A stretch of DNA of 64,000 bases from a virus (Duplodnaviria > Heunggongvirae > Uroviricota > Caudoviricetes), in the IMG/VR virus record IMGVR_UViG_3300009709_000002, positions 128,001 through 192,000 of that record. The stretch is one strand, 5' to 3'. The notes under the pieces were generated by a model. The model made no database searches. It had not been told where the DNA came from and was given only the letters and a program-made list of their open reading frames with translations. Below, one piece after another: positions 1-64,000 of this stretch. How positions within the stretch are numbered: the stretch's first letter is position 1; the number at the start of each line of letters is the position of its first letter. A program made the position numbers and the translations under genes.

Positions 1-88
1 TGGTTTGGTCGTTGGAAAAATAGTCGGTGAGAAGACCCTTTCCTTCATCACCGTACCCAGCACCGATTACAACGTTAGCCTTAATCAT
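1..88 (-). CDS. purA: Adenylosuccinate synthetase-like protein, N-terminus only (runs off window start; not in ORF track)
   Basis: Manual translation from ATG at 88 (GGAGG SD at 96-100) gives MIKANVVIGAGYGDEGKGLLTDYFSNDQT, the PurA GDEGKG P-loop signature. Confidence 0.85.
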   Translation of the reverse strand, partial: MIKANVVIGAGYGDEGKGLLTDYFSNDQT

Positions 89-110
89 GGTCAATCCTCC
101 GTCTTAGAAC

Positions 111-1049
111 TTACTTGAAGCGAACCACACCGCCCTTTGCACCCGTTTCCGTGGTGGTCAGGCCGCTGATGGCCTTCGAAACGACGAGCGACGTATCGCC
201 CGACCAGCTCTTCGCGACGGTCGCAGCGTCAGCGCCTTCGACGACCTGAATCGCCGACACGATGACTTCAGCCAGCTTCTTGTAATCGTCGAGCACGATA
301 ACGCGTTGGCCGAGAACACTTGCCCATGCCTTCTTCGTTTCTTCCAGCCCGGTGTAGCGAATCGCGTTGCCTTCAGCGATGATGATGTGGAAGATGTGGT
401 ACGTCTTGCCGGCGGCCTCGAGCAGGTCGGCATTGGTGATGCGTTGCATTGCATCCTTGTCGACGAACTTTTGCAGCTGTTCCAGCGTCAGATCTTGCGG
501 CGGCAGTTCATCGCCGACGGTGAAGAGGTAACCCTTCTTGCCGCGCTTTTCGAACGCATCGTGCGCCGTCTTGCGAGCAGCGAAAGCCCACGGCAGGTTG
601 TACGACTCGAACGAGTTGCCGCCACCGCCGCCTTCCAGGAAGAGCTCGAGCAGCTGCTCGGTGATGCGCATGTCAGCTTCGAACTGCGTAACTTGCAGCG
701 GCATGCGGTCGTAGTTTGCATCGCCGATGGCCATCGCCATGACGTGCGGATCGGAGATCGGCTTGCGCGTCAGCAGTTCGCTGAACACGATGCCGAGGCC
801 TTCCTTCGCGATGGTTTCCGCGAGAATGCCCATCGAACCAGTAACATCGAGGCCGACGATGACCGGCGTGCTGTTCGGATTGATGTCCGAGTCACGCGAT
901 TCACGCAGTTCGATGTTCGCCGGCTTGATTTCGTCTTTCACTTCCGCAGCGGAACGTGTGGTGAACATCGTCGAGGCACTTGCGCTTGCGACGGTCTTCG
1001 AGTACGAGCTCCAATCTGCATCACTCCAGCTACCTGCACCCATTGTCAT
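111..1049 (-). CDS. vWA (MIDAS) domain protein
   Basis: VGLDVTGSMG MIDAS-like motif, GGGGN-SY and FTVGDE strands; AAGGAG SD. Confidence 0.8.
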   Translation of the reverse strand: MTMGAGSWSDADWSSYSKTVASASASTMFTTRSAAEVKDEIKPANIELRESRDSDINPNSTPVIVGLDVTGSMGILAETIAKEGLGIVFSELLTRKPISDPHVMAMAIGDANYDRMPLQVTQFEADMRITEQLLELFLEGGGGGNSFESYNLPWAFAARKTAHDAFEKRGKKGYLFTVGDELPPQDLTLEQLQKFVDKDAMQRITNADLLEAAGKTYHIFHIIIAEGNAIRYTGLEETKKAWASVLGQRVIVLDDYKKLAEVIVSAIQVVEGADAATVAKSWSGDTSLVVSKAISGLTTTETGAKGGVVRFK

Positions 1050-1103
1050 GCTCCTTGTATTGTCGCTATGATGAATAAACTCGATGCAGCGACGAGAACC
1101 GAG

Positions 1104-1298
1104 TTAAAGTGAGAGTACTTCTTCTTTTTTGAACAGCTTTGCAATGCGATTCCGCTGTTCCATCAAAATCATGGTGTCTGTGGCATCATGGAGCTCAGCA
1201 TTATCCTTGATCCAGTTGTCCACGGCATCCAACAATTCTTCACGAGCCCATTCACGCATCTCGCCGATAGGCATACCGCTAAGCATTTTGCCAGCCAT
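1104..1298 (-). CDS. Hypothetical protein (64 aa)
   Basis: ATG at 1298 with AAGGAG SD, directly after the upstream stop. Confidence 0.6.
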   Translation of the reverse strand: MAGKMLSGMPIGEMREWAREELLDAVDNWIKDNAELHDATDTMILMEQRNRIAKLFKKEEVLSL

Positions 1299-1299
1299 G

Positions 1300-2343
1300 T
1301 CAGACTCCTTTGTAAATCTCCGCTTCGGTAGCTTCCATGTGGTGGAACTTGCGCTTACCGAACGCAGCATCCAAAATTTGATCCTTCCAGACCTTGAAAT
1401 CCTTGAAAGAATCGCCAGCCGAGGGATTCCTGATCCACTCTACGAGCGGCTTAGGTAGATCTTTATTACTGCGCAGCTTGGTTCCATGCTTGTCCCCTAG
1501 GAGCTCACGACCTAACAACCTGATCATCTCCATGTCGAACTGTGTGTCACCAACCTTGTTCTTCATCAGTGACGATGGTGCAAACTGCAGCAGCGGGCCA
1601 GGCACAGCTGTCAGCTTTTCGCCGACCTTGCTGCTGAACCACCAACCGCCGAGAAGATACCCAGCATGGTTTTCTGGTTCGATGAAAATCGTGTCGAGCG
1701 CGATGTCATTGTGCGCGATGTTCGCCCACTTGAGATAGCACCCGATGTTGTACAGGCGAGACATGATCCAAGCGACATGCCGAGGATCCAACTTTCCGCC
1801 GTAGAAGGCGAGCAAGTCTTTCAGCAGCACAGTGCCAGGAGGTTTCTCGATGACGAGATAGTGCTTATCCTTCGTCTCGACTTCGGCCTTGATCTTTGGC
1901 AACAGCCGACTGATGTTCTTCTGCATGTCAGCGTTCGGGTACTTGAAGCCTTTGATGACCTTCACACCTTCTTTGTAAAGATCTTCAAACTCCTTGTCAA
2001 TTCCGTAGACGATCACCGTCTTGCCGATGAACATGTCCCCAAGCTCAATCTTATGGTGTTTCTTGAAGCTGATCTCAAATGACTTACCGTCGACCGCGGT
2101 GATGGTCAGCCTGCCAGGAGTGACCCAAACGCCATCTTTGAACTTTTGCTCCGCCAGCTCCCAGAGACCCTTCATGTGCTTGAAGATCTCTTCATTAGCA
2201 GCACCACGATCTGGGTGCCACTTCATGGCTAGCTTGCGATATTCTTTCTCGGCGACTTCCTCGACTCCCGTGAACAGCAGCTCGGGCTGATCGGCAGGAA
2301 TCGCGAGAATCTGCTTTGCGGTAAGCGAGGAAACGTCTTTCAT
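1300..2343 (-). CDS. J-domain (DnaJ) fused to a protein-kinase-like domain
   Basis: YRKLAMKWHPDR J-domain motif; IAHNDI catalytic-loop-like motif; DFG position replaced by LGG. Confidence 0.8.
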   Translation of the reverse strand: MKDVSSLTAKQILAIPADQPELLFTGVEEVAEKEYRKLAMKWHPDRGAANEEIFKHMKGLWELAEQKFKDGVWVTPGRLTITAVDGKSFEISFKKHHKIELGDMFIGKTVIVYGIDKEFEDLYKEGVKVIKGFKYPNADMQKNISRLLPKIKAEVETKDKHYLVIEKPPGTVLLKDLLAFYGGKLDPRHVAWIMSRLYNIGCYLKWANIAHNDIALDTIFIEPENHAGYLLGGWWFSSKVGEKLTAVPGPLLQFAPSSLMKNKVGDTQFDMEMIRLLGRELLGDKHGTKLRSNKDLPKPLVEWIRNPSAGDSFKDFKVWKDQILDAAFGKRKFHHMEATEAEIYKGV

Positions 2344-3734
2344 TATTTGTCGTCCCGAACCATGATGAATTGCGGAAAGCGGATCGCGTAAGTATCCGAG
2401 CCTTTAGCCTTCGAAAGCATTTGACCTTCGATCATCACGGTTTTTCCAAGGAAGAGTTCCTTGTTGTTCCAGATGTAGGTGCGAAGGAATTCGTCTTCCG
2501 ACATCTTGAGAGCCTTCAGATCGAAGCCAGCCTTTGCGGCGAGGTTCTTCACGTAGCCCTGAGCTTTGTCACTCTTGACCTTGAAGCCGCCGCACTTGCA
2601 TTTGATCGGATTGCCGTTTTCATCCTCGCCTTCAACTTCCAGGGCGCCGAGGATGTGTTCGTTCTTGGTACCCTTGTTGCCAGGACGAAAGCCGGTAATC
2701 CGAACATCCACGTCCATGACAGGCTTGTACTTTGCCCAGACCATCGACTTGCGTTTCGGGTCCCAGTCATAGAGACCGTCGATTCGCTTGATTATCAGGC
2801 CTTCTTCCATCACGATGCCTGTACGTTCGCCTTCTTCTTCCAACTCTTCCAGAAAGTCCATCGCTTCCTTGATCGAGTTGACGATGCGGAATTGCGAGCG
2901 GACGAGCTTGGTGAAGTTGCCTTGCGACAAGAGATCTTTGATCGTTGCGAGACGATTGATTTGAGTGACCGGGCAGCTTTGCGCCAACCACTCTTCCTTC
3001 TTCATGATGTCGAAGACGTTGAACTTGAGGTGCGTGCGAGCTTCAGCGTTTTTGACGCCTTTAGCCTGCATCGATTCTTGGAAGGTGCGAGCGTATGCTT
3101 CGCCGTCCACGACGACCGGGTGACCAAAGAGCTTTTCCAACTCGATCAGCTCATCATCGAAGAGACCGATCGCATAATCTGCATCTTTGCCGCCGCGCGA
3201 GTAGTATTCGATCTCACCGTTCTCAACGTAAGCGATGAGACGGAGACCGTCATACTTGGCATCAGCGATGCAAGGGAATGTCCATTTGTACTTTGCTTTC
3301 GGACCAGCTTCGATCTTCGCCGCGAGACCTTGCAGGAACTCGGGGATGTTCAGATTCGGGTAGAGCTCTTCGAAGGTGTTCCGATCGGCGCCGCACTTCA
3401 GGTCTTTCTTGATGACGCGAGTGAGGTACTTTGCGGTGTTCTCGGTGAATTGCGCGAGAACCGACGAAATTTGAAAGCGAGCGATGTTGCCGGAGATATC
3501 GCCATTGTGCAGCGAATCCAGCAGGTCGAGGAAAACTTTGTAGGAGTGCGGATCGATGTCGGCATACTTCACCGGCTCGGCCCACTTCTTCGTGTGGAAG
3601 ACGCGGAAGGGATTCAGAGCTTCATACACGAGCATCTGACCTTCATGGCTAAGGCCAGAAAGAGCAGCATGCTTCTCTTTCTTTGTGGAGATTTGTTCCG
3701 CCTCGGCGATCGCGACTTCGAAACGTTTGAGCAT
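2343..3734 (-). CDS. ATP-dependent DNA ligase (gp30-like)
   Basis: KYDGLR adenylation motif, DGE, EGLIIK, KYK, IRFPQF; start moved to ATG 3734, downstream of the promoter. Confidence 0.93.
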   Translation of the reverse strand: MLKRFEVAIAEAEQISTKKEKHAALSGLSHEGQMLVYEALNPFRVFHTKKWAEPVKYADIDPHSYKVFLDLLDSLHNGDISGNIARFQISSVLAQFTENTAKYLTRVIKKDLKCGADRNTFEELYPNLNIPEFLQGLAAKIEAGPKAKYKWTFPCIADAKYDGLRLIAYVENGEIEYYSRGGKDADYAIGLFDDELIELEKLFGHPVVVDGEAYARTFQESMQAKGVKNAEARTHLKFNVFDIMKKEEWLAQSCPVTQINRLATIKDLLSQGNFTKLVRSQFRIVNSIKEAMDFLEELEEEGERTGIVMEEGLIIKRIDGLYDWDPKRKSMVWAKYKPVMDVDVRITGFRPGNKGTKNEHILGALEVEGEDENGNPIKCKCGGFKVKSDKAQGYVKNLAAKAGFDLKALKMSEDEFLRTYIWNNKELFLGKTVMIEGQMLSKAKGSDTYAIRFPQFIMVRDDK

Positions 3735-3770
3735 TTGGTAGGTCCGTTTGAATTTATTTCCGATATGATT

Positions 3771-3800
3771 ATTATAACATGACACTTTCTTGTTGTAAAC
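3771..3800 (-). promoter_or_regulatory. Sigma70-type (early/middle) promoter
   Basis: GTTTAC-N18-TATAAT; the same spacing recurs at many intergenic sites. Confidence 0.75.
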
Positions 3801-3851
3801 AACTTGTTGCACATTCCGCAAAAGCTAGTACACGATGTGAAAAAGCCAAAG

Positions 3852-3875
3852 AAAAAGGCGACCCGAAGGCCGCCT
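3852..3875 (-). terminator. Rho-independent terminator
   Basis: AGGCGGCC-TTCG-GGTCGCCT followed by a T tract. Confidence 0.75.
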
Positions 3876-3899
3876 ACACTTTACTTCAAAACTACTATT

Positions 3900-4649
3900 T
3901 TACTTCTTTGGGTGGATTGTCCACATGTCATCTACCAAGCCAAGTGGCGAAGTGAACCATGACTGGTCCATCTTGAAGTAACCGTCGATGCCCCAGTTTG
4001 GACCCCATGAGTTACGAACCCAGATGAACTTGTAGTTAGGATCACGGTCATCGTAGCCAACAGCCAGAACAGCGTGGCCACCCAACCATTGAGTTCTCAT
4101 GTTTGGTGCGTACAGCTTGCCGTCGATCGACATTTGTTCCGACTCAAATTCAGCTGGAACTTGGAAACCGAAGATAACTGGCAAACCCTTCGCCAGCGCG
4201 GCCTTCATACCATTCAGATCAGCAATTCTTTCGTAGCTTTCGATCAGAGGAATGAGCTTCAGCCCATCAGTATAAGCTTCTGCCGTTGGCTTTTGCGCAA
4301 ACTTGGAAACGTCGTATGGCCACACAGCTTCTGAAGCGCAACCATATTGCTGGAAGCCCTTGATGATGTCACGGATTTGCGCACCTGCATCGTCTTGCAC
4401 ATCACCTTCGATGAGACGAGCGTCATAGTACGCCATCAGGCGTGAAAGTGCTGGTTGACCAGTTACGATCGAAACACCAGCTGTCGATGAATTACCAGTG
4501 CAAGAACCCAGCTCACCCTGGTCGTCGATTGGAAACTCTGTACCAATGCGATCTACGTAGGACGGCAGATCCTTTACAGGAGCCGTCACTTTAAAATATC
4601 TATCTCTTTGGTCCGGTCTAGACGGACGCCAATTATAAGTGCGTTTCAT
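3900..4649 (-). CDS. Papain-family (C1) cysteine peptidase
   Basis: DQGELGSC, GGHAVLAVGY, RNSWG catalytic motifs. Confidence 0.92.
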   Translation of the reverse strand: MKRTYNWRPSRPDQRDRYFKVTAPVKDLPSYVDRIGTEFPIDDQGELGSCTGNSSTAGVSIVTGQPALSRLMAYYDARLIEGDVQDDAGAQIRDIIKGFQQYGCASEAVWPYDVSKFAQKPTAEAYTDGLKLIPLIESYERIADLNGMKAALAKGLPVIFGFQVPAEFESEQMSIDGKLYAPNMRTQWLGGHAVLAVGYDDRDPNYKFIWVRNSWGPNWGIDGYFKMDQSWFTSPLGLVDDMWTIHPKK

Positions 4650-4678
4650 AGCTATGCACCTCCAAAAAATAGCATAGC

Positions 4679-4685
4679 TATTTAT
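4679..4685 (-). promoter_or_regulatory. T4-type late promoter (ATAAATA), representative of about 18 intergenic copies
   Basis: ATAAATA also at 7480(+), 9223, 18342, 26765, 28103, 33743, 35348, 40607, 42778, 43503, 46899, 48623, 49334, 54363, 54383(+), 59296(+) and 62545, oriented with the downstream gene; T4 gp55 consensus is TATAAATA. Confidence 0.75.
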
Positions 4686-4700
4686 GGAAAATGACGCTAT

Positions 4701-5141
4701 TTATCGACTCTTCATCGCGGCATCGATTTCACGCTTTACATCGCGCTCTTTTTCGGCATCTCGTTTATCGTGTTGCTTCTTTCCTTTCGCGAGAGCAACC
4801 TTGACCTTCACCTTCTTGCTGTCACTCCAATGCAGATCGACCGGCACGATCGTGTAACCAGCCTGAACTTTCTTACCATGCCAACGTTTTAGCTGCTTTT
4901 TCGTCATCAGCAGCTTGCGAGTCCTTGTTGGATCAGCAATAGTGTGCGTGTTGGTTTGCGTAAGAGGAGTAATCACCGCGCCAAATAGGAAGGCTTCTTC
5001 GTCTATGAAGATTACGTAAGCGCTTGTCAATTGTGCCTTCCCGGCTTTTATTGACTTTACTTCCCAGCCCTCCAGAATGATCCCAGCGTCCTCGACTTCT
5101 TCAAAGAAGTAGTCATATTTGGCACGGCGATTCTCAATCAT
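4701..5141 (-). CDS. smpB: SsrA-binding protein SmpB
   Basis: NRRAKYDYF, AGIILEGWEVKSIK, DPTRTRKLL, KGKKQHDKR with an intact C-terminal tail. Confidence 0.96.
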   Translation of the reverse strand: MIENRRAKYDYFFEEVEDAGIILEGWEVKSIKAGKAQLTSAYVIFIDEEAFLFGAVITPLTQTNTHTIADPTRTRKLLMTKKQLKRWHGKKVQAGYTIVPVDLHWSDSKKVKVKVALAKGKKQHDKRDAEKERDVKREIDAAMKSR

Positions 5142-5142
5142 C

Positions 5143-6039
5143 TTATACCTTCAACTTTTTGCGCGACCACTCAACCATACGAGCTGTTTTGTATCCAAAA
5201 GACCGCTTGATGATATCTGGCACTTTCATGATAGCTGCCAGATTTTCTTCAACGGTTGCAGGACCAGCTGTGCTTTTTCTAATCAAAGATGCAATCTTCG
5301 GAGTGGAAACCAAATCATACTGGAAGACAGAATCTTTGCGGCAAAAGACATAACGCTCTTTGACAGAAGTTGCCCATACGTAATTATACCGCGGTTCACC
5401 ACGTGTCCAACTATTGTACTTAGGATTCTTAACCGCTTCTTCAATTTCAACCTTGATGAAGATCTTTCCGAAGTAAACAGCTTCAATACCTTCTTCCAGC
5501 ATGACGACATCACCAGGTGAAACGTCACGGAGAGAGAACTTGGCGGCGGCGGTCTTCAAATCCGTCGTCTTCTTGACAGCAGCATATTCTTCACTACCAG
5601 CAAGAATCAAAGCGTTCTTCGTACCGCTGCGAGCATACAAGCACTCACCTTGAATTTCACCCTTGATGAGGTCAGTCGCTTGAATGATCTCCATCAAGTT
5701 ACCAGTTGTAATCTCGAACTCAAAACCTCGAGGATCTTCAACACGGAAAAGACTACGGCCAGATCCAAAGTGATCACGAACGCGCTTAATATCATCGACA
5801 ATCTTAAAGCCTTTCGTCGGAACATTTGTGATCTTTATCTCTTTGCCGTAAACTTTGACATTTTTCTTCTTGGTTTCATCATACGTCCACACCTGCGCCC
5901 ATTCACGAGCACTATCAACACGCTTCCTACCGCCAACATCATCCGTAAACGGAACGGGCCAGCCAAGCGGTGAATTGCCGCCACAGCTGTGATCCATATC
6001 AGTTCGCAGCGTTACAAAGTAAGTTTCAGGAAAATGCAT
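5143..6039 (-). CDS. Hypothetical phage protein
   Basis: 298-aa ORF translationally coupled to its neighbours. Confidence 0.6.
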   Translation of the reverse strand: MHFPETYFVTLRTDMDHSCGGNSPLGWPVPFTDDVGGRKRVDSAREWAQVWTYDETKKKNVKVYGKEIKITNVPTKGFKIVDDIKRVRDHFGSGRSLFRVEDPRGFEFEITTGNLMEIIQATDLIKGEIQGECLYARSGTKNALILAGSEEYAAVKKTTDLKTAAAKFSLRDVSPGDVVMLEEGIEAVYFGKIFIKVEIEEAVKNPKYNSWTRGEPRYNYVWATSVKERYVFCRKDSVFQYDLVSTPKIASLIRKSTAGPATVEENLAAIMKVPDIIKRSFGYKTARMVEWSRKKLKV

Positions 6040-7046
6040 TAAGCAGCCTCTTTGATCTCATAGAATTCACGCAACCACCAAGCCATGTAGCCTTCAAACG
6101 CAGCTTGCATCTCTGGTGTCAGGCTTGGAAGAGTCGATGACTTTTCAAGATCCTTGAGCCGATCTAGCTTAGCCGACAGCTCTTCCGTCACTTCCTTCAA
6201 ATCAACTTCGCCACGTTTGATCGACAGCAAACGATCTACGTAAGCTTGCTCAAATGGAAACTGCAGCTTGTGGTGTTCAAGCAGCATCAGACCTTCATCA
6301 ACGATGCGTAGAGCATGCATCGTAGCTTTCCAGTCAACGTTGCTTTCAGACGCAGCATCTGCACGTGAGCCATACTTCTTCAGCAGCGAGTTTACGACAA
6401 CCTTCGAGTGACCAACCGTGTTGGTGAAGGGGATCGTCTTCTCAAGCAGCTTTAGGCTCGGACGTAATACTCCACCACCGATGTCGTAGTCTTCAAGCTT
6501 GATGTACTTTGGAAACTTCTCTTGAAGCTTTACAGCCTCGGCCGTGAACTCAACTTCTACATCAACGATTTGATCTTCGTTCGAAAAGCCAGCTAGAAGC
6601 TCCTCTACAGCACGAGTCGCATTGAGCCGTTCACCCTTGAATGAATACAAGCTAGCTTGGTTCACTACGTAGCCCATCATCGCCTTGATGTCGGATGTCA
6701 AGAAACGAGTACGAAGCACGTTACAGAAGTCGATGAATCGTTCATCATAGACATGCTGTTCGGCATGAGTACCAGTCACCGAGAAGGCTAGCTCCAACGC
6801 GTAAGTCTGCCCACGCATGAAATCACGAGCAAACACTTGGAGAGGGATGAATTCCTCATCCACGTCTTCGGCTGTATTGCGAACGTTGGTCGCTGTGTTA
6901 GTCTTCTTAAACGTGTTCTTGACCTGTTTACCAAGAAGCAGCTCATCCAGGTCAAGAAGCGTTACGTGTTTGATGTCCCGATCAGAGGTCGGGGTGGATG
7001 TGCCGTACAGCTTAGAGCCGAACAAGCACGTAAACAGCTTTTTCAT
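6039..7046 (-). CDS. Pol-beta-superfamily nucleotidyltransferase (RlaP / T4 NrdC.11-like)
   Basis: FGSKLYGTSTPTSDRD (GS...DxD); C-terminal DWKATMHALR and LLSIKRGE helical motifs. Confidence 0.8.
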   Translation of the reverse strand: MKKLFTCLFGSKLYGTSTPTSDRDIKHVTLLDLDELLLGKQVKNTFKKTNTATNVRNTAEDVDEEFIPLQVFARDFMRGQTYALELAFSVTGTHAEQHVYDERFIDFCNVLRTRFLTSDIKAMMGYVVNQASLYSFKGERLNATRAVEELLAGFSNEDQIVDVEVEFTAEAVKLQEKFPKYIKLEDYDIGGGVLRPSLKLLEKTIPFTNTVGHSKVVVNSLLKKYGSRADAASESNVDWKATMHALRIVDEGLMLLEHHKLQFPFEQAYVDRLLSIKRGEVDLKEVTEELSAKLDRLKDLEKSSTLPSLTPEMQAAFEGYMAWWLREFYEIKEAA

Positions 7047-7402
7047 TATTGCTTCTTCTTATCTCCGAAGCGAAGTTCATACTTCGACTGCGTCGCACGA
7101 ACGCAGTTCCATACGAGCTCCACGACATCATCGTGGAAAGTCTTCGTCTTCTTGTTTGTTAGGTTTGATACATCCGAGGAGAGCACCGCGAGGTTGCTGA
7201 AGAACCAATTTTCGCGAATGTCTGCTGCGCCTGCGGTGTGAGCAATACGATTGAATCGAGCAAAAGCCTTCGAAATGATCGTCTCATACTGCTTTTTGGC
7301 AGGAACTGCCGTCGACGCTGCAATGAACATTTCTTGTGCCAACTGCACAAAGAGGTCTTCACAAGACTGAACGTTTGAGAACTCTGAAGTTTGCATTTTC
7401 AT
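7046..7402 (-). CDS. Hypothetical protein
   Basis: Probable start ATG 7402, downstream of a TATAAT promoter near 7430-7460. Confidence 0.5.
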   Translation of the reverse strand: MKMQTSEFSNVQSCEDLFVQLAQEMFIAASTAVPAKKQYETIISKAFARFNRIAHTAGAADIRENWFFSNLAVLSSDVSNLTNKKTKTFHDDVVELVWNCVRATQSKYELRFGDKKKQ

Positions 7403-7516
7403 CCACTGGGTTGTATTGCCGATAGAGAAATTATATCTCATGCCACAATGGATGTAAAATTTAGTGTGTTTTTGACTCCATAAATAATCGCACAAACAAC
7501 CATACGAGACTTATCC

Positions 7517-7942
7517 ATGGCTAAAGCACCACCACTCGTCGTAGAAGAACTGCAAGACGAGTCAAATTACATCTTTTTGACGTTGATCGAGTATAAGAAA
7601 CAACGATATCTCACGGTCATTGAGAATGTCGTGGATGACGAAATTCAAGCTTACATGCTTGACCAGCTGTCAGCTGAAGGGATAGATCAGAGTTGGTTTA
7701 TGTCTGTGGCTGTGCGTTGGTTTTATTCATCGTCGCACAAATATCCACTTTCATTTGAATTTGCCAAGCTTGGGCAAGGCGAGATTGTTAAGCGAGTGCT
7801 GAAGACCTTCAACATCAACTCAACGTCGAGAATCATCGGGAAGCTTTTCACCTACAAGGTGAATGCTAAGCCGAAGGTAAAGCGTAGAAAGCTAGTTCCG
7901 ATTCCTGAGTACTTCGAAGTCAAGCTAAAGAAGCACGATTAA
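7517..7942 (+). CDS. Hypothetical protein, late-promoter driven
   Basis: 141-aa ORF after ATAAATA at 7480. Confidence 0.7.
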   Translation: MAKAPPLVVEELQDESNYIFLTLIEYKKQRYLTVIENVVDDEIQAYMLDQLSAEGIDQSWFMSVAVRWFYSSSHKYPLSFEFAKLGQGEIVKRVLKTFNINSTSRIIGKLFTYKVNAKPKVKRRKLVPIPEYFEVKLKKHD

Positions 7943-8235
7943 GGTACTCCCATATTCACATCCCAAGCTTGCGGAAGGAATCCAAACATCCAAGCGAAGG
8001 TGTAGGGAAGGAACCAGAGATAGTGGATAGCGACGCCGATGACGATCCACTTCGCAATCCAAATGAAGAACTCGGCACGCTGAGTAGCTCGTTCAGGGTG
8101 ATCAGGATCATTCTGAGCAAACATGAAGAACACGAACATGCCGTAACGAATTCGTGCCTGAATGTACAAGATCAATCCGGACAGAATCAAAACGCTCAGC
8201 GGAATATCAAGGAAGTAGCGGAAGAAACCAATCAT
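7939..8235 (-). CDS. Small membrane protein
   Basis: Two hydrophobic segments; upstream TATAAT promoter and GGAG SD. Confidence 0.6.
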   Translation of the reverse strand: MIGFFRYFLDIPLSVLILSGLILYIQARIRYGMFVFFMFAQNDPDHPERATQRAEFFIWIAKWIVIGVAIHYLWFLPYTFAWMFGFLPQAWDVNMGVP

Positions 8236-8303
8236 TTTCTTCTCCGTGGATGTATAAGTTCATTATAACACATCTACGGAGAAAGTAAATGATTTTGTGG
8301 CCT

Positions 8304-8885
8304 TTAATTGAAGTTTACCCCGGCTTTGATGAGATGTAGCTGCAAAACAGCTGCTAAAGCATATGCAATCGCGTGTGCTTTCTTAAACGCATATCCATTC
8401 GTATCTTGGCGATAAAGCTCAACACGATATCTGAGCGGATCTTGCACGTAGTTCTTCAGCATGAATCGTTTTTGCGGACGAATCAACGCCATGCAATCTG
8501 CTAGCTCAAGAATACTTCTCGGCTTTACTTGCTCGATTACTTCAAAATGTTTTGATAGCTGGAACAGCTGTTGAACGACAGATGGGATTTTGAGCAAGTC
8601 CCAATCCGGTTCTGTCTTTACCAGAATCCGAATTTCTTCTTTTGACTCAAAATAGTCGTAGATGTACAGGTGGAGAAAGTCCACCTTGAAGCAGTCTAGC
8701 TGCTCGGCGATATCATACGGGACCGCCGCAAGACCAGTGATAGGATCAACCGCTATGTCTTGAAAGTACACTCCACATGGATGGGGTAGCAGCTTACCAT
8801 CTTTGTACATGGAAGCTTTTACCACATTCTTCGGAAAGACCTTCAAGGGGTCGAAGCTATTCGGTGTATCTATGTCGATGTCCAT
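8304..8885 (-). CDS. dnaE: DNA polymerase III alpha (DnaE)-like, C-terminal catalytic fragment of a split enzyme
   Basis: Begins MDIDID; also HPCGVY, FKVDFLHL, ALIRP, YAFKKAHAIAYA, matching DnaE PDFDVDF, HAGGV, KFDFLGL, ALFRPG, YGFNKSHSAAYA. Confidence 0.85.
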   Translation of the reverse strand: MDIDIDTPNSFDPLKVFPKNVVKASMYKDGKLLPHPCGVYFQDIAVDPITGLAAVPYDIAEQLDCFKVDFLHLYIYDYFESKEEIRILVKTEPDWDLLKIPSVVQQLFQLSKHFEVIEQVKPRSILELADCMALIRPQKRFMLKNYVQDPLRYRVELYRQDTNGYAFKKAHAIAYALAAVLQLHLIKAGVNFN

Positions 8886-8891
8886 GGAAAT

Positions 8892-8921
8892 ATTCTATCA
8901 TAGAGATCAACAAAAGTAAAT
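8892..8921 (-). promoter_or_regulatory. Sigma70-type promoter, predicted leaderless transcript
   Basis: ATTTAC-N18-TAGAAT, then 6 nt, then the ATG at 8885. Confidence 0.65.
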
Positions 8922-9020
8922 TATGACAGGGAGCCCATAATCCTCAGATTACAGGCGCCCAGGTACTCCCTCTACACTTGGTAGATGAGCTTTCAAATTT
9001 ACCACCCGCGTGGGCGAACA

Positions 9021-9194
9021 TCACCCGTGGCTTGTTTGCTCGTATAGCTCTGCATTTGACACATTATGTGATCCTCTAATTGCTGATGTAAGTTGTGTCT
9101 TCAGCTCATAATTCTCTCTCACGAGATCATTGATAACTTGTTGTGCTGTCGACAATTGCTTTTCAAGAGTTTTTACTACGTGGCCTGTTGACAT
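9021..9194 (-). CDS. Small coiled-coil protein (57 aa; not in ORF track)
   Basis: TAAGGAGG SD and late promoter at 9223; MSTGHVVKTLEKQLSTAQQVINDLVRENYELK... Confidence 0.65.
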   Translation of the reverse strand: MSTGHVVKTLEKQLSTAQQVINDLVRENYELKTQLTSAIRGSHNVSNAELYEQTSHG

Positions 9195-9242
9195 TGCAGA
9201 ACCCTCCTTACGATCATGAACCTATTTATGGCCCACTTTCAA

Positions 9243-9911
9243 CTAGATACCTAAAGCCTCCGCAATTTGCTTGAGATCACGAACTTCTTGCGGGTGCTTT
9301 TCAAGCTTGTACGACCAATAATCTACACCAATTTGCTTCATCAAAAGCTGTCGTTCAGAGACAGAGTGACCAGACAGCCACTCCTTGAATTTCTTCGAAC
9401 AGAACAAAAGCCATGGTGAAAGCTTTCTTTGCTGAATGAGCTCCAACATTTCACCGAAGGCTAACTTTGGAAAGACGTCAGAAGTTGGAACTTCAAAGAT
9501 CTCGGACAGTGTCAACATAGTTTCAACCGAGATATTTGCCTGCTCCATCGGAGATGACTTTTTGTCATGCCACTCCAAATACCGCTTGTAAGCCTCCGGG
9601 TGATGCCAAAGATTAGGTTGAAGCTTCTCAGACACCATCAACTTCACATACGCCTTTGAATCAGCGATCTGTAGATCACGACAGTATTGTGCGAACTTCA
9701 TGAACGCCGTGTAGTAGCTTGACGTCATGAAGGTTTCGATTGGTGGTGCTTTACGGCGCTGAGATTCTAACCAGTGGCTATACAATCCATAAGCGGCTCG
9801 ACCGACAGGAGTTTGAATCTCCTTCGTTCGAACCATCTCCTTACATTCATGCCTCAGGTACGCTTTTTCCGTTGCGATTTTCCTGCTGCAGTATTTGCAC
9901 TCGAAGCTCAC
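9243..9911 (-). CDS. Zinc-finger protein
   Basis: N-terminal FECKYCSRK...YLRHEC. Confidence 0.65.
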   Translation of the reverse strand: MSFECKYCSRKIATEKAYLRHECKEMVRTKEIQTPVGRAAYGLYSHWLESQRRKAPPIETFMTSSYYTAFMKFAQYCRDLQIADSKAYVKLMVSEKLQPNLWHHPEAYKRYLEWHDKKSSPMEQANISVETMLTLSEIFEVPTSDVFPKLAFGEMLELIQQRKLSPWLLFCSKKFKEWLSGHSVSERQLLMKQIGVDYWSYKLEKHPQEVRDLKQIAEALGI

Positions 9912-10393
9912 TTGATTTCCGATCGTTTGTCTAAATTCATTTTAATCCAATCAGAAACGGATGTGAATTTATGCAAAGACCAAATGTTGATTGCTACCTT
10001 TGGTGGGTGAATGCCATGGTCAGAAAGCATTCTAGCTGCGACTTTTCCGCTCAAACCGAGCTTGTGCATGCCAGAAATCGCCTCATTGTACCCATCTTGT
10101 GGTTGACATGCGAGCATTGCGTCTTGATAGATATCTGAGGGCGCGAGGTGCAAGTCATATACGTAGTCTGGAAGTCGACGTTCTTCTTCACGCACGGTCT
10201 TGTAGAAAATGGCGACCATAGTGATGATGCCACGTTCATTGAAGTGGAACGTACGCCCGTCCTGAGTGTAGACTGCTCGAGGCAGTAGATTCTTCATGTA
10301 CGGCTTTTCAATCGCCGTAGCGTACATCAGCGCAAAATCTTCATCTGTAAATTTCATAGTCCTTTTAGCCTCAAATGACACTGGATGTTTCAC
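9908..10393 (-). CDS. Hypothetical protein
   Basis: ORF coupled to the clamp loader genes. Confidence 0.55.
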   Translation of the reverse strand: MKHPVSFEAKRTMKFTDEDFALMYATAIEKPYMKNLLPRAVYTQDGRTFHFNERGIITMVAIFYKTVREEERRLPDYVYDLHLAPSDIYQDAMLACQPQDGYNEAISGMHKLGLSGKVAARMLSDHGIHPPKVAINIWSLHKFTSVSDWIKMNLDKRSEIK

Positions 10394-10863
10394 TTGAGAC
10401 CAAGCTCCTTCTTCAGTGCTTTGATTTCATCAGGTTGCCAACCAAGATCTTCACCCATCTCGAGAATGTCTTGCGGAGAATACAGTCTCATCGCTTCGAT
10501 GGCGTGACGCTCACTTTCCTTCGTGTATTCCTTCACAGCCTGAAGTGAAAGTTTGGTGCCTGCTTTCTTGAGCGTTTTGTGATTCTGCCACTTGTACCGC
10601 TTCACTCCACCTTGTGAGCTGACGGTGAGAAGCTTCAACATCAGCTCCTTGTGATCATTACCTACGCTGAACAGCAGAGTGTTGACGATGCGGTTCAAGA
10701 AGATCAGCTGCTTGTCATTGTTCGTGCCGGTCATCCAGCGAAGAAGCATATAAGGAGAAACCTCCTTGATTTGATCTTCACTGAGAGTGTCCCAGATCGA
10801 GTAGTCTTTCTGATCGATCCGAGCCAACACTTCGAACATGTCTAAGGCTCGTTCTTTTGCCAT
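10390..10863 (-). CDS. Clamp loader small subunit (gp62-like)
   Basis: 157 aa, SPYMLLRWM and KRYKW motifs, coupled to gp44. Confidence 0.7.
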   Translation of the reverse strand: MAKERALDMFEVLARIDQKDYSIWDTLSEDQIKEVSPYMLLRWMTGTNNDKQLIFLNRIVNTLLFSVGNDHKELMLKLLTVSSQGGVKRYKWQNHKTLKKAGTKLSLQAVKEYTKESERHAIEAMRLYSPQDILEMGEDLGWQPDEIKALKKELGLK

Positions 10864-11810
10864 TACTTAGTCAATGCCTTCTTAAGGTGAATGCACATTT
10901 CTTCAAAGTTCAGCTGCGGAATAGCAACGAACGCATGACGATACATCGCCTGCGAGATTTGTAGAAGTGCTGCATCGAGAGCTTCAATGGAATTGCACTG
11001 AGGAAACTCGTGGACGTGTTGGTACATGATCTCATATACGTCATTGAATTGCTCGCCAGAGACTTCAGTCTTCACGAATTCACGGAGGCCTTGGATGTTA
11101 CCAGCTACGATCAGCTCTTGAATCTTGAACTGATAGTCAGCGATCGAATTGGCCGAACCAGGAGGTTGGAGCCTGCCGTCCTTCGTATTTTCCTCGAGAC
11201 GGTCAATGATCTTGCGAATGTCTGGGTGCGATTCTTCGATGTAGGTGTTGAGGTTGATCAACGCATCGTCATCGATCTCTACGCCTTCAGCCAAGAGAAT
11301 TTCAACGCAACGCATCAGAATCGCTTCCTTGTCCGGCGCCTTGAAGAAATATTGACGCATGCGAGACTTGATCGCCGGCATGATCTTGTTGGCGTAGTTA
11401 CAAGTTCCAATGAATCGGCAGGTATCGGAGTTCTTTTCAAGAACTTCACGAAGTACGCCCTGTGCGTTCAGCGATAGATAATCCATCTCCTGAAGGCTGA
11501 TGATCTTGAAGGGGCTTGAGAAAGCGAATGATTCGGCGAACGGAAGAATCGTGTTTCGAACGAACTCAACGCTGTTGTCATCAGACGCATTGACGTGGAG
11601 AACGTCAGAGTCTTCGACACCAAGCGAACGGATGAGAATTTCTGTGATGGAAGTTTTACCAGCGCCTTGACTACCAGACAACAGCAAGTGTGGCAGATTG
11701 CCCGACTCGATGATCTCGCTTAGCTTTGCTTTATGCTCTGCATTCTCGAAGATGTATTCATCGATGGTATTCGGACGATACTTTTCTGTCCACAGTTTTT
11801 TGATTGCCAT
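10863..11810 (-). CDS. Clamp loader large subunit (gp44/RFC)
   Basis: LWTEKYRP, GSQGAGKT, NASDD, SRM; Walker B reads LQEMD. Confidence 0.93.
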   Translation of the reverse strand: MAIKKLWTEKYRPNTIDEYIFENAEHKAKLSEIIESGNLPHLLLSGSQGAGKTSITEILIRSLGVEDSDVLHVNASDDNSVEFVRNTILPFAESFAFSSPFKIISLQEMDYLSLNAQGVLREVLEKNSDTCRFIGTCNYANKIMPAIKSRMRQYFFKAPDKEAILMRCVEILLAEGVEIDDDALINLNTYIEESHPDIRKIIDRLEENTKDGRLQPPGSANSIADYQFKIQELIVAGNIQGLREFVKTEVSGEQFNDVYEIMYQHVHEFPQCNSIEALDAALLQISQAMYRHAFVAIPQLNFEEMCIHLKKALTK

Positions 11811-11846
11811 ATGATATGCCTTTAAAGGGTGAGTTCAGGTTCATTC

Positions 11847-11876
11847 ATTATAACCATCCTCATTATGCCTGTATAT
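11847..11876 (-). promoter_or_regulatory. Sigma70-type promoter
   Basis: ATATAC-N18-TATAAT. Confidence 0.6.
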
Positions 11877-11883
11877 TTTACAA

Positions 11884-11905
11884 CAAAGGCGCCGAAGCGC
11901 CTTTG
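11884..11905 (-). terminator. Terminator hairpin
   Basis: CAAAGGCG-CTTCGG-CGCCTTTG. Confidence 0.6.
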
Positions 11906-11922
11906 CATGGATTTGCTACTAC

Positions 11923-13248
11923 TTATTCGTAGATCGCTCTTTGCATCGAAATGTCACTAGTTGGCTGAATATCAAGCAAAGGGTCATCAGTTAAGACGAT
12001 TTTGCTCAAAATTGCTGGGTCTACAATGAATTCGCCAGAGTCAATTGCCTCATGGATAATATCCTCAGCAGGTGGAATTTCTTCTACTGCATCTGGAATT
12101 GGCTCTGGATCAAGAGTTACTACAGGAAGAGGCTCAGTGACTTGAATTGGAGCTTCAACGTTTTCTACAACTTCCCCTACGAGCCTTGGATTTTCCAGGC
12201 TCGATCGTCTTACTTCTTCAACCTGAAGTGCTGGCGTATGGTATTGCGGCGACAATGGAGAGTAGGTTGGGAATGAAACTCCCTTCATTCCCTCTGGGTC
12301 AGGATATTTGAATGGATACGTCTGAACCGGAGTTGGTGAAACAACCACCACATTATCAGGTTGAGCCGTCGTAGTTATCTCTACGACTGGTTGAACTGTC
12401 GGTGGTTCAACCGGCTCTGCGATGACCATTTCATCATGCACTGCCGTTGATGTCAACTCCATTTCTACTAGCGGCCGATCTTCAATCACTTGAGCTAAAG
12501 CTGCAACTGGCGGTGTAGTCACCTTCAGCTTTCGATGTTTCTCGAGTGTGAAGTTACCAGCCAAGATAAGCATGATAGCAAGTGGATCAAACACCGAGAT
12601 AATGACGGAGATGATGTACTTACTCGCTTGCTCCATCGTGACGCTAAATGCTTGCGCAATGTAGGCGATAGGGCCAATTTCAACCTGATTGCTAATATCA
12701 GATGTTTGAAGTCCTAGCTGAGCTGTTTTTAGTTGATCAAGCTTCGCCTGATCATCTTTCGATCTTGCGTCGATTCGATCATAGTCTGGCTTAAATGAAG
12801 CCAATAACCGCTGTCGGTCTCGAACTCGATTCGCTGGCAATTGTGCAACCTGGGCGTCAAGCTTCGAGCGCTGGTCAGCCAATTGCGTTAGTTCTGTTTG
12901 GAGTGAGTCTACTTGCGACTTAGAAGCATCAAGCTTTAAGTTCAGCTCTTTGTTCGGCTGCACAGCCTTTTGGAAAGCATTCGATAGATAACCGAAAGCG
13001 CCAGAGGAAGTAATCGTCATCAGAACAATGACGGCAGCTAGGAAGTAAAGCTTCATCGCTAGCTTGATCTCGCCCCAGTTTTTATACAGGAATGAGACGG
13101 ACGTCACTTTAGCGACGTCCAGAATGACAGCCATCACCATAATGACCATGTTCCCAGCGAACAACGAAGACAGTCCGACAACCGAGATGTACGAACCGAT
13201 CGCTTCCATGAGTAGCGCGGTGAGAAAAATGATGGATGTGAAGATCAT
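11923..13248 (-). CDS. Membrane protein: 3 N-terminal TM helices, coiled coil, fourth TM, Pro/acidic tail
   Basis: Hydrophobic helices, heptad region, FDPLAIMLILA. Confidence 0.7.
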   Translation of the reverse strand: MIFTSIIFLTALLMEAIGSYISVVGLSSLFAGNMVIMVMAVILDVAKVTSVSFLYKNWGEIKLAMKLYFLAAVIVLMTITSSGAFGYLSNAFQKAVQPNKELNLKLDASKSQVDSLQTELTQLADQRSKLDAQVAQLPANRVRDRQRLLASFKPDYDRIDARSKDDQAKLDQLKTAQLGLQTSDISNQVEIGPIAYIAQAFSVTMEQASKYIISVIISVFDPLAIMLILAGNFTLEKHRKLKVTTPPVAALAQVIEDRPLVEMELTSTAVHDEMVIAEPVEPPTVQPVVEITTTAQPDNVVVVSPTPVQTYPFKYPDPEGMKGVSFPTYSPLSPQYHTPALQVEEVRRSSLENPRLVGEVVENVEAPIQVTEPLPVVTLDPEPIPDAVEEIPPAEDIIHEAIDSGEFIVDPAILSKIVLTDDPLLDIQPTSDISMQRAIYE

Positions 13249-13257
13249 GTAGGTCTC

Positions 13258-13569
13258 TTAGAAGTAGCTCTTATACGGCTTGTCAGAAACTACAATGGCC
13301 TTCTCGTCATCGGTCTTCCAAAAACGTTCATCTTTGATCTTAAACGCTTGGGTCCACATACCAGGCTCGATGAGAATGTACTCACCGACCGAAATGTCTT
13401 TGACATTAGGGCCGATGTGAGTTACTTTCCCCCAACGAGGAATGTTAGCTTGCGCGTTCGATGAGTGCGCGATTAGAATGCCAGCGGTGGTGCTGTTGGC
13501 AAACTTGCTGTTCGTAGTGTCATCCACGAACTGGAAGAATACATTATTCTCGAACGGTTGAACGTTCAT
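13258..13569 (-). CDS. GroES-like co-chaperonin (divergent copy)
   Basis: QPFENNV, AGILI, WGKVTHIGP, VGEYILI pattern. Confidence 0.7.
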   Translation of the reverse strand: MNVQPFENNVFFQFVDDTTNSKFANSTTAGILIAHSSNAQANIPRWGKVTHIGPNVKDISVGEYILIEPGMWTQAFKIKDERFWKTDDEKAIVVSDKPYKSYF

Positions 13570-13600
13570 ATTTCCTATCTCCTATGAGTTTGGTGGAAGC

Positions 13601-14239
13601 TTAAGCCAGCTTAGCCGAGGCTTTGATACGTTTGAGCTTGGAGTCGTAACCTCGAGCCCAGGTAGTGAAGGACTTCTTGAGAGCCTTAAACTTATCCGTG
13701 AAGATCTTTAACAGATTCTTCACAGCAGCTTCATCGAGAATTTCAACCGATTCTGCTACGTCTTTCTTCACATCTTTAATCGTCAGCGCAGATGACTTCG
13801 GATTGCCAAGGGCACCAGGAATGGTGAATTCCTTGATCAACTCATTGCCCTTTTCTACGAGCTCTGGCATCAGTTCAAGAAGCTTCTTGAAAGCCGCTTC
13901 ATAGTCGACTTTGTCTTCACCGCGTTTTGCAACAGACGCTTTGGAAAGCTGAAGCGTAGCTGAAGCAGTTTCAATGACGCGGGTGACGTAGATTTCTTCA
14001 GCGTCGAAGAGATCTTCAGCCTTTTCCTTCATGTCGGTGTTAAGCTTGCTACGTTGCTCACCGAGCGTTTCAATCTGCTCTTCAATCTTCACATACTCTT
14101 TGATGAGCTTGGTGAAGGTGCCAGATTCCGTACCAGACAGGGCAACAGTTACCTTGTCCAGCTTGTCCTTGACTTTCTTCTCTTGATACACCAGGTCTTG
14201 GCGACGAGCTTCAGCAAGGTAATGTTCCAGTTCTTTCAT
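13601..14239 (-). CDS. Hypothetical helical protein, possible internal head protein
   Basis: Probable start MKELEHYLAE-A resembles a T4 capsid-targeting/cleavage peptide. Confidence 0.5.
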   Translation of the reverse strand: MKELEHYLAEARRQDLVYQEKKVKDKLDKVTVALSGTESGTFTKLIKEYVKIEEQIETLGEQRSKLNTDMKEKAEDLFDAEEIYVTRVIETASATLQLSKASVAKRGEDKVDYEAAFKKLLELMPELVEKGNELIKEFTIPGALGNPKSSALTIKDVKKDVAESVEILDEAAVKNLLKIFTDKFKALKKSFTTWARGYDSKLKRIKASAKLA

Positions 14240-14255
14240 GAGGTTCTCTACGTGG

Positions 14256-14585
14256 TTATTTCTTGCTCTTCTTAGCTGCAGCTTGCTGTTCAGCGTCAAT
14301 CAACGTGGATTCGAGCTGTTTTTCAATCTGCTCAGACGAAGTTTGTTCGCCTGCGTGAAGGTTAGCAATTCGTTGTGCTTCCGCTGCTGCGTAAGCTGCT
14401 ACCGCTGCATCCGCTTCTGCCTGCGCAGATTCACGGACTGACTTAGCTTTCGATTCTTTCGAATCGATGAACTGTTTGCGACGGGCTACTTCGATGTTCA
14501 TTGGAGCTTGAGCGAGCTGCTGCTTGATCAGAATCGTATCAAAGTCAACAACTTTGCCGCGCGCTGTGCGAACTAGTCTTGGCAT
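14256..14585 (-). CDS. Hypothetical protein
   Basis: AGGAG SD; 109 aa. Confidence 0.65.
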   Translation of the reverse strand: MPRLVRTARGKVVDFDTILIKQQLAQAPMNIEVARRKQFIDSKESKAKSVRESAQAEADAAVAAYAAAEAQRIANLHAGEQTSSEQIEKQLESTLIDAEQQAAAKKSKK

Positions 14586-14612
14586 TTCTATTATCTCCTA
14601 GGAGGATGTGTG

Positions 14613-15176
14613 TTAATCTGGTCGTATGAAGTCTGTAATTTCGATTTCGTACAAGACCGGGTCTACATCATGCAAACCTAGAAGGTAAAGAAGATAGCTT
14701 GAGCACGAACTACCACGACCGACACCCCAAACGATGTTCTGCTTTTCAAACTCAGCGAGAACGTAGATCAGTGTGCGGAGAACTGGATAAAGATTGAGGT
14801 CCCTGAAGAGGGTTATCTCCAGCTCAAACCTAGCCAACCGCGCGTCATACAAAGCGTCTTTCTCAACCTTCTCGATCAACCCGATCAGGTATTCATCAAC
14901 GTCTAAGTATTTATAGTGGTCTGGCAGGGTCCAGCTAGGTGGGAAAATGTTTGGAGTGAGCTCGGTCTTGACACCGATCTTCACATCAGAGAATTGATTG
15001 AACTGCCGGAGCTCCGGCGTCATTGAGGTAACTGCTAACTTATTTATCGGCAGTCCCTTGACGATCATGCTTTGAAGCTTGTCTGGTTCGACAACGCTTA
15101 CGCCATCGAACCAGAGCACACGGTCAGACAGTTGCGAGTTCACCAGCCTTGGCCTCGTACTCTGCAGTTTCGACAC
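14613..15176 (-). CDS. dnaE: DNA polymerase III alpha (DnaE)-like, N-terminal palm fragment of a split enzyme
   Basis: GVGRGSSCSSYLLYLLGLHDVDPVLYEIEITDFIRPD matches DnaE [37 protein letters not shown]. Confidence 0.85.
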   Translation of the reverse strand: MSKLQSTRPRLVNSQLSDRVLWFDGVSVVEPDKLQSMIVKGLPINKLAVTSMTPELRQFNQFSDVKIGVKTELTPNIFPPSWTLPDHYKYLDVDEYLIGLIEKVEKDALYDARLARFELEITLFRDLNLYPVLRTLIYVLAEFEKQNIVWGVGRGSSCSSYLLYLLGLHDVDPVLYEIEITDFIRPD

Positions 15177-15384
15177 GCGTTGCCCATTCGGCGAGCTTGC
15201 CTTCGATGGTGCGCGGGATCGAATCGTACTTCGGATCAGCGAAGAAGAAAATGTCCCAGCGGCCTGTCGCCTTGAACTTCACGTAGGCAGCACGGTGCTC
15301 CTTATTCGTCGGATCGAAGTTCACGCGGGTTTGGCGTTGCAGGTTGCCTGCGAAAACGAAAGATGCGTGATCTACGCTGCTCAT
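15124..15384 (-). CDS. Hypothetical protein
   Basis: AAGGAG SD; coupled to the dCMP deaminase gene. Confidence 0.6.
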   Translation of the reverse strand: MSSVDHASFVFAGNLQRQTRVNFDPTNKEHRAAYVKFKATGRWDIFFFADPKYDSIPRTIEGKLAEWATRVETAEYEAKAGELATV

Positions 15385-15824
15385 GGTGTTTCTCCTTTTA
15401 AGTGATCGACTACAATGCCAGCCCGTCTTAGAAGATCTACCCCAGATGTATCACGATATTGCCTACGATAGACCACCCTGACAATCTTCGCCTGGATGAT
15501 TAGTTTCGCACAATTCTCACACGGTGAGTCAGTGCAATACATCGTAGAGCCTTCGCTATTACCGCTTCCACAAGCCAACTTCATTAAGGCATTGCTTTCA
15601 GCGTGGAGACCGATTGGGTTTGTCTTAACTCCACCAGCTCCGTCATCCAGTTCTAGCTCCTCATGCGGAAACCCAGACGGCATACCATTGTAGCCGTCAG
15701 AAATGATGCACTTGTCTTTGACGACGAGAGCACCAACCTTGAGACGAGTAGCGTATGAACGTTTGGCCCAAACCTCAGCCATTTGCATGTACGCTTCGTC
15801 AAGTTCAATTCGATTATATTCCAT
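15381..15824 (-). CDS. dCMP deaminase
   Basis: VGALVV, GYNG, HAESNA, SPCENC zinc motifs. Confidence 0.92.
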   Translation of the reverse strand: MEYNRIELDEAYMQMAEVWAKRSYATRLKVGALVVKDKCIISDGYNGMPSGFPHEELELDDGAGGVKTNPIGLHAESNALMKLACGSGNSEGSTMYCTDSPCENCAKLIIQAKIVRVVYRRQYRDTSGVDLLRRAGIVVDHLKGETP

Positions 15825-15830
15825 TCCATA

Positions 15831-15860
15831 ATTCTAAACCATCATGGAACGGAGGTAAAT
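15831..15860 (-). promoter_or_regulatory. Sigma70-type promoter, predicted leaderless transcript
   Basis: ATTTAC-N18-TAGAAT, then 6 nt, then the ATG at 15824. Confidence 0.65.
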
Positions 15861-15861
15861 T

Positions 15862-16164
15862 TTAGAGCTTATCGGCAAACAGCTTGGCGATCACCATCGG
15901 CTCGGCGTTGTCGAACAGCAGCTTGTGCGGCGTGTCGATGACGACCTTCTCATCTTCGCTTTCATAGCGCCACGTTTCAGCCGGCCAGTTCATGTGAAAT
16001 CGACCGAGCGGTTTGCCATCAGCGTCGGTGCAGTTGCCCGAAGAATCAATCTGCATCAGCAGGTTGCCGCGGCCATCGCGGTAGTACGCGGTGTCGGTGT
16101 CAAGGTCCATTTCTTGCTTGAAACGCTTACCATCGATGATCACCAGCTTTTCATATTGCGACAT
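15862..16164 (-). CDS. Hypothetical protein
   Basis: AAGGAG SD; 100 aa. Confidence 0.6.
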   Translation of the reverse strand: MSQYEKLVIIDGKRFKQEMDLDTDTAYYRDGRGNLLMQIDSSGNCTDADGKPLGRFHMNWPAETWRYESEDEKVVIDTPHKLLFDNAEPMVIAKLFADKL

Positions 16165-16167
16165 TGA

Positions 16168-16743
16168 TTACACTCCTTGTACGTATCCACGGAAAGTCAA
16201 GCTGATTCGTTCACCGCACATGAAGCTAGCCTTCGGAATGCGGTGCATGTGGGTGTCTTGCATCCCGGCGTGCATGATGGCGAAGCTGCCATGCGCCAAG
16301 TTCAGCACGGTTTTCTCACTCAGGTTGCCGATCTCAGCGAACCAGATGTCACGAGCTACCCCGAAGGAGATGATGACAATCGGTCGTCCATCGTCCATCT
16401 CAGGGGAGTCGTCAGAATGCCAGCCTAGATGGTCGGACTGGTCCTTGTAGTAGTTGAGGAAGCAGACTTCAAAGTTCACGCCTGCTATCAGCTCGGCCAT
16501 GCCACGGAGCCGAAGCAGAGTGTCAGTCCACGGCTGCGCGTTGTAGGTGCGGGCGAAATCTTTCGAGCCGTAAGTGTACGGGACGCCGAAGTCATTGCAG
16601 TAGTACTCCGAGCGAGGCGTCTTATCAATGCGCACCCAATCGAGCTCTTCCTTCAATGTCTTGAAGTAGTGGTCCGAGCGCGGAATGCAGCCCGGAATGT
16701 AGGTGACTGGAACGCAGTCCAGCTCTTTTCTGATTATTGCCAT
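16168..16743 (-). CDS. AlkB-family 2OG-Fe(II) dioxygenase
   Basis: LNYY, GWHSDD (HxD), HRIPK, RISLTFR; start moved to MAIIRK at 16743. Confidence 0.9.
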   Translation of the reverse strand: MAIIRKELDCVPVTYIPGCIPRSDHYFKTLKEELDWVRIDKTPRSEYYCNDFGVPYTYGSKDFARTYNAQPWTDTLLRLRGMAELIAGVNFEVCFLNYYKDQSDHLGWHSDDSPEMDDGRPIVIISFGVARDIWFAEIGNLSEKTVLNLAHGSFAIMHAGMQDTHMHRIPKASFMCGERISLTFRGYVQGV

Positions 16744-16783
16744 TTTCTTCTCCGAGAAGGGAGGCTCCGGCCTCCCACCTTGC

Positions 16784-17884
16784 TTAGTGGCTGTCCAACA
16801 GCGAGAACAGTGCGAGGCGCTTCCAATCCGAGACCGACGGGTCCTTGCGGATCGAGATGACATCCATCAACGAACGGAAGTTGATGTTGGAAGTCAGATC
16901 CTTGTACTCGTCGAGCAGGTTGAGAGCGTCGTGCTTGAGTTCGAGCGCTACATCAGACATAACTTCGCCGATGACGTGGCGCATACGTTCGATCCGCTGC
17001 TCGTTGGTCATCGAAACATCGACCTTGTGGCAGCGAGTGCGAACTGCTTCATCGACCTTGCGAACGTTCATGTTCGAAATGAAGATGATCGACCCAGTGA
17101 AGAGGAATGCGGTCGGCGCCGACGAACGATTCATCGCAGCCGAGGACGTATTCCAAGTTACCCAGCGTTCATCATACGTATCGAGCGCTGCCTTCAGCAG
17201 GTTGACTGCCGTGCCATCCTTGAGCACCGAATCGCAATCATCGAAGATGATGATTTTGTCGCGGTAGGTGTACAAGAACTCGTAAAGCCCGGCGGCAGAG
17301 GAGTAACCCTTCATGATGACGAAATCACCAGGTTCGAAGTGCTCCTTGACGGTTTCTTCGACGCGGTTGTCTTGAACTTCACGAGTTTCGTCTTCGGTTT
17401 CGACTTCCTCTTCTTCCTCTTCAGCGATCTCAGTCGTTTCACGAACCGGCTTGATTTTCTCCGGCTTCGGAGCCTTCTTTACGTCGATCTTGCCGGCCGC
17501 TGCCAATTCACCGAGAACCGTGTGGGTCTTACCGACACCACCTTCGCCGGTCAGCAGCACCGAGCGAGCGTTCTTGTTGATGACCATCTTGATCAGATCG
17601 GCCAACATTTCGAAGCGTTCGTTGATGGTGAAGGTCGGGCGGAGAGCTCGAATGATAGGACGGAAGGAATCATTTGCAGCCATCTCGATGACCGGGCCAT
17701 CCGCCGGCTTCCTGGAGATGATTTCCACCTTGGTGATTCCGTGCATGCGGACTTTCTGGTTCGCTTGGTCACGAACGAGATATTCCAGGTAGTCCAACTT
17801 CTTAGACTTAACGAGTGTATTCCCGTTGTAGTTCAAGTGGTACTTGTCGGATTCCTCATGCCAGAGAATTTGTGCAACTGACAT
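16784..17884 (-). CDS. AAA+ ATPase with an acidic insertion
   Basis: GEGGVGKT, IIIFDDCD, FISN, RTRC. Confidence 0.8.
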   Translation of the reverse strand: MSVAQILWHEESDKYHLNYNGNTLVKSKKLDYLEYLVRDQANQKVRMHGITKVEIISRKPADGPVIEMAANDSFRPIIRALRPTFTINERFEMLADLIKMVINKNARSVLLTGEGGVGKTHTVLGELAAAGKIDVKKAPKPEKIKPVRETTEIAEEEEEEVETEDETREVQDNRVEETVKEHFEPGDFVIMKGYSSAAGLYEFLYTYRDKIIIFDDCDSVLKDGTAVNLLKAALDTYDERWVTWNTSSAAMNRSSAPTAFLFTGSIIFISNMNVRKVDEAVRTRCHKVDVSMTNEQRIERMRHVIGEVMSDVALELKHDALNLLDEYKDLTSNINFRSLMDVISIRKDPSVSDWKRLALFSLLDSH

Positions 17885-17921
17885 TTTAACTCCAAGGTGG
17901 TTGTTGATTTACGATAGAATA

Positions 17922-17951
17922 ATTATAACATCAACCAATCTCGGAGTAAAC
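17922..17951 (-). promoter_or_regulatory. Sigma70-type promoter
   Basis: GTTTAC-N18-TATAAT. Confidence 0.75.
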
Positions 17952-17975
17952 AGGTTTGTGGAGATTTTGAGCTTT

Positions 17976-18299
17976 TCAGCTTAGATATGCTTCAATGTAA
18001 CTTTCTAGCGTAGATTTTGTAACCACGCCAGACTTACGTCCGAGTTCTTCACCATTGCTCAGAAGAACTAGAGTAGGAATTCCGCGAACGCCATACTTCT
18101 GAGCGGAACCTTCAAGAGCGTCAGTGTCGACCTTGATGATCTGCACGCGGTCACCCATCGACTTATCGACTTGATCAAGCACAGGAGCGATCGCCTTGCA
18201 AGGGCCGCACCAGTTTGCGTAGAAGTCAAGGAGAACTGGAATTTCAGAGGTTTCTACCAGCGTTGAAAGTTCATCACCGGTTGTTGGAGAAATAATCAT
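17976..18299 (-). CDS. trxA: Thioredoxin
   Basis: DFYANWCGPCK, VRGIPTL. Confidence 0.95.
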   Translation of the reverse strand: MIISPTTGDELSTLVETSEIPVLLDFYANWCGPCKAIAPVLDQVDKSMGDRVQIIKVDTDALEGSAQKYGVRGIPTLVLLSNGEELGRKSGVVTKSTLESYIEAYLS

Positions 18300-18355
18300 G
18301 ATGTGAAATTGCGAAAAGAGGTTGCTTTACTACTGGGCGAGTATTTATGGTGATG

Positions 18356-18580
18356 TTAGGAAAACAGCGTCCTGCCTGTCTGATCAACCATCGTTACGTG
18401 GTTGATCAGCTGCCCATTGTACTCTCCACCAGCAAGTGCTATCTCGCTAAGCTGATGTAGAAAATCTGCGGCCTCGGTGAAGGTGCTAAAAGCTTGCGAT
18501 GTTCCTTGCAGGAACTTTCCTGCGCCATGCGCGTCTGGATAGAGCCATAGCACATAGTAGTCGATGATAGTGTCAGTCAT
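18356..18580 (-). CDS. Hypothetical protein
   Basis: 74-aa ORF overlapping the upstream stop. Confidence 0.5.
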   Translation of the reverse strand: MTDTIIDYYVLWLYPDAHGAGKFLQGTSQAFSTFTEAADFLHQLSEIALAGGEYNGQLINHVTMVDQTGRTLFS

Positions 18581-19142
18581 CTGTGTGGTGATCCAAGAAT
18601 TCTGGGGTGATGTCTTTCATGTGCTTCTTGATGTAGTCATAGGTGATCGGCTCATACTTGTGAACGTCTACACCTGCATCAAGAATTCGTCCGGTAAATG
18701 GATACTTGAGATTTCCATGACAATGACCATGTATCATAAATGAACCGTGGCCCATCTTGTTCCATGAGATCATTGGGAAGTGGCAGAGCACGAGCTTTTG
18801 ATTCTCACGAGTAGCGTCAACATCGGGGATGTTTAGCTCATAGTACTCCTTGATCCACTCAAAGCGGTCCTGGAGTAGCTTGTTCTTCTTGATGACCTGA
18901 TCGTGATTGCCCAAGATCAGGTAGATTCGACCGTTGAGTCGGTCTAGCACTTCTCTTGCTTCTGTGACACCCATGAAGAAAAAGTCACCGAGGTGGTAGA
19001 CTTCATCGGTCGGCTTGACCTTGGCGTTCCATCTTTTGATTAGTTCCTCGTTCATATGATGCTTGTCATTGAACGGTCGCTTCGAGTACTTAATTACATT
19101 CTGGTGTCCAAAATGTGAATCGGAGGTGAACAATTTCGTCAT
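18573..19142 (-). CDS. Calcineurin-like metallophosphoesterase
   Basis: DSHFGH, HLGD, GNHD, HGHCH. Confidence 0.9.
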   Translation of the reverse strand: MTKLFTSDSHFGHQNVIKYSKRPFNDKHHMNEELIKRWNAKVKPTDEVYHLGDFFFMGVTEAREVLDRLNGRIYLILGNHDQVIKKNKLLQDRFEWIKEYYELNIPDVDATRENQKLVLCHFPMISWNKMGHGSFMIHGHCHGNLKYPFTGRILDAGVDVHKYEPITYDYIKKHMKDITPEFLDHHTDD

Positions 19143-19146
19143 TCTT

Positions 19147-20475
19147 CTATTTTGTAAAGATGACGTTCCTCACTCTTAAAATTTTCGATGAAATGTGAAT
19201 GAACGTCTTAACATTTTGGTCAGTGAGAAGCCACACCCAACGGTTAGGGTGCTGTGGTTCCACCTTATTGCCATCGCCATCCGAGATCACGATGACCGCG
19301 TCTGGATAACAGCCGTACTTTGCTTTGAAATTTGTCTGCAGCTCGGTCTCTATGATGTCAAACCGAGTTCCGCCGCCTACCGTGTATGCTTTCTTTGGGT
19401 CCGTGATGTTTTGAACGTCAGTGTCAAACAGGTAGAACTCACAGTCAAATAAGTCCTTCTCCTCGCGGAATGCCTCGATGATGCTATAAAACTTGGGCAG
19501 CTGGCTGAGGCAAGAACCAGACACGTCCATGAAAACTGCTACGAAAAGCTTTTGTCGAAGAGGCTTGTCTATCTCCATTCTTCCAGGTAGTACCAAGCCA
19601 TTGGTGGGAGTAGCTATAGTCTGGAAGCGACGATGTTCTTTGCGGAAGGTCTCTACCACCTTCGTATGCTTCTTGAGACGAGTCCGCTTCAAATTCTCGA
19701 TGATAGTCTTGAAGTTAACGACAGGTGGCTTGTGTTTTTCCAGTACAAAATCGAAGCAGCCTGTACCAACTCCTGCACCGTTCAGCTCTGGCTCATCATT
19801 TCCACCAGCCCCGAGCACAGAAACGAGATCAGCTTCATCCATCTCAGCTGCTAGCTTACCAGCGGCACGTTCACGTTCCTCATTATCTTCTTCATCACCA
19901 GGTTCACCATCTCCACCGCTTCCACCTTCACCGCCTTCCTCACTACCGTGCTCATCCATCAAGCCTTGGCCATCTGACTTGCTAGAACCATCTGGCTCAG
20001 TTTCAGCGATCAACAGCGCGAGATAGTACAAGAACGATTGATTGCGCTTGACGAGGTGCGGTTGCTTGAAGCAGGTTTCAATCCAGCAGAATTTCTTCCA
20101 ATTGTCGATGTCTTCACGGTCAAAACCGAAAAGATCGACAGCCATCTCATTGATGGTGATGTCTTGCGCTACGTTCGCCAAGCGTGGAGTAGCGCCTTTG
20201 ATGTGCTTTCCGTTCCGCTTAAAGTGATCAAGAATGACGTGAAGGCACTCATGAACGATCACGAACTGCTTGGTGATTGGAGACAGCGCACCCCAAAAAG
20301 CTTCATTCAAGAGCAAGATAGGAGGTGCGTTCTTCACAAATTGAACTGCAGCTGTCGGAAGCTCGTCTGTGAACATCACGCTCGTCATGTTCCAAAACGT
20401 GTAGAAGACCTTGTGGTAGTCTTCGAGCGTTCCGGCGATCTTTACCAGATCTTCATTTGGGACGAGCTTTCTCAC
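19147..20475 (-). CDS. HExxH metallopeptidase-like domain plus C-terminal vWA (MoxR partner)
   Basis: VHECLH, acidic Gly linker, DVSGS, GGGTRF, ISDG. Confidence 0.85.
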   Translation of the reverse strand: MRKLVPNEDLVKIAGTLEDYHKVFYTFWNMTSVMFTDELPTAAVQFVKNAPPILLLNEAFWGALSPITKQFVIVHECLHVILDHFKRNGKHIKGATPRLANVAQDITINEMAVDLFGFDREDIDNWKKFCWIETCFKQPHLVKRNQSFLYYLALLIAETEPDGSSKSDGQGLMDEHGSEEGGEGGSGGDGEPGDEEDNEERERAAGKLAAEMDEADLVSVLGAGGNDEPELNGAGVGTGCFDFVLEKHKPPVVNFKTIIENLKRTRLKKHTKVVETFRKEHRRFQTIATPTNGLVLPGRMEIDKPLRQKLFVAVFMDVSGSCLSQLPKFYSIIEAFREEKDLFDCEFYLFDTDVQNITDPKKAYTVGGGTRFDIIETELQTNFKAKYGCYPDAVIVISDGDGNKVEPQHPNRWVWLLTDQNVKTFIHISSKILRVRNVIFTK

Positions 20476-21833
20476 TCCGACACCTCAACCAGTTCAGTGG
20501 TTTTCATCTCAGCTTGTCCATCAACTGGCTGTAGCGCAGCTTCAATCTTCGGCTTGATGTACTTCCACTGATTGTTTGTCCAGATAGAACCAGCTGCGGC
20601 TATCGACTTCTTCGACACTGCCATAGTGATCTGCTGGAAGTTTGTCGGTTGATTACCGATCCGACCAGCAATTCCCCACATTAGACGATCAATCGTCGGC
20701 TGCCTGCACGAGATCAAAATGTCTGCGAATCGGTTGCTCAGCTTCCTGATCAAATGAGGTTTCGTTGTGTAGATGCGGTTGAGCTCCGACTCGATAGTAA
20801 CTCCATTAGACAACATCACCCTGAAGTCCATGTCATTGATCATAGTACCAACACCAGCATCAGCGCTTTCGTTCGGCACCAGATCAATCACATCATCGAG
20901 CGTCTTGATCGTAAAGACCTTCGCATTTTTCTTCTTGGAAGCTGCAACCGCGTCGATGAATGGTTGCACGATTTCCTGCGGCAGTTCACCTTTGAACTTG
21001 GTGAAGAACTCCGTAGCTGCCGGATCTTTCTTCTTTACCAGATCGAGTAGTTTCGTGACGTTGTTGCCTTGCGACAAGATTGCTTTCGCAGCGTCAAGCT
21101 CGGTTGTTTGGGCAAGTAGGTCTTTGAACGGAATCGCTTTGATCGAGTCGCGAAGCTCTTTGATATTAATTTTGCCTGGTTCAGGCGCAACGATGTCCTC
21201 GAGGCGCGATCCGTCAAGGTAGCCTTCGACGAGATATTCCAGCCGACGAGGAGATACTTTAGCCTGTGCATCAGCCGGAAGAGCATTCCACCAATCAATG
21301 AAGTAACTCGCGATGCTCGGATACTTGCCGCGGAAGTAATCTTCATCGATCTTGTACGGGAACTTGATGTAGCAGTGGAAGCGGTCAATGAGGGCTGGGT
21401 CGAGCTCTTCAACGTTGTAAGTCCCTGTGTCGTCATACGGATTGATAGCACCCCAAACACACTTGAGGTTGTTAAGCTTGTGACCGTTGATGCTCTTAAA
21501 CTGGATGAGCTCCAGCACTGCATCTAACGTCTTCGAGCTAGCTCGATTCAGCTCGTCGAAGAAAATAGCGTCATACACATCATCTTCAATGTACCAAGGG
21601 CGGATCAGCTCAGTCACTGAGCGGCGGCCTTCACGTTCGATTACTTTCGGAACACCAACCAAGTCTACCCAAGGGTCCATGGTCGGAGCACTAAAGTACT
21701 TCCACCTGAGACCGCACATTGTGAACACGCCGTCGATCGTTGCGGTTTTACCAACTCCACGATGGCCCTCGAACAGAACATTTCTGCCAGTCTTGACATA
21801 ATGCTCCAACATCGACATGTTCATCAGTGACAT
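20472..21833 (-). CDS. MoxR-type AAA+ ATPase
   Basis: GHRGVGKT, FFDELNRA, AINP, LDPALIDRF. Confidence 0.88.
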   Translation of the reverse strand: MSLMNMSMLEHYVKTGRNVLFEGHRGVGKTATIDGVFTMCGLRWKYFSAPTMDPWVDLVGVPKVIEREGRRSVTELIRPWYIEDDVYDAIFFDELNRASSKTLDAVLELIQFKSINGHKLNNLKCVWGAINPYDDTGTYNVEELDPALIDRFHCYIKFPYKIDEDYFRGKYPSIASYFIDWWNALPADAQAKVSPRRLEYLVEGYLDGSRLEDIVAPEPGKINIKELRDSIKAIPFKDLLAQTTELDAAKAILSQGNNVTKLLDLVKKKDPAATEFFTKFKGELPQEIVQPFIDAVAASKKKNAKVFTIKTLDDVIDLVPNESADAGVGTMINDMDFRVMLSNGVTIESELNRIYTTKPHLIRKLSNRFADILISCRQPTIDRLMWGIAGRIGNQPTNFQQITMAVSKKSIAAAGSIWTNNQWKYIKPKIEAALQPVDGQAEMKTTELVEVSE

Positions 21834-22283
21834 TTAGCTTCTCCGTCTGTTAGCGCCGGTCTTAACGCTTGTTTTCATATCCTCTTCCGACATCAAAATC
21901 ATCGGACCCTTATTGTACGCTGGTGCAAGTCGGTTCAACTTCTCTTTAGCTTCTTCAGCCGCCGCTGCATCACGTTGTCTTAACGCTTCAATCTGATCTC
22001 GGTCCAGGTCCAAGTGCTCTGGTACCATTTTTTTCTGCTTCAGCGCTACGGCTCCAGTTACGCCAGTGTCTACGCTATGAGCATTTTCATGTCCACCGCG
22101 GCACATCTCAATTCTTCCACGGATTTGTTTTGCCTGATTTGCCCAGAAATCATTCGCCTGGGTGATCGGACCTTTCTTGGTTAGCTTTCGGGTGTTATTA
22201 GAACCTTCATTCTTATGCCGTGCTAGCCACTCTTCATACTCCTTCTGCTCCTTGGCAGTCAGAGTCTTTCGGACGTGTAGCAT
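21834..22283 (-). CDS. Hypothetical basic protein
   Basis: 149 aa; APAYNKGP; follows a promoter. Confidence 0.6.
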   Translation of the reverse strand: MLHVRKTLTAKEQKEYEEWLARHKNEGSNNTRKLTKKGPITQANDFWANQAKQIRGRIEMCRGGHENAHSVDTGVTGAVALKQKKMVPEHLDLDRDQIEALRQRDAAAAEEAKEKLNRLAPAYNKGPMILMSEEDMKTSVKTGANRRRS

Positions 22284-22325
22284 TTGTTACTCCAAGGTTA
22301 CAACAAAAATCATACTTACAAGACA

Positions 22326-22355
22326 ATTATAAACCATCGATGATGCAAAGTAAAC
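22326..22355 (-). promoter_or_regulatory. Sigma70-type promoter
   Basis: GTTTAC-N18-TATAAT. Confidence 0.75.
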
Positions 22356-22382
22356 AAAACTTGCACCTCTCCGGAAAGAGAT

Positions 22383-22404
22383 AAAGCCGGCGTTAGCCGG
22401 CTTT
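22383..22404 (-). terminator. Terminator hairpin after the nrd genes
   Basis: AAAGCCGGC-TAAC-GCCGGCTTT. Confidence 0.7.
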
Positions 22405-22407
22405 ATC

Positions 22408-22740
22408 TCACTTGTCGTGCTTTGCTGATGGAATGCTGAAAGGATGGTCAATAAACAACTGCTTTTCTGCATTCTCTAGAACGAACTGTTCTAGAGCTTT
22501 TGCAGCAGGAAGCATGATCATATTCAAAATGCCCCGCATCTCATCTGTCATGTCTTCGTAGTACAGCATCACTGTCCAAATTACACTGCCGTTTAGTGGT
22601 GACGTGTCTTTGAAAACCTGCGTCTTTGGCGATGATTCAGTCGTATTGACCTTCACAGTATCAAGCCCGAGGAGCCGGGTTTCATGCTTGTCGCCAACTT
22701 GTTTTTGCTCAATCTTGTAGATGTATGCGGTCTTGTTCAT
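22408..22740 (-). CDS. Hypothetical protein
   Basis: TAATG overlap with nrdB. Confidence 0.6.
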   Translation of the reverse strand: MNKTAYIYKIEQKQVGDKHETRLLGLDTVKVNTTESSPKTQVFKDTSPLNGSVIWTVMLYYEDMTDEMRGILNMIMLPAAKALEQFVLENAEKQLFIDHPFSIPSAKHDK

Positions 22741-23891
22741 TAGAAATCCAAAAGGTTGTCATCATTGACGTTGGTATCAAGAGCATTGATCACGTAGTCC
22801 GTGATTTCCTTCTCTTGCGGTGCAGTTTGATTGCTTTCTGCATCCAACCAGCTTGACAGCCACGTGAATGGATTGTCATTGTGCTGGTAACGCTGCTTGA
22901 GTCCGAGAGATTTCAAACGTTTGTTTGCGATGTGCTCGAGGTATTGGGACAGCAGTGTTTCATTGAGGCCGATAATCGATCCGTCTTTGAACAGATACGC
23001 AGCCCATTCTTTTTCCTGGCTTACAACTTCATCGAAGATCGCGTACACATCAGCTTCACATTCCTTCATGATCTGCAAGAAGTCAGCGTCATTTTCTTTA
23101 CGCTGAAGATTGCGAATGATGTTAAGCGGAATGCCAACGTGCTGCGATTCATCCTTAGCGATCAGACGGATGATGTCGGCATTGCCAACCATCTTGCCTT
23201 GCTGACCAAAAGCGAAGCTACATGCGAACGAGACGTAGAAACGAATCGACTCAAGAGCGTAAATTGAGATGAGCGCCAGGTAAAGCTTCTTCTTCAGCTC
23301 ATAAAGCGTGAGTTCATACGTCTTCTCATCTGGTGAACAACCATCTTGTGCAGTGGTGACTTCATGGTAGCCGGGGCCAAGAGCCTTGTACAAGTTGGCG
23401 TAGTTGATGAAGTCGTCATAGTATCGGACGATTGCAGCAGCGCGACCGACAATGTTCGAGTCTTTGAGAATAGAGTCAAAGACTTCAGATGGATCGGTGT
23501 AGAGGTTTTGGAGAATCCATTGGTATGATTGTGCGTGGATGTTCTCAAAAGCGGCCCACCAAATGACGCATCCTTCAAGCTCAGGCAGAGAAATCCATGG
23601 AATGAGCGCCACGAGAGGTGCACGTTCTTGGACAGAATCCAGCAAAACTTGGTATGCGATGTTCTTGGTGAAGATGTGACGTTCATGATCTGCGAGCAGC
23701 TTGAAGTCAGAATAATCTTTCGTGAGGTTGATTTCTTCTGGATTCCAGAAGAAACTCTTTTGAGTTCGTTTGATCTTGTCAAAGATCGGATACTTCATGC
23801 GGTCGAAACGAGCAATACCGGCTTCTTCGCCGAAAAACATTGGTTGCTCATTAGGATCAACAAAATTTAGGTTGAGAACTGTTGCGGTCAT
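22740..23891 (-). CDS. nrdB: Class Ia ribonucleotide reductase beta subunit
   Basis: FFWNPEEI, LLDSVQ, ENIHAQSY, ESIRFYVSFACSFAF, DESQH, APQE. Confidence 0.96.
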   Translation of the reverse strand: MTATVLNLNFVDPNEQPMFFGEEAGIARFDRMKYPIFDKIKRTQKSFFWNPEEINLTKDYSDFKLLADHERHIFTKNIAYQVLLDSVQERAPLVALIPWISLPELEGCVIWWAAFENIHAQSYQWILQNLYTDPSEVFDSILKDSNIVGRAAAIVRYYDDFINYANLYKALGPGYHEVTTAQDGCSPDEKTYELTLYELKKKLYLALISIYALESIRFYVSFACSFAFGQQGKMVGNADIIRLIAKDESQHVGIPLNIIRNLQRKENDADFLQIMKECEADVYAIFDEVVSQEKEWAAYLFKDGSIIGLNETLLSQYLEHIANKRLKSLGLKQRYQHNDNPFTWLSSWLDAESNQTAPQEKEITDYVINALDTNVNDDNLLDF

Positions 23892-23951
23892 TGATTCACT
23901 AATGTTAGACTACTGAGATGCGATTATAATTGGCATCCCAGCAGCTTGATA

Positions 23952-24143
23952 TTATTTCGTGTAGATTGTGCGACGACCAGTGATCTCGCCAGTTTTGCTG
24001 TTTTTCACAACAACAGTCTTAGCTTCGATCTCTTTCTTGTCGCCAATGAACAGATTTTCCTTGGCATTCACGTCCAAGAGCTTAAGCTCGCCTTTGGCTT
24101 TCTTGTCGAAATTGTTTGGTTTGATAAGCTCTTTGACTTTCAT
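23952..24143 (-). CDS. Small basic hypothetical protein between nrdA and nrdB
   Basis: TAAGGA SD; 63 aa. Confidence 0.55.
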   Translation of the reverse strand: MKVKELIKPNNFDKKAKGELKLLDVNAKENLFIGDKKEIEAKTVVVKNSKTGEITGRRTIYTK

Positions 24144-24152
24144 GCTAGTTCC

Positions 24153-26543
24153 TTATATTTTGCAGGCGCCACCAGCGCAACCATCTTCGCCGTCGTCTTC
24201 GTCTGCCATTAGTGCTTCTTCAGCTTCCTCACCATGAGTTGGCTGCTTTTCATCTTCGGTGTTATCTTTCTCACCCTTCGTATTTACATAATAGCGAGTC
24301 TTAACTCCCAATTTTGCGCATAAGAAGGTGTGATTCAGCAGCACTTCCAACGGAATCTTGCGGTCTAGCTCAGGAACATCGCTGCGGTAATGATCTGGGT
24401 TGTACGAGAAGTTTGCAGAGATCGACTGGCAGGTGAACTTCTGGAAAACGGCGACGTTCTTGATGTAACCATCATAGTCCTTCGCGGTCATGTTCCAGAG
24501 GTAGTCATACTTGTTCTTCAGCTTGATAGCGTCCGGCGCAACCTGAACCATCGTCACCTTCTTGTTACCCTTGCGAGTTACAAGCTGACGTAGCGGTTCA
24601 ATACCGTTCGTGGCATTCGAAACAACCGACGAACTTTCCGACGGCATCAGAGCCATCAAGGTTGAGTTGTAGACGCCATATTGACGAACTTCACCGCGAA
24701 TCCATTCCCAATCACACTCATAACCTTGCTTGGTGACCGAGTCAACTCCCTTGCAATATGAATCGATAAGCAGCCCACCGTTTGCGTAGATCGTGTCTTC
24801 CAGACCAGAAATTGCACCACGTTCTTTCGCCAGCTCAACAGAAGCCTTCAAGGCGTAGAAGTGCATTTGTTCGGCCAGACGGTGAGTCATGTCGAACGTT
24901 TCTTGCTGGTTGTACTTCAAACCGTTCTTCGCGATCAGGTATGCATAGTTGATCACGCCGATACCGAGAGGACGATACTTCATAGTGGCAGTCTTGGCTT
25001 GCGGAACCATATAGTCTTGGTAGTCCAAGATTTCATTCAGCAAGTTGACCAGAATCCACATGCGACGTTCCATGTCTTTGTGGTCATCCAGGTTCACGTT
25101 ACCAACGTTGATTGCAGCGAGCGTGCAAAGCTGGACGAGACCTTCAAACTTCACGGTGCCAGTACCATCACCGTTGTCGGTCATCACGTTGCGAACTGGC
25201 TCTGTCGGCAAGCAGATTTCAACGCAAAGGTTCGACATCGTCACCGGCTTCAGGAACGGTGAGTGCGTGTTGACGTGATCAGCGTTAAAACCGTAGATGC
25301 GGCCAGTTTCTTGTGACTGCTTCAAGAATGAATTCAACACATCACGAGCATTGACCTGCACTCGGAACTTCAGCGATTCATCTTTCTCATACTTTTCATA
25401 GAGCGCTTCGAACTTTGAACGATCACGACCAAAGTAAGCTTCATAGAGATCAGGTACTTCTGCAGGCGAGAACAGAGTCATCATCTCTTTGTTACGAGCC
25501 TTACGAAGCAAGAATGAATCCCACTGCGCCGCGTAATCCAGACGACGAACCGTCTTTTCATGCGTCTTGCGGTTGTCCTTCAGCGTCATGATTTCTTCAA
25601 TTTCCGCGTGCCAAACCGGAGCATAAAGAGTGACCGACGCGTCACGAATACCACCTTGCGAACGAGATTTCACCGTGCTTTCAAACTGACGATAGAACGG
25701 AGTCACACCAGTGTGAACGATCTCACCCTTACCAACCTTCGAGCCAAGCGGGCGAATCTTACCACCGTTGATGCCAAGACCTGCACGCTTCGCAGCATAC
25801 TTACCCATCACCTTCGAAGCATCGTCGATCGAATCAAGATCATCACCAACGTCAATGAGAACACATGATGAGAACTGTTTGATTGAAGTACGAAGACCAG
25901 CCAGGATCGGTGTTGGAAGCGAGATCTTGAACGATGACAGCATGTCATACGTTTCACGAATCAACTGCAGACGTTGTTTCTTTGGACGATTGCGGAAAGC
26001 TACCACCGGGATCAGCATGAACATGATCTGTGGAGTTTCAAAGTACGTCTTTGTCGAACGGTCTTGCACCAAGTACTTGTCGCGAATCTGCTTAACAGCT
26101 GCGCCAGACAAAGTGAAGTCGCGATCATGCTTGATGAAAGCGCCAAGCTTCAGCCATTCGTCATCAGAGTACCACTCAAGCAGCTTAGCGTCATAGACAC
26201 CACGCTCAACGTTGTTCTTTACTACCTCGATCAGACGTGCAGGCTCGAACGTACCAAAAACGCGCTTGCGAAGATCTGTAATTAGCAGCTTCGCGAGAAC
26301 TTTTGAGTAGTTTGGATTGTGTTCTGAGATAAGATCTTCGGCCGAGGATGCCGTCATGTCTTCTAGCGTTTGCGTAGGAATTCCATCAAACACTTGCGGA
26401 TCAGTCTTCATAGCAATGTCGCTAACCGACACTCCGATGATACCTTCGCAAGCATTTTGAAGTGATGCGTGAATCTTCTCTACGTCATACTCTTCGAGAG
26501 TACCATTACGCTTAGTGACTCTCTTTACTTCTTTGATGCTCAT
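24153..26543 (-). CDS. nrdA: Class Ia ribonucleotide reductase alpha subunit with ATP cone
   Basis: VTKRNG ATP cone, PTP, SSCVL, SNLCVEI, CTLAA, MPSESSS, C-terminal CAGGAC. Confidence 0.97.
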   Translation of the reverse strand: MSIKEVKRVTKRNGTLEEYDVEKIHASLQNACEGIIGVSVSDIAMKTDPQVFDGIPTQTLEDMTASSAEDLISEHNPNYSKVLAKLLITDLRKRVFGTFEPARLIEVVKNNVERGVYDAKLLEWYSDDEWLKLGAFIKHDRDFTLSGAAVKQIRDKYLVQDRSTKTYFETPQIMFMLIPVVAFRNRPKKQRLQLIRETYDMLSSFKISLPTPILAGLRTSIKQFSSCVLIDVGDDLDSIDDASKVMGKYAAKRAGLGINGGKIRPLGSKVGKGEIVHTGVTPFYRQFESTVKSRSQGGIRDASVTLYAPVWHAEIEEIMTLKDNRKTHEKTVRRLDYAAQWDSFLLRKARNKEMMTLFSPAEVPDLYEAYFGRDRSKFEALYEKYEKDESLKFRVQVNARDVLNSFLKQSQETGRIYGFNADHVNTHSPFLKPVTMSNLCVEICLPTEPVRNVMTDNGDGTGTVKFEGLVQLCTLAAINVGNVNLDDHKDMERRMWILVNLLNEILDYQDYMVPQAKTATMKYRPLGIGVINYAYLIAKNGLKYNQQETFDMTHRLAEQMHFYALKASVELAKERGAISGLEDTIYANGGLLIDSYCKGVDSVTKQGYECDWEWIRGEVRQYGVYNSTLMALMPSESSSVVSNATNGIEPLRQLVTRKGNKKVTMVQVAPDAIKLKNKYDYLWNMTAKDYDGYIKNVAVFQKFTCQSISANFSYNPDHYRSDVPELDRKIPLEVLLNHTFLCAKLGVKTRYYVNTKGEKDNTEDEKQPTHGEEAEEALMADEDDGEDGCAGGACKI

Positions 26544-26587
26544 TTATATTTTTCTCTCATTGACTATGTGTGCGGAAGTTGAAAATG

Positions 26588-26619
26588 AAAGCCGCTCACT
26601 ATTATAGCTGAGCGGCTTT
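26588..26619 (-). terminator. Strong hairpin/terminator whose loop carries a TATAAT
   Basis: AAAGCCGCTCA-N10-TGAGCGGCTTT followed by CATTTT. Confidence 0.65.
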
Positions 26620-26757
26620 GATTGATTTTTGTGAGCTTAAAGCTCTGGAAAATGCAAAGTCACCTGAAGATACTTACTTGACTTGTTACTGCTTTGCGAG
26701 CTCATCTTACGATGGTGCGTATACAGTGTGTAATTGGATTTTAATCCTCAGGTGACC
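26620..26757 (-). ncRNA. Candidate structured ncRNA or nrdA leader
   Basis: 13-bp long-range stem (26659-26671 with 26744-26756), CAUC-GUAA-GAUG GNRA hairpin, late promoter upstream, terminator downstream. Confidence 0.35.
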
Positions 26758-26806
26758 ATGTGTATATTTATTGAGCACTTCCAGCTAGGCCCAATTTGCT
26801 ACACTT

Positions 26807-28024
26807 TTAGAAGTTGAAAAGCTTCGACTCCTTGCTGTCGGTGCGTTCCTTGATATTGCTTTGCATCAGGAATTTTGCATCTGTGATGGTGCGCTCACCG
26901 TTCAGGTAGCCCATGACTTCACGAACCATGTCACCGCCTGTGCAAACCGGGACGTTCTGGCACACGTGGTTCAAGCTTTGCGTAACTAGTTCGAAATCAT
27001 GCGGCAGAGCCATCAGGTGCATACACTCACGTGGAGTCAGGATGCGATTATCACGAGGATGAATAGAATCCAACTTACGTCCAATCATCGCTGAGAAATC
27101 ACCATCAGGACGATAAAGTGACATGCTACCGTCCCAGATACCGCCGCCAGTCTCAATTTTTGCCTTGATGCGATCAATTTCACGAATCTGACGATCCATG
27201 CCCTGAGTCACGAAATAGGCACGAGCTTCATTCCACTGGTCTGTTACGAACATGTAACGAATGAGCGTCATAGTGTGCAGGCCACGTTCATACAGCACTT
27301 GGCGCATGTGAGCCAGACCTTCACCCTTAAACTTGTGTTGCAGGAATTGCATGTACGGGTTGTCGTACAGAGTTTCCTTCGCAAGCTTCAAGTCTGCGTC
27401 AGTGTGGCCAGTTACGCCGTGTGGAATTTCATCCAGATATTCGATCAGCGTCTTGCGAGGGCGCTTGTAATAGTGCATTTCTGGAGCAGCGGAATCGCGC
27501 CAGAAGAAGTAGAAAGTACGCTTACGATTTTGTGGAATGCCGTGGTAAATCGAGTCGGTGTGATAAAGCGACAGCGAGTAGCCGTTTCGATCAGCGACAT
27601 CCTGGAAGAATTCTTTGATCTCTTGTCCACGGTTTGTGTACAGCGTTGGTGCATTTTCTCCCCAGAAAACCTTTGGCTTGAGCGTGCCTAGAACATACTC
27701 GGCTGATTTTAGCATCCACTGATTTTGTGTAGCACGCTGTTCGGCGCTACCGGTGGAGAGCATAGACAGACCAGCGCAAGGACAGACAGCCGAGATGAAA
27801 TCCATGTCTTTGTACTTGGCTTCATCATAACCTTGTTCGGCATGATCAGCATCGATCTGGAAGTAGGGGGTGTTTGGAAAGCGGTGAGTTACGTTCTTCT
27901 CATTTTCCGCAAATGGAGTGTACGTGAAGAGTGCTTCTGGAGGAACACCAGTTACTTGGTGGCCAGCTTCAGTCAAACCACCAATAAGAGGGACAATTGT
28001 GCCCCAGCGAAGATTCTTTGTCAT
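26807..28024 (-). CDS. Divergent DNA cytosine-C5 methyltransferase-fold enzyme
   Basis: Motif IV CPCAGLS, VI GENAP, VIII PQNRKR, IX RILTPREC; motif I reads PLIGG and motif X reads CQNVPV. Confidence 0.85.
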   Translation of the reverse strand: MTKNLRWGTIVPLIGGLTEAGHQVTGVPPEALFTYTPFAENEKNVTHRFPNTPYFQIDADHAEQGYDEAKYKDMDFISAVCPCAGLSMLSTGSAEQRATQNQWMLKSAEYVLGTLKPKVFWGENAPTLYTNRGQEIKEFFQDVADRNGYSLSLYHTDSIYHGIPQNRKRTFYFFWRDSAAPEMHYYKRPRKTLIEYLDEIPHGVTGHTDADLKLAKETLYDNPYMQFLQHKFKGEGLAHMRQVLYERGLHTMTLIRYMFVTDQWNEARAYFVTQGMDRQIREIDRIKAKIETGGGIWDGSMSLYRPDGDFSAMIGRKLDSIHPRDNRILTPRECMHLMALPHDFELVTQSLNHVCQNVPVCTGGDMVREVMGYLNGERTITDAKFLMQSNIKERTDSKESKLFNF

Positions 28025-28047
28025 ATGCGTATAGTCTAGAAAGTAAT

Positions 28048-28077
28048 AAAGCCTAGGATGAAATATCCTAGGCTTTT
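28048..28077. terminator. Inverted repeat / terminator
   Basis: AAAGCCTAGGAT-GAAAT-ATCCTAGGCTTT. Confidence 0.55.
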
Positions 28078-28135
28078 AAGCGACAGATAATTCCGTTGAG
28101 GATATTTATCTGTCTTCTAGACTAACGCGCTGGTG

Positions 28136-28375
28136 TCAGTCGAAGCGTTGCCGCAACCAGGCTCTGAGTTCGTCTTCATTCGAGACGTCGACGAACGGAC
28201 GATCATTGCGGTGGCGAACTCGGCATTCCCAATCGCTAGAACCGTCTGAGTAATTCGTGTCGATCATGCTGCACGTTTCATCGAGAAGATGCACAGTGTA
28301 GTCAGGGTTGTTGCCATCCTTGTGCCACTTGATACCTTCTTCATCCAACACACGAGTAACGTCATCGATCTTCAT
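28136..28375 (-). CDS. Hypothetical protein
   Basis: GGAGAGG SD; 79 aa. Confidence 0.6.
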   Translation of the reverse strand: MKIDDVTRVLDEEGIKWHKDGNNPDYTVHLLDETCSMIDTNYSDGSSDWECRVRHRNDRPFVDVSNEDELRAWLRQRFD

Positions 28376-28392
28376 GATTACCTCTCCTATCG

Positions 28393-28659
28393 TTAGATGG
28401 TCAGCGTCTTGATGGCTTCATAGAAACCACCGTCAAATTTGTCTTGGTCGAAGCCGGCGTTGACGAAAGCATTAACCAGCTTCGTGAATTCTTTCTTGTT
28501 GACGTTGGTGCTGCTCAGCTGCATGTACACGAAAGCTCGTGTGCTATGAGCACGAAACTGAACGCTTTTCGTCCCATCTTCGGAGGTGTACGTGTAAGCT
28601 TCCTCTTGACGGCCTTCACCAGGAACGTTGGTGCGATCGACGAGGTTGAACTTAATCAT
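28393..28659 (-). CDS. Hypothetical protein
   Basis: 88 aa, downstream of a promoter. Confidence 0.6.
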   Translation of the reverse strand: MIKFNLVDRTNVPGEGRQEEAYTYTSEDGTKSVQFRAHSTRAFVYMQLSSTNVNKKEFTKLVNAFVNAGFDQDKFDGGFYEAIKTLTI

Positions 28660-28689
28660 GTTGTTTCTCGGTTGGTTGACGTTAGAGTT

Positions 28690-28719
28690 ATTATATCCTC
28701 AACCGATGAACAAGTAAAC
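28690..28719 (-). promoter_or_regulatory. Sigma70-type promoter
   Basis: GTTTAC-N18-TATAAT. Confidence 0.75.
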
Positions 28720-28729
28720 CCTTTTGTGC

Positions 28730-29116
28730 TCAGACGTCGGTGTGACGTTGATTTTCTTTGTTCGTCAGATCGTGAACGAGCATGATAACGTTGACTTCAG
28801 GATGCTCAGCCTTGATGATCTTTGCCTGAACCTCGTCATCCTCGAAGTGGCAAGCGATCTGATAGCCATAGCTCTTCAACTTCTGAATCTGAGCTGCTTT
28901 ATGGAAACCAGACGATTCACGGGTCTTAGCTTCGTACGGCAGCGGATTGAAGTGAACCAGGTTGTGGATGCCGCGTTTCTGTAGCATCTTGATCGTCTCA
29001 TCCGTTTCTTCGAATGAGCGGCCGGTGATGATGTGATCTGCTGGGCCTGGATGGACGCCACCGAACTCTTTGCCGATGTAGATGACGCCGTCGATGTCAA
29101 ATGTGTTGATTTTCAT
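28730..29116 (-). CDS. Capless HAD-family phosphatase
   Basis: FDIDGV (DxD), ITGRS, K, FEDD; TAATG-coupled to the glycosyltransferase. Confidence 0.85.
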   Translation of the reverse strand: MKINTFDIDGVIYIGKEFGGVHPGPADHIITGRSFEETDETIKMLQKRGIHNLVHFNPLPYEAKTRESSGFHKAAQIQKLKSYGYQIACHFEDDEVQAKIIKAEHPEVNVIMLVHDLTNKENQRHTDV

Positions 29117-30408
29117 TAGAAGCTCAGTAAACTATTGATTGAAACTTTTTCAACTTCAGCATAGCGTTCCATCGTGTCCCAAAGCGTCTTGTTGAGCTCT
29201 GAGATGCGAACAGAGCGTGCATGACGAGTCATGACTTCTCGTTGAATCTTCCCTCGTTCTTCGAGATCATTGAGACGAGGATCAGCAACGGCCGCAGTGA
29301 GCGCATCGCCAAATTCTTGCTTACGAGACAGAAGTACAGGAATGAAGTAGTCTTTGCCTAGAGTATCAAAGCAGGCATGATGAACAGTCCCGTCACGAAG
29401 CGTCTTACAGAAGACGAGAGACGGTACACCGTAAGTTCCTGCCTCGAGAGGTGCTACTGGCGACGACTCCACGGGGCACGTAACAAATAGCCCGCGCGCT
29501 TTCGAAAGGTCTTGAAGAAGCTCTTTACGAGGGGAATTACAGCAAAAATTAACAAGGCCAGGATGACGATTATCCAGGGTATCTCGGTGCGGTTTGATTT
29601 GCTCATTGTAGTACTCGTAGTCTTCGAGATTGCCGCCGAAAGCAATATAGACCTTAACCTTCGGAGGATTGGCCATGAAAGTCATCCCTTCGAGTAGCTT
29701 TCCGATGTTTTTGTCCTTCTCAGGACGCCCAATGACCATGAAATAGTCATCAGGAGCTTCAGCTTTTGGTGCAAGCGAGTTGATCGCCGTAGAATAGCAG
29801 ACCTTGTCAAAGATGCGATCGATCTCTTCATCTGACTTGATGAAGGCAAAGTGCTCACTGCCAGACTGATAGCGGCGGTGAATCAGCTTCCGCCACATGT
29901 CTCGTTGATGTTTTGAAACGCAGACAAGCGTACTGCCGTTCAACGTCATGTCACGATAGCCTTGAAGCTTCGCGAACATGCTCATATCACCAGCAGTCTC
30001 TGGCGTATTGTGGATGACACAGAGAACTGGAATGGTCTTTGACAGCTCAGCGCAGAGCTTGACGTGTGAGCTCGAGAAGCTATGGTTGATGATAGCCTCA
30101 GGTTCGAGCTGCTTGATCGTAGCTCGAATTTCAGCGGTCTTCAGCTTATTGAGACGACCTTTTTCTTGCTTGGTCACCTCGCCAGCAACTTCATAGCTTT
30201 CTTCCGAACCAGCCGAGAGCTTCACGATCTTGATTTCTGGACGATCCGGAAACACCGCATCATCCGAGTCAGACGTCGTCAAGAACAGAACTTCATGACC
30301 AAGATCAGCAAGAAGCTCGGCATGGAGTCGCTCGACAGTTTGAATGCCGCCACCAAGCTTTCCAGCGATGTGGCGCTTTTCCATCTGACACAGAACCAAA
30401 ACTCTCAT
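29116..30408 (-). CDS. GT-B fold glycosyltransferase (GT4-like)
   Basis: GGGIQTV...LGHEV, VIHN, VCVS, GRPEKDKN, ESSPVAPLEA (E-x7-E). Confidence 0.85.
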   Translation of the reverse strand: MRVLVLCQMEKRHIAGKLGGGIQTVERLHAELLADLGHEVLFLTTSDSDDAVFPDRPEIKIVKLSAGSEESYEVAGEVTKQEKGRLNKLKTAEIRATIKQLEPEAIINHSFSSSHVKLCAELSKTIPVLCVIHNTPETAGDMSMFAKLQGYRDMTLNGSTLVCVSKHQRDMWRKLIHRRYQSGSEHFAFIKSDEEIDRIFDKVCYSTAINSLAPKAEAPDDYFMVIGRPEKDKNIGKLLEGMTFMANPPKVKVYIAFGGNLEDYEYYNEQIKPHRDTLDNRHPGLVNFCCNSPRKELLQDLSKARGLFVTCPVESSPVAPLEAGTYGVPSLVFCKTLRDGTVHHACFDTLGKDYFIPVLLSRKQEFGDALTAAVADPRLNDLEERGKIQREVMTRHARSVRISELNKTLWDTMERYAEVEKVSINSLLSF

Positions 30409-31455
30409 TTAGAACTCCAGTAGGCTGGCAGCTCGTTCGGAATCTGCCTTCTTCTTTTCGGCTTCGGCCGTCTTCTTCTTTTCCTTGTTCACCTCAAGCT
30501 TTCTCGCATTGATAAGCTCTGGCTTCTCCAAGAATCGTTGATAGACGCCAAACTGACAGCAAGTAATCTCACACCCGAACGATGTTAGGAAATCTACGTG
30601 CTGCGTAGGCTTCAAATTTTGCGAGAGTGCCTTACGATCGACATCCTCATGTTCGAATATTATATCTTGATTGTCGCGAATGTAAAGGAGTATTTGCTGG
30701 TCGGTGACTTTATCCTTCTTTTGATTCGGATAGAGCTTCTCGATGGTCTTGTGAGCACCAGGACCGGCAATCACAAAGTCCTCATTCTCATTCATCGAGA
30801 TATCATAGCATCGAGCCAGGTTGGAATTTGCGTGATAGCCGTAGTAGTTGCCGATGCCTCGGTAGCTCGTCAGCTTTTTGAATGCTTCTTCCATCGTCGG
30901 GCGACATGCATAGAAGTCGATGAGACCACCCTTCTTGAATGAGGCGATCCACTCGATCATGTTGGCCCAATCGGTGTTACCAACCGCTCCACCACAATAC
31001 TCACGAGCAGCAGTTTGTAGTGACGTGCGAAGCTCTGTCGTTCCCCACTGTTCTTTCTTCTCAGTGCGAGCTCGAAGCAGATTAGCCCGAATCCACTCTT
31101 GATAATCTTCATCTTCAGGCAAACGCTCAAAGTCAATGAGATTCTTCGTTGAGAATTCTGTCTCATTGATCGCGTTCAAGATAGCCTGAGCCGGCCCGTA
31201 GAACTTGACTGCAAAAGCGTTCAAGATCTTGTTGGTGAAGGATACTTCTTCATTGAAGATGTATTTCATCAACCAATCGACCTCACCGTGGCGAGTACGA
31301 TTAGGGTGCCAGTACATTACGTCAATTTGTAGTGCCGGGTGCGGCGGCACATACTCATCTTTTCTTCCTTCAGAGATCAACACTTCACGCTTGTTGATCT
31401 CCTTCAGGAAGTACTTCAGTTCTGCTAGAACCGTTTTGTCAAATTTGTCAATCAT
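30409..31455 (-). CDS. aGPT-PPlase-type (HhH glycosylase-fold) DNA base-hypermodification transferase
   Basis: LTSYRGIGNYYGY HhH-like motif, DFVIAGPGA signature, CEITCCQFGVYQR. Confidence 0.7.
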   Translation of the reverse strand: MIDKFDKTVLAELKYFLKEINKREVLISEGRKDEYVPPHPALQIDVMYWHPNRTRHGEVDWLMKYIFNEEVSFTNKILNAFAVKFYGPAQAILNAINETEFSTKNLIDFERLPEDEDYQEWIRANLLRARTEKKEQWGTTELRTSLQTAAREYCGGAVGNTDWANMIEWIASFKKGGLIDFYACRPTMEEAFKKLTSYRGIGNYYGYHANSNLARCYDISMNENEDFVIAGPGAHKTIEKLYPNQKKDKVTDQQILLYIRDNQDIIFEHEDVDRKALSQNLKPTQHVDFLTSFGCEITCCQFGVYQRFLEKPELINARKLEVNKEKKKTAEAEKKKADSERAASLLEF

Positions 31456-32585
31456 CAGAAGAATCCAATTCGTTTGCTCTTAAATTCTCGATCAACGTGG
31501 TGCTCAGGCTCGAAGATTTCAGCGAGCGTATATTCCTCGCGAGGATGCAACGTATGCTTGATTCCTGCCTGATCGGCCAGGTTTTGCGCTTCCTCAGGAG
31601 TCAGCTTGCGGAAATCAAGTACATCATGGCAACGGCCTGGACGAATGAGTGCGTGATCGATGCTATCATATTTAGTGAGGTTAGCACTGAACACGATTTT
31701 CTTAGACGCAACTTTGATCAGACCATCAGAGATGTTCAGAATACGAGACATCAGCTTGTTGCCGTGATCTTCTCGGCTCGTGATCATCAGATCAGCGTCT
31801 TCGATGACGAGAAGATCTTGCTCATCATTCATCAAGAAGTTGATGAAGAAGTCATCCATCGCGAGAATTGCTTCATCAAACGTCAGAACAGCCGTGAGCT
31901 TATTGTTGTAGATCATGCTACGGGTGAATGAGGTCTTGCCAGTTCCAGGAGGCCCGAGCAGCAACAGAATGCTGGCGTCGCTTTCAAGGTAGCGCTTTTG
32001 GTAAGCGTCGATACCTTCAGTCATCCACGGATAGAAGGCATCTAGCGCTTTCTTCGGTTCTTCCAGCATGATCGTGCGTTGACGGCAGCTACCTTCAGAG
32101 AGGTAGTACCAGTAGACCTTGGAAAGCTTGAGGTGAGCGAAAGCTGCGTCGACGAGCTCTGCAAACTTGTTCACGAGCTTCATCGGGCCGAAAACGTCGA
32201 TTTGAATGATGCGGTTCTTGCAATCAGTTGGTGCAGCTTCATAGCCAGCAAGCTGGTCATGCGTGCGGATGATCATGATGTTCTGACCACCTTCAACGAT
32301 CACATCGGCGTCGAAAGCGTTGGACTGCGTGAACTCGTAGACGAACTGAGATGGCTTGTAAAATCCACCAGTGTTCTTGTTGATGGTTTCTTCAGCGGCT
32401 TCAAATGCGATCTTCTCGATTTGCTCAAGCGCATACACGAAAGTTCCGCGGAAGCTGATCTTGATCTGCGTGGTGAAGATGCTATCATTGAGCTGGTCTT
32501 TGAACTGAAAGATTTCAAGATAACTTGCGTCAGACTTATTGTACGCGTTGACGTTAAGATTTACACTTGGAACTTGAATAGACAC
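31455..32585 (-). CDS. AAA+ ATPase
   Basis: GPPGTGKT, LVIEDAD, LNISDG, ALIRPGR, C-terminal IGF. Confidence 0.88.
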   Translation of the reverse strand: MSIQVPSVNLNVNAYNKSDASYLEIFQFKDQLNDSIFTTQIKISFRGTFVYALEQIEKIAFEAAEETINKNTGGFYKPSQFVYEFTQSNAFDADVIVEGGQNIMIIRTHDQLAGYEAAPTDCKNRIIQIDVFGPMKLVNKFAELVDAAFAHLKLSKVYWYYLSEGSCRQRTIMLEEPKKALDAFYPWMTEGIDAYQKRYLESDASILLLLGPPGTGKTSFTRSMIYNNKLTAVLTFDEAILAMDDFFINFLMNDEQDLLVIEDADLMITSREDHGNKLMSRILNISDGLIKVASKKIVFSANLTKYDSIDHALIRPGRCHDVLDFRKLTPEEAQNLADQAGIKHTLHPREEYTLAEIFEPEHHVDREFKSKRIGFF

Positions 32586-32651
32586 AGAAGAACCTCTAAC
32601 TATAATTTGCGATATTTGAAATACTATACTACATTACAACAAAATGATATT

Positions 32652-33119
32652 TTAGGTGTCAAACCAAAATGTCTTACCATCTGTTGTTATTGCACAATCT
32701 GGAGAAAAGCGAATCTTTTTCACTTTCTTCATTAGTTCACCAACTTCTTGACCAATTACAGTAAAGCAAAATTGTTCACCGCCTGGTATCCAAACATCTT
32801 CCAACAACATTACTTCAGACCGCATCAAGATAGTTTTGACTATCTTATTAACATCTTTTTGTTTTGGCACTGGAAATGCTTGATCATTTTCATCAATATC
32901 GGTGTAATATTGACTCCAAAATTTGTCTAAAAGTTCAGATTGAACAATTAAATGTACAAGAAGTTCATTATCTTTGTCTCTAAAGAATACTCTATGGCAA
33001 TTGTTGTCATATCCAGTTTCTTTATCAAGATTCACCATTGATGAAATATCAGGATTCACCCATTTATTCTTGAATCCATTATAGTCGATCATCAAAATTT
33101 CAAATTTATCATCAATCAT
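32652..33119 (-). CDS. Hypothetical protein (AT-rich insert)
   Basis: Overlaps the endonuclease stop; low GC. Confidence 0.55.
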   Translation of the reverse strand: MIDDKFEILMIDYNGFKNKWVNPDISSMVNLDKETGYDNNCHRVFFRDKDNELLVHLIVQSELLDKFWSQYYTDIDENDQAFPVPKQKDVNKIVKTILMRSEVMLLEDVWIPGGEQFCFTVIGQEVGELMKKVKKIRFSPDCAITTDGKTFWFDT

Positions 33120-33720
33120 GTTTTCTCTTCTTACACTTATCACCATGATATGCAATCATAGAATTGTATTGACCTGTTTTTCCACAATGCTCACAAGTGA
33201 AAACCGGTCTATTTGATGCAGCTGTTTTATAGTTCTCGCGAGCTTCATCAGTGCGAACTTTACCAAGATTAGCCTTTCCAGCATTAGATGAATTTTCTGA
33301 GCGCCATTCTTTAGATTTGTTCATCAAAACATTGCTTATATGATCTCTTGTCTCTTTGTCATGCGTTTTACCAAAGAAACCATTCTTTTCACCAAGCGCG
33401 CTTTGTCTTCGTTTTTCTCTAGTTTCTTCAGTCATTGGTCCTCTATAACCACCAATTCCGCCTGGTGCTATATTCCACCCTATCTGGGCTACAGGACGAA
33501 GCTCTTTTTCTTTGTCATACGCATCCATGAAATTTTCAAATTCTTGGAGGATAACAAGGCACGAGAACGTGAGCCGATATTTTCTAATGCCGTGTCCGAC
33601 TTTATAAATGCTTTTTGTATGACTGTCAAACCTGCCTTTGACGTCATTCGTTACACCAACGTAACCGAGCTGTATGTTAGTTGGATCAGTTGGATGTGGG
33701 ATATGATAGAGATAGTACAA
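33112..33720 (-). mobile_element. Free-standing GIY-YIG homing endonuclease with NUMOD3 and a Zn-ribbon tail
   Basis: YYLY...YVG, RFDSH, E, WN; NGFFGKTHDKETR; CEHC; AT-rich. Confidence 0.8.
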
Positions 33721-33767
33721 GTGGAGATCTCCGTGTTTGAAATATTTATCAACACAGAAATCTCCAC
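33721..33767 (-). promoter_or_regulatory. RBS-sequestering hairpin with a late promoter in its loop
   Basis: GTGGAGATTTCTGTGTTGA-TAAATATT-TCAAACACGGAGATCTCCAC, then TTG start. Confidence 0.7.
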
Positions 33768-33790
33768 CGCTAAATTATGTCTTTAGCTTA

Positions 33791-35074
33791 TCATTCGTAA
33801 TCAGTTTTACTATCCTGGAAGGTATATGGCAAATCACGTGCAATTGGATCATTTACTTTCTTTTGCGGCTCAGTCATAGCCGTATAAGTGCGACGAGCGA
33901 GAGCATCACATTCAAATTTTGCATCAGCTGATGTCATTTGGCACGGAGGGCTCTTCTGTGTATACGCAGAGCATCCGCGCAGGTAACCAACGATACCCAT
34001 CTCAGCAGCGACGCGGCAGAAACGAATTGCCGAGATTACCACACCACCCGAGTTAGGGCTATCTTGCACAGACATACGAGCAGTAAGCTCATAACGAGCT
34101 CCACCAAATCCATATGCCACGATATCAAGATTAGCGATCTTGTTATCTGATCCCACATATTGACCACCCGGTTTTTGCAGCACTGTCAGTGACGGACCTG
34201 CGTAAAGCGTCATACCAGCTGTGCCAGCACCACGAACTACGTTTTGACCCTTCAGCACGTTTTCCTTCGATACGTGCTTGCTGTGCAGACGTTCCTTGTT
34301 TGCCATGTTCAGGAAGTCGGTGTTAGCCGTGCGACCTGTACGAATATGCTCTTGACCTTGCGTCGAGCCTGCAGCCATGTTCATCTGAATGTGCTGAGTA
34401 ACCATCAGGCCAGCATCCAGCATCGCACCTTGGAGAACTTCCGACAGACGGCTTGCGCCCCAGATCGAACGCATATCCGAGCCGACGATCGTCAGGCCAG
34501 CATCGATGAATTGCTGTTCGGTTTCCATCGCTTCCTTCGTCGAGATACGAGTCGGGATGCAGTTAACCATGTGGCAGCCTGCTGCTACTGCCGCGTCGAT
34601 GTAGAACTTCGATGCAGTTTCTGACCCAACCGGGCAGTAGTTGATAACAACTTCTGCTTTGATCGACTTCAGAATTTCAACTACTTCATTGAAGGTGAGT
34701 TCTGGTTGCTTGTCATCCACGCGGAAAGAAACATCTTCCGGGAAATCATGCATGTACGGTGCAACACCGTCAAGAACCGGACCCTTGTAAACACGTGCGT
34801 GAGGAGCGATTGCAGCATCGGTGATCTCAGTGACGTGATCCATGGCGCAGTTCGGCGAGGCACGAAGAGCTTCCTTCAGCGGACGGTTCACCTTGCGCTT
34901 ATCGATGTCGAAACCACCAACAAAGACGATATCTTGAGCAGCGTAGCCGCCGATATCTTCATACATCAGACCGACTTTGTCATCCGGATTTTCGATGTAA
35001 TATTGAACGCCTTCTACGAGACTTTTTGCACAGTTACCTACGCCGACGATCGCGACGCGAATTTTGTTAGACAT
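33791..35074 (-). CDS. ino1: myo-Inositol-1-phosphate synthase (bacterial/archaeal type)
   Basis: IRVAIVGVGNCA, YCPVGSE, NCIP, NTDFLNM, SKHVSK, DNK, QDSPNS, KSPP. Confidence 0.9.
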   Translation of the reverse strand: MSNKIRVAIVGVGNCAKSLVEGVQYYIENPDDKVGLMYEDIGGYAAQDIVFVGGFDIDKRKVNRPLKEALRASPNCAMDHVTEITDAAIAPHARVYKGPVLDGVAPYMHDFPEDVSFRVDDKQPELTFNEVVEILKSIKAEVVINYCPVGSETASKFYIDAAVAAGCHMVNCIPTRISTKEAMETEQQFIDAGLTIVGSDMRSIWGASRLSEVLQGAMLDAGLMVTQHIQMNMAAGSTQGQEHIRTGRTANTDFLNMANKERLHSKHVSKENVLKGQNVVRGAGTAGMTLYAGPSLTVLQKPGGQYVGSDNKIANLDIVAYGFGGARYELTARMSVQDSPNSGGVVISAIRFCRVAAEMGIVGYLRGCSAYTQKSPPCQMTSADAKFECDALARRTYTAMTEPQKKVNDPIARDLPYTFQDSKTDYE

Positions 35075-35088
35075 TGTAAGACCTTAAC

Positions 35089-35157
35089 ATTTCAGTTGTT
35101 GACGGGCATTGGTCGATGGTGTTTCACACCAGAGTAGGCCCGGGTTCAAAATGAACC
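35089..35157 (-). ncRNA. Tandem structured leader motif, copy 2 (gene-proximal)
   Basis: GGUUCA-UUU-UGAACC, CGGGC CUACUC [hairpin] CCAAU GCCCG, UC AACAACUGAAAU. Confidence 0.7.
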
Positions 35158-35196
35158 AACTAGAGGAGAGACTTGCTCAAATCAGATTGGTCCGCT

Positions 35197-35271
35197 ATTT
35201 CAGTTGTTAACGCACATTGGCTCGTATAAGACGGTGCTCATCGGAGAGTAGGTGCGGAATGCATTGCATCC
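35197..35271 (-). ncRNA. Tandem structured leader motif, copy 1
   Basis: GGAUGC-AAU-GCAUUC, CGCAC CUACUC [hairpin] CCAAU GUGCG, UU AACAACUGAAAU. Confidence 0.7.
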
Positions 35272-35280
35272 ATTACCTAA

Positions 35281-35310
35281 ATCTTAACTTCTTTCAAACA
35301 ACCTGTACAT
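35281..35310 (-). promoter_or_regulatory. Sigma70-type promoter for the ino1 leader
   Basis: ATGTAC-N18-TAAGAT; predicted +1 near 35274; a late ATAAATA also lies at 35348. Confidence 0.55.
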
Positions 35311-35373
35311 TTTAAAGTGCAAAATTGTTTGATGATTTAGATAGAAGTATTTATAAGAGTCCAGCGTGATGCT

Positions 35374-35586
35374 TCAATTTTCGCGAATCATTCGAAGTGC
35401 TTCAACCTTCGTGAAATCTGGGATCAGGTCTGGCGAGTAAAGCAGCCGCCAGGTTCCGTCAGGTAGCTCATCGAGATGAATGAAGTTCTTCCCCGTCCTC
35501 GGACTTGCCGCTTTTGAGATGTCTAAAACGAGGTTCGTGCCTTCGATAGCTATCGAGCGCTTCGGATCTTGTGATTTCTTTTTCAT
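35374..35586 (-). CDS. Hypothetical protein
   Basis: 70 aa; overlaps the 3' end of the upstream ORF. Confidence 0.5.
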   Translation of the reverse strand: MKKKSQDPKRSIAIEGTNLVLDISKAASPRTGKNFIHLDELPDGTWRLLYSPDLIPDFTKVEALRMIREN

Positions 35587-35941
35587 GCTCTTCTTTATAA
35601 AAGTCTATGAATGTTTGTGGAACTTCTATGCCACCATTTTCTATGACACGCCTAAGCCTTCCTGCGATCAACCGACGAGCTTCTGAAAGCGTTATGTCAT
35701 CTAGCAGCGCCCACAGCAATGTCCATAAATCAGTTGCAATCATCATCGATATCTGATGCCGAGCTGCTTCTAAATATGGCTTTGGCATGTGAAAATTCTT
35801 CTTACTATCAAGCTTTTCAACCTGAAATGTAATGCCTGGATTACCTGGCAACATCTCAAGTTGAGATTGATAGCGTTCGTCATATGGATTATACAGGCGA
35901 GCTTCCACCTGTATATCCTCTTGATGAATTGGAATGAACAT
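35468..35941 (-). CDS. Hypothetical protein
   Basis: TGATG-coupled to the upstream gene. Confidence 0.55.
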   Translation of the reverse strand: MFIPIHQEDIQVEARLYNPYDERYQSQLEMLPGNPGITFQVEKLDSKKNFHMPKPYLEAARHQISMMIATDLWTLLWALLDDITLSEARRLIAGRLRRVIENGGIEVPQTFIDFYKEEHEKEITRSEALDSYRRHEPRFRHLKSGKSEDGEELHSSR

Positions 35942-37041
35942 CAGAATGACAGAAGAGTGGCCGCTGTCTTAGCTGCAAGAAGCGGATTCGGCACATTTTC
36001 CTTCAAATCCCAACGATAGAATTTACGGCCAAGGTGAACTGAGCGCGGGCGCTCCATGTAGGTGTTCATGAACGCTACGCCATCCATCTTGTACCATTCT
36101 TCCGGCCATTCAAAGATTGACCAACCAGCGTGCTTAGCAGCCATCTCACGGAGACCATCGATGAAAACGTTCAGAACCGCTTGACGTTCTGCACGAGTTC
36201 CAGTGAATGGAGTGCCTTTATACCAACCAGCTTTTGGAAGTACGCGAGATTCGTCTTCGATCGGAAGCGGAGTAACCAGCTCGATCGGACGATCAAGCGC
36301 TACCAATGCTTGCTCATAGTCCCGAAGCAGCTCTTTCGTGAAAGCGATCGGATCAGCTTCACGGCAGATATGGTGACGAATGTCAATGCTTCCCCAGTAG
36401 CACGTCATCGAGTCAATGTTCTTCATATCGAAGCCATATTCCGTGATTTCATTCACGATACCCTTCTTGATGATACCACGAAGAGTTCGGCCGTCTTTAC
36501 GGAGAACGAGGGATGTCGGCTTGTAGGCCGAGAATGAGTGTGAGTCACCGATCACCAGGTGTCGAACCTTACCATTGCCATACGTCAAGCCTGGATCTAA
36601 GATCCAATCGGTGATGCCTTTGCAGCGGTCGGAAACCTTCGCCCAGTCCACGCCCTTCCAGTAGTCAGAAGGAGTTCCCTTCTTGATACCACAGCGCCAG
36701 CCGTAGTCGATCATCGGCCAATCAAGCGAGACGTATTTGATGTGGTCATGCTGTGGCCAAGCGAGACGTTCAAAGAACTTCGCCGAGTGCGGTGCAAGAC
36801 CGTCAAATACGTTCAAAACCTTACAAGCTGGTGTGTAATCGACGTCCATGCCGTGATAGATGTAGATCGTGTCATATTGACTCCAATCATCTAGACGAGC
36901 TTCACCACGTTGGTCAAGCACATCTACATCGATGCCAACATTTCGAAGTTGATTAGCGCGGAGCCAAGCCCAGGCCGCGGTGTGTGAATATTCAGTTGAT
37001 GCCAGCTTACGGCAAATCAGGTCAAGTGCAGCTTTAGCCAT
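35941..37041 (-). CDS. Two-domain protein with an SGNH/GDSL-like C-terminal domain
   Basis: LVIGDSH, DGRTLRG, WGSIDIR, RSVHL; probable start MAKAAL. Confidence 0.55.
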   Translation of the reverse strand: MAKAALDLICRKLASTEYSHTAAWAWLRANQLRNVGIDVDVLDQRGEARLDDWSQYDTIYIYHGMDVDYTPACKVLNVFDGLAPHSAKFFERLAWPQHDHIKYVSLDWPMIDYGWRCGIKKGTPSDYWKGVDWAKVSDRCKGITDWILDPGLTYGNGKVRHLVIGDSHSFSAYKPTSLVLRKDGRTLRGIIKKGIVNEITEYGFDMKNIDSMTCYWGSIDIRHHICREADPIAFTKELLRDYEQALVALDRPIELVTPLPIEDESRVLPKAGWYKGTPFTGTRAERQAVLNVFIDGLREMAAKHAGWSIFEWPEEWYKMDGVAFMNTYMERPRSVHLGRKFYRWDLKENVPNPLLAAKTAATLLSF

Positions 37042-37519
37042 TTTGTTCGGCCCAATCAAGATTAAGAGGCTCCGCGAAGACTTCCGTGGTCACAAAGTCA
37101 AAATCTGGCAACTTGAGTGACTTGACGTCAAAACCTTCTGGGATGTTAAAGGTGAGCGTTACGTGTGGGTTGTAGTATGGTCGATCATTGGTTCCACCCA
37201 TCGCCAAGAAATCCTTGTGCATTTCATGGAAGATCGGACAATCTAGGACCAGCACCAAAACGTCTTGCGTTCCAGTTTCTGAGTCAAAGATATCGAAGCG
37301 CAATGATTTAGCGACTATTGTTCTTGGACCAACTTGGTCATAAGCACGCAACACAGTTCTACGGCTAAACAACAGTGTCGTGTGGATACTCTCTACACGT
37401 ACTCTACCGCGATCAAGACCAGACGTCTTAAACCATTCTCTCAGGTTCTTCTTGGTCTCTTTCGTGTAGTAAACGCAGACATACGTCCCTTGCTTTTGTA
37501 GTATGTCTGTCATCTTCAC
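37034..37519 (-). CDS. 2H phosphoesterase, T4 gp57B/Acb1-like
   Basis: GTYV, IHTTLLFSR, YNPHVTLTF (two HxT motifs). Confidence 0.8.
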   Translation of the reverse strand: MKMTDILQKQGTYVCVYYTKETKKNLREWFKTSGLDRGRVRVESIHTTLLFSRRTVLRAYDQVGPRTIVAKSLRFDIFDSETGTQDVLVLVLDCPIFHEMHKDFLAMGGTNDRPYYNPHVTLTFNIPEGFDVKSLKLPDFDFVTTEVFAEPLNLDWAEQNG

Positions 37520-38019
37520 AGCAGTAGTTCTTTAGCGGTTGTGCCAACTAGGTACTTTCCAAGATCTTGCGGTGACAGCAAGCATGAGAACGTTAGCTCC
37601 GTCCGACCACGTGGACCAACAGGGTGGCACATAGCCATACCACGAGGAATGTCAACGTGAATGCACAGCTCGGATTGGCTAAGATCGAGAAGAGTAACTT
37701 CCGACATTTCATAGTTGTTGCTCTGCGGATGGAACAGGAAAGCTTTAAACGCCGAGTTAGAGCACTGAGTGATTTGCACCATGTCGATGTACTGTGATTC
37801 GTCATCGACCACTAGAAGGTGCCATGAGGCTGGAACAAAGAATTCAAGCCCATTGATTCTGACTTTGACGGCTGGACCTGCTGTTTCTTCAAGCCAGCGA
37901 ATTGCGCCTAATTGAAAGTCATGCTCCATGGCATTGAAGTACCAACAATGTCTTGGAATCACCGGTCCATTGACCGAGTCAATTAGGTAAGGAAAATTGT
38001 AATCTGGAAGTATCTGCAT
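37516..38019 (-). CDS. Hypothetical beta-rich protein
   Basis: 167 aa after a TATAAT promoter. Confidence 0.6.
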   Translation of the reverse strand: MQILPDYNFPYLIDSVNGPVIPRHCWYFNAMEHDFQLGAIRWLEETAGPAVKVRINGLEFFVPASWHLLVVDDESQYIDMVQITQCSNSAFKAFLFHPQSNNYEMSEVTLLDLSQSELCIHVDIPRGMAMCHPVGPRGRTELTFSCLLSPQDLGKYLVGTTAKELLL

Positions 38020-38104
38020 CTATTTGTGCTATACGTGATGGTGCTAGTTATGTTGTGATTATAATCCAACGTCAAAAGAGGTGATATTTAATCACCTCTT
38101 TCTC

Positions 38105-39544
38105 TTAAACGAAAAACTTACCAGCGCCATCTGTTGGTGTGTATTTCAATTTTAGCACAGGTGACGTTGGGTAACCGGCATCTTTGTAATACTTCAATCG
38201 CTCTTTTTGGTGCTTCTTAGAGAATTGAAGCTTGGACGCAACATCCTTTACAAAAATCTTCTTCTTGTCACCCTTCTTACGAAGTCCACGACCAACTGAT
38301 TGAATTGCTCGAATGAATGATTTACCAGCTTCAATTAGCACTAGACAGAAAATTCTGTCAATCGAAATACCGGTAGAAGCAATGCCGAATGTTGCGATAA
38401 CGATTAAACCGTCTTGTTCGGCATACTGGTCATAATTCTCCTTTCGTTCATCTTTGCCAGAGCTTCCTGACAAGAAGACCGAGCCTTCAATCAGCTCTTG
38501 AAGCAGCTGACCTTGTGCAATGGAATTAACCAAGACCATGGTGTTTCCGTACTGATCTCGCCATTCTTTGATCTGTTGCGCGAGAATTTTCAACCGATCA
38601 TCATTCTTTGCGAGGTAACCCTTCTCAGATGAGTAATCAGGCAGCTCTGGATCAACGTCTTGCGTGACGACCGGCTCGATCTCAATTTCAGACAGATAGC
38701 CTTGCTCGATCAACCATGACGCAGGTACTTCTCGAAGAATTCGACCAACTGAAAGCTTCAAGTTGTATTGATCTGCGAGCGGCTTCGGGAAAGTTCCAGT
38801 TACACCATAGCGGTGGCTGATGTGCTTTCCGTGAACATTGATCAAATCCTTGATGACAGTCGCCTTAATACCGTGGGCTTCGTCAACGATAAACGCTTGG
38901 AAGTACTGCATGTACTGCGGAGCGTTCTGCAGTGACTGCCAGGTAGCAACTACGATCGGATTGTCAATTTCCTTGGCGCCACCAGAGTAAGCGCCGATGG
39001 TGACTGGAAACAGCTCTAACTTTTCTCTAAGTTCATCAACGGTCTGAGTTACCAGGTCCGATGACGGTACGATGATGATCGTTTGTAGTTTATTGAGGTA
39101 CAGCATCATCGCTAATGCAGCACACATGGATGTCTTACCAGCACCAGTTGCGCAAACAGCGAAACCTGAGCCTTCCTCAAGCAATGCATTTACGACATCA
39201 ACTTGATATGGACGAAGCTTAAAGTGTTCAAGACCGAAGAAGTCTTCTTCTACTCGGTCTGCAATCACCGGAGCTGGTAGACGCTTATCTACCAGCTCAA
39301 TGTCATATCCCCATGTCGCCACAAATGGAAGAATTTCTTCTAAGAGCTTCGTGTAGGTGTTACCCTTGTTGTCAAAGAAGTGAATCTTTCCGTCCCAGCG
39401 ACGAAGCTGGAATTGTGGCATGTGCCTGTACCCTTCAACGAAAACGCCAAGCTTGTCATACAAGAAGGCCACGTCCTGCGGAGCGAGACCTGCAAGTCGA
39501 CAGTTGACTTCATCATCAACGTTGATAGTACAAACCTTGTTCAT
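38105..39544 (-). CDS. uvsW: UvsW-like SF2 helicase
   Basis: LRPYQ, ATGAGKT, DEAH, TGT, QSVGRGLR. Confidence 0.92.
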   Translation of the reverse strand: MNKVCTINVDDEVNCRLAGLAPQDVAFLYDKLGVFVEGYRHMPQFQLRRWDGKIHFFDNKGNTYTKLLEEILPFVATWGYDIELVDKRLPAPVIADRVEEDFFGLEHFKLRPYQVDVVNALLEEGSGFAVCATGAGKTSMCAALAMMLYLNKLQTIIIVPSSDLVTQTVDELREKLELFPVTIGAYSGGAKEIDNPIVVATWQSLQNAPQYMQYFQAFIVDEAHGIKATVIKDLINVHGKHISHRYGVTGTFPKPLADQYNLKLSVGRILREVPASWLIEQGYLSEIEIEPVVTQDVDPELPDYSSEKGYLAKNDDRLKILAQQIKEWRDQYGNTMVLVNSIAQGQLLQELIEGSVFLSGSSGKDERKENYDQYAEQDGLIVIATFGIASTGISIDRIFCLVLIEAGKSFIRAIQSVGRGLRKKGDKKKIFVKDVASKLQFSKKHQKERLKYYKDAGYPTSPVLKLKYTPTDGAGKFFV

Positions 39545-39793
39545 TTATTCATCCTCTGGATCCTGAGGATCTTCCTCATCCGCTTCTACGGTTGGGAATT
39601 CGATCTGTTGATCTTCAGGAAGAATTTGGTTGATTTCATCTACAAATGCATGGAAATACCCACCAGCTTCCGAGCTGTTGTAGCTATTGCCCGCTGCATC
39701 TACTTCACCATCTACTGCTTGAGCTTCGGCGATGTCTTTCAAATTGGAGTTGATGACGGCGATAATGCCGTCGAGAATACGTTCTGCGTTCAT
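39545..39793 (-). CDS. Small acidic protein
   Basis: 82 aa, very D/E-rich. Confidence 0.55.
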   Translation of the reverse strand: MNAERILDGIIAVINSNLKDIAEAQAVDGEVDAAGNSYNSSEAGGYFHAFVDEINQILPEDQQIEFPTVEADEEDPQDPEDE

Positions 39794-39807
39794 TAAAATT
39801 TTCCTGA

Positions 39808-40272
39808 TTAGAGAGTTACATGCTCAAGCTGAGCTACTCTAATCTTCACAATGTTGTTCAAACTGTAACCCATCGCCTGAAGTGCTTCGACGATAGATTG
39901 GAGTTGATTCTTGATGTGAGCTACTTCGAGGACGATTTCATACGCCTGTACGTAGTCTGGCTCACCAGCAATGTACGCCTTGATGTCGGTAGAGCTAAGA
40001 CGTTGTTGACGTCCTTCATTCAAACTTTTGTAAAGACGACCTTCAACTTCACCCATCTTCATGCGAGCCCAGTTTTCGATCGCCTTTGCTTCTTGCAACA
40101 TCAAATCGTAGAACATGAGATTCTGTGCGTGTTCTGCACAAGCTGTCTCAAGTCCTTTGCCGTCAAGCTTAAAGACTGGCTCAGCGGCCAAGATCAATTC
40201 CCGATAAATTTGAAGCTTCTCGGGTACCTTGCTCATTGGAATACGAGAAAGGTCGCTGACAGCAAAGCTCAT
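39808..40272 (-). CDS. uvsY: UvsY recombination mediator
   Basis: Helical; DIKAYIAGE and MGYSLNNIVKIR; lies between uvsW and uvsX. Confidence 0.8.
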   Translation of the reverse strand: MSFAVSDLSRIPMSKVPEKLQIYRELILAAEPVFKLDGKGLETACAEHAQNLMFYDLMLQEAKAIENWARMKMGEVEGRLYKSLNEGRQQRLSSTDIKAYIAGEPDYVQAYEIVLEVAHIKNQLQSIVEALQAMGYSLNNIVKIRVAQLEHVTL

Positions 40273-40275
40273 TGA

Positions 40276-40578
40276 TTATCCTTCGAGTTTGCCGAGAACG
40301 TCGGTTGACTTGATCAGGAAGACCTTTTGGCGGTCACCAGCGTCAAGCTCAACAATTGCGGTCTTCAGCATGACGATAGTATCGCCAGGTTGAATCGGTG
40401 GGACTACGAGCTTACCAGTCTTGAAATCATGGACGCCAGGACCAACTGCGATCACCTTAGCGACGCTTGGCTTTTCCTTCAAGAAACCCGGAATGACGAT
40501 GCCGCCTTTAGCGTGTTCATCTTTCTGGTCTTGGTGAATCTGGACGTAGTCGTGGAGGGGTTTGAATGTGTATGTCAT
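40276..40578 (-). CDS. groES: GroES co-chaperonin
   Basis: KPLHDYV, KGGIVIP, VIAVGPG, PGD, DVLG. Confidence 0.9.
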   Translation of the reverse strand: MTYTFKPLHDYVQIHQDQKDEHAKGGIVIPGFLKEKPSVAKVIAVGPGVHDFKTGKLVVPPIQPGDTIVMLKTAIVELDAGDRQKVFLIKSTDVLGKLEG

Positions 40579-40632
40579 TGTTATTCCTTATAGAGATAGA
40601 GGCGGGTATTTATTCCGCCTCTAGACTGAAAC

Positions 40633-41709
40633 TTAGACTACTACTTCGCCGCCTTCAATCTTGTCGAAACCAGCTTCATCGATTTCATCCGGCGTAGCCA
40701 GAATCGATTCGAATTTAGCTTGGTCGCCCTTGATCTTCGGGTGGCTAAACATTTTGTTGACGAGTTCTTCACCAAGTTCCTTACGTTGGAACTTGATATC
40801 GCCTTCTGGCATCTTCAGTGTGTACCATGCACCACCTTGGACCACGATACCTTCTGCAATCATCAGCTCGAGTAGACCCGAGTACTTGTTCATGCCAGTG
40901 TCGTATGGTACAAGAATTTCAACCTTTTGACCAAGCTTCGCAAAACGAGACTTGAAGGTTTCGATGTACATGCGAATACCAGAAACTTCACCTTCTTCCT
41001 TCAGCTTAAGACGTGTGATCAGAGCGATCTGCGAAGCCGAGTAACGAACAGCGTTGTTGATCTTCCACTTGCCTTCGCCTTCCAGCACGTCAGCAGGGTA
41101 AACCTGGTGAGTCGCTACGAAGGAGATATTAAGTGATTTGATGCGCGAAACGACAGTACGCAGAAAGTGCTTCATCTGCTTTGCACGTTGACCTTGGTCA
41201 CCCTTCTGTTCACCAGCGTTAAAGTGCTGGTTTTCAGATTCGGTCAACAGCATGTCGATCGAGTCCAGACAGATGAATACCTTTGGAGCATTCTCGTTGA
41301 ACTTGCCGTATTCTTTCTCGTACTTCTTGATGAAGTCCGAAACGACAGTCACCACGTCTTGAATTGTAACGACAGAAATACCGAGGAACTTGTCTTCGGA
41401 AGTGGCGACGCCGATCTTACCAAGGTAATCATGGTCGAGTGCGTTTTCTGAGTCAAGTGCTACAATGTAGGCACCGTCAGCCTGAGCCGCACACATGATG
41501 TTCGACAGAACGAACGATTTACCTGAGCCTGATGGACCAGCTAGAATGGTGACACGACCTTGCGGAACACCGCGGCGATAATCACCTGAAAGAATCTTGT
41601 TTGCCGCATAGTTCCCGGTGGTATACCAGTGGGAAGGCGGACGAAAGTCAGTTGTTACGTTTTCTAACTTTTCAAGTTGCTTTTTGAAGTCTTTAATAAA
41701 GGGAAGCAT
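40633..41709 (-). CDS. uvsX: UvsX/RecA recombinase
   Basis: GPSGSGKS, LDSENA, LDSI, KSRF. Confidence 0.93.
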   Translation of the reverse strand: MLPFIKDFKKQLEKLENVTTDFRPPSHWYTTGNYAANKILSGDYRRGVPQGRVTILAGPSGSGKSFVLSNIMCAAQADGAYIVALDSENALDHDYLGKIGVATSEDKFLGISVVTIQDVVTVVSDFIKKYEKEYGKFNENAPKVFICLDSIDMLLTESENQHFNAGEQKGDQGQRAKQMKHFLRTVVSRIKSLNISFVATHQVYPADVLEGEGKWKINNAVRYSASQIALITRLKLKEEGEVSGIRMYIETFKSRFAKLGQKVEILVPYDTGMNKYSGLLELMIAEGIVVQGGAWYTLKMPEGDIKFQRKELGEELVNKMFSHPKIKGDQAKFESILATPDEIDEAGFDKIEGGEVVV

Positions 41710-41788
41710 TAATCGGCCTATGTATTATAGGGTGAAGAGAACATAAGGCCACCTAAGTAGCCTTATGTTCAATGTACTGCGAGGGAGA

Positions 41789-42697
41789 TTACGAAGCCGT
41801 GCGGTTACGCAGGCGAGCCAGGATGTCCTGAGCGCTCAGCTTCTGACCGTCACCTGCTGGTGCGGCTGGAGCTGATGGAGTTTCAGTTGCAGGTGCTTCA
41901 ACCGTTTCCTTCGGTGCAGAGACCTTCTCATCGAGAGCTGCGCTACCTGTCGAAGCAGCAGGAGTCGATGTGGTCGAACCACCGCTCTTGTTGTCTTCAT
42001 ACGAACGACCGGTCATTTCTGCTTCGATCATCGCTTCCATCGCTTCACGTTCGATCTTTGCGTAGCGGAACTTGCTCAGATCATACAGTTCAACGCGATC
42101 CAGGATTGCTGCATCAACCGGAGTTGCCTTGCGACGGAATTCCGAGTTGTCGTAAGAGGCGTATTCGCCTTGCTTCGACTTGATGATGCGGAAGTTGTAA
42201 CCTTCCTGGAAGTCATACGGCATTGCGTCCAGGTCACCCGTGACGATACCAGCTTCAATCTTCTTGTACAGCTTCGGACCGATCGATACCAAGCGAACCG
42301 GATTTTCATCGGCCTTGATTGGGTACTCGAAGGGCGAGCTAACCACTACACCTTGACCGATGTAGTCAATCTTGCGCCAGTACTTCTTACCCATTGCCGT
42401 GTCGCCTTCATTGTAATGCTTTTGCGACAGTTCGCAGCACGGGCATGCTTCACCATACATCTTCAAGCAAGCGATACGCTTCTTTTGACCGTTGATGACG
42501 AGTTCGTGGTACTTATTTTCGACCATGAAGCCAAGCGGATTGTCTTCATTCAGGTCAGGGAAGAAACGCCATTCTGCGATTGCGTCGGTATCCATCTTGT
42601 AGAACGGATAGAACTTATCCCAGAAACCGGTGTTGCCTTCGGAGGAGGTGGACTTCTTGGAGAATGCTGCTTTGAGTTGTTCGAGAGATAATGCCAT
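41789..42697 (-). CDS. gp32-like ssDNA-binding protein
   Basis: RFFPD, CLKMYGEACPCC, GYNFRIIK, YDNSEF. Confidence 0.9.
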   Translation of the reverse strand: MALSLEQLKAAFSKKSTSSEGNTGFWDKFYPFYKMDTDAIAEWRFFPDLNEDNPLGFMVENKYHELVINGQKKRIACLKMYGEACPCCELSQKHYNEGDTAMGKKYWRKIDYIGQGVVVSSPFEYPIKADENPVRLVSIGPKLYKKIEAGIVTGDLDAMPYDFQEGYNFRIIKSKQGEYASYDNSEFRRKATPVDAAILDRVELYDLSKFRYAKIEREAMEAMIEAEMTGRSYEDNKSGGSTTSTPAASTGSAALDEKVSAPKETVEAPATETPSAPAAPAGDGQKLSAQDILARLRNRTAS

Positions 42698-42780
42698 GAT
42701 GCTTACTTCCTAACTTATTAACGTTGTTTGTGCTACACTTATTAACCTTGCCACGGCGTTGCACCGTTGACAGAGACTAT

Positions 42781-43284
42781 TTATACTAAACCAAATGAAG
42801 ATTGATGTAAATTTTTAGTTTTCATCAGGAGATGAGAAATCAATGGATATTGTTCCTTGCTCCTAAAACGCTTCCAGTATTGCGGGTGCGAGAAATGCAC
42901 ATGCACGATACCAGCTTTTACACACGCCGAACGAGCCGTGTTTCCCAGAGCAATGACTTCGGACGGTTGCAGTCGGTCCACTATCGCCAGCAGATCAACT
43001 TTCGATCCATCATTGTTGAGTACGTTCAACCAGAAGAATTTCTCCTCTTGAAGATCTTCCAGCTCCATTTGCCAATTCAACCAACCAGAGCAAGCCCTAG
43101 TTGAACAGAATGGTTTTTGATCTGGATCATTGATCGGATCAGAAGCTTGTTCACCTAAGATGAGGATATTTCCCCTCTTAAACAAACCAGCACCTGGTTG
43201 AGAAGTCGGACAAGATTCCGACGCTAAAGACATGCGGAGATTGACTCTCCGCTCTAAAGCTAGTTGCTTATCAACAGTTTTCAT
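42781..43284 (-). CDS. Uracil-DNA glycosylase-superfamily protein
   Basis: ILILGEQAS, PF, WLN, VIALGNTA, HPQY. Confidence 0.65.
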   Translation of the reverse strand: MKTVDKQLALERRVNLRMSLASESCPTSQPGAGLFKRGNILILGEQASDPINDPDQKPFCSTRACSGWLNWQMELEDLQEEKFFWLNVLNNDGSKVDLLAIVDRLQPSEVIALGNTARSACVKAGIVHVHFSHPQYWKRFRSKEQYPLISHLLMKTKNLHQSSFGLV

Positions 43285-43351
43285 CGCGGTTTGGTATTGC
43301 TAGAATGATGATTGTATTACCGCTATCAACCGTTGTATATTTTAAGATGAA

Positions 43352-43468
43352 TTACGCCGTGGTCGTTGTGTTCTCACTTTCGAACCACTTTTGCTCAAGG
43401 TAAGCCTCGGCAAAGTAAACGGCGTAGGACAGAGCGACGAAAGAGAGGAGTACAACGATGTTTTTCAT
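43352..43468 (-). CDS. 38-aa single-TM peptide (not in ORF track)
   Basis: MKNIVVLLSFVALSYAVYFAEAYLEQKWFESENTTTTA; AGGT SD; late promoter at 43503. Confidence 0.5.
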   Translation of the reverse strand: MKNIVVLLSFVALSYAVYFAEAYLEQKWFESENTTTTA

Positions 43469-43511
43469 GATAGCACCTAATAGTGGGAGGAAAGTCTCCC
43501 ACTATTTATGC

Positions 43512-45062
43512 TTAGAACACGAATGGAACCGGATCTCCACCACCATACTCATCTTCACCAGTCGAGTCAAGATCGTGATGGTAGAAGTCTCCTTCTGATT
43601 CATACAGCTTCGTGAAGACTTCTGGCTCATACTCTGACAGCTGCTTGATGATCTGTGCTACGATCAGCATCGCCGAGATCAAGTCATCATGTGCACCAAA
43701 TTTTGCGGTGTAAGCTGCACCAGAACGAACGTACGTCTTCAGTTCCTTGATGAGCGGGCCAGAGTTGATGACCAAATTGTTCTTGGGCTTTTCAATCAAC
43801 GTCTTCAATGTCTTACACGCGAGAGCCTTCGACTTACCTGAGGTGTTGATACCAAGCTTTTCACCGATCGAGACAAGCTCAGCTTCGTGTGGGAAGTGCT
43901 CATCATTGTTGAACAGTGCAGAGATAGCCGCACCAACCGAGTTGTTTTCAAATGACCAGTGAACACCTGGCGGCTTACCTGCGTGATTGCGATATGACAG
44001 CAACTTTTCGCAGATCCACTTTACCGCAGCGTAGAGCTCAGGTTCCTTGATGCGGTTTGAACGAAATTCAGCGATCTGGAACATCGTCTCAAGCTCAACT
44101 ACCTGGATGACAGAGTAGTCTTTGTTCATACCTTGAGCCACGTCGATACCCACAATGTAGGTCATCTTTGCCGATGGTTCCTTCCAGAACACGAAGCCGT
44201 GATCCTTCATGAATGGCTCTGCGAAACGCAGATTTGCTAGCGTGATCGAGTTGATCAGCAAGTCATCTGAAGAAATGAATTCACACTCATATTCCTGCAG
44301 CCACTTTTCTTCACCGATCTTACGGATCATCTCCTGCTTGTAGGTCTCAGTGCGCTCCGGGTGTTCATTCCATAGAACTTCAACCGGCACAAAACCATTT
44401 AGGCCAGACTCTGCTTCTCGCCAGATCTTGGCAAACAGGTCCATGTCGCCGTTAGGCGTGGAGGATATGATACAAGAACCACCAGTCGAGATCGTTGGCG
44501 CTAGTGAGGTCCACATTTCATCTTGGATTCGATTCTGAACGAACGCCAACTCGTCAAGCATCAGCAGGGAGATCGAACGACCACGACCAGTGTTTTCAGT
44601 CGTTGCAGATGAAGTGATGGTAGAATCATTGTCGAATTCAACTGAATGCTTGTTGAATGCCTTAGCTCCCGGCTTCAACCAGTCTGGAAGTTCTTCATAA
44701 GCGTAGCGGATGCGGTTCATAATGTCGATCGCACCAGCGTTCTTGTTCGATGCAACCATGATGTACTTGTCGAAGTGGAAGCAAGCGAACCAAAGCAGAT
44801 ATGCTGCGATGACAGTTGACTTACCAAGCTGTCGGCCAGCTTTGACAACGCACCAACGATTTTCCTGGAAAGCGCGGATGCATCGAATCTGATAGTCAAA
44901 CAGCTCAAGCTTCAGCTTTCCCTTCTTTGGGTGCTGAACGTACATGTAGTTGCTGATGAAGTAGACTGGATCCAGTCTACATCTTTTAAGCTCTTGTACC
45001 TGCCAAGCATTATACTCGGCTTCAGTATTTGGCTTCTTGATTAACTCATTCTTATTTGTCAT
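43512..45062 (-). CDS. Terminase large subunit (gp17)
   Basis: DPVYF, GRQLGKST, LDELAF, SSTPNG, GIDVAQG, HDDL. Confidence 0.96.
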   Translation of the reverse strand: MTNKNELIKKPNTEAEYNAWQVQELKRCRLDPVYFISNYMYVQHPKKGKLKLELFDYQIRCIRAFQENRWCVVKAGRQLGKSTVIAAYLLWFACFHFDKYIMVASNKNAGAIDIMNRIRYAYEELPDWLKPGAKAFNKHSVEFDNDSTITSSATTENTGRGRSISLLMLDELAFVQNRIQDEMWTSLAPTISTGGSCIISSTPNGDMDLFAKIWREAESGLNGFVPVEVLWNEHPERTETYKQEMIRKIGEEKWLQEYECEFISSDDLLINSITLANLRFAEPFMKDHGFVFWKEPSAKMTYIVGIDVAQGMNKDYSVIQVVELETMFQIAEFRSNRIKEPELYAAVKWICEKLLSYRNHAGKPPGVHWSFENNSVGAAISALFNNDEHFPHEAELVSIGEKLGINTSGKSKALACKTLKTLIEKPKNNLVINSGPLIKELKTYVRSGAAYTAKFGAHDDLISAMLIVAQIIKQLSEYEPEVFTKLYESEGDFYHHDLDSTGEDEYGGGDPVPFVF

Positions 45063-45146
45063 ATGGGTATGCTCCAAAGATTTCCATGGAGATATTTAGG
45101 TTTGAATTGATGATATTCTTGGAACCGCTTTAAATAATAAGTGGCC

Positions 45147-45902
45147 TTAGTCACCTTTCTTTAAGCTTAATTCGTCATCTTGAGCTTTCATGATTTGATC
45201 ACGAAGTTTTTCTACGTAGCCATTATTGCGGAGTGCTTTAAAGACTAGATTTTCAAGGCTAAACTCACCACCGCTTTCCAAGCCAGCTCTACGAAAACGT
45301 GATAGTTTATCATTCAGCTCTTCTAATGCCGTTGCATCATTAGCACCAGATTTAGTCAGATCGTCAATTTGATTAGCAAGCTCTTTGACTTTGTGTTTAA
45401 TTTGTGATGCTTTATACTTGACATTATGCTTGCTTGGAACCTTGATCCAGGCATTATTCTTGATAGAGAATGAGCCTGAATCGGTGATGCCAGTTTCATT
45501 GTCACCATCTTGTGCATAAAGCTCAACTGGAAATCCATAGATCTCCATGTCATGACGTTCATTCCAAAGTGCTTTCTTGGCAAACAAACAATCATTGAAA
45601 TTAAACTCTTTACAGTCTTCACAATTTACTTTGCCAAGATCCAATATGACGTGAATGTCAATATCCGAAAGCTTGGTCCAATTGTAGTTAACATTGCTTC
45701 CAGTGAAGATAATGTCACTTACAGCGTCAGATGGTAGTTTCAAAGTCTCAATGAACTTATTTGCGATTCTTAAAAGAGCTGCATCAACCTTTGGCTTAAG
45801 CTCATAACCATTATGAAGTTTATCCCAAAGCGCTGGATTCAGCTCATCATGATACGCAAGCTTAAGCTCCATGTCGCTTTCAAGAAAGGTCTTGAATTTC
45901 AT
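45147..45902 (-). CDS. Pol-beta-superfamily nucleotidyltransferase with a capsid-targeting-like N-terminus
   Basis: GSNVNYNWTKLSDIDIH, VELY; N-terminus MKFKTFLE-S. Confidence 0.75.
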   Translation of the reverse strand: MKFKTFLESDMELKLAYHDELNPALWDKLHNGYELKPKVDAALLRIANKFIETLKLPSDAVSDIIFTGSNVNYNWTKLSDIDIHVILDLGKVNCEDCKEFNFNDCLFAKKALWNERHDMEIYGFPVELYAQDGDNETGITDSGSFSIKNNAWIKVPSKHNVKYKASQIKHKVKELANQIDDLTKSGANDATALEELNDKLSRFRRAGLESGGEFSLENLVFKALRNNGYVEKLRDQIMKAQDDELSLKKGD

Positions 45903-46444
45903 TTCACTTCCTTAGCTTGAACGTCAACGATCTGAGCTTGTTCAACTGTGTCAGCTTCCATCATCTGGCGAAGAATCGCGTTACGATCGGCGATAAAGAC
46001 GTTCTGGTTAAGCGTCTGTGGAGTTCCTGCTTGCTGGGCGGCGATGCGCAGCTTACCGCGCTTGTACTTAGCATCGACACGAGAATTCGTTGCATTCAAT
46101 GCAATGTTCAAATATTGCGCAGCAACTTCAGCGTTACGAGCAGCAAACTTCGGATCGACTTCTTGTGACATGCGTGACTGCTGGTTGAAAGCCGTCAATG
46201 CAGCGTCATGAATAGTTGCTAGCTGACGATCCACTGCCAAATCATCTAGACGATCTTCACGAGCAATATCTTCAGACGTTAGCCCATCAACCTTACGTTC
46301 AATAGCTGTTCCTGTGCTCGGATCGATCAAATCAGTCGATGGAGTCGTTGGATCAGTCTCTATGCCAAATACTGGAGTTGATCCGCTATCAATATTGAAC
46401 ACATCTTCAAGTGGATGCGAGTGTTCAGTTTCTTGACTCATCAT
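45899..46444 (-). CDS. Probable terminase small subunit
   Basis: Helical core plus NVFIADRN; located near terL. Confidence 0.5.
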   Translation of the reverse strand: MMSQETEHSHPLEDVFNIDSGSTPVFGIETDPTTPSTDLIDPSTGTAIERKVDGLTSEDIAREDRLDDLAVDRQLATIHDAALTAFNQQSRMSQEVDPKFAARNAEVAAQYLNIALNATNSRVDAKYKRGKLRIAAQQAGTPQTLNQNVFIADRNAILRQMMEADTVEQAQIVDVQAKEVK

Positions 46445-46451
46445 CTTCTCC

Positions 46452-46874
46452 TTATTTCTTTTTTGTAAAGAGTTCATCTTGTGTCAGAACTCTAAATCGA
46501 ATGTTAGCTTTTTCGCAATAAGCTCGTGCAGCTTCCCATTTAGCTTGATTGATTACGTAACTCACCTTCTCATAATTTGTCATTCTCTTGCTAATGACAG
46601 CTTGCTTGAGAGGTTTGATCTCAATCATCTCGGTGATGATATTTCCATTCTTATCGCGATACTTAACGATAAAGTCAGGAATGTAGTTGCAGATTTTTTG
46701 CTTAACAGGATGGTAGTACTTGACATGAACCTCTTCAGAAGCCCACTCAATTACATTGGGATTTGTATCGCAGAAAGTCATAAATCTGGCTTCCCAAGAA
46801 GACAAGAATCTAATCTTGCTTGGATCACCAACGTACTTCTCTGGATAAATGGGGGTGTATAAACCTTTGGCCAA
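46452..46874 (-). CDS. Head completion nuclease (gp4, TnsA-like)
   Basis: PEKYVGD, SSWE, WASEE, YIPDF, EIKP, NQAKW. Confidence 0.9.
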   Translation of the reverse strand: MAKGLYTPIYPEKYVGDPSKIRFLSSWEARFMTFCDTNPNVIEWASEEVHVKYYHPVKQKICNYIPDFIVKYRDKNGNIITEMIEIKPLKQAVISKRMTNYEKVSYVINQAKWEAARAYCEKANIRFRVLTQDELFTKKK

Positions 46875-46918
46875 GACTTCCTCCTATGACTATTGGAGTA
46901 TTTATCTTGGCCAGAGAT

Positions 46919-48124
46919 TTAACCAGTTGTGAAAGTATATTGCGGAGTACTGCTGTCACTAACGACAGATTCACCGCTATCTAAGCTTCCAGGAGGCGCC
47001 AGGTTAGATCCGTTTTGTACACTATTGAGAGTGAACTGCAGATTTGAATTCAACGTAGTTCCTGCGCTATTGATGACAGAAGCGTTATTGTAAGCAGAGA
47101 TCGGGTTGTTGCCGGTTTGCCCAGACAGTCCCGATAATGCAGCTGGAAGCATAGTATTGCCGCCAGTGATAGCCGCAAGCTGGTCAGACGTCAAGTTACT
47201 ACCCATCTGGCTTGAAAGAGCACCATTTGCTGCGGAGAATAGACCTGTCATGTTCGATCCAGTAGCACTTTGCGCCACTAGCACTCCAGCCTCAAGAAGT
47301 GAAGATGCGCCGCCATTAGCATTGCTAACTCCGCCTGCTAGCAAGTCGGTGTTGCCCCATGAGTAAAGCGTGCTCTGAGCCACTGTCGTGCACTGAATTC
47401 CATCATAGTGGAACATCACCGTCATCGTGCTACCACCATTTTCTTCCATGCTTAGTTCATCAAAGTCAAATGATTCAATACGTGGGTTAGTAAAGATGAA
47501 TCTGTTTGATGACGTACCATTACCGAAGACCTGCTCGATCGTGATGCTCGTTCCTTGCGCGTAGCCGTTCTTGTATGGAAGCGATGATGAAGACTTCGTA
47601 AAGCCGTTGTTCGTACCAACCCCGCCGGCGCCTTGACCAGACTGTGTGGCCATGTAAGCACTGAAGAACTCATTGACGCTGTTCCCAATTTCATCGAGGA
47701 ATGTGACGCTCAGCGGTTCAAAGGTGACGCTTGTTAGAACCTTAGAACGGAAGTTATAGAAGTTCACTTCCTGGTGATTGAATCTAACACGCGGCTTATC
47801 TACCGTGTGGACATAATAGTAGAAGTCACGAGTCGCAAATCCAGAGAACAAGACTTTGAATAGGAACTTGAACTTTGGCTGGTGATTCACCAGGTCATTA
47901 GCATAACCGGTCGACGTCCAATCACCAGGTGTAGTAGAAACAGCTTCACCACCGCCAAGAGCTTGAGTCAATAGCGTGCTTGCATTCAGACCAGAGCCGC
48001 CTGACAATGAATCAACCGCTTGAGCAAAGAGATTTACAGCCCCGCCCGCGCTGGTTGCACCAAAACTATCTGTGACACCGGCATTAATGCCGATGCTATT
48101 AAGGGCTGTATCAATTATGCTCAT
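46919..48124 (-). CDS. Baseplate/tail-tube initiator-like protein
   Basis: Tail-tube-like central domain (PKFKFLF, FEPLSVTFLD) with S/G/N-rich arms. Confidence 0.6.
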   Translation of the reverse strand: MSIIDTALNSIGINAGVTDSFGATSAGGAVNLFAQAVDSLSGGSGLNASTLLTQALGGGEAVSTTPGDWTSTGYANDLVNHQPKFKFLFKVLFSGFATRDFYYYVHTVDKPRVRFNHQEVNFYNFRSKVLTSVTFEPLSVTFLDEIGNSVNEFFSAYMATQSGQGAGGVGTNNGFTKSSSSLPYKNGYAQGTSITIEQVFGNGTSSNRFIFTNPRIESFDFDELSMEENGGSTMTVMFHYDGIQCTTVAQSTLYSWGNTDLLAGGVSNANGGASSLLEAGVLVAQSATGSNMTGLFSAANGALSSQMGSNLTSDQLAAITGGNTMLPAALSGLSGQTGNNPISAYNNASVINSAGTTLNSNLQFTLNSVQNGSNLAPPGSLDSGESVVSDSSTPQYTFTTG

Positions 48125-48125
48125 T

Positions 48126-48602
48126 TTATTCAGGCTTCAAAAGTTTCATTACTTCTTTGACAAATGCCACGGTATGCTTGTGAATGTGCTTACCCATGTG
48201 GATCTCACGCATTACAACTTCACCGTCTTTCATGATGTAATTCGTGCGCTTCTTTGACTTGATTTCGAAGGTGCGGTAAAGTGCACGAATCTTCTTGTCA
48301 AGCTCTCCACCCTTCACGATCTTGAGAGGCGCAAGCGAGTTAATTTCAAATTCACCGGAGTCAGTGCTATTGTCGAAGGTAATCATCAGGTGCTTACCCT
48401 TTTCAGTTTTCAGCACGCTCTTCGAGTTGCTAACACCATAGTACTTGTAATCCTTGCTACGTTTCAAATCACGAACATATCCACCTTTGTGATGGAAGAT
48501 CATTTCAGCGATCTTGTCGATCATGGAACGAGTCTTTTCAACCTCAGGATCTTCAATGATGTTCTTCTTAGATTCGGCCAAAAACTCTTTGAATGTCGTC
48601 AT
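48126..48602 (-). CDS. Putative internal head protein
   Basis: MTTFKEFLAE-S, close to the T4 IP leader MKTYQEFIAE; own late promoter. Confidence 0.65.
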   Translation of the reverse strand: MTTFKEFLAESKKNIIEDPEVEKTRSMIDKIAEMIFHHKGGYVRDLKRSKDYKYYGVSNSKSVLKTEKGKHLMITFDNSTDSGEFEINSLAPLKIVKGGELDKKIRALYRTFEIKSKKRTNYIMKDGEVVMREIHMGKHIHKHTVAFVKEVMKLLKPE

Positions 48603-48680
48603 GCTTAATCTCCTTATGATGCTATTTATGGAAAAGACAAAAGGGGCAAAATGCCCCTTTGTATGAACTTAAGCCGAAGC

Positions 48681-49274
48681 TTAAGAGAGAAGACCGCCGA
48701 TTGCGGAACCGCCGATATCTGGTGTAAGAACTTGACGAGCTTGGTCGAAACGAATCGTCAGAGAGATCGTTACCTTACCACCTTCTGCGTAGTCCAAGTC
48801 ACCATATTCAACGTTCTGAATAAAGCAACCTTCGCACAACCATGATTCAAGAACAGTTTCATTACCGTCAAGCATGTTCAGAGTAGTACCAAACTTGTAT
48901 GACGATGCCGTCGCTTCAGTGTTCAGCCATGGGCCTGTAGCACCGATAAGACGCTGTTGCAGTTCAAGTTGAGCTTGAATAGCGTTTGAAGCCAAGTTCG
49001 TAACGTCATCTTCAAGCGTAAGTTGCATAGGCTGGAATGAATGCTTACCAGCTACGTATGCACGCGAGTTGTATCGGTCAAGTTGAACTTCTTCAAATTC
49101 AAGTGACGGACGAGTCACTGTAATCAGCTGAAGTGAAAGATTAGTAGCCACACCAGCCGTAGAGCCGGTGGCGCCGCCCAGTCCGCTAAAAATCACGTTC
49201 CAGCGGTTCTTGTGCTTTGGGTGCAGGATACCGTTACCCACACCGTAGATGCCTACTTGGGATAGTGTTGCCAT
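48681..49274 (-). CDS. Tail tube protein (gp19-like)
   Basis: RPSLEF, YVAGK, W-x-x-EGCF, LDY, TIRFD. Confidence 0.88.
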   Translation of the reverse strand: MATLSQVGIYGVGNGILHPKHKNRWNVIFSGLGGATGSTAGVATNLSLQLITVTRPSLEFEEVQLDRYNSRAYVAGKHSFQPMQLTLEDDVTNLASNAIQAQLELQQRLIGATGPWLNTEATASSYKFGTTLNMLDGNETVLESWLCEGCFIQNVEYGDLDYAEGGKVTISLTIRFDQARQVLTPDIGGSAIGGLLS

Positions 49275-49363
49275 GTTAGAGTTTCTCCAGAAAGTCGACC
49301 GTCTGTGTTGTTACGGTGTAGTTTTGTACGATGTATTTATTTAGATTGTCCATTTTTCAAACT

Positions 49364-50200
49364 TTAATCCACGGAGGTATTGATATCTTCGGTGTAAATT
49401 GGTGCAGAATTGTCAGGAACACCAGGAGTTACAATCACACCGCCCTCTGACGTCGGAGTAAGAGTCATGGAAGTGAATAGATCCGGAGAGTCAAACGGTT
49501 GAAGCACGCCATTTTCATCGTACTGATTCAGCGTCAGACCTTCAAGATCACCGAAACGAATAGCGATACTTTGAATTAGCTGTTCACGCATTTCAGCCGG
49601 CGGTGATAACCAAGCTGGCATTCTGAACTCTAGCGTCCAAGTAATGACGCGACGTTCAGTACCAAGAGGATAATTCTCTTCATTGTTGATGCCTTCCAAG
49701 TAAACGCTGGTGATCTTTGTCCAGTCGAATGGAGCATCATTACGCTGAACTTGCAAGTCATAGTCAAACAGAATCAAAATCTGCTCGAGAATCTGGAGCA
49801 GCTGATCGGTGTTTGACGCGTAGATAGCCAGCTCAAAATGCAAGTCATAAGGGATCGGCATTACACGACGAACAACCTTCAAATCGGTCGGGTAAACTCC
49901 ACCTTGCTCTAAAACCGTGCGCTTATCCACGCCGTTCAATCCGCGAACACGATCTGGAGCCATCTCCATGTTAGTCATATAGCATGACATAATTGGAAGT
50001 GTAAATTGCTGGTTCTGAGTGTTACGAGCTCCAATTGAAGCTACCACTCTGTCCATTGAACCATAGACGATTGGAACTTGAATGAATTGTTCACAACCGC
50101 ACTCATCTTTACCAGCCTGAACTTGAAGCCCAGCAAACAAATTAGCAAACATGACGATGTATTGCTTAAGCTGCTTGTTGTAGTAATATTGTCTAATCAT
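49364..50200 (-). CDS. Tail terminator / sheath stabiliser (gp15-like)
   Basis: YYYNKQ, VPIVYG, PIPYDLHFEL, QILEQILILF. Confidence 0.85.
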   Translation of the reverse strand: MIRQYYYNKQLKQYIVMFANLFAGLQVQAGKDECGCEQFIQVPIVYGSMDRVVASIGARNTQNQQFTLPIMSCYMTNMEMAPDRVRGLNGVDKRTVLEQGGVYPTDLKVVRRVMPIPYDLHFELAIYASNTDQLLQILEQILILFDYDLQVQRNDAPFDWTKITSVYLEGINNEENYPLGTERRVITWTLEFRMPAWLSPPAEMREQLIQSIAIRFGDLEGLTLNQYDENGVLQPFDSPDLFTSMTLTPTSEGGVIVTPGVPDNSAPIYTEDINTSVD

Positions 50201-50203
50201 GTC

Positions 50204-51121
50204 TTATACCAGTTGCGAAAGAAGCTTAATTGCTTTCTTCCATTGAGTTGGATTCTTTCTCTTCAGTGCTGCAAAGAATGGCGAGCGACGAGTGTAGGAT
50301 ATCTTCTCAAGGTCTGAGCCTTTTGGCGGTGTCGTTCCGTCTGCGTAAGTGAAGTGAGCTAGAGCTTTCTCTTTGTCATAATCCTTGACGTCAAACTCTT
50401 TTGACAAATCTTCTACACCTCTAAAATATGCAGCTTCTGACTTGATTTGAGGGTCAAATTCTACCGGTGAGTTGTAATAGTCATCACTGTTTTCATCAGT
50501 TAGATTGTCAGCAGCATAATCACTCTTCACATTATACTCATGGAACCTACGCAGCACCAAGAATTGAATCATGTGAGCAGTTTCATGGTCTACAACACCG
50601 ATCAACGATGGCAGCTTATCGAGTAAGACAGAATGAACACGATCAATATCTATGTGATCATCTAGCAACATTCCTGATTTCTTTAGTGAAAAGCTCATCG
50701 TCAGCGTAGCAGGATGAAAAGCACCAGATGATGTAAGTGAGCTTTGCTGTGAAAGATCTATTTCAGCAATCACATGATCGTAGCTGTGAAGCTTTGACAC
50801 GTCGGTGCCAAGCTTCTTCAGCTTATCCAGGTAGCGATCAGGAAGATCCGAGAAGTCAAGCTTGAACTCGTGCTCTTCAATCGTTGCTTTACCAACTTTC
50901 TCTGAATACTTGTCATCCGGAAGAGGTAGCTTATGCTTATAAGCTACCTTCTTTAGAAGCTGGTGAGCCGTATTAAAGTCTTTTCCTTCAAGATGCTCCT
51001 CAATTTTGTCTTTCGTGTAGGCTAGATAAGTGTAGACCACAAAGTCCGTGATGTCTTTCAACAGTTTTGGAGGGTTCTGAATCAGGCCCTCTTTCAAAAA
51101 TTGCTTGAATGTAACTTTCAT
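50204..51121 (-). CDS. HExxH zincin-like protein with a capsid-targeting-like N-terminus
   Basis: MKVTFKQFLKE-G; DHETAHMIQ; YYNSPVEF. Confidence 0.6.
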   Translation of the reverse strand: MKVTFKQFLKEGLIQNPPKLLKDITDFVVYTYLAYTKDKIEEHLEGKDFNTAHQLLKKVAYKHKLPLPDDKYSEKVGKATIEEHEFKLDFSDLPDRYLDKLKKLGTDVSKLHSYDHVIAEIDLSQQSSLTSSGAFHPATLTMSFSLKKSGMLLDDHIDIDRVHSVLLDKLPSLIGVVDHETAHMIQFLVLRRFHEYNVKSDYAADNLTDENSDDYYNSPVEFDPQIKSEAAYFRGVEDLSKEFDVKDYDKEKALAHFTYADGTTPPKGSDLEKISYTRRSPFFAALKRKNPTQWKKAIKLLSQLV

Positions 51122-52809
51122 TAGATCTTCTTATCGATGTTAAATCTTGTCTCAGATTCCAGCATGCCTTCAATCGTTGGCTTGTGTGAATCTGGCTTTC
51201 TTCTTCTATTGAATTCAACGATCGACCAACGTCCAGTCGTCTTATTGAACTGAAGTAGACGTTCTGGAGGACGTGAAGCTTTTGGAAGATAGTCATACGT
51301 CTGGCGGTGATAAGCACCATCTGCCAGACCTGCGATATTCGGAAGCTGTGGGCCAGTCGTATATGGCGCTCCATTCGGTGGAATACCATCCGATGAATAT
51401 GCATCACGACCGTCATAACCGCCTCGAGGGCCGAGAATTGGTTCGCCAGACTGAATATCTTGCGGATCACTACCAGTCTGTGGAACAGCATCCTTCATGA
51501 TCTGCTCAATCTCTTCGGTAGCTTCATAAGCTTGTTGATTCAACAGTGCACCACCAGCAAAGAAGTCAGAATCACTCTGAGCTGCGTTGACGCCATTGTT
51601 CTTTCCTGGAAGACCGAGAATGTCTTTGTGTTCTTGCGACGGTAGCACAGGTACAGCATAGAAGCGGAAGAGGTTAGGCTTCCAGTTGAATGTGTAACCT
51701 TCTGTGCTCCAGTTCGTGTCGGTAACTTCAAGCCACTTTCTCACAGGGCGCAGCTTCGTGTCATACTGAACTTCACCAGGCAGCTCAAGAATATCACCTA
51801 CGATGACAGGTCTGCCGAGCAGCTGAATCATCATTGGATAGCTAACAGTGAAGATGTATGATTCTGGTAGGTTGATACCAAACTTTGCCAGCTCAGTTTG
51901 AACGTCAAGCAGATCGTATGAAGCTTTCAGCATCGTCGACGTGCGGCAATATGCTCTGTCACGATTTTCGCGGAAGAAAGTATCCTGCACATTATCAAGT
52001 GACAGCTGGGTCGACTCGAGAAGTTGAAGCTGAACAATTTCCCAAGCAGAGTTAGTAGCCACACCATTGAAGAACAATGGAATGAAACGCCATTGATTGA
52101 ACATGGCATCACTCTTGAAACCGACCGTCACCATATCTGGTGAGTCTGGAATTGCTACCACATCAACTCGGTGCCATCTACGTCCATCATCTGAAGCTTC
52201 AACTCTAATCTGAGTCACACGGTTTAGCGTATCTGCACCTTGCTTGATATTGATAGAGTTGATCTTCTTACGAACTGGCTCTGATGGAGCATAACGTTCT
52301 TGAGGAGTTCCAATGAGGTTCCAAGCCTTCTTAGTGCCGAAACTATAGCCAATGAAGGCTGGAGCTTCAGTTACGCCAGCGCCTTGCTGCACCGAACGCC
52401 AAGTGTTGGTATTGCCATTAAAAGCGTCGAGGATATTGAAACCAGATGGAGTTCCAGAGCACAATGGATAGCCAGAGCCAGTCTGGTCAATGTTAGATCC
52501 CTGATTGTGAACTCCAAGCAGAGGGAACACATTTACTGGACCAGCTGCAGCTTGAAGTGCTTCAGCTTGAAGTGCAGCAATGTAGTCAGCTTCCGTCTGA
52601 GCACACTCAGATGTCGAGTAGTCCAGCGTTCCAATTGGAAGAGCTGGAATCGTGTAGTCAGTGCCTGACGTGTCATACGCAAAGTCTAAGATCGGCACAC
52701 CATGCTCGCATACTCCAGTTTGAGTTGGAGCCGAATTTGGTGTGCCGGTCGGACGAGGACGCGGCGGGCAGTGTGGGCATTGTTGATAGTTTGCCATTTG
52801 CTTAACCAA
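51121..52809 (-). CDS. Neck protein (gp14-like) with an inserted beta-sandwich domain
   Basis: FRENRDRAY, ELAKFGI, GDILELP, WLEVTD; insertion containing EASDDG-x-x-W. Confidence 0.65.
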   Translation of the reverse strand: MVKQMANYQQCPHCPPRPRPTGTPNSAPTQTGVCEHGVPILDFAYDTSGTDYTIPALPIGTLDYSTSECAQTEADYIAALQAEALQAAAGPVNVFPLLGVHNQGSNIDQTGSGYPLCSGTPSGFNILDAFNGNTNTWRSVQQGAGVTEAPAFIGYSFGTKKAWNLIGTPQERYAPSEPVRKKINSINIKQGADTLNRVTQIRVEASDDGRRWHRVDVVAIPDSPDMVTVGFKSDAMFNQWRFIPLFFNGVATNSAWEIVQLQLLESTQLSLDNVQDTFFRENRDRAYCRTSTMLKASYDLLDVQTELAKFGINLPESYIFTVSYPMMIQLLGRPVIVGDILELPGEVQYDTKLRPVRKWLEVTDTNWSTEGYTFNWKPNLFRFYAVPVLPSQEHKDILGLPGKNNGVNAAQSDSDFFAGGALLNQQAYEATEEIEQIMKDAVPQTGSDPQDIQSGEPILGPRGGYDGRDAYSSDGIPPNGAPYTTGPQLPNIAGLADGAYHRQTYDYLPKASRPPERLLQFNKTTGRWSIVEFNRRRKPDSHKPTIEGMLESETRFNIDKKI

Positions 52810-54343
52810 TCACGAATGGTGCAAAGAAGGTACCTGGTCCGTTCTGGCCAACTTCGAAATCTTGAACTTGGCGTAGACAATCTTCTTGCAGACGTTGAGC
52901 TTCCGAGATCAAAGTATCTGCGTTCAACTGCAGACCGCCTCCAGGACCAGGAAGAGTAGCGAACTTACCGCGAATCATCGCAAGGTACATCATCGCTTCT
53001 GATTTTGCCCACTGCTGGATCCATTGGCTAGTCCAACGATCAGCGATAAGCTCTTGTTCTAACTTTTCGCACGTTGCTTCAACGATGACACGCTCTGGGC
53101 TGACGAAGTTACGGTAGATTTCCATCTCACGAGTGGCTTCATTCCAGTTGTATGCAATTTCACCAGCAAAAATCTGCGTGTAAGTTTCAGACATAGCCGT
53201 GATCAGGTGGATCGAGACCAAGTCATAACCAACGCCTGGAGCATAGAACTGGCTCATGAACGCCTGAGCGTAGATGTTATCTGGACCAAAGTTTACAAGA
53301 CCAAGCATGTTCAGACGCCAGATTCTTGTAACGTCGACGATCGTGTTCGTACCTGTCGTTGGGTCATTCAAGTAGTACGTGCTTTGACCTGGCAGCATCT
53401 GCGTAATGAACATACGCTTGTTGTAGCCATTGTCTACACGGCGGCGAATTTCAGCGAGAGCTTTGTCAATCGCGATATTGAAGTGAGCATCTGTCAGTTC
53501 GACGCAAACAACCGGGAAGCCAAGCTGCATCTTCAGTGAATTGATCAAGCTCATACGAGCACCGCTCGACAAGTCAGTACCAACGCCTTGCTTCTTGTAT
53601 GTTGGAAGACCGCCATCAGTTTCAACTGGGCGCCAGTAAGCACCAGACCAGATCTTTAGCGTCTTGGTTGTGGTGTTGTAAAAGAAATCGCCGAACTTTG
53701 GAAAGCCTGTTGGCAGACCTGTCCATGGGTAGCGTGGATCAGCTTCGGCTGCAACGGTCGTTTGTTCTGCAACAGATTTCCAGGTGGCACCATCCCATGA
53801 GAAGACCAGTCGCTGGTTTTCATCATAGTAGCACTGTCCCATGGTTGGGTTTTCAGGTGGGCCATAAAGCTTAGGAACATCCGACGCAAACGCCGAACTT
53901 GATGTCGTTTCAGGATATGAACGAACACCGATCGTGTAGTATGTGTTGACATTCGAGATAATGTGAGCTGAACAGTAGTAGACCGAGTTAGGATCTAGGT
54001 TTGTCAGGCTCAGCGTAGCAGTTGTTGTGTCATTGTAGAAAGCTCCGATCACTACCGCTTGACCGATTCTGTCGCCTGGTGTAGCTAGATTAGCAGATGC
54101 GTTGTAAACGACGCCATCAGTCGGATAGTTCGATGGATTGATTTCCATCACGCTCGCAGTAATCAAGATGCCGTTGTAGGCGAGCGGTGACATAGTTGTC
54201 ACAGGAGCAGTCACAACTGGAGGATTCCACGTGATAGTCCCGGTAGTTGGTGTCAGTCTAGTGAAATTGAGGGTAATGTCTTGACCTTCAGACCAGAGCG
54301 TATCGCCTGCATCTTGAGCAACTCTTGACATATGGATCTCCAT
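52802..54343 (-). CDS. Neck protein (gp13-like) with an N-terminal extension
   Basis: LGFPVVCVEL, WIQQWA, RGKFATLPGPGGGLQLNA, FVIG. Confidence 0.8.
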   Translation of the reverse strand: MEIHMSRVAQDAGDTLWSEGQDITLNFTRLTPTTGTITWNPPVVTAPVTTMSPLAYNGILITASVMEINPSNYPTDGVVYNASANLATPGDRIGQAVVIGAFYNDTTTATLSLTNLDPNSVYYCSAHIISNVNTYYTIGVRSYPETTSSSAFASDVPKLYGPPENPTMGQCYYDENQRLVFSWDGATWKSVAEQTTVAAEADPRYPWTGLPTGFPKFGDFFYNTTTKTLKIWSGAYWRPVETDGGLPTYKKQGVGTDLSSGARMSLINSLKMQLGFPVVCVELTDAHFNIAIDKALAEIRRRVDNGYNKRMFITQMLPGQSTYYLNDPTTGTNTIVDVTRIWRLNMLGLVNFGPDNIYAQAFMSQFYAPGVGYDLVSIHLITAMSETYTQIFAGEIAYNWNEATREMEIYRNFVSPERVIVEATCEKLEQELIADRWTSQWIQQWAKSEAMMYLAMIRGKFATLPGPGGGLQLNADTLISEAQRLQEDCLRQVQDFEVGQNGPGTFFAPFVIG

Positions 54344-54418
54344 GAAATGTATTTAGATTTGATATTTATTCACAATCGTGACATAAATACCAACTACATT
54401 TATGGGAAGTGAAGACAC

Positions 54419-55540
54419 ATGCTCTTACAAGAACTATTAAGCATCATCGCCGAAAGAGATGCACAAGCGCTCCTCGAATCATATGGCAATCTCAAGAAGA
54501 TTGATCCACAGCTGCTCAAAGCCTTCATGATGCAAGACGGCAAGGTTGACAAAAACCTTGGTGAACATTCTGAAGTTGAAGTAAATCCAAAGATCACAGA
54601 CTATCAGTCATTTGAAGATGCGTTTGTCGAAAGAGACGATACTGGCGTGATCGGCTTCATATTTGTAGTTGATGGCAAGCAAGCGATGTCAGTTGCACAT
54701 ATTGTCGATCTTGAAAATTCGCCAAATCACAGAGATGAAAAGAAGATTCATGTTGGCGTGACTAAAGCATTTGCAGATCTTTTTGATGAAGACTATATTC
54801 AAAAACATTACATGACCAATATCATCAATGCAGCTAATAGAGGATTTCCGGTCATTAATAGTCAATTTAGCCACGTGAGCAACATGGTTAGAAATTTCTT
54901 TGATGTTGTAGCTGATAAGAAGCTTAAGCTTGAAACTATTGAGGTAAAGACAGATTTTAAGCGTCTTGATAAACAAGCTAAACGTACACAGCTCAAGCGT
55001 GGTCACATTCCGCTGCCTGGTTATGATAACAAGCTGTCAAAATCAGATGGTGCAGCATATAAGAGCTACCTCGAAAAACTGAAGACAAAGCTAGAAGCAA
55101 AATTAGATCAATTAAAGCGTGACAAACTTAAGAACGCTACTACACCTGAAGAAATGGTGAAGATCGTAAAAGAAGATGGTTTCGGTGACAAAATCAAGTT
55201 CATGGGTTTCACTTATAAGCGAATTGCCTTTAGAGTAGATTATGATCACCTTCACAAAATCGCCCAGGGTAAAGGTGACGTTTGGTCAGAAAATAATTAC
55301 GTTCAGTACACCGTTGAATGGGAAGATAAGGCATATCAAAAGGTCCAAGAAGAGCTATGGGATCTTATGCCAACAAATCCTAGTAAAGTTGGTGAATCTG
55401 AAAAAGAAGAAGCACAAGAGCTATGGGATGCTTGGGAAAGACTGCAAAAACGCAAGATTCCACCAAATAGCTTGAAAATCATTATCGGATTGAAGGGCGG
55501 TATCGCCTCACCAGTTGACATCAAATTGGAGAAAAACTAA
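54419..55540 (+). CDS. Hypothetical late protein, paralog of the downstream gene
   Basis: Late promoter at 54383; shares sequence blocks with 55540..56874. Confidence 0.75.
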   Translation: MLLQELLSIIAERDAQALLESYGNLKKIDPQLLKAFMMQDGKVDKNLGEHSEVEVNPKITDYQSFEDAFVERDDTGVIGFIFVVDGKQAMSVAHIVDLENSPNHRDEKKIHVGVTKAFADLFDEDYIQKHYMTNIINAANRGFPVINSQFSHVSNMVRNFFDVVADKKLKLETIEVKTDFKRLDKQAKRTQLKRGHIPLPGYDNKLSKSDGAAYKSYLEKLKTKLEAKLDQLKRDKLKNATTPEEMVKIVKEDGFGDKIKFMGFTYKRIAFRVDYDHLHKIAQGKGDVWSENNYVQYTVEWEDKAYQKVQEELWDLMPTNPSKVGESEKEEAQELWDAWERLQKRKIPPNSLKIIIGLKGGIASPVDIKLEKN

Positions 55541-56874
55541 TGGTGTTGTTAGAACTTTTGAAACTACAAGAACGCAGAATTGAAGCTCATCAAGAATTCC
55601 TAGAGTTCTTGTATGAGCACCTTGGAAACTTGAACGTCATCGACAAGAGTCTCATTAAGATTCTCCGCAAACAGATGGCTGACACGTACTATGTTTCTCC
55701 TGGATCAAAACCAAATCAAGAACAATTCAAGATCGGTAAATATCTTGGAACAAATTCAACCGTTGATGAAGAACCAGCTCGAAATCCATCGCAAGTGATG
55801 AAAGCGATCATGGATGCTGAAAGCAAAGTGATCGCTGTTGTCATCAAGTATGGTGATAAGCAAGTCTGCGCCTTTGCTAGCCGGCATAAGACATTTGGCA
55901 AGCGCGGGCATAAAGATACTGATGATGATTTGCATATTATCGTGTCACCAGATTTCTTTAATATTGTTGGTTCTGGAGCCGACTATACTAAGTCAATCAC
56001 TAAACAAAAAATGGTGGCAGATCATCGCAATGGCAGCATTAAGAAACCAGTTAATGTAGTTGATGGTCACACTGTAAAGCATCTTCTTCAGGGCCATGGA
56101 GCCCAAACAAAATCATTCGATGATGTCGCTCTTAATAGTGCAAATGTAAAGAAAGTTCTAGCTTTCATTTTTGACAACGCTAAAGCTAATAACATGCAAG
56201 TGTCAATGCTGAATATTAGCAAAGATGAACAACGTCCAAAAACACAAGTAGATCGATCAAATGCGCGCCATGGCCGTATTCCATTCATGGTTCAAAAATC
56301 TTTGAAGAGCTATTCGCAAGAAGAGAAGCAAGAATATGAACGCTACACGCAAAGACTTATTAGCAAGTTTGCAGATCGTTTATCAAATTGGCGCTCAGAG
56401 AAAGCCGATAAGCAATCTCAAAAGTTCTCAAATCACGATGAACTGATTAAGCACATTTCAGCAGAAGGATTTCCAGAGAAAGTAAACTTTATGGGATATG
56501 TGTACCATAAAGAGCGTGTATCAATTGAATGGAATGATCTTGAAGCTAAGGCAAATAAAACGCTTACTGGTTACAAGGCAGCTAATCCAAGATCAGTGTA
56601 TGACAACGTGCTATACAAAATTGATCGAAAAGCACCTTCATTTATAGCTCTTAGAAATCAAATGAGAGAACTTGCTGGTGGTATTCCTGAGCAAGATGAC
56701 TCTGATCCACACGTAGCAGAAGCTCGTGATCAGTTTATTGCTGCTTACATGAGAAAGTACAAAAAGCTGGTTCCACCTGGTGACTTCATGGTTCACATGT
56801 CATTAATCGGTGGTGTAATCAAACCAACAGATATCTCAATTTCTGAAGACAATGATTACGTAGAAACGTACTAA
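55540..56874 (+). CDS. Hypothetical late protein, paralog of the upstream gene
   Basis: TAATG overlap; GNL-x-x-ID, FMG-x-x-Y and GG-x-x-x-P-x-DI shared. Confidence 0.75.
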   Translation: MVLLELLKLQERRIEAHQEFLEFLYEHLGNLNVIDKSLIKILRKQMADTYYVSPGSKPNQEQFKIGKYLGTNSTVDEEPARNPSQVMKAIMDAESKVIAVVIKYGDKQVCAFASRHKTFGKRGHKDTDDDLHIIVSPDFFNIVGSGADYTKSITKQKMVADHRNGSIKKPVNVVDGHTVKHLLQGHGAQTKSFDDVALNSANVKKVLAFIFDNAKANNMQVSMLNISKDEQRPKTQVDRSNARHGRIPFMVQKSLKSYSQEEKQEYERYTQRLISKFADRLSNWRSEKADKQSQKFSNHDELIKHISAEGFPEKVNFMGYVYHKERVSIEWNDLEAKANKTLTGYKAANPRSVYDNVLYKIDRKAPSFIALRNQMRELAGGIPEQDDSDPHVAEARDQFIAAYMRKYKKLVPPGDFMVHMSLIGGVIKPTDISISEDNDYVETY

Positions 56875-56875
56875 C

Positions 56876-56902
56876 AAAAGGAGAGCCTAGGCTCTCCTTT
56901 TT
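56876..56902. terminator. Bidirectional terminator
   Basis: AAAAGGAGAGC-CTAG-GCTCTCCTTTT between convergent genes. Confidence 0.8.
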
Positions 56903-56919
56903 CTTTACTTCAGATGAAC

Positions 56920-57978
56920 TTAACCGTCTAGTCGCTTATTGACTTGCTCAAGATACCACTGCCGAGCATGCTTCGAGATAGCTGACATCACTTCCTTCTC
57001 AGGCAATCCGCTAGCTGCGATCGTATCAGCTTCTTCCTTGTGGACGTCTTGTCCAACTGTCTTCAGGAATACTGGCGTGTTTTGAAGAGTTGCTTCAACC
57101 TTCGCAACATTTTCCATCTCGTCAAGCTTCTTTTCGAGACGGTGCTCAGTTACCAAAGCTTCTACCAGCGCACGAATGTTTTCGATCTTTTCAACGTCAA
57201 CAGGAGCTAACGTCTTCACCTTCGTTTCACTGTGTTTTTCACCCTTGACCTTGAAGACCAGGTCGCTTACACGGAACGGTACGTGAGTCGTCGGATTAGC
57301 CGTCCAGACGATGCCTTCACCTACACCGAAGACGCCAAAATGCTTACCCACTGGGCATTCATTTTCAACTTCAAGTGTCAGCTCTGACAATTTGACAGAT
57401 GCATATTCAGGCTTCGCGAAGTCAATGTGAATTTTGTATGTCTTGAACTTGTGAATGCAGAAGATCTGGTCATTCTTAGCCGTTTCACTACCATAGCCGT
57501 CAAAGACGTCACGAATCTGATGCGGAGCAAACCAGTAGCTATCTTCTTCAGTGCGCTTTACGCGAATGCCGAAGACCACAAACATCTTTGGAAGCCCGGT
57601 GATAGCCACGCCTTTCTGGATACTTTGACCGCACCACTCACCGTAGATTGCCAAGTGATCACCAGGCTGGAAGTTTTCCAGACCATAGACGATACGCGCT
57701 GAGTTGACAAGGCCTCGAATTGCAGCTGCTTTAGCCTGAACAAAAGCAGCAAAACCAGCGTTATCAGATTCAGGAGTGATCACGTTGGTACGTGATTGAG
57801 CCCACAGCTCTCCATTGTCTGTGTCTATTACTACTGCTGCGTTTGTGCCGTGCAACTTCACAGTACCAGTGAATTCAAGCTCAGGCAGTGGGATGCCATG
57901 ATATGTACAGCGATCCTTGACAGAGCGGATCACGTTACGGAACTGTTCGATTGACGGATAAGAAATATGTTGAGCCAT
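56920..57978 (-). CDS. Rnl2-family RNA ligase
   Basis: KLHGTN, SR, YGEWCG, FVVFGI, GEGIV, FKVK. Confidence 0.88.
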   Translation of the reverse strand: MAQHISYPSIEQFRNVIRSVKDRCTYHGIPLPELEFTGTVKLHGTNAAVVIDTDNGELWAQSRTNVITPESDNAGFAAFVQAKAAAIRGLVNSARIVYGLENFQPGDHLAIYGEWCGQSIQKGVAITGLPKMFVVFGIRVKRTEEDSYWFAPHQIRDVFDGYGSETAKNDQIFCIHKFKTYKIHIDFAKPEYASVKLSELTLEVENECPVGKHFGVFGVGEGIVWTANPTTHVPFRVSDLVFKVKGEKHSETKVKTLAPVDVEKIENIRALVEALVTEHRLEKKLDEMENVAKVEATLQNTPVFLKTVGQDVHKEEADTIAASGLPEKEVMSAISKHARQWYLEQVNKRLDG

Positions 57979-58055
57979 GTTTCCCTCCTATTTTTCTCAA
58001 TTTTGAGAAGTGATTTTAAACCAACATCAAAATTGTGGATATTTTTAAGCAAAGA

Positions 58056-58079
58056 AAAAGCCGGCTAAGCCGGCTTTTT
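58056..58079. terminator. Terminator hairpin
   Basis: AAAAGCCGG-CTAAG-CCGGCTTTT. Confidence 0.7.
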
Positions 58080-58101
58080 CAGAATGGAGCCTAGCGAACG
58101 T

Positions 58102-58704
58102 TTATGTGCTGTATCGCACGCTCTGAACGGCGATGTTCAAGAAGCCGATTCTCGACCGGACATTTGGATTTTCCAGGTCATTGAGCAGCTTGCCGTGATC
58201 TTGACCCGAGGTTGCACCCCAAAGAGCCGAGACGAGATTTTCAACTAGCGACTCACGAGGATCATACTTGATCTTCAGAACTGCCGGGTGATGAGTGTCC
58301 AGCATCTCTTGCGCGATGCGACGACCTTCCGCTTTGTCAAAGTTTTCGTGCGGCTTGCAGATCGAGTAACCTACGTGCAGAATCTTTGCATCGTGATGGA
58401 TGTTGAAAATCAGCGTGAGACCGCCGAGATTGTCATCAACCACAGTGTATTCATCTGGCACCGCTGTTTCGATAGCAATTTTCGGACGAGCGTAACGAAC
58501 TACGCCAGTCGTCACCTTGTCTTGAATTCTACCAAGACGCGGTCGTTCGGTGCCGAGAACAGCATGAACTTTGTCTTCCAGGTCAGAAACGAGCTCGATC
58601 TTGACTTCTTCATCCATGTAGTCAAGAGCATGTTCAATCGACTTATTGTCACCGAGTCGACCGAGAATTTCCTTCACGATCTTTGCTGCGTATGTATCTT
58701 TCAT
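58102..58704 (-). CDS. Hypothetical protein
   Basis: 200 aa; AAGGA SD. Confidence 0.6.
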   Translation of the reverse strand: MKDTYAAKIVKEILGRLGDNKSIEHALDYMDEEVKIELVSDLEDKVHAVLGTERPRLGRIQDKVTTGVVRYARPKIAIETAVPDEYTVVDDNLGGLTLIFNIHHDAKILHVGYSICKPHENFDKAEGRRIAQEMLDTHHPAVLKIKYDPRESLVENLVSALWGATSGQDHGKLLNDLENPNVRSRIGFLNIAVQSVRYST

Positions 58705-58736
58705 TTCCTTTTCAGCTGATGAAATTCAGCCGCCGG

Positions 58737-59150
58737 TTAGTGTTTGATTTGAAACTTCTGCTTATAACGCTCTGCCGCTCCAGGAACCGGAATGAAAGCT
58801 TCTTTCCGGAAATCCCAATTGTTTGTAGGATCTTTGCGCCGCGCGAACCAGTACTCAGGCCCAAACAAATATGCTGGAAGTGAACAGATATCTCCTACAC
58901 CAAGAGACTTCCCATCGATCTTGTCAATGACCAAGGTGTCATGACGACCAATTCCTACTGTGGGACGAATCAGATGGAAGTGTAATCCATTGATTTTTCG
59001 CTGAATCTCTAAATCCAGATCCACGTTGATAAGCCGTTTGAAGTGACCCTTGCGGCGGTAACAGTAGTACATGACGTACATCTTGTTGGTGACGAAAGGG
59101 TTGCTTGTAGAACGGACCAGTTGGTGTTCTGTTTGAGAGAGCGAATTCAC
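58737..59150 (-). CDS. Hypothetical protein
   Basis: GGAG SD, GTG start, promoter at 59236-59265. Confidence 0.55.
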   Translation of the reverse strand: MNSLSQTEHQLVRSTSNPFVTNKMYVMYYCYRRKGHFKRLINVDLDLEIQRKINGLHFHLIRPTVGIGRHDTLVIDKIDGKSLGVGDICSLPAYLFGPEYWFARRKDPTNNWDFRKEAFIPVPGAAERYKQKFQIKH

Positions 59151-59330
59151 TATCTACTCCACACATCGATTGATAAACTTTGCCGACGAATGGAGCAAGG
59201 ATTTTTCAGTTGTGTCCTTCCATCCGTTGATAGAGATTATATTCAAGGACAATTTGTGTGTATATTTTAAGTGACACTTTTCCACAAGCCTAGAGATAAA
59301 TACTTGCATTCCACCTTTCTTAGGCATACC

Positions 59331-60641
59331 ATGAGCTTCAAAAATTATCTCAATAAAGCTTTGAATGAAGCACCATTCGAGGATGAAGAAGACGATCCAC
59401 ATTCAGAAAAGAACCTTGGCGCTGGTATTTACTGGGCAAAGAACACCTTCCTGCATGGTAGAGTTCATCGCATCAAATCCATCGAGCAAGCAGACTGGGA
59501 TGAGCTAGTTTCTAAGTTTGGAGAGGATGAAACTACAACATTCTATGCTGGCATCAATTTTCCAACTGAAGAAGCTTGGCATGGATTCTTCAGAGCTTAC
59601 AAGAAGAATAAAGAATTCACGTCTAAAAATTACTTCTTAGCCTTCAAGCCAGAGCACAAAGCTGAAGCTGCTAAAGTAGCAACAAGAGCTGACCCTAATC
59701 ACAGTAGCGCCAGCGTCTTCAGAAATAATGAGCGTGATTACATGGAAGGTTATGCAGGTGTCGTTTTAGAGCTTGAAGCTAAACACGGTACTGCTCTAGA
59801 TCTCGTAAAGCTATTTGATAGTAGATTTGCCGGACCGAATCGTGCTGGCCCTACCAAACTTGAAGCTGACGTGCTTCCACCTGACTTAGCTTTCAAAATC
59901 AAGAAGATCGTCTCCAAGCATATTCCGTTTGGGCATGAGATCAACAAGCATAATGTCAAAGAGCATTTCATGGCGATCAAACAGCTTGAGGGACGAACGC
60001 ATGAGTTCAATCCCGAAAAGAGCTTTGACCAAAAGAAGTACAACTACATCATCAACATGTACAGCAATTTTGATGATGAGATGCGTCACCATCTATTTGA
60101 GCTCGTTTCCAAGCTCAAGCTTGAGCCGCCATCAGCAGAATTCGTGAGAGAAGATCAGAAGAAGTGGTTTGTTGATCATGAGCTCGTCATTAAGCTCACG
60201 CTCAATCTTCCGTATGAGTATCTTGTCTACTATGATGAATTTACGCCAGCAGATCAAAAGAAAGCCGATACGATCATCAAAAAGCAGCTTGAGAAGCTAG
60301 ACAAAGCCTACATGACAGAAATCGCAAAGCTGCCGAAGCCTCTTCATGAGCATGAATTCAAGATTGAACTACATGGCGTTCTTGAATATGCCGTGGCGAT
60401 GGAGCAGTATCACCATGAGCTGACGTTCGCAGCGCACTTCAATCATTCAATTGGTGAACGTTATCGCATGCTTAACAGTCGTGAATATCTCAAGAAAATC
60501 AACTCTATGGATAATCAAGATGAGCAACGACAAGCCATTAGAAAACATGGTGAGGAAGTTACTAGCATTCTCAATCAGATGCTTCACGTCAAAGAAAAGA
60601 CAGTGAGAGACGTACTAGGACGAGCTAGTGCCTGGGATTGA
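59331..60641 (+). CDS. Hypothetical late protein, putative internal head protein
   Basis: Start moved to MSFKNYLNKALNE-A, downstream of ATAAATA at 59296. Confidence 0.7.
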   Translation: MSFKNYLNKALNEAPFEDEEDDPHSEKNLGAGIYWAKNTFLHGRVHRIKSIEQADWDELVSKFGEDETTTFYAGINFPTEEAWHGFFRAYKKNKEFTSKNYFLAFKPEHKAEAAKVATRADPNHSSASVFRNNERDYMEGYAGVVLELEAKHGTALDLVKLFDSRFAGPNRAGPTKLEADVLPPDLAFKIKKIVSKHIPFGHEINKHNVKEHFMAIKQLEGRTHEFNPEKSFDQKKYNYIINMYSNFDDEMRHHLFELVSKLKLEPPSAEFVREDQKKWFVDHELVIKLTLNLPYEYLVYYDEFTPADQKKADTIIKKQLEKLDKAYMTEIAKLPKPLHEHEFKIELHGVLEYAVAMEQYHHELTFAAHFNHSIGERYRMLNSREYLKKINSMDNQDEQRQAIRKHGEEVTSILNQMLHVKEKTVRDVLGRASAWD

Positions 60642-60671
60642 TAGTACCTATTAGTGCATAAAATGCAATAG

Positions 60672-60698
60672 AAAAAGGCCGCTAAAAGCGGCCTTTTT
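60672..60698. terminator. Bidirectional terminator
   Basis: AAAAAGGCCGC-TAAAA-GCGGCCTTTTT. Confidence 0.8.
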
Positions 60699-60718
60699 CA
60701 TTACTTTTACAACCTAAA

Positions 60719-62482
60719 TTAGGTCGAAGAGGTCAAACTTGCACCAGTCGATACAACGTTGATAGGGATGTAGATGAATTCAATCGCCTTTTCAGGTTGC
60801 AGTGCGATATCAACCCACAGCTGGTTGTTATCGATCGTCGTTGGCGTGTTGTTCGTGCTATCGCAAACTACGATGTAGTCATACAGACCACGACGAACCA
60901 TGATGTCGTTCAGGTAGCTGTTGATCATCTGTGAGATCGAAGCTTGAGTCTGAGCGTCGTTCAATTCGAACAGGTACGCGAACGCAGCCTTACGAATATC
61001 ACGCTTGATCTTCGTCAGAAGACGCATAACGTTAACACGATCCAGAGCCGATGACAGCGAAGCCGACGTCTTCTGACCGAACACCATGATACCGCTTCCT
61101 GGGAAGTACGGAATCGGGTTGATGCTGTTTGGCGTCTGATACAGAATGTCGCGTTGGCCTTGGTTCAGCGGAGTCGACACGAAAGTCGTTGCAGTACCGA
61201 GCGTACCAGTTACGTAACCGATGTCTGTTACACCTGACACCAGACCACGACGTGGACCAGCTGGTGGGAACCAAACTTCAGAAACGTTGTCGCTGTATGC
61301 GTACACAGACAGAGCGATACCTGACGCAGCTACGAATACGCTAACACCGTCAAGACCAGTTGCCATGCCGTATGGGTAGTAGTAAGCTACCGAGTCGTTG
61401 TTCTGACGAGCGATCGTGACAGCCCAAGTTGCCGTATCTTCTGGCGACAGGTAGTTTGGCGTGTCTGCGATAACAAACGCTTCATCATTGATCGAGTCAT
61501 TAAGAGCCAACAGTTCATCGACGCATTCTGGGTAGCCTGGGCAAAGAATCAGGTTGTACTCATAAAGTTCCGAACGAACGTCTTGGTTCGAGTTGATTTC
61601 AGCCGACAGAGCCGTCGTAATCGTTACACGCTTAGCAGCATCATTTGCACCGAGTGGGTTAGAAACTGTGACGGCAGTGATAACTACTTGGAAAGTATCG
61701 CCAGCTACGAAAGCAGTAGAACCAGCAGTAATAGTAAACGAAACCAGACCATTGTTGTAAGGTGTACCTACTGTTGCGTTGCCTTGTGGACCAGATGCAA
61801 AACCAGAGACCGCGAATGTTGCTACGAACGATGATGCATTACCTTGTGAAGCCCAAGTTACAGAACCGTCAACCACAGCAGTTCCAAGCGTGCTAGGAGC
61901 CGTCGCGCCTGAAGTACCTGCTACTACGCACTTGTACAGGTAGCCGTTTGCCGTTACCAGAGCGCCAACCGTGTAAGCTGTCGAAGCGGCCCAAACAGTT
62001 GGAGTTGCGTTGCAAGTTGCTGTCCAAACTTCAGCTTGAGCAGTAGCTTGATTAACCGTGAAGCCTGAAAGTGAACCGTTGCCTGTACCAGAATAAGCTG
62101 GAGTACCTGCGCTAAGTGTTGTTACATCGCCGTCGGTCAAGTCTACGTCTGCACGTACAACGTACGCTACGTTACCCTGAGCCAAGAATTGGTTAAGTGC
62201 GAAGAGGCCATATTCGTTACGTGCGTCGCCGTTTAGCTGATTACCAGCCGTGTCGGTGCGGAAGTATGGAATGCCGTACAGCTGCGTCGATGTGTTGATC
62301 GACGTCACGGTACGAACTACCGAGTGTTCTTGAGTACCAAGAGCTGCAGTCACGCCGTCCGGTTGAAACTTATTCGCACGTGTTCCTACGAAGATCAAAG
62401 GAACCGTCGGCGCCGAAGCTGGGACGTAATAAGAATTATCAACGATTGTGACCGATACGCCTGGGCTAACTAGTGTTGCCAT
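60719..62482 (-). CDS. Contractile tail sheath protein (gp18-like)
   Basis: LVSPGVSV, WFPPAGPRRG, INPI, GQKT, LDRVNVMRL, IEFIYI. Confidence 0.95.
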   Translation of the reverse strand: MATLVSPGVSVTIVDNSYYVPASAPTVPLIFVGTRANKFQPDGVTAALGTQEHSVVRTVTSINTSTQLYGIPYFRTDTAGNQLNGDARNEYGLFALNQFLAQGNVAYVVRADVDLTDGDVTTLSAGTPAYSGTGNGSLSGFTVNQATAQAEVWTATCNATPTVWAASTAYTVGALVTANGYLYKCVVAGTSGATAPSTLGTAVVDGSVTWASQGNASSFVATFAVSGFASGPQGNATVGTPYNNGLVSFTITAGSTAFVAGDTFQVVITAVTVSNPLGANDAAKRVTITTALSAEINSNQDVRSELYEYNLILCPGYPECVDELLALNDSINDEAFVIADTPNYLSPEDTATWAVTIARQNNDSVAYYYPYGMATGLDGVSVFVAASGIALSVYAYSDNVSEVWFPPAGPRRGLVSGVTDIGYVTGTLGTATTFVSTPLNQGQRDILYQTPNSINPIPYFPGSGIMVFGQKTSASLSSALDRVNVMRLLTKIKRDIRKAAFAYLFELNDAQTQASISQMINSYLNDIMVRRGLYDYIVVCDSTNNTPTTIDNNQLWVDIALQPEKAIEFIYIPINVVSTGASLTSST

Positions 62483-62646
62483 TTGTCTGTTCTCCTAAGG
62501 TGGAAATCTTTCAATGAGCCAAAGAAGGATCATTTTCATAGTTGTATTTATTGAAAAGACCATCCTGATGGAAATTCTTACCATCTTTTGTCGGAGAACA
62601 CAACAAAGGTGCTAAAAAGCACCTTTTATTTTAAGTCTAGTGTGAT

Positions 62647-63294
62647 TTACAGTACGGCGAGCATCTCAGCTAAGAGTATCTTTGCTTCTTCAGTTAGCTT
62701 TTGTTTCTTACTGAGATTGTCAACAGCGGGGATAACGCGTAGATTTTTGATATCGGCCATCACTTCTGGTGGAATCTTGTTTTTGAACCCAGTGATGATC
62801 GGAACAATATGGTCCAGATTTACACAATCATCATGAAGATCAGGTCTTGAACGCTTTATACGAGTTGGATTCAACGTATCAATATTAGCTAGATACGTTT
62901 GATTTGAAATGTCACGAACAATCTTTGCATAATCATTCCACTCATTCAAATCATAATCTCTGCCAAATTTCTCCATGAACCCCGTCAAACATGTCTTCAT
63001 ACGTTTTTGTGGCCCACATACACCGCAAATAGAACGTTTGCTGAAGATGTTGTTCATCTTTGCCGTAAAAATGTGACCACATAGGCGACGGCGAACTTCA
63101 ATTGAAGCATGAACTCCCTTCCATTCAGATTTGAATTCCTGAATGAAATCATATCCCATCTCATCAAGCCTAGACAGATACTTTGCTCGATTTTGTTCTC
63201 TAAGAGATGCTGTTCTGCAAGAAGCACATTCACCAATCTTATTTCCACTTGGTTTAGTGCAACCACAAGTTATGCATATGTATTTTGGATTCAT
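62647..63294 (-). mobile_element. Free-standing HNH endonuclease with Zn-ribbon N-terminus
   Basis: CxxC pairs; LDHIVP...NLRVIPAVDNLSK; AT-rich; inserted between sheath and capsid genes. Confidence 0.75.
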
Positions 63295-63300
63295 GAATGT

Positions 63301-63330
63301 ATTATATTTCATCTACATCATGAAGTAAAC
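63301..63330 (-). promoter_or_regulatory. Sigma70-type promoter, predicted leaderless transcript
   Basis: GTTTAC-N18-TATAAT, then 6 nt, then the ATG at 63294. Confidence 0.65.
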
Positions 63331-63344
63331 CATTTGACAAAAGA

Positions 63345-63368
63345 AAAGGGAGACAGAAGTCTCCCTTT
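63345..63368 (-). terminator. Terminator after the capsid gene
   Basis: AAAGGGGAGAC-TTCT-GTCTCCCCTTTT. Confidence 0.75.
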
Positions 63369-63444
63369 AAATTACAACTTATCTACAGCTATTAGGTGTT
63401 CGTTGCGCCGAAAGTATTGCTTCCGGCTAACACTAGTTTCGTAA

Positions 63445-64000
63445 TTAAACAAATACCAGGTTGTTTACAACGATTTTTCCATAATAGTCGGCGGAATTCG
63501 CAAGCGATGTGTTCGATGCGGTGAAGGTAGCCTTACCGTAACGAGTCAGCACTGCAAGTTGGTTGTTGTACGTTTGTGGGTCGATAACCGTGTTAGAAGT
63601 CATCAGCGGGATGTATGGGCAGTAGAAGTAACCTGCATCCGTTTCACCATTGCCACCCTTGTAACCGACCAGAACGATGTCCGACGTTGATGTTACAGTG
63701 CTGTTATCTACCGAAGCTTGCGCAACTGCAGCGAACGAAGCATTGAACAGGAACGAGTAAACCTTGATCGTGCCGTTCAGCGTACCAGCCAGGCGTGTGT
63801 TGTTCGGACCTTCGAACGAGCCAGAAACAGCTGGTGCGAATACCGACTTAGCAGCCGATTGGAGAACTGAAACAACTTGCGGGGACACAACGATGAAGTT
63901 ACCAGCACCGCGACGTGTCTTAGCAGCGATTTCGTTTGCGACCTTGTTGATCAGCACGCCCAGAACTGCATGGCGGTCACCAACATAGTGCGGAACACCC
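63445..64000 (-). CDS. Major capsid protein (gp23-like), C-terminal part; runs off window end
   Basis: TRRGAGNFIVVSP, VGYKG, DAGYFYCPYIPL, TRYG; frame open to 63999. Confidence 0.95.
   Translation of the reverse strand, partial: GVPHYVGDRHAVLGVLINKVANEIAAKTRRGAGNFIVVSPQVVSVLQSAAKSVFAPAVSGSFEGPNNTRLAGTLNGTIKVYSFLFNASFAAVAQASVDNSTVTSTSDIVLVGYKGGNGETDAGYFYCPYIPLMTSNTVIDPQTYNNQLAVLTRYGKATFTASNTSLANSADYYGKIVVNNLVFV

Follow-up and report, generated by a model that had tools for sequence, protein, structure and literature searches.

The window analysed here, a stretch of 64,000 nucleotides (positions 128,001 to 192,000 of IMG/VR record IMGVR_UViG_3300009709_000002), belongs to a 360-kb T4-like phage and raises the question of why such a phage would keep a gene for myo-inositol-1-phosphate synthase (MIPS) among genes for DNA-acting enzymes. 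A preliminary description had named six genes as parts of a candidate inositol-based DNA hypermodification pathway. All six proved to be real and correctly placed, and all lie on the minus strand with two further genes between them:

26807 to 28024, minus strand: divergent C5-cytosine DNA methyltransferase, tail ...SKLFNF (PF00145)
28730 to 29116, minus strand: minimal capless HAD phosphatase, 128 aa (HAD motifs I-IV, phrog_415)
29116 to 30408, minus strand: GT4-type (GT-B) glycosyltransferase, tail ...NSLLSF (PF13439)
30409 to 31455, minus strand: P5, a helix-hairpin-helix HMUDK_hel-type protein, tail ...ASLLEF (PF18723, structural model)
31455 to 32585, minus strand: AAA-domain ATPase, 376 aa (PF00004, phrog_14322)
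32652 to 33155, minus strand: 167-aa protein, possible accessory (phrog_25544)
33791 to 35074, minus strand: MIPS homologue, 427 aa, without the polymerase-type tail (1gr0, PF01658)
35941 to 37059, minus strand (start at 37041 in the database): P10, an N-terminal domain plus an SGNH/GDSL-fold domain, tail ...ATLLSF (structural model)

The AAA ATPase, P5, GT4 and HAD genes abut or overlap by one base and so make up a single compact operon. What the analysis shows, namely which genes are present, how their products fold, which of them share a tail and how often they occur together, is described before the pathway that these results suggest.

The gene at 33791 was confirmed as MIPS. Residues 2-386 matched 1gr0, the M. 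tuberculosis Ino1, with an E value of 5.7e-55, and the second PDB match was 6k96, the cyclitol-phosphate synthase Ari2 (E 8e-30). TIGR03450 scored 210 bits, under the equivalog cut-off, and the phage protein carries insertions relative to Mtb Ino1; at least 488 relatives were found in IMG/VR. The HAD assignment of the gene at 28730 also held, with motifs I-IV readable as FDIDGV, ITGRS, a Lys and FEDDE; the Pfam match was weak (19 bits against a cut-off of 27), and the PHROG match, phrog_415, is PNK-phosphatase-like. A small HAD phosphatase adjoined MIPS at 80/84 viral loci (79/83 non-duplicate), with further cases in phages RP13, Moby and Cr30, and is nearly universal as a partner of phage MIPS. 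Wherever free inositol is made, it arises in two steps, catalysed by MIPS and a phosphatase; the cultured relatives infect proteobacteria, which are not expected to synthesise inositol. The 167-aa protein has a homologue in Caulobacter phage Cr30, encoded immediately downstream of MIPS, and another in locus L016.

The preliminary description had proposed a neighbourhood survey of phage MIPS homologues, and this revealed recurrent DNA-modification genes. It covered 84 MIPS loci, 83 of them non-duplicate viral; 80 were the closest MIPS relatives in IMG/VR, at 69% identity or above, and part of the co-occurrence therefore reflects shared ancestry. P5, P10 or both lay within 10 kb of MIPS at 60/83 loci, and another 12/83 carried TET/JBP, a PF18724 amino-acid:DNA transferase or P-loop kinase 3 instead, so that 72/83 had an enzyme of 5-hydroxymethylpyrimidines within that distance; the loci without one were mostly incomplete contigs. 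Gene order varied by lineage (MIPS-HAD-P5-P10-C5MT, P10-MIPS-HAD-P5, MIPS-HAD-P10-P5 and P10-HAD-MIPS-MT21-x-P5) while adjacency was kept, and the conserved core comprises MIPS-HAD-P5-P10, sometimes joined by the C5-methyltransferase. In a second, non-homologous architecture, that of Cr30 and the 172.5-kb phage G002, MIPS has TET/JBP, a P-loop kinase and a PF18724 transferase as neighbours on its flanks, with the ADDT gene of G002 directly upstream of it. These results support a functional link between the MIPS gene and the DNA-acting enzymes; all architectures occupy one variable region, bounded by polymerase, uvsX and helicase genes, and some of the adjacency could therefore be positional. 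At least one MIPS locus lay within a 7-deazaguanine cluster, with MIPS and HAD between FolE and QueC. How inositol could be attached in such a system is chemically not obvious, and this speaks against inositol on DNA.

The remaining genes of the window differ in how widely they are shared. The GT4-like assignment of the gene at 29116 was borne out by PF13439 (34.6 bits, over the cut-off), with a weak C-terminal GT1 domain, and the AAA ATPase matched PF00004 (E 1.7e-9). The former was present in only 3/84 MIPS loci, all close relatives, and the latter in only 4/84; both are lineage-specific additions. The gene at 26807 does encode a divergent C5-methyltransferase, as described (PF00145, E 1e-20), whose PC, EN and QxRxR blocks aligned with those of DNMT and M.HaeIII. 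In many loci it closes the compact MIPS-HAD-P5-P10-C5MT operon. Such an enzyme is hard to place if 5-hydroxymethylcytosine (hmC) replaces cytosine, which counts against inositol on hmC.

P5, encoded within 10 kb of MIPS at 60/84 loci, had been labelled an aGPT-PPlase-type transferase. That label was not sustained: Pfam returned PF18723 (HMUDK_hel, E 3.7e-15) and no aGPT-Pplase/ADDT model, PF18724 among them, and the sequence contained no Walker A motif. Glu296, Cys300 and Gln301 are invariant in the family alignment. The top structural match of the P5 model (pLDDT 90.7) was 8z2n, the PaMx11 gp46 5-PmdU glycinyltransferase, with an rmsd of 4.0 over 224 aligned residues and a Z of 9.9, a value within the chance range for helical proteins; HhH-GPD glycosylases came next. 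Cys and Glu are essential residues in the enzyme class of 8z2n (PMC8989533). P5 is a candidate for an enzyme that transfers a group to 5-hydroxymethylpyrimidine in DNA. It was also found fused to FkbM-type methyltransferases, which occur inside related clusters as well.

P10 had been called SGNH-like, and its structural model (pLDDT 89.8) agreed, with residues ~157-352 matching SGNH/GDSL folds only (Z up to 12.2), while a Pfam search gave no match. It has 484 homologues; a GDSH block and His336 are invariant in the family, and the gene was present in 50/84 MIPS loci. A fusion of P10 with P5 occurs in Aeromonas phages 44RR2.8t (ORF233c) and 31, and also in P0242. In the two Aeromonas phages the fused gene adjoins a vSGLT-like Na+/sugar symporter in place of MIPS and HAD; this looks like an alternative supply of polyol or sugar. 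That P10 acylates the modified base, as first suggested, is a guess.

A C-terminal tail of the LLxF type was found in only 9/511 ORFs of the genome. Among them are the DNA polymerase, which is of family B and ends in QSLLSF, the RNase H/FEN exonuclease, which ends in TSLLSF, and the GT4, P5, P10 and C5-methyltransferase. Across loci the tail was present in 47/51 P5, 40/44 P10 and 24/24 C5-methyltransferase proteins, and in 0/83 MIPS and 8/73 HAD proteins. The G002 polymerase ends in SLEDFFG, and the ADDT, TET and TAGT-like proteins of that phage end in SLEDFF or TLEDFF; the tail thus co-varies with each phage's own polymerase. It is most likely a sliding-clamp tether. A sliding-clamp gene was searched for and not located, and the receptor of the tail is therefore a presumed one.

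That MIPS and HAD lack this tail is one reason to ask whether they form an auxiliary metabolic module unrelated to DNA, making free inositol or diverting glucose-6-phosphate. The product would serve as a solute or signal, interfere with host metabolism or defence, or decorate virion protein, and the nearness to DNA-modification genes would reflect the pooling of accessory genes in a T4-like variable region. We regard this as doubtful, though a serious contender. The shared position between polymerase, uvsX and replicative helicase genes favours it, as do the ~70-77% identity of MIPS across loci against ~30% for P5 and P10, as for an independently selected gene, and the pairing of MIPS-HAD with three chemically unrelated modification systems. 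However, MIPS and HAD are interleaved with the modification genes (P10/P5; ADDT/P-loop kinase; FolE/QueC) rather than placed alongside, adjacency outlasts rearrangement, and the 72/83 figure also argues against it. In addition, Caulobacter, Stenotrophomonas and Ralstonia do not need inositol to grow, so the pair does not resemble the common kind of auxiliary gene that relieves a bottleneck in the host.

The preliminary description recognised no hydroxymethylase. This holds for the window and fails for the genome, in which a second, divergent thymidylate-synthase (TS) homologue lies ~70 kb upstream, outside the window (G000:C1 ~57101-58036). Among solved structures it is closest to the CMP hydroxymethylase MilA and the dCMP hydroxymethylase of T4. 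An Asp at the ThyA N177 position marks cytosine specificity, and a TS homologue with this Asp was present in 4/4 P5/P10-bearing genomes examined (G000, G001, G003 and 44RR2.8t). All four proteins keep Asp169 and consequently lack the signature that PMC13326640 gives for 5hoC synthases. No TS homologue was present in G002, the TET-type genome, and a search for a dCTPase-type family found none.

We put at about 0.5 the probability that MIPS and HAD supply inositol that P5, with P10, attaches to 5-hydroxymethylcytosine in replicated DNA. The substrate of every enzyme is assigned here from gene context, as are the sequence of reactions and the end product. In the soluble half, MIPS would cyclise glucose-6-phosphate to inositol phosphate, which the small HAD phosphatase would convert to free myo-inositol. 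The dCMP hydroxymethylase, gp42/MilA-like and encoded outside the window, would let cytosine enter DNA as 5-hydroxymethylcytosine. The tail-bearing enzymes would then work behind the replication fork, docked through their polymerase-type tails. P5, an HhH protein with a conserved Glu and Cys and a putative relative of the 5-hmdU DNA kinase helical domain and of amino-acid:DNA transferases, would act with P10 so that an inositol oxygen replaces the hydroxyl of the 5-hydroxymethyl group, giving an ether. In this lineage the clamp-tailed GT4 would probably glycosylate the inositol or any hmC left over, and the C5-methyltransferase may methylate leftover cytosine or help the chemistry at C5; the likely gain would be resistance to host nucleases. 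No kinase or other activating enzyme was recognisable in the core operon, which tells against the pathway because the known one phosphorylates before transfer. The gene set, on which the prediction is based, points to an inositol-bearing DNA base, of which our literature search found no published description.

The transferred group might instead be inositol phosphate, in which case HAD would act later, once the group is bound to DNA; it might also be a different cyclitol made by a MIPS-like cyclase, or glycosyl-inositol put together ahead of transfer. This is unlikely. Capless PNK-phosphatase-like HADs often act on macromolecule-bound phosphates, yet the HAD here lacks the tail of the DNA-acting enzymes. 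The second solved relative of MIPS is a five-membered cyclitol-phosphate synthase, and the sub-cut-off score and insertions fit such a shift; however, the protein is far nearer Ino1 than Ari2, and MIPS with a phosphatase is an established source of free inositol. The GT4 gene is translationally coupled to HAD, but because of its tail the enzyme probably acts on DNA and not on a soluble precursor. Finally, it is most improbable that P5 and P10 are replication-coupled repair or processing factors unrelated to the inositol genes (a glycosylase-like protein and an esterase acting on host or damaged DNA, or removing a modification): SGNH enzymes are mostly hydrolases, but P5 matches a hypermodification-kinase Pfam model and, best of all structures, a DNA group transferase, is fused to FkbM-type methyltransferases and, like P10, shares an operon with MIPS, HAD and C5-methyltransferase and is accompanied by the dCMP hydroxymethylase in all genomes tested.

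Inositol on hmC can be set beside four known systems. Mycothiol core synthesis employs Ino1, MshA and the MshA2 phosphatase, and the window likewise holds MIPS, GT4 and phosphatase genes near each other. This analogy, drawn in the preliminary description, is weak: the GT4 is missing from 81/84 phage MIPS loci and bears a DNA-enzyme tail, and no other mycothiol genes are present. With the GT4 and AAA ATPase being lineage-specific additions, the resemblance is probably coincidental.

The T-even glucosyl-hydroxymethylcytosine pathway, comprising gp42, gp1 and the alpha- and beta-glucosyltransferases, also makes hm-dCMP before replication with a TS homologue bearing Asp at N177 and decorates the base on DNA, and a GT-B glycosyltransferase is encoded by the present phage too. 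Here, by contrast, none of the transferases is homologous to alpha- or beta-GT, and the base would be decorated chiefly by P5 and P10. Polymerase-type tails are also a feature of the enzymes here, the search for a dCTPase family was negative, and the phage itself encodes the precursor pathway. RB69 and DLP3 have an arabinosyl-5-hydroxycytosine pathway (PMC13326640), which resembles ours in its phage-encoded route to an unusual building block, with a sugar-phosphate enzyme and a small HAD phosphatase, and in GT4-like transferases acting on DNA in which a TS homologue has changed the cytosine. It differs in that the Asp169 kept here predicts a hydroxymethyl and not a 5-hydroxy group, and in that no isomerase, kinase or nucleotidyltransferase for an NDP-sugar is present here. 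Inositol has no anomeric carbon, so the glycosyl-transfer mechanism is inapplicable to it.

Thymidine hypermodification in ViI, M6, PaMx11 and PhiW-14 uses a 5-hmdU DNA kinase and an amino-acid:DNA transferase (aGPT-Pplase2/AADT), and in ViI the serine:DNA transferase forms an ether with the serine hydroxyl as nucleophile (PMC8989533). The pathway proposed here shares the post-replicative change of a 5-hydroxymethylpyrimidine in DNA by an HhH enzyme with Cys and Glu, and P5 matches both the kinase helical-domain Pfam model and, as best structure, 8z2n. Unlike those systems, P5 has no P-loop kinase domain and no PF18724 match, and the core operon has no kinase. The predicted base is cytosine (5hmC) and not thymine, an SGNH-fold partner, P10, is added, and the proposed donor is a phage-made cyclitol in place of an amino acid or polyamine.

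The DNA belongs to a T4-like jumbo phage and spans bases 128001-192000 of a viral contig of 360,227 bp, which has direct terminal repeats and a G+C content of 47%. The genes flanking the cluster encode NrdA, NrdB, UvsW, UvsX, a UvsY-like protein, gp32, the large terminase and a gp15-like tail protein. When the 10-kb region was compared at nucleotide level with a collection of cultured phages, no resemblance was found. The six genes named in the preliminary description were all recovered, each on the minus strand at the position that it had assigned:

26807-28024, minus strand: predicted cytosine methyltransferase (C5-MTase), PF00145, 74.9 bits against a cut-off of 22
28730-29116, minus strand: HAD phosphatase of 128 residues, motifs I-IV present in the translation
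29116-30408, minus strand: putative GT4 glycosyltransferase, PF13439 (N-terminal GT4 domain), 34.6 bits, above the cut-off
30409-31455, minus strand: P5, a protein of 348 residues, PF18723 (helical domain of 5-hmdU DNA kinases), E 3.7e-15
33791-35074, minus strand: inositol-phosphate synthase (MIPS), matching 1gr0 (M. tuberculosis Ino1) and PF01658
35941-37059, minus strand: P10, with an SGNH/GDSL domain at residues ~157-352 of its model

The genes for an AAA ATPase, P5, GT4 and HAD are contiguous or overlap by 1 base. A GIY-YIG/NUMOD3 homing endonuclease gene (33112-33720, minus strand) separates MIPS from the AAA gene. Because it is missing from a relative of about 80% protein identity (L010), in which the order is P10-x-MIPS-AAA-P5-GT4-HAD-C5MT-NrdA, the endonuclease gene is a recent insertion into the cluster. 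Immediately upstream of P10, and overlapping its start, is a gene for a homologue of the anti-CBASS phosphodiesterase Acb1 (37034-37519, minus strand; PF23474, E 5.8e-25).

MIPS aligned with 1gr0 over nearly its full length (residues 2-386, E 5.7e-55), with the NAD-binding VGVGNCA segment in register, and scored 33.8 bits with PF01658 (cut-off 27). A five-membered cyclitol-phosphate synthase was a second, more remote match. Full-length similarity that includes the GxGxxG region and the catalytic domain places the protein in the MIPS family. Its score with TIGR03450, the NCBIfam equivalog for actinobacterial Ino1, was 210 bits and did not reach the cut-off of 638, and we therefore infer its substrate and product. 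Three look-ups of exact MIPS products of IMG/VR loci gave no record. The HAD protein carries FDIDGV (motif I), ITGRS (II), Lys residues (III) and FEDDE (IV), and its Pfam score of 19 is under the threshold of 27.

P10 gave no match in a Pfam search. The 50 best structural matches of its model (pLDDT 89.8) were without exception SGNH proteins (Z 9.2-12.2), and a GDSH block and His336 were invariant in 35 sequences of the P10 family. Judged from this model, P10 is predicted to have the SGNH/GDSL hydrolase fold, with a flavodoxin-like core, the GDS block and a C-terminal His. The C5-MTase is a predicted C5-cytosine DNA methyltransferase by profile and catalytic blocks; its PCAG, ENAP and QNRKR blocks align with DNMT, keeping PC, EN and QxRxR, and its motif I is atypical (PLIGG). 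For the C-terminal domain of GT4, PF00534 reached no better than E 0.017, under the cut-off. No match was obtained when the sequences of GT4, P5 and P10 were compared with solved structures.

The preliminary description had called P5 an aGPT-PPlase-type transferase. That label was not borne out, as the corresponding profile, PF18724 (ADDT), matched neither P5, even at E values up to 5, nor any other protein of the genome; PF18723 was the sole family reported for P5. The helical domain of the 5-hmdU DNA kinases is present and their P-loop kinase domain is not; a Walker A motif is absent from the 348 residues, and no kinase family was matched. The top structural match of the P5 model (pLDDT 90.7) was 8z2n, the PaMx11 5-PmdU glycinyltransferase (Z 9.9, rmsd 4.0, 224 residues aligned), followed by helix-hairpin-helix DNA glycosylases; 8z2n was ranked first by the second-look aligner only, and Foldseek returned nothing at E <= 0.001. 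Glu296, Cys300 and Gln301, together with a GIGxYYGYH block, were invariant across 30 P5 relatives.

A hydroxymethylase had not been recognised in the window, and a predicted one was found in the same genome, about 70 kb upstream of it. Besides an ordinary ThyA, the genome encodes a second, divergent thymidylate synthase homologue (PF00303, 75 bits), whose nearest solved relatives are 5b6d and 1b49 (MilA and T4 dCMP hydroxymethylase). The alignment shows PC and RSxD...ND, with Asp at the position of ThyA N177 and Asp169 kept. An Asp at the N177 position marks cytosine specificity, and D169N is the signature of 5-hydroxycytosine synthases (PMC13326640). A 5-hydroxycytosine synthase was accordingly dropped as a candidate, Asp169 being retained, and the homologue is predicted from these residues to be a dCMP hydroxymethylase of the T4 gp42/MilA type. 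Its gene is flanked on one side by a thymidylate/dNMP-kinase-like gene and on the other by a glycosyltransferase gene:

G000:C1 about 58060-59133 (2226-3299 of extracted locus L002): GT2 glycosyltransferase with TPR repeats, phrog_13126

Genome-wide searches for the TET/JBP, ADDT, P-loop kinase 3, MazG and dUTPase_2 families gave no match. A cytosine-type hydroxymethylase was present in all four P5/P10 genomes checked (the source genome, two IMG/VR genomes and Aeromonas phage 44RR2.8t), and none was found in the TET-type phage genome G002.

We then surveyed the gene neighborhoods of viral MIPS homologues. Relatives of MIPS occur in at least 488 IMG/VR contigs; the best 80 of these and four other contigs gave 84 loci, 83 of them non-duplicate, which are related to one another. 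HAD was present in 80 of the 84, P5 in 60, P10 in 50, C5-MTase in 28, AAA in 4 and GT4 in 3. The co-occurrence of MIPS with modification genes on which the preliminary description depended was upheld, with an enzyme of 5-hydroxymethylpyrimidine metabolism lying within 10 kb in 72 of the 83 non-duplicate loci and the remainder being mostly truncated contigs. Many contigs carry a compact MIPS-HAD-P5-P10-C5MT operon, and others the order P10-MIPS-HAD-P5 or MIPS-HAD-P10-P5. Remoter contigs retain MIPS and P5 in a changed order, in some cases with an added FkbM-type (PF05050) methyltransferase. Such methyltransferases lie inside related MIPS clusters (L011 5882-6637 and L013 6666-7403) and are fused to P5 in P0241 and P0243, which suggests that the appended group is O-methylated in some lineages.

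Most loci lacking P5 and P10 have a second architecture, also present in the cultured Caulobacter phage Cr30, in which genes for TET/JBP, a TAGT-like protein and a true PF18724 amino-acid:DNA transferase, the last of them directly upstream of MIPS, are followed by HAD and P-loop kinase 3. In a third architecture, MIPS and HAD are located within a 7-deazaguanine DNA-modification cluster, between its FolE (GTP cyclohydrolase I) and QueC genes:

L020 6598-13578: 7-deazaguanine-type locus of an environmental contig
L005 9204-14618: 7-deazaguanine-type locus of Stenotrophomonas phage Moby

Immediately upstream of MIPS, the environmental contig carries an inserted TnpB/IS605 OrfB gene on the opposite strand (8557-9828 of L020). 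No relative of P5 was found in RP13, Moby or Cr30, where other architectures are used.

The main rival explanation is that MIPS and HAD are an unrelated metabolic module sharing a variable genome region with modification genes by chance. Weak points of an inositol-on-DNA reading include the third architecture, as an inositol adduct would have no obvious chemistry in a 7-deazaguanine pathway, and the kinship of the sampled loci. A mycothiol-like reading, drawn from the analogy to Ino1, a GT4 and a phosphatase, was set aside, as GT4 lies outside the conserved core.

A C-terminal tail of the LLxF type is carried by 9 of the 511 ORFs of the genome, including the family-B DNA polymerase (QSLLSF), the RNase H/FEN exonuclease (TSLLSF), GT4, P5, P10, C5-MTase and NrdB. 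Among the homologues from the viral loci, 47 of 51 P5 proteins, 40 of 44 P10 proteins and all 24 C5-MTases end in a comparable tail, as against 0 of 83 MIPS and 8 of 73 HAD proteins. The tail varies with the phage; in G002 the polymerase ends in SLEDFFG, and the ADDT, TET and TAGT-like proteins in SLEDFF or TLEDFF. Because the polymerase-type tail is distributed in this manner, it would mark P5, P10, GT4 and C5-MTase as DNA enzymes coupled to replication, with MIPS and HAD being soluble enzymes. What is established for T4 gp43 and gp45 makes the sliding clamp the most likely receptor of the tail. Neither PF02916 nor PF09116, nor tblastn with the clamps of Moby and Cr30 as queries, detected a clamp gene in the source genome; given the clamp-type tails on polymerase and RNase H, the clamp must be very divergent. 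What sets this window apart is its clamp-tailed GT4, together with the AAA ATPase inserted in the core. The ribonucleotide reductase small subunit NrdB (22740-23891, minus strand) ends in ...NLLDF, a tail of the polymerase type that may be an ordinary R1-binding tail. A DUF4326 protein of 88 residues (G000:C1 102684-102950; L008 685-951) ends in a similar ...AMFEF. Polymerase-type tails offer a simple sequence marker with which to spot DNA-acting enzymes in such phages.

P10 and P5 form a single fusion protein of 795 residues in Aeromonas phages 44RR2.8t and 31, and no MIPS or HAD gene was found near the fusion. Beside it, and in 44RR2.8t immediately upstream, is a symporter gene whose product is closely related to vSGLT (E 3e-103):

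L094 4256-8236 (44RR2.8t ORF234c and ORF233c): vSGLT-like Na+/sugar symporter and P10::P5 fusion

The symporter may be an alternative source of sugar or polyol. Both phages have genes 42 and 56 and lack a glucosyltransferase, and a 2010 review left open what modifies their hydroxymethylcytosine (PMC2993671). The fusion bears on that question for gene-42-positive, glucosyltransferase-negative phages.

The earlier proposal, that inositol or a glycosyl-inositol is placed on a DNA base, was partly supported: co-occurrence, tails and the hydroxymethylase speak for it, and the ADDT profile for P5 and the mycothiol analogy fell away. In the most far-reaching reading, phage-made myo-inositol would be ether-linked to the 5-hydroxymethyl group of cytosine (or of thymine-derived 5hmU in the sister architectures) in several T4-like lineages by replication-tethered enzymes, with GT4 then glycosylating the product in the jumbo lineage, and a cyclitol-bearing base would exist in hundreds of environmental phage genomes. 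We hold this tentatively, at a probability of roughly 0.4. The literature on inositol and phage DNA modification yielded no paper describing inositol on DNA; there, inositol was mentioned incidentally, in naming structural neighbors (MshA-like folds) of DNA glycosyltransferases.

Known phage DNA hypermodifications carry sugars, amino acids or polyamines. If the reading is true, a cyclitol would be a new, so far undescribed chemical class of nucleic-acid modification, and two uncharacterized families of DNA-acting enzymes would be gained, the stand-alone HMUDK_hel protein and its SGNH-fold partner. With the synthase in so many IMG/VR contigs the module is widespread, and each architecture is represented by cultured phages, so that the idea can be tested directly.

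The proposed steps are modelled on published thymine hypermodification. There, 5-hmdU is phosphorylated within the DNA, and an exocyclic methylene is then generated by a helix-hairpin-helix transferase that relies on Cys and Glu; a nucleophile attacks this methylene, namely the serine hydroxyl in phage ViI (PMC8989533). By analogy, inositol would be supplied by MIPS and HAD, and P5 with P10 would put an inositol oxygen in place of the 5hmC hydroxyl. The tethered GT4 of this lineage would then add a sugar, and C5-MTase would handle residual cytosine or assist the chemistry. The thymine pathway proceeds through phosphorylated 5-hmdU, whereas the core operon here is without a recognizable activating kinase; a possible likeness between the two would be a helix-hairpin-helix enzyme with Cys and Glu, to which the invariant Cys300 and Glu296 of P5 may correspond.

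Follow-up and report, generated by a model that had tools for sequence, protein, structure and literature searches.

Four unrelated enzymes of a phage DNA-modification cluster end in short hydrophobic tails of the kind that also ends the phage's own DNA polymerase. Judged from sequence comparisons, the best explanation, and one we consider likely, is that these tails are clamp-docking peptides that couple modification to replication. The four enzymes are encoded in the window, by which we mean the whole 64,000-nucleotide stretch analysed, as follows.

26807..28024, minus strand: C5-cytosine-MTase-like protein, 405 aa (Pfam PF00145, 1e-20), ending ..ESKLFNF
26810-26827, minus strand: MTase-like tail, SKLFNF
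29116..30408, minus strand: GT4-family (GT-B) glycosyltransferase, 430 aa (Pfam PF13439, 2.4e-8), ending ..INSLLSF
29119-29136, minus strand: GT4 tail, NSLLSF
30409..31455, minus strand: aGPT-PPlase1-like DNA transferase, 348 aa (Pfam PF18723, HMUDK_hel, 3.7e-15), ending ..AASLLEF
30412-30429, minus strand: aGPT-PPlase1-like tail, ASLLEF, after a Lys/Glu-rich linker
35941..37059, minus strand: two-domain protein with a C-terminal SGNH/GDSL-type domain, 372 aa (phrog_13881, 8e-61), ending ..AATLLSF
35944-35961, minus strand: SGNH-like tail, ATLLSF

The C-termini that a first-pass annotation reported for these minus-strand ORFs are all as it described. Its statement that all four carry the same LLxF tail holds for the GT4, aGPT-PPlase1-like and SGNH-like proteins, but the KLFNF of the MTase-like protein deviates. 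We nevertheless count the latter in the same tail class because its orthologues end in SSLLEF (locus L023) or ALLSF (G001, a 389-kb relative) and 82 of 120 homologues have LLxF-type tails. The end coordinate it gave, 35964, takes in only the tail of the SGNH-like ORF, whose body extends to 37059.

Two of the assignments need comment. The PF18723 match of the 348-aa protein, at 56.5 bits, exceeds the curated cut-off of 25 and covers profile positions 135-273 only. The SGNH-like protein has no matches in a Pfam profile search, and its assignment comes from structure and residue conservation. Its AF2 model (mean pLDDT 89.5, falling to 51 at the final residues) retrieves GDSL esterases and acyltransferases in Foldseek with probability 1.0 and TM 0.5-0.6 on the target. 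As in SGNH/GDSL proteins, the fold is flavodoxin-like and a GDS block I (GDSH, 165-168) and a DxxH block V (D220/H223) are present, both of them invariant. In Aeromonas phage 44RR2.8t, ORF233c is a fusion of the SGNH-like and aGPT-PPlase1-like proteins.

The frequency of the tail was assessed over the whole source genome, a jumbo phage of 360 kb (360,227 bp, G000), using 533 ORFs called greedily by a simple rule, not by a trained gene finder. LLxF C-termini are found in six of the 533, where the frequency of this word across the proteome predicts 0.18 (Poisson P=4e-8), and in none of the 1,963 ORFs thrown out by the greedy call. Ends of the form [ST]LL[SE]F number five in this whole-genome set, against 0.02-0.05 expected. 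Beyond the modification cluster, the LLxF census adds a family-B DNA polymerase (..QSLLSF) and an RNase H/FEN (..TSLLSF), both of which had been predicted to emerge from a proteome scan for [ST]LLxF. The late sigma factor, predicted alongside them, fits only in part, the gp55-like protein ending ..YFNFEEPMND, a related aromatic-acidic end. A whole-genome tail scan of G001 serves as an independent replicate and recovers these six families again.

All four enzymes keep the tail in their orthologues, so that the proposal passes the conservation check attached to it. Tails are present in 110 of 120 MTase-like homologues, the 82 of LLxF type being joined by 28 of other lineage tail classes. All 13 close cluster representatives of the GT4 protein (36-79% identity) have the LLxF type, and distant glycosyltransferases end in clamp-type tails of other kinds, SVFDMFGG and SSLEDFFS among them. 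A hydrophobic-aromatic tail ends 41 of 42 aGPT-PPlase1-like orthologues, its class matching that of the SGNH-like neighbour, and 79 of 80 viral orthologues of the SGNH-like protein are tailed. Across 120 homologues the last four or five residues are conserved and the preceding ~10 hypervariable; as with the T4-type epitope, a variable and flexible linker leads up to a tail that forms the very C-terminus.

Several nearby genes were compared with the tailed set, the first two as precursor-side negative controls.

28730..29116, minus strand: HAD-type phosphatase, 128 aa (Pfam PF03767, weak), ending ..QRHTDV
33791..35074, minus strand: myo-inositol-1-phosphate-synthase-like protein (MIPS), 427 aa (Pfam PF01658, 4e-8), ending ..SKTDYE
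31455..32585, minus strand: AAA+ ATPase of the cluster, 376 aa (Pfam PF00004, 1.7e-9), ending ..KRIGFF
22740..23891, minus strand: ribonucleotide reductase (RNR) small subunit NrdB, 383 aa (Pfam PF00268, 6.6e-55), ending ..DDNLLDF (22743-22760)

The first-pass annotation was right that MIPS and HAD lack the tail, and hydrophobic-aromatic ends occur in just two of 51 HAD and two of 53 MIPS orthologues. With more than 50 orthologues of each control examined, the expected enrichment in DNA-acting proteins is borne out, the tail being restricted to them. The AAA+ ATPase has no clamp-type tail either, its orthologues ending in ..KIGFV and ..KLGFV. NrdB is probably a look-alike: in close relatives its end stays LLxF-like (NLLDF; NLIEI in G001), but elsewhere it diverges from the polymerase tail, with DFSKFL against SIVQF in locus L029, EDDLFD against ASSLF in L082, and likewise in L087. 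Its NLLDF is probably a separate RNR alpha-binding tail, outside the clamp-tail system.

The phage encodes its own candidate partner. An unannotated 249-aa clamp of PCNA/gp45 fold is found at G000:257081-257830, outside the window, with the polymerase gene on one side and the RNase H gene on the other, a position also seen in RsoM2USA, XacN1 and RAS14. It is too divergent to be detected by the gp45 Pfam families or PHROG. In its AF2 monomer model (pLDDT 95.2, pTM 0.89) the protomer consists, as in PCNA and gp45, of two topologically similar beta-alpha-beta-beta-beta domains. Every top Foldseek match is PCNA, with probability 1.0, and VIA Z scores are 16.9 to PCNA, 16.4 and 16.2 to T4 gp45 (6drt, 1czd), with 214-224 residues aligned, and 15.9 to RB69 gp45 with its polymerase peptide (1b77). 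The loader genes are within the window:

10863..11810, minus strand: large subunit of the clamp loader, gp44-type (RFC-like), 315 aa (phrog_168, 6.1e-66)
10390..10863, minus strand: small subunit of the clamp loader, probably gp62-type, 157 aa, encoded immediately downstream of the gp44-like gene (weak phrog_225 match, 6e-4)

The phage has, then, both the clamp and the gp44/62-type loader that go with the T4-type epitope class. Its polymerase is a gp43 homologue that aligns with T4 gp43 to the last residue, ending ..QSLLSF. The (S/T)LDFL(F/Y) sequence itself is absent: tails here are [ST]LL[SE]F or KLFNF, and T4-type tails occur only in T4-like relatives. In sequence the tail is thus a variant, distinct from the T4 motif proper. 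Other clamp-binding motifs do not fit. Of the PIP box, Qxx[LIM]xx[FY][FY], the Q at -6 is present in the polymerase only and the double aromatic in none of the tails; the Q-L start of the bacterial beta-clamp motif, QL[SD]LF or QLxLx[LF], is absent from them all.

Tails of polymerase and enzymes change together. Across 10 lineages the polymerase tail matches that of the enzyme encoded in the same record with a score of 145, against 62±17 on permutation (P≈1e-4, the permutation P-values being approximate since the lineages are related). Examples of such polymerase/enzyme pairs are SLKAFF/SLKNF, NSIVQF/NKIVTF, NLEDFFG/TLEDFF, ASALF/QTALF and LFDMFDI/LELFDI. Within loci, aGPT-like and SGNH-like tails score 10.7 against each other and MIPS -0.1 (P=1e-9). 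In the T4-like Aeromonas phages 44RR2.8t and Aes012 the gp43 tail aligns with that of RB69 gp43, which has been co-crystallised with gp45 (PMC2988020), and the enzymes carry RB69-type tails. This co-variation points to a shared, co-evolving partner, without singling out the clamp as its identity.

From these observations we infer that the tails physically bind the clamp, that modification is coupled to replication and that the enzymes act in sequence. The gp44/62-type loader would place the ring clamp on DNA, and the polymerase would hold it by its last few residues, as gp43 does in T4 and RB69. The RNase H/FEN and the MTase-like, GT4, aGPT-PPlase1-like and SGNH-like proteins, bearing the same tail on flexible, fast-evolving linkers, would dock in the hydrophobic pockets of clamps that sit, or have stayed behind, on DNA just replicated. 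This would focus base modification on the nascent phage DNA, and one clamp, as a trimer, could serve as a 'tool-belt' for several enzymes simultaneously. MIPS and HAD, as soluble precursor enzymes, would not need such a tether.

The tails might instead dock on another co-evolving part of the phage replisome, such as the SSB, helicase loader or clamp loader, which we consider improbable. Co-variation demands only a common phage-encoded partner, and T4 RNase H contacts gp32 through its C-terminal region, its motif for gp45 being N-terminal. On the other hand, the polymerases in question are homologous to gp43 and align with it to the last residue, where T4 and RB69 gp43 have their clamp epitope, and the Aeromonas-phage enzymes bear RB69-type tails. 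Binding of the tails to the beta clamp of the host is less probable still, even though their S-L-L-S/E-F composition is near to QLSLF and, as the phage genome contains no DnaN (beta-clamp) domains, any beta clamp must be the host's. The phage's own clamp adjoins the tailed polymerase and its own loader is also encoded; moreover, the tails vary sharply among phage lineages, tracking the phage polymerase, and in T4-like lineages they are of gp45-binding type. Short hydrophobic C-termini can serve as protease tags, so one might envisage that the tail marks these proteins for degradation or localisation, acting for instance as a C-terminal degron that a protease reads and that confers common fate or timing. 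This is just as hard to credit, since it leaves unexplained the coincidence with gp43's known clamp epitope position, the restriction to DNA-acting proteins and the co-variation with polymerase tails across phages of different hosts. Finally, chance or composition, conceivable for tails merely 4-6 residues long when NrdB suggests that look-alikes can have other origins, is ruled out by the enrichment within the genome, its repetition in G001 and the hundreds of orthologues that keep the tail as MIPS and HAD go without.

If the tails bind the clamp, hypermodification would be physically coupled to replication, and this would account for nascent DNA being modified quickly enough to evade the nucleases of the host. 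A predictive rule would also follow, namely that an enzyme sharing the polymerase's tail acts on DNA; it assigns a DNA substrate to the GT4 and SGNH-like proteins here and sets MIPS and HAD apart as precursor supply. The lineage co-variation would amount to a natural code that specifies which clamp pairs with which client. We lean, though only slightly, towards a broader view in which, in many phage families, multi-step DNA hypermodification runs on the clamp as a mobile assembly line. The tail would then be an address label by which the sequence by itself identifies DNA-acting orphan enzymes, here including the SGNH-type and GT4 proteins of a probable inositol-linked pathway.

The tails resemble the epitopes of T4/RB69 gp43, gp55 and gp33 in being short, hydrophobic and often acidic extreme C-termini on divergent flexible linkers, found alike on unrelated proteins that a single phage encodes. 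In T4 such gp45-binding epitopes are interchangeable among proteins (PMC2988020). They differ in sequence, [ST]LL[SE]F here against SLDFLFG/SLFDMFDF there, and in their carriers, which here include base-modification enzymes and an RNase H with a C-terminal tail. The tether idea already has a published precedent, since T4 alpha-glucosyltransferase co-purifies with and binds gp45 (PMC13216743; Sommer et al. 2004), an interaction reported as not the main determinant of the glucosylation share (PMC13216743). There too a phage DNA-modifying enzyme associates with the phage clamp, as is putatively the case here. T4 alpha-glucosyltransferase, however, is one enzyme, ending ..EQFDIITK with no evident polymerase-like tail, whereas here a whole multi-enzyme pathway has the polymerase tail, conserved and co-varying in many lineages.

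A cellular parallel is offered by eukaryotic DNMT1 and FEN1, which are recruited to PCNA via PIP boxes and act on newly replicated DNA. In both settings a C5-methyltransferase and a flap nuclease accompany a clamp of PCNA fold, the tether being putative in the phage, which differs in lacking Qxx[LIM]xx[FY][FY], in its other enzymes and in its hypermodification chemistry.

A further comparison is with Salmonella phage ViI, whose polymerase shares a tail, [ST]xV[NS]L[LM]..[KR]K, with gp243, gp247 and gp160 (P=2.6e-5). The thymidine-hypermodification enzymes gp243 and gp247 are, respectively, a DNA kinase and a serine:DNA transferase (PMC5889632, PMC8989533), and gp160 is an aG/PT-PPlase1 (PMC5889632, Table 3); a clamp or tail goes unmentioned for the ViI enzymes in PMC5889632 and PMC8989533. 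Two further ViI proteins, gp226, which decarboxylates a DNA-borne group, and gp67, which phosphorylates DNA, have no tail, and in locus L054 all three enzymes lack it. The tether is therefore not obligatory, and, since gp226 and gp67 act on DNA, absence of a tail does not imply a non-DNA substrate. The clean separation of precursor supply from on-DNA steps that had been claimed for the tail would hold for this cluster but goes too far as a general rule. ViI makes 5-NeOmdU, whereas the cluster here has MIPS, HAD, GT4 and SGNH-like proteins. The two phages have in common the PF18723 family, which matches gp160 at 1.3e-84 as well as the window's 348-aa protein, and enzymes that end in the tail of their own polymerase. 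With gp243 and gp247 already purified and assayed, ViI offers a direct test case.

The window covers bases 128,001-192,000 of a single viral contig of 360,227 bp with direct terminal repeats, and this is therefore a jumbo phage. Its closest named relative is Ralstonia phage RsoM2USA (polymerase 47.6% identical), followed by XacN1, Xoo-sp13 and the Stenotrophomonas phages CM1 and RAS14. Four enzymes of the DNA-modification cluster end in a short hydrophobic-aromatic tail; the first-pass annotation, which proposed that these tails tether the enzymes to the sliding clamp, had given their sequences correctly, and had rightly set MIPS and HAD apart as untailed.

Modification-cluster genes and their C-termini (window coordinates; -, minus strand)
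26807-28024, -, C5-MTase-like; PF00145, 1e-20; ..SKLFNF
28730-29116, HAD; untailed C-terminus of another type
29116-30408, -, GT4 glycosyltransferase; PF13439; ..NSLLSF
30409-31455, -, PF18723 protein, 348 aa; ..ASLLEF behind a Lys/Glu-rich stretch
33791-35074, MIPS; untailed C-terminus of another type
35941-37059, -, SGNH-like protein, 372 aa; no family match in Pfam; ..ATLLSF

The label aGPT-PPlase for the 348-aa protein stands, since PF18723 (named 'HMUDK_hel') also matches gp160 of Salmonella phage ViI (1.3e-84), which is listed as aG/PT-PPlase1 (PMC5889632); in the same source, SP10 gp186 is a kinase–PPlase1 fusion. The 372-aa protein has a C-terminal domain of SGNH type with invariant GDSH and DxxH, and its AF2 model (pLDDT 89.5) has probability-1.0 matches among GDSL esterases and acyltransferases. 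The MIPS gene adjoins the SGNH-like gene in 53/80 related viral loci (L022-L101; window 28730-37059), the HAD gene in 51/80. MIPS, HAD, SGNH-like and aGPT-PPlase1-like genes form a widespread conserved module, possibly for an inositol-linked DNA modification, of which we found no published description. Also in the cluster are an AAA+ ATPase (31455-32585), whose own conserved end (..KRIGFF, ..KIGFV, ..KLGFV) is unlike the clamp-type tail, and a GIY-YIG/NUMOD3 homing-endonuclease ORF (33112-33720) situated where G+C is low (0.40 vs about 0.47).

Tail frequency was assessed over the whole genome with a greedy ORF call that kept 533 ORFs and discarded 1,963. Six of the 533 C-termini match LL.F where 0.18 would be expected (P=4e-8), five match [ST]LL[SE]F (0.02-0.05 expected), and no LL.F end occurs among the 1,963 discards. 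As predicted, the extra members are the DNA polymerase and RNase H.

C-termini outside the modification cluster (G000, the phage's whole genome)
~100 kb outside the window, family-B DNA polymerase, 908 aa; PF00136 and PF03104; ..QSLLSF
~100 kb outside the window, 5'-3' exonuclease/RNase H, 370 aa; PF02739; ..TSLLSF
G000:206727-207335, outside the window, gp55-like late sigma; ..YFNFEEPMND
22740-23891 (window coordinates), NrdB; ..NLLDF

The end of NrdB stays LLxF-like in close relatives; in distant lineages it does not match the polymerase tail (DFSKFL vs SIVQF, EDDLFD vs ASSLF), so that NLLDF is most simply, and probably, the usual RNR beta tail, distinct from the clamp-type tails. The late sigma end, ..TEYFNFEEPMND, is aromatic-acidic, resembling MTase KLFNF in sequence and T4 gp55 in layout, with an aromatic patch and an acidic extension (cf. 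..SLDFLYEAND); phmmer detected no late-sigma orthologue in G001, an independent 389-kb relative. An 88-aa protein ending ..AMFEF (G000:102684-102950) was discarded as a chance match because its G001 counterpart ends ..ELANADD.

The tails are kept in orthologues. A hydrophobic-x-aromatic end is present in 79/80 fetched viral orthologues of the 372-aa SGNH-like protein, whose family occurs in at least 589 viral contigs, and a tail is found in 41/42 aGPT-PPlase1-like proteins, 13/13 close GT4 cluster representatives and 110/120 MTase-like proteins (82 LLxF-type, 28 of other lineage classes; 10 have none). The corresponding figures are 2/53 for MIPS and 2/51 for HAD. Nearly all of 120 SGNH-like homologues (38-100% identity) end in LLEF, LLEFD or LLSF, and the ten residues ahead of the tail vary freely; distant branches have switched to SLDSFFE, STLEDFF or TLELFY, and distant GTs carry SVFDMFGG, SSLEDFFS or NSLEGFFE. 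When viral contigs were scanned with a single protein, the aGPT-like query found one relative and the polymerase query found none; alignment-based scans reached further. At locus L054 (IMGVR_UViG_3300005427_001181) the SGNH-like, aGPT-like and MTase-like proteins are all untailed at once, which suggests that the tail was lost in a coordinated way or that they are tethered differently.

A whole-genome tail scan of G001 recovered the same six families, namely polymerase (RLLSFD), RNase H (GLLEF), SGNH-like (SLLEF), aGPT-like (GLLEF), GT4 (RLLEM) and MTase (ALLSF), together with a 155-aa orphan (G001:227584-228051, ..AVLEF) that has no homologue in this phage and may be a further clamp client. 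In RsoM2USA the RNase H-like protein (L003:15676-16671, ORF448) has the end ..SNSILEI and the polymerase next to it has ..NSLLEF, whereas the RNase H of XacN1 and RAS14 has no such tail, so the predicted client set differs among relatives.

In records containing both genes, the enzyme tail tracks the polymerase tail of its own genome.

Polymerase and enzyme tails by genome (G numbers, other viral genome records)
This phage: QSLLSF; ATLLSF
G001: QRLLSFD; KSLLEF
G011: SSLKAFF; ISLKNF
G007: NSIVQF; NKIVTF
G015: NLEDFFG; TLEDFF (neighbour TLDSFF)
G017 group: STSLF; INTLF
G012: ASALF; QTALF
G005: ASSLF; TLSLF
Aes012: NLFDMFDI; TLELFDI

Tail similarity within genomes totals 145, against 62±17 in shuffled pairings; the permutation P-values (≈1e-4 for 10 lineages, 5e-4 when collapsed to 8) are approximate, the lineages being related. 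Within loci, the score between aGPT-like and SGNH-like tails is 10.7, and for MIPS it is -0.1 (P=1e-9). The informative point is the repeated convergence of non-homologous proteins inside each genome.

The phage's own genome gave no match to the gp45 models PF09116, PF02916 and phrog_223 (the T4 gp45 family), the beta-clamp families PF00712 and PF02768, or PCNA_N (PF00705), and tblastn with T4 gp45 returned no jumbo phages. The clamp came to light only by way of gene order shared with Phosso, XacN1, RAS14 and RsoM2USA, and then by its fold.

Loader and clamp
10863-11810, in the window, gp44-type loader; phrog_168, 6e-66; the ORF beside it is a probable gp62-like subunit
G000:257081-257830, clamp ORF between pol and rnh; synteny, then fold

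In Sinorhizobium phage Phosso a sliding clamp is annotated immediately downstream of the polymerase, and in XacN1, RAS14, RsoM2USA and this phage that position is taken by homologous ORFs of 240-251 aa (E-values 6e-42 to 1e-16 against this phage's protein); the RsoM2USA paper annotates no clamp. The AF2 model, built with 30 metagenomic homologues, has pLDDT 95.2 and pTM 0.89; all top Foldseek matches are PCNA, and VIA-align gives Z 16.9 to PCNA, 16.4 and 16.2 to T4 gp45, and 15.9 to RB69 gp45 with polymerase peptide. Taken together, synteny, model and structural matches indicate that the phage encodes a divergent clamp of predicted PCNA/gp45 fold, flanked by two canonical tailed clients, polymerase and RNase H. 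Such a clamp is in keeping with the replication machinery reported for phages of this group (PMC7824862). TAL-effector matches of the clamp profile against PDB sequences contained no single passing stretch and were judged a repeat artefact. An ORF of 222 aa close to the loader (9243-9911), the first clamp candidate, was rejected: it begins with a zinc finger, appears helical, and shows neither gp45 similarity nor an Atlas match. Two small ORFs (8304-8885, 14613-15176) have PHROG matches to DNA polymerase III alpha (phrog_11778, phrog_11127, phrog_405); they represent the minimal, split Pol III alpha reported earlier for the group (PMC7824862).

Parallels exist in systems known from experiment. 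Among T4-like Aeromonas phages, the SGNH-like protein either neighbours the aGPT-like protein or is fused to it; the fusion, seen in 44RR2.8t (ORF233c, 795 aa, L014:5423-7810) and phage 31, argues that the two work together. ORF233c ends ..SLDGLFAI, and gp43 of 44RR2.8t ends ..NNLFDMFDI, aligning residue for residue with the RB69 gp43 tail ..ASLFDMFD(F), the peptide co-crystallised with gp45 (PMC2988020). The gp43, gp55 and gp33 tails are highly similar and interchangeable, on divergent flexible linkers (PMC2988020), and the enzymes here show the same architecture. Salmonella phage ViI, with a canonical gp45, offers a second case.

C-termini in phage ViI
Polymerase, gp43 homologue: ..RRVNLLSMMGKKG
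gp243, 5-hmdU DNA kinase: ..SSVSLLGLMRKA
gp247, serine:DNA transferase: ..TSVNLMSLLKR
gp160, aG/PT-PPlase1: ..GSVNLLDRLKKPE
orf53 (Vi01_049c; L160:1856-2068), 70 aa, Cys-rich, zinc-ribbon-like: ..DKVNLLSLMRK
gp67, second kinase: tail absent
gp226, PLP decarboxylase: tail absent

When 210 ORFs are ranked by tail with the polymerase left aside, the top four include three of the five pathway enzymes (P=2.6e-5), and orf53 may be a small clamp client, for example a gp33-like co-activator. The enzyme identities are those of PMC8989533 (Table 1) and PMC5889632 (Table 3), neither of which mentions a clamp.

The analysis shows the tails' anatomy, enrichment, conservation and co-variation, and that clamp and loader are present. 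On this evidence the tails are best read as probable clamp-docking peptides, which would gather the four enzymes at clamps on newly made DNA; we infer clamp binding, replication coupling and sequential action. The match to the position of the gp43 epitope, like the T4-like and ViI cases, would be less well accounted for if the partner were some other co-evolving replisome component or the host beta clamp, or if the tail served as a degron or as a tag for localisation. Chance likeness accounts less well for the same observations.

We found no paper describing a polymerase-type tail common to hypermodification enzymes. New here are LLxF-type tails in a non-T4 jumbo phage, a clamp that family models miss, GT4, SGNH, aGPT-PPlase1 and MTase as the carrier set with MIPS and HAD as negative controls, and a co-variation test over ten lineages. 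The eukaryotic analogue of clamp docking by a modification enzyme is DNMT1–PCNA. In T4 itself, alpha-glucosyltransferase associates with the clamp (Sommer et al. 2004, confirmed in PMC13216743), and expression signals dominate over this interaction in setting the alpha/beta glucosylation ratio (PMC13216743).

What the first reader, a model, noticed from the sequence alone, without database searches (positions are those of the whole stretch)
35075..35274. Tandem covarying RNA motif in the ino1 5' leader: candidate new riboswitch
Seen: the 200-nt leader holds two copies of one architecture. Each has a 6-bp/3-nt-loop hairpin (GGAUGC/GCAUUC vs GGUUCA/UGAACC) directly abutting a 5-bp stem (CGCAC/GUGCG vs CGGGC/GCCCG). 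That stem encloses invariant CUACUC and CCAAU strands around a variable hairpin (AUGAG/CUUAU vs UGGUG/CACCA), followed by an invariant tail AACAACUGAAAU. Paired positions differ with compensation while unpaired positions are identical, the pattern expected of a ligand- or protein-binding RNA. Copy 1 starts about 3 nt after the predicted +1; copy 2 ends just before the UAAGGU SD. The linker GGACCAA can alternatively pair with UUGGUUC in copy 2, a possible switch. Inference: a tandem aptamer sensing NAD(H), a sugar/inositol phosphate or an NDP-sugar, or an autogenous site for oligomeric MIPS. I cannot match it to a family I know.
Basis: partly seen in the sequence, partly recalled or inferred. 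Interest (0 to 1): 0.88.

Follow-up and report, generated by a model that had tools for sequence, protein, structure and literature searches.

The report
New RNA switch candidate before phage inositol-synthase
The untranslated leader of a giant soil phage's inositol-phosphate-synthase gene carries two copies of a small folded RNA. The same RNA sits before this one gene in many phages and a few bacteria and matches no known RNA family, so it is a strong candidate for a new riboswitch class.

Summary
On the minus strand, 35089-35256 holds two copies of one architecture. Each has stem P1 enclosing CUACUC, a variable hairpin P2 and CCAAU, followed by a tail ending CUGA-N-AU. Copy 2 ends 14 nt before the AUG of a MIPS-like gene (33791-35074).

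It is not a local oddity. The same motif lies 10-26 nt upstream of MIPS homologues in about 70 of 80 viral loci, in Ralstonia phage RP13, in metagenome contigs and in five Acidobacteriota genomes, one of them next to rpoC.

- **Structure:** across 60 distinct sequences all 10 modelled base pairs show double-sided changes (91% of cells paired, against 42% or less with shifted partners).
- **Tertiary pair:** the base after CAA pairs with the N of the tail. All four Watson-Crick combinations occur, and the state switches repeatedly on the MIPS tree.
- **Gene association:** every well-formed hit from gene-blind pattern scans precedes MIPS, apart from one where the contig ends first. Each searched genome has one locus.
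- **Known families:** there is no Rfam 15 match and nothing in the searchable literature.
- **Tandem copies:** these recur in at least two other lineages.

The best reading is a new translational riboswitch class whose ligand is unknown but related to the MIPS reaction. The main rival is autogenous repression by MIPS. The abutting upstream hairpin is accessory, and the claimed +1 is unverified. The same stretch was also noted in an overlapping window of this genome. The scan has no note of this motif on other DNA.

The parts
35257..35271 (-). P0 hairpin abutting copy 1 (accessory, not in the family core)
   Evidence: Read directly. Similar abutting hairpins occur in RP13, L258 and L268. Most members lack one.
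35197..35256 (-). Motif copy 1: P1 (35256-35252 / 35215-35211), J1/2 CUACUC (35251-35246), P2 region (35245-35221), J2/1 CCAAU (35220-35216), tail (35208-35197). Proposed tertiary pair U35216:A35199.
   Evidence: Covariance model R2, built without window sequences, scores it 32.5 bits, E 2.5e-4. Layout.
35153..35196 (-). Inter-copy linker. Strand 35193-35187 can pair with 35159-35153, which overlaps the 5' arm of P0 of copy 2, giving mutually exclusive helices.
   Evidence: The MFE fold uses this helix. An analogous overlap of a linker helix with P0 is seen in L268, and a related linker in L232. No substitutions occur here in related soil phages.
35143..35157 (-). P0 hairpin abutting copy 2 (accessory)
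   Evidence: Conserved in L004 with a longer loop.
35089..35142 (-). Motif copy 2: P1 (35142-35138 / 35107-35103), CUACUC (35137-35132), P2 region (35131-35113), CCAAU (35112-35108), tail (35100-35089). Proposed tertiary pair U35108:A35091.
   Evidence: R2 scores 35089-35143 at 23.1 bits, E 0.022. In L004 the P2 of this copy has a different sequence but still forms a hairpin.
35072..35088 (-). Ribosome-binding region: SD-like AAGG 35085-35082, AUG 35074-35072. The tail of copy 2 ends 14 nt before the AUG.
   Evidence: The same spacing class (10-26 nt) holds in all family members.
33791..35074 (-). Regulated gene: MIPS-family sugar-phosphate cyclase, 427 aa
   Evidence: PDB 1GR0 inositol-3-phosphate synthase, E 5.7e-55 over the full length. 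TIGR03450 210 bits, below its equivalog cut-off. Pfam PF01658.
35348..35355 (-). TATAAATA, a T4-late-promoter-like box and a possible transcription start region for the leader
   Evidence: Read. The same box lies upstream of the leaders in L232 and L268. Function not shown.

Best explanation
The leader carries two copies of a previously undescribed, conserved, pseudoknotted cis-regulatory RNA, here called the 'MIPS-leader motif'. It most likely works as a small-molecule riboswitch that controls translation initiation of the MIPS-like gene.

Each unit is a P1 stem closing an internal loop. The 5' strand of the loop is CUACU(C) and the 3' strand is YCAA-N. Between them sits a variable P2 hairpin. 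An A-rich 3' tail ending CUGA-N'-AU folds back so that N' pairs with N.

The three invariant single strands are proposed to form the ligand pocket. Docking of the tail, which ends 2-9 nt before the Shine-Dalgarno sequence, would hinder 30S binding. That makes an OFF switch, and feedback by a product of the MIPS reaction is the most economical logic.

In this phage two aptamers act in series. A linker helix competes with the hairpin that stacks on P1 of the second aptamer, which could couple the two and sharpen the response.

- Shown: the structure, the tertiary pair, the exclusive gene association, the position at the RBS, the tandem recurrence and the purifying selection.
- Inferred: ligand binding, ligand identity, the OFF direction and the coupling between copies.
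For: - **Family.** The motif lies directly upstream of MIPS homologues in most of 80 viral loci and in RP13. A model built only from other sequences recovers both window copies.
- **Covariation.** The test set is 60 distinct sequences. All 10 pairs show double-sided changes, and 91% of cells are paired against 26-42% with slid partners. The covariation score is 0.493 against 0.03-0.06, and 0 of 500 shuffles reach it. G-U pairs are present, which fits RNA on this strand.
- **Tertiary pair N:N'.** The loci counted on the MIPS tree give A:U 83, U:A 25, G:C 10, against C:A 2 and U:C 1. C:G occurs in L268 copy 1. On the MIPS tree the states are interspersed. There are 7 phylogenetically independent contrasts on well-supported branches, 6-7 concordant and none opposed.
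- **Tolerated inserts.** Self-contained hairpins are tolerated between P1 and the tail (L007, L009, L042, L070, L073, L278), as expected if the tail must dock back.
- **Gene-blind pattern scans.** All 37 well-formed hits of 117 viral rows precede MIPS by 10-26 nt. Of 51 metagenome rows, 12 are well formed. Eleven precede MIPS and the twelfth has its contig end first.
- **Copy number.** Each of five whole genomes has one locus. The window's 360-kb genome has only this locus.
- **Cellular chromosomes.** The motif is present in Acidobacteriota, next to rpoC or DAO/HAD genes, so no phage-specific factor is needed.
- **Control level.** There is no intrinsic terminator and in most members there is too little room for one, so translational control is indicated.
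- **Tandem copies.** These also occur in L004, L268 and L278.
- **Purifying selection.** Related soil phages show 0 substitutions in the 200-nt leader, against 7 and 14 across the 801 nt laid. The one leader variant seen (run X6) falls in a P2 loop.
Against: - No ligand binding was or could be tested, and nothing in the sequence names the ligand.
- No conserved alternative pairing that sequesters the SD was found. Complementarity between the P2 loop and the SD is not above composition-matched shuffles (3.97 against 3.59 nt). The expression platform is therefore inferred from proximity only.
- The motif is dispensable. Close MIPS relatives (70-75% identity) in Spirochaetota, Flavobacteriaceae and some viral contigs lack it.
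- A single-gene association fits autoregulation by the gene product equally well.
- The alignment used for pair counts was fitted to the model, which favours the structure somewhat.
- The transcript's 5' end is unknown in the window.
Confidence: 0.5

Rival explanations
1. Autogenous translational operator. The MIPS protein, an NAD-binding Rossmann-fold oligomer, binds the motif next to its own ribosome-binding site and represses its own translation. Tandem copies would serve an oligomer.
For: - The motif is linked only to MIPS genes and travels with the gene between phages and bacteria.
- It abuts the RBS.
- T4-like phages are known to use autogenous translational operators (gp32, gp43, RegA; established knowledge).
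- Tandem sites fit a multimeric binder.
Against: - MIPS proteins 70-75% identical to motif-bearing ones have no motif, so no obvious protein-RNA co-dependence exists.
- The architecture looks like a small aptamer: three invariant single strands, a buried tertiary Watson-Crick pair, variable stems and tolerated hairpin inserts.
- No RNA-binding activity is known for MIPS (own knowledge).
Confidence: 0.22
2. A structured leader with no sensing role. It could be a 5' stabiliser, a processing or folding insulator, or a translation enhancer or standby site, or a site for a general host factor. It would give the MIPS cassette autonomous expression in many genomic contexts.
For: - The motif sits at or near the 5' end of the message.
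- Promoter-like TATAAC/TATAAT or TATAAATA boxes lie shortly upstream.
- In one clade a hammerhead-like ribozyme ends 4-11 nt before P1.
- It works in very different hosts.
Against: - About 20 invariant unpaired nucleotides and a covarying tertiary pair are far more constraint than a stabilising hairpin needs.
- Exclusive linkage to one enzyme family is not expected for a generic enhancer.
- Tandem duplication with full conservation of both pockets.
Confidence: 0.15
3. A DNA-level element (an operator or other protein-binding repeat), or a chance local duplication with no RNA function.
For: Inverted repeats can also mimic covariation at DNA level. The leader's folding energy is not exceptional.
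Against: - G-U pairs occur at several positions, and these would be A-C mismatches on the other strand.
- The conserved strands are not palindromic and always have one orientation relative to the gene.
- A self-cleaving ribozyme upstream in some members implies function in RNA.
- There are over 60 distinct homologues.
Confidence: 0.02

Closest known systems
Small pseudoknot translational riboswitches (preQ1-I, SAM-II/SAM-V, guanidine-III, NAD+-II)
   Same: It is a 45-60 nt unit: a hairpin plus an A-rich 3' tail that docks back onto the loop. It ends a few nucleotides from the Shine-Dalgarno sequence, has no terminator, and has very high conservation of the unpaired nucleotides.
   Different: The loop here is an internal loop carrying an extra variable hairpin (P2). 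The conserved strands (CUACUC, YCAA, CUGA-N-AU) match none of those classes. No Rfam model gives even a weak hit. The SD itself is not visibly part of the pseudoknot. The gene association is with MIPS only.
Tandem riboswitch architectures (glycine riboswitch; NAD+-I nadA motif with two similar domains; tandem complete TPP or SAM units)
   Same: Two homologous aptamer-like units sit in one leader, both under selection. A linker is capable of alternative pairing.
   Different: The single-copy form is the rule in this family and tandem copies are lineage-specific (window/L004, L268, L278). There is no sequence or model similarity. Cooperativity is untested.
glmS ribozyme (the known RNA sensor of a hexose phosphate derivative)
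   Same: It would likewise tie expression of a sugar-phosphate-converting enzyme to a phosphorylated sugar or cyclitol.
   Different: glmS is a large self-cleaving ribozyme. Nothing here indicates cleavage, and there is no similarity in sequence or structure.
Autogenous translational operators of T4-like phages (gp32, gp43, RegA) and ribosomal-protein leaders
   Same: It is a structured element next to the RBS of the regulated gene, in a T4-like giant phage.
   Different: Those operators are confined to their phage or gene lineage and bind dedicated nucleic-acid-binding proteins. This element crosses between phage groups and bacterial chromosomes, and the encoded protein is a metabolic enzyme.

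Membership tests
Riboswitch (metabolite-binding cis-regulatory leader RNA) | Conserved secondary structure supported by compensatory changes | tested here: met
   all 10 pairs have double-sided changes, 91% of cells are paired against 42% or less with slid partners, and 0 of 500 shuffles reach the observed values.
Riboswitch (metabolite-binding cis-regulatory leader RNA) | Highly conserved unpaired nucleotides organised by tertiary contacts (a candidate pocket) | tested here: met
   CUACUC, CAA and CUGA-N-AU are near-invariant. The N:N' pair covaries with all four Watson-Crick types.
Riboswitch (metabolite-binding cis-regulatory leader RNA) | Located in the 5' leader, in sense orientation, next to the expression signal of a metabolically coherent gene set | tested here: met
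   It lies 10-26 nt before the start codon of MIPS homologues in every well-formed instance whose downstream sequence is present. There is one locus per genome.
Riboswitch (metabolite-binding cis-regulatory leader RNA) | Expression platform with ligand-dependent alternative structure (SD sequestration or terminator) | tested here: inconclusive
   No terminator was found. Loop-SD complementarity is not above shuffles. Only proximity of the tail to the SD is conserved. A linker/P0 alternative helix exists in tandem forms.
Riboswitch (metabolite-binding cis-regulatory leader RNA) | Direct, protein-free, selective binding of a small molecule | not testable with these tools
   This needs in-line probing, ITC or equilibrium dialysis.
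Any described RNA family in Rfam 15 (including nadA/NAD+-I, pnuC/NAD+-II, preQ1-I/II/III, SAM-II/V, glmS, manA, wcaG) | Match to the family covariance model | tested here: not met
   There are no matches at gathering score. There is no relevant match at E up to 10 on the window leader, a marine member or an acidobacterial member.
Tandem riboswitch | Two homologous aptamer units in one leader, both intact | tested here: met
   Both window copies are hit by R2. Both carry all the invariant nucleotides. Tandem copies also occur in L004, L268 and L278.
Tandem riboswitch | Cooperative or two-input ligand response | not testable with these tools
   This requires binding curves on single and double constructs.
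Autogenous translational operator | Specific binding of the leader by the protein it precedes | not testable with these tools
   No RNA-protein prediction or assay was available. Indirectly, close MIPS relatives lack the motif.
Type I hammerhead ribozyme (element upstream of the motif in L011/L034/L045-type loci, not in the window) | Catalytic core CUGAUGA / GAAA / GUC with three closing stems, scoring at the Rfam threshold | tested here: inconclusive
   RF00163 scores 25.2 bits, E 2.4e-4, below the gathering score of 34. The core is intact in the alignment and the stems differ between loci.

The most novel reading that the evidence does not exclude
This is a new riboswitch class whose ligand is a product or substrate of the MIPS reaction (inositol phosphate, inositol, or glucose-6-phosphate). 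It would be the first RNA sensor for a cyclitol. It moves as a self-contained 'gene plus switch' cassette between phages of unrelated hosts and bacterial chromosomes, and giant soil phages have doubled it for a sharper response. In some phages a self-cleaving hammerhead trims the message so that the switch sits at the 5' end.
Probability: 0.4. Interest if true: 0.85.

Novelty: new member of a known kind. Interest (0 to 1): 0.74.

Why it matters
No riboswitch or other RNA regulator is known for inositol or cyclitol metabolism, and phage-borne riboswitch classes are few.

This motif is small (about 50 nt) and has a clear consensus. It has a testable tertiary pair and a single, chemically narrow gene association, so the ligand search space is small and directly testable.

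A cultured system exists in Ralstonia phage RP13. The motif's spread across marine, freshwater and soil phages and into Acidobacteriota shows that regulatory RNAs can travel with auxiliary metabolic genes.

In marine phages the MIPS-like gene is followed by a 5-hmdU-DNA-kinase-like gene. The switch may therefore gate the supply of a building block for DNA hypermodification, which would link RNA sensing to phage genome chemistry.

Tried and rejected
- **Rfam.** I searched the whole window at gathering score, and three short stretches and eight related loci at gathering or E up to 10. Nothing was relevant.
- **Literature.** Full-text searches for inositol, ino1 or MIPS with riboswitch, RNA motif or phage found nothing on this motif. 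The one paper mentioning ino1 concerns an antisense RNA in M. tuberculosis. The supplement of the 224-motif paper is not held.
- **Folding energy.** It does not distinguish the leader from shuffles.
- **MAFFT alignments.** A direct alignment of the two copies, and one of all types together, mis-placed P1.
- **P2-loop kissing.** Many marine members have CUCC in the P2 loop, but complementarity to the SD is not above shuffled loops. I rejected it as a general feature.
- **Other pairings.** I looked by eye for pairing of the tail with CUACUC, or of CUACUC with the SD. Neither is conserved across types.
- **Other genes.** A search for the motif before other genes found none in the viral scan, the metagenome scan, five whole genomes or 150 sampled Acidobacteriota.
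- **RNA-library contig.** One contig (run X4) covers 34939-35366 on the minus strand. This is contig data from one run, may be DNA carry-over, and cannot give a 5' end. I do not use it as evidence of transcription.
- **Leader peptide.** An 11-codon ORF overlaps copy 1, but it is not conserved in other members.

Full report
**What is there.** The finding lies on the minus strand. A 427-aa gene (33791-35074) is a full-length relative of inositol-3-phosphate synthase. It matches PDB 1GR0 at E 5.7e-55 and TIGR03450 at 210 bits, below that model's equivalog cut-off. Pfam PF01658 also matches. I therefore call it MIPS-like.

Its 200-nt leader holds two units of one design. Each unit has a 5-bp stem P1 enclosing CUACUC, a hairpin region P2 and CCAAU. 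Two nucleotides and the tail AACAACUGAAAU follow. Each unit is preceded by an abutting 6-bp hairpin (P0).

P1 and P2 differ between the copies with full compensation, and the unpaired strands are identical. The tail occurs exactly twice in the window. The composite pattern occurs twice in the whole 360,227-bp virus record from which the window comes. Copy 2 ends 14 nt before the AUG, and an SD-like AAGG lies between them.

**It is a family, not a local duplication.** Relatives of the protein in viral contigs (180 confirmed, 80 fetched) carry a single unit of the same design just before the ribosome-binding site in about 70 of 80 loci. Ralstonia phage RP13, the only cultured relative found, has one too.

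The family consensus runs in this order:
- P1 (3-7 bp), then CUACUC, whose last one to three bases open P2, then a variable P2 hairpin;
- YCAA followed by one base N, then 0-8 further bases and the 3' strand of P1;
- 2-7 linker bases, or a self-contained inserted hairpin;
- AA(A/C) then CUGA-N'-AU, then 2-9 nt, the SD and the start codon.

A covariance model iterated from non-window members (R1 to R2) recovers both window copies (32.5 and 23.1 bits). It also recovers RP13, L004 and the metagenome members.

**Structure.** The test set is 60 distinct sequences. All 10 modelled pairs show changes on both sides. 91% of cells are standard pairs, against 26-42% when partners are slid by 1-3 columns. 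The covariation score is 0.493 against 0.03-0.06, and no shuffle of 500 reaches the observed values.

P1 appears as at least a dozen different complementary sequences. G-U pairs occur at several positions, which supports RNA on this strand rather than a DNA palindrome. The alignment was fitted to the model, so these numbers lean slightly towards the structure. The raw sequences show the same thing by eye.

**A tertiary Watson-Crick pair.** The base after CAA (N) and the variable base of the tail (N') go together.
- Across the loci counted on the MIPS tree the combinations are A:U 83, U:A 25, G:C 10, C:A 2 and U:C 1.
- L268 copy 1 supplies C:G.
- On a maximum-likelihood tree of 104 MIPS proteins the states are interspersed. 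G:C needs at least 4 changes, U:A at least 7 and A:U at least 8.
- Phylogenetically independent contrasts on well-supported branches are concordant: 2 of 2 for G/A with C/U, and 4-5 of 5 for U/A with A/U, with none opposed.
- Pooling them gives 6-7 of 7 concordant with none opposed, so the two-sided sign test (my own arithmetic) gives p between about 0.016 and 0.03.

The tail therefore docks onto the 3' strand of the internal loop. The tolerated hairpin inserts between P1 and the tail (L007, L009, L042, L070, L073, L278 copy 2) fit this.

**Gene association and distribution.** Two gene-blind pattern scans were run.
- In viral contigs, 37 of 117 rows had a proper P1. All 37 lie 10-26 nt before a MIPS homologue, and none of the others had a convincing fold.
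- In metagenome contigs, a stricter pattern gave 51 rows. Of these, 12 were well formed. Eleven lie before MIPS, and in one the contig ends first.

The motif also precedes MIPS in Acidobacteriota genomes. One of these sits next to the 3' end of rpoC and another next to DAO and HAD genes, so these are cellular chromosomes. Each of five whole genomes has exactly one hit. The motif was found in 5 of 87 genomes of that order and in none of 150 others sampled from the phylum.

MIPS clades in Chitinophagaceae and Spirochaetota, one Flavobacteriaceae MAG and two small viral groups lack it. The deepest MIPS branch (46-47% identity) has it. The simplest history is therefore an old association with repeated loss.

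**The 5' side.**
- In marine members a TATAAC/TATAAT-like box lies 11-20 nt before P1.
- In soil and giant-phage members a TATAAATA box lies 22-77 nt upstream.
- In one clade (L011, L034, L045, L265 and relatives) a hammerhead-like element with an intact catalytic core ends 4-11 nt before P1. It scores 25.2 bits on RF00163, E 2.4e-4, below the gathering score (sequences).

The motif thus tends to sit at or near the 5' end of its message. In the window the start site is unknown.

**P0 and the tandem form.**
- Abutting P0 hairpins occur in the window, L004, RP13, L258 and L268 but not in most members. P0 is an accessory, perhaps stacking on P1.
- Tandem units recur in L004 (90% protein identity), L268 and L278, which has two units and possibly the start of a third at the contig end.
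- L232 has a complete first unit, a linker like the window's, and a degenerate second unit.
- In the window and in L268 a linker helix shares bases with the 5' arm of P0 of the second unit, so the two helices exclude each other.

**Selection in nature.** Contigs of closely related phages from soil and moss metagenomes show 7 and 14 substitutions over the 801 nt laid, and none in the 200-nt leader. One further run has a single change in the P2 loop of copy 1, the same variant as in L004. One run adds a base between the SD and the AUG.

**Comparison with what is known.** No Rfam 15 family matches at any threshold tried. Full-text searches found no description of it.

In working principle it is closest to the small pseudoknot riboswitches that act on translation (preQ1-I, SAM-II and similar). 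It is not a member of any of them.

**Mechanism.** I commit to a translational riboswitch, probably OFF, sensing a metabolite of the MIPS reaction (confidence 0.5). The structure, the tertiary pair, the position and the association are shown. Ligand binding, ligand identity and direction are inferred.

The main rival is autogenous repression by MIPS (0.22). A non-sensing leader element or a general host-factor site is third (0.15). That the motif is a real, selected, structured cis-acting RNA I hold at about 0.95.

**Novelty and interest.** It is a new class within a known kind of system. It is compact, well defined, testable with a short list of ligands, and present in a cultured phage.

Noticed in passing
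L011:1878-1931 (also L034, L045, L265, L274, L276 upstream of their motifs): A type I hammerhead-like element with an intact CUGAUGA / GAAAC / GUC core ends 4-11 nt before P1 of the MIPS leader. It scores below the Rfam threshold (25.2 bits against 34), and its stems differ between loci. It would cut the message just 5' of the motif.
   Followed up: partly
L066:3265-4744, L032:3272-4706, L183:6733-8200: In marine phage loci the MIPS-like gene is followed by an overlapping 124-149 aa ORF of no known family. After that comes a roughly 355 aa protein with a 5-hmdU DNA kinase helical domain (PF18723). This suggests that the MIPS-like enzyme belongs to a thymidine hypermodification module.
   Followed up: partly
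window 33112-33720 (-): A GIY-YIG plus NUMOD3 homing-endonuclease-like gene lies directly downstream of the MIPS-like gene (Pfam).
   Followed up: no
window 35348-35355 (-); L232:11091-11098; L268 about 696-689 (-): A T4-late-promoter-like TATAAATA box recurs upstream of the leaders of the soil and giant-phage members, at 22-77 nt from the first unit.
   Followed up: no
L203, L205, L206, L207, L221 (genome contigs): MAG contigs are filed under Planctomycetaceae TMED10, Pirellulales, Bdellovibrionales and Rhodobacteraceae. They carry MIPS and leaders nearly identical to marine viral contigs, so they are probably phage contigs binned with bacteria.
   Followed up: no
L232:11175-11285: A degenerate second unit has CUACUC paired with an upstream GAGUA inside a hairpin, with a CCAAAAU stretch in its loop. 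A tail-like AAACAACU follows before the SD. It could be a decayed aptamer or a different expression platform.
   Followed up: no
It is a 6-bp stem enclosing CUACUC directly joined to CAAAAUA, with no P2. It could be chance or a relic.
   Followed up: no
window 34706-35137 (+): A 143-aa ORF on the plus strand overlaps copy 2 and the start of the MIPS-like gene in antisense. It was not examined and is probably spurious.
   Followed up: no
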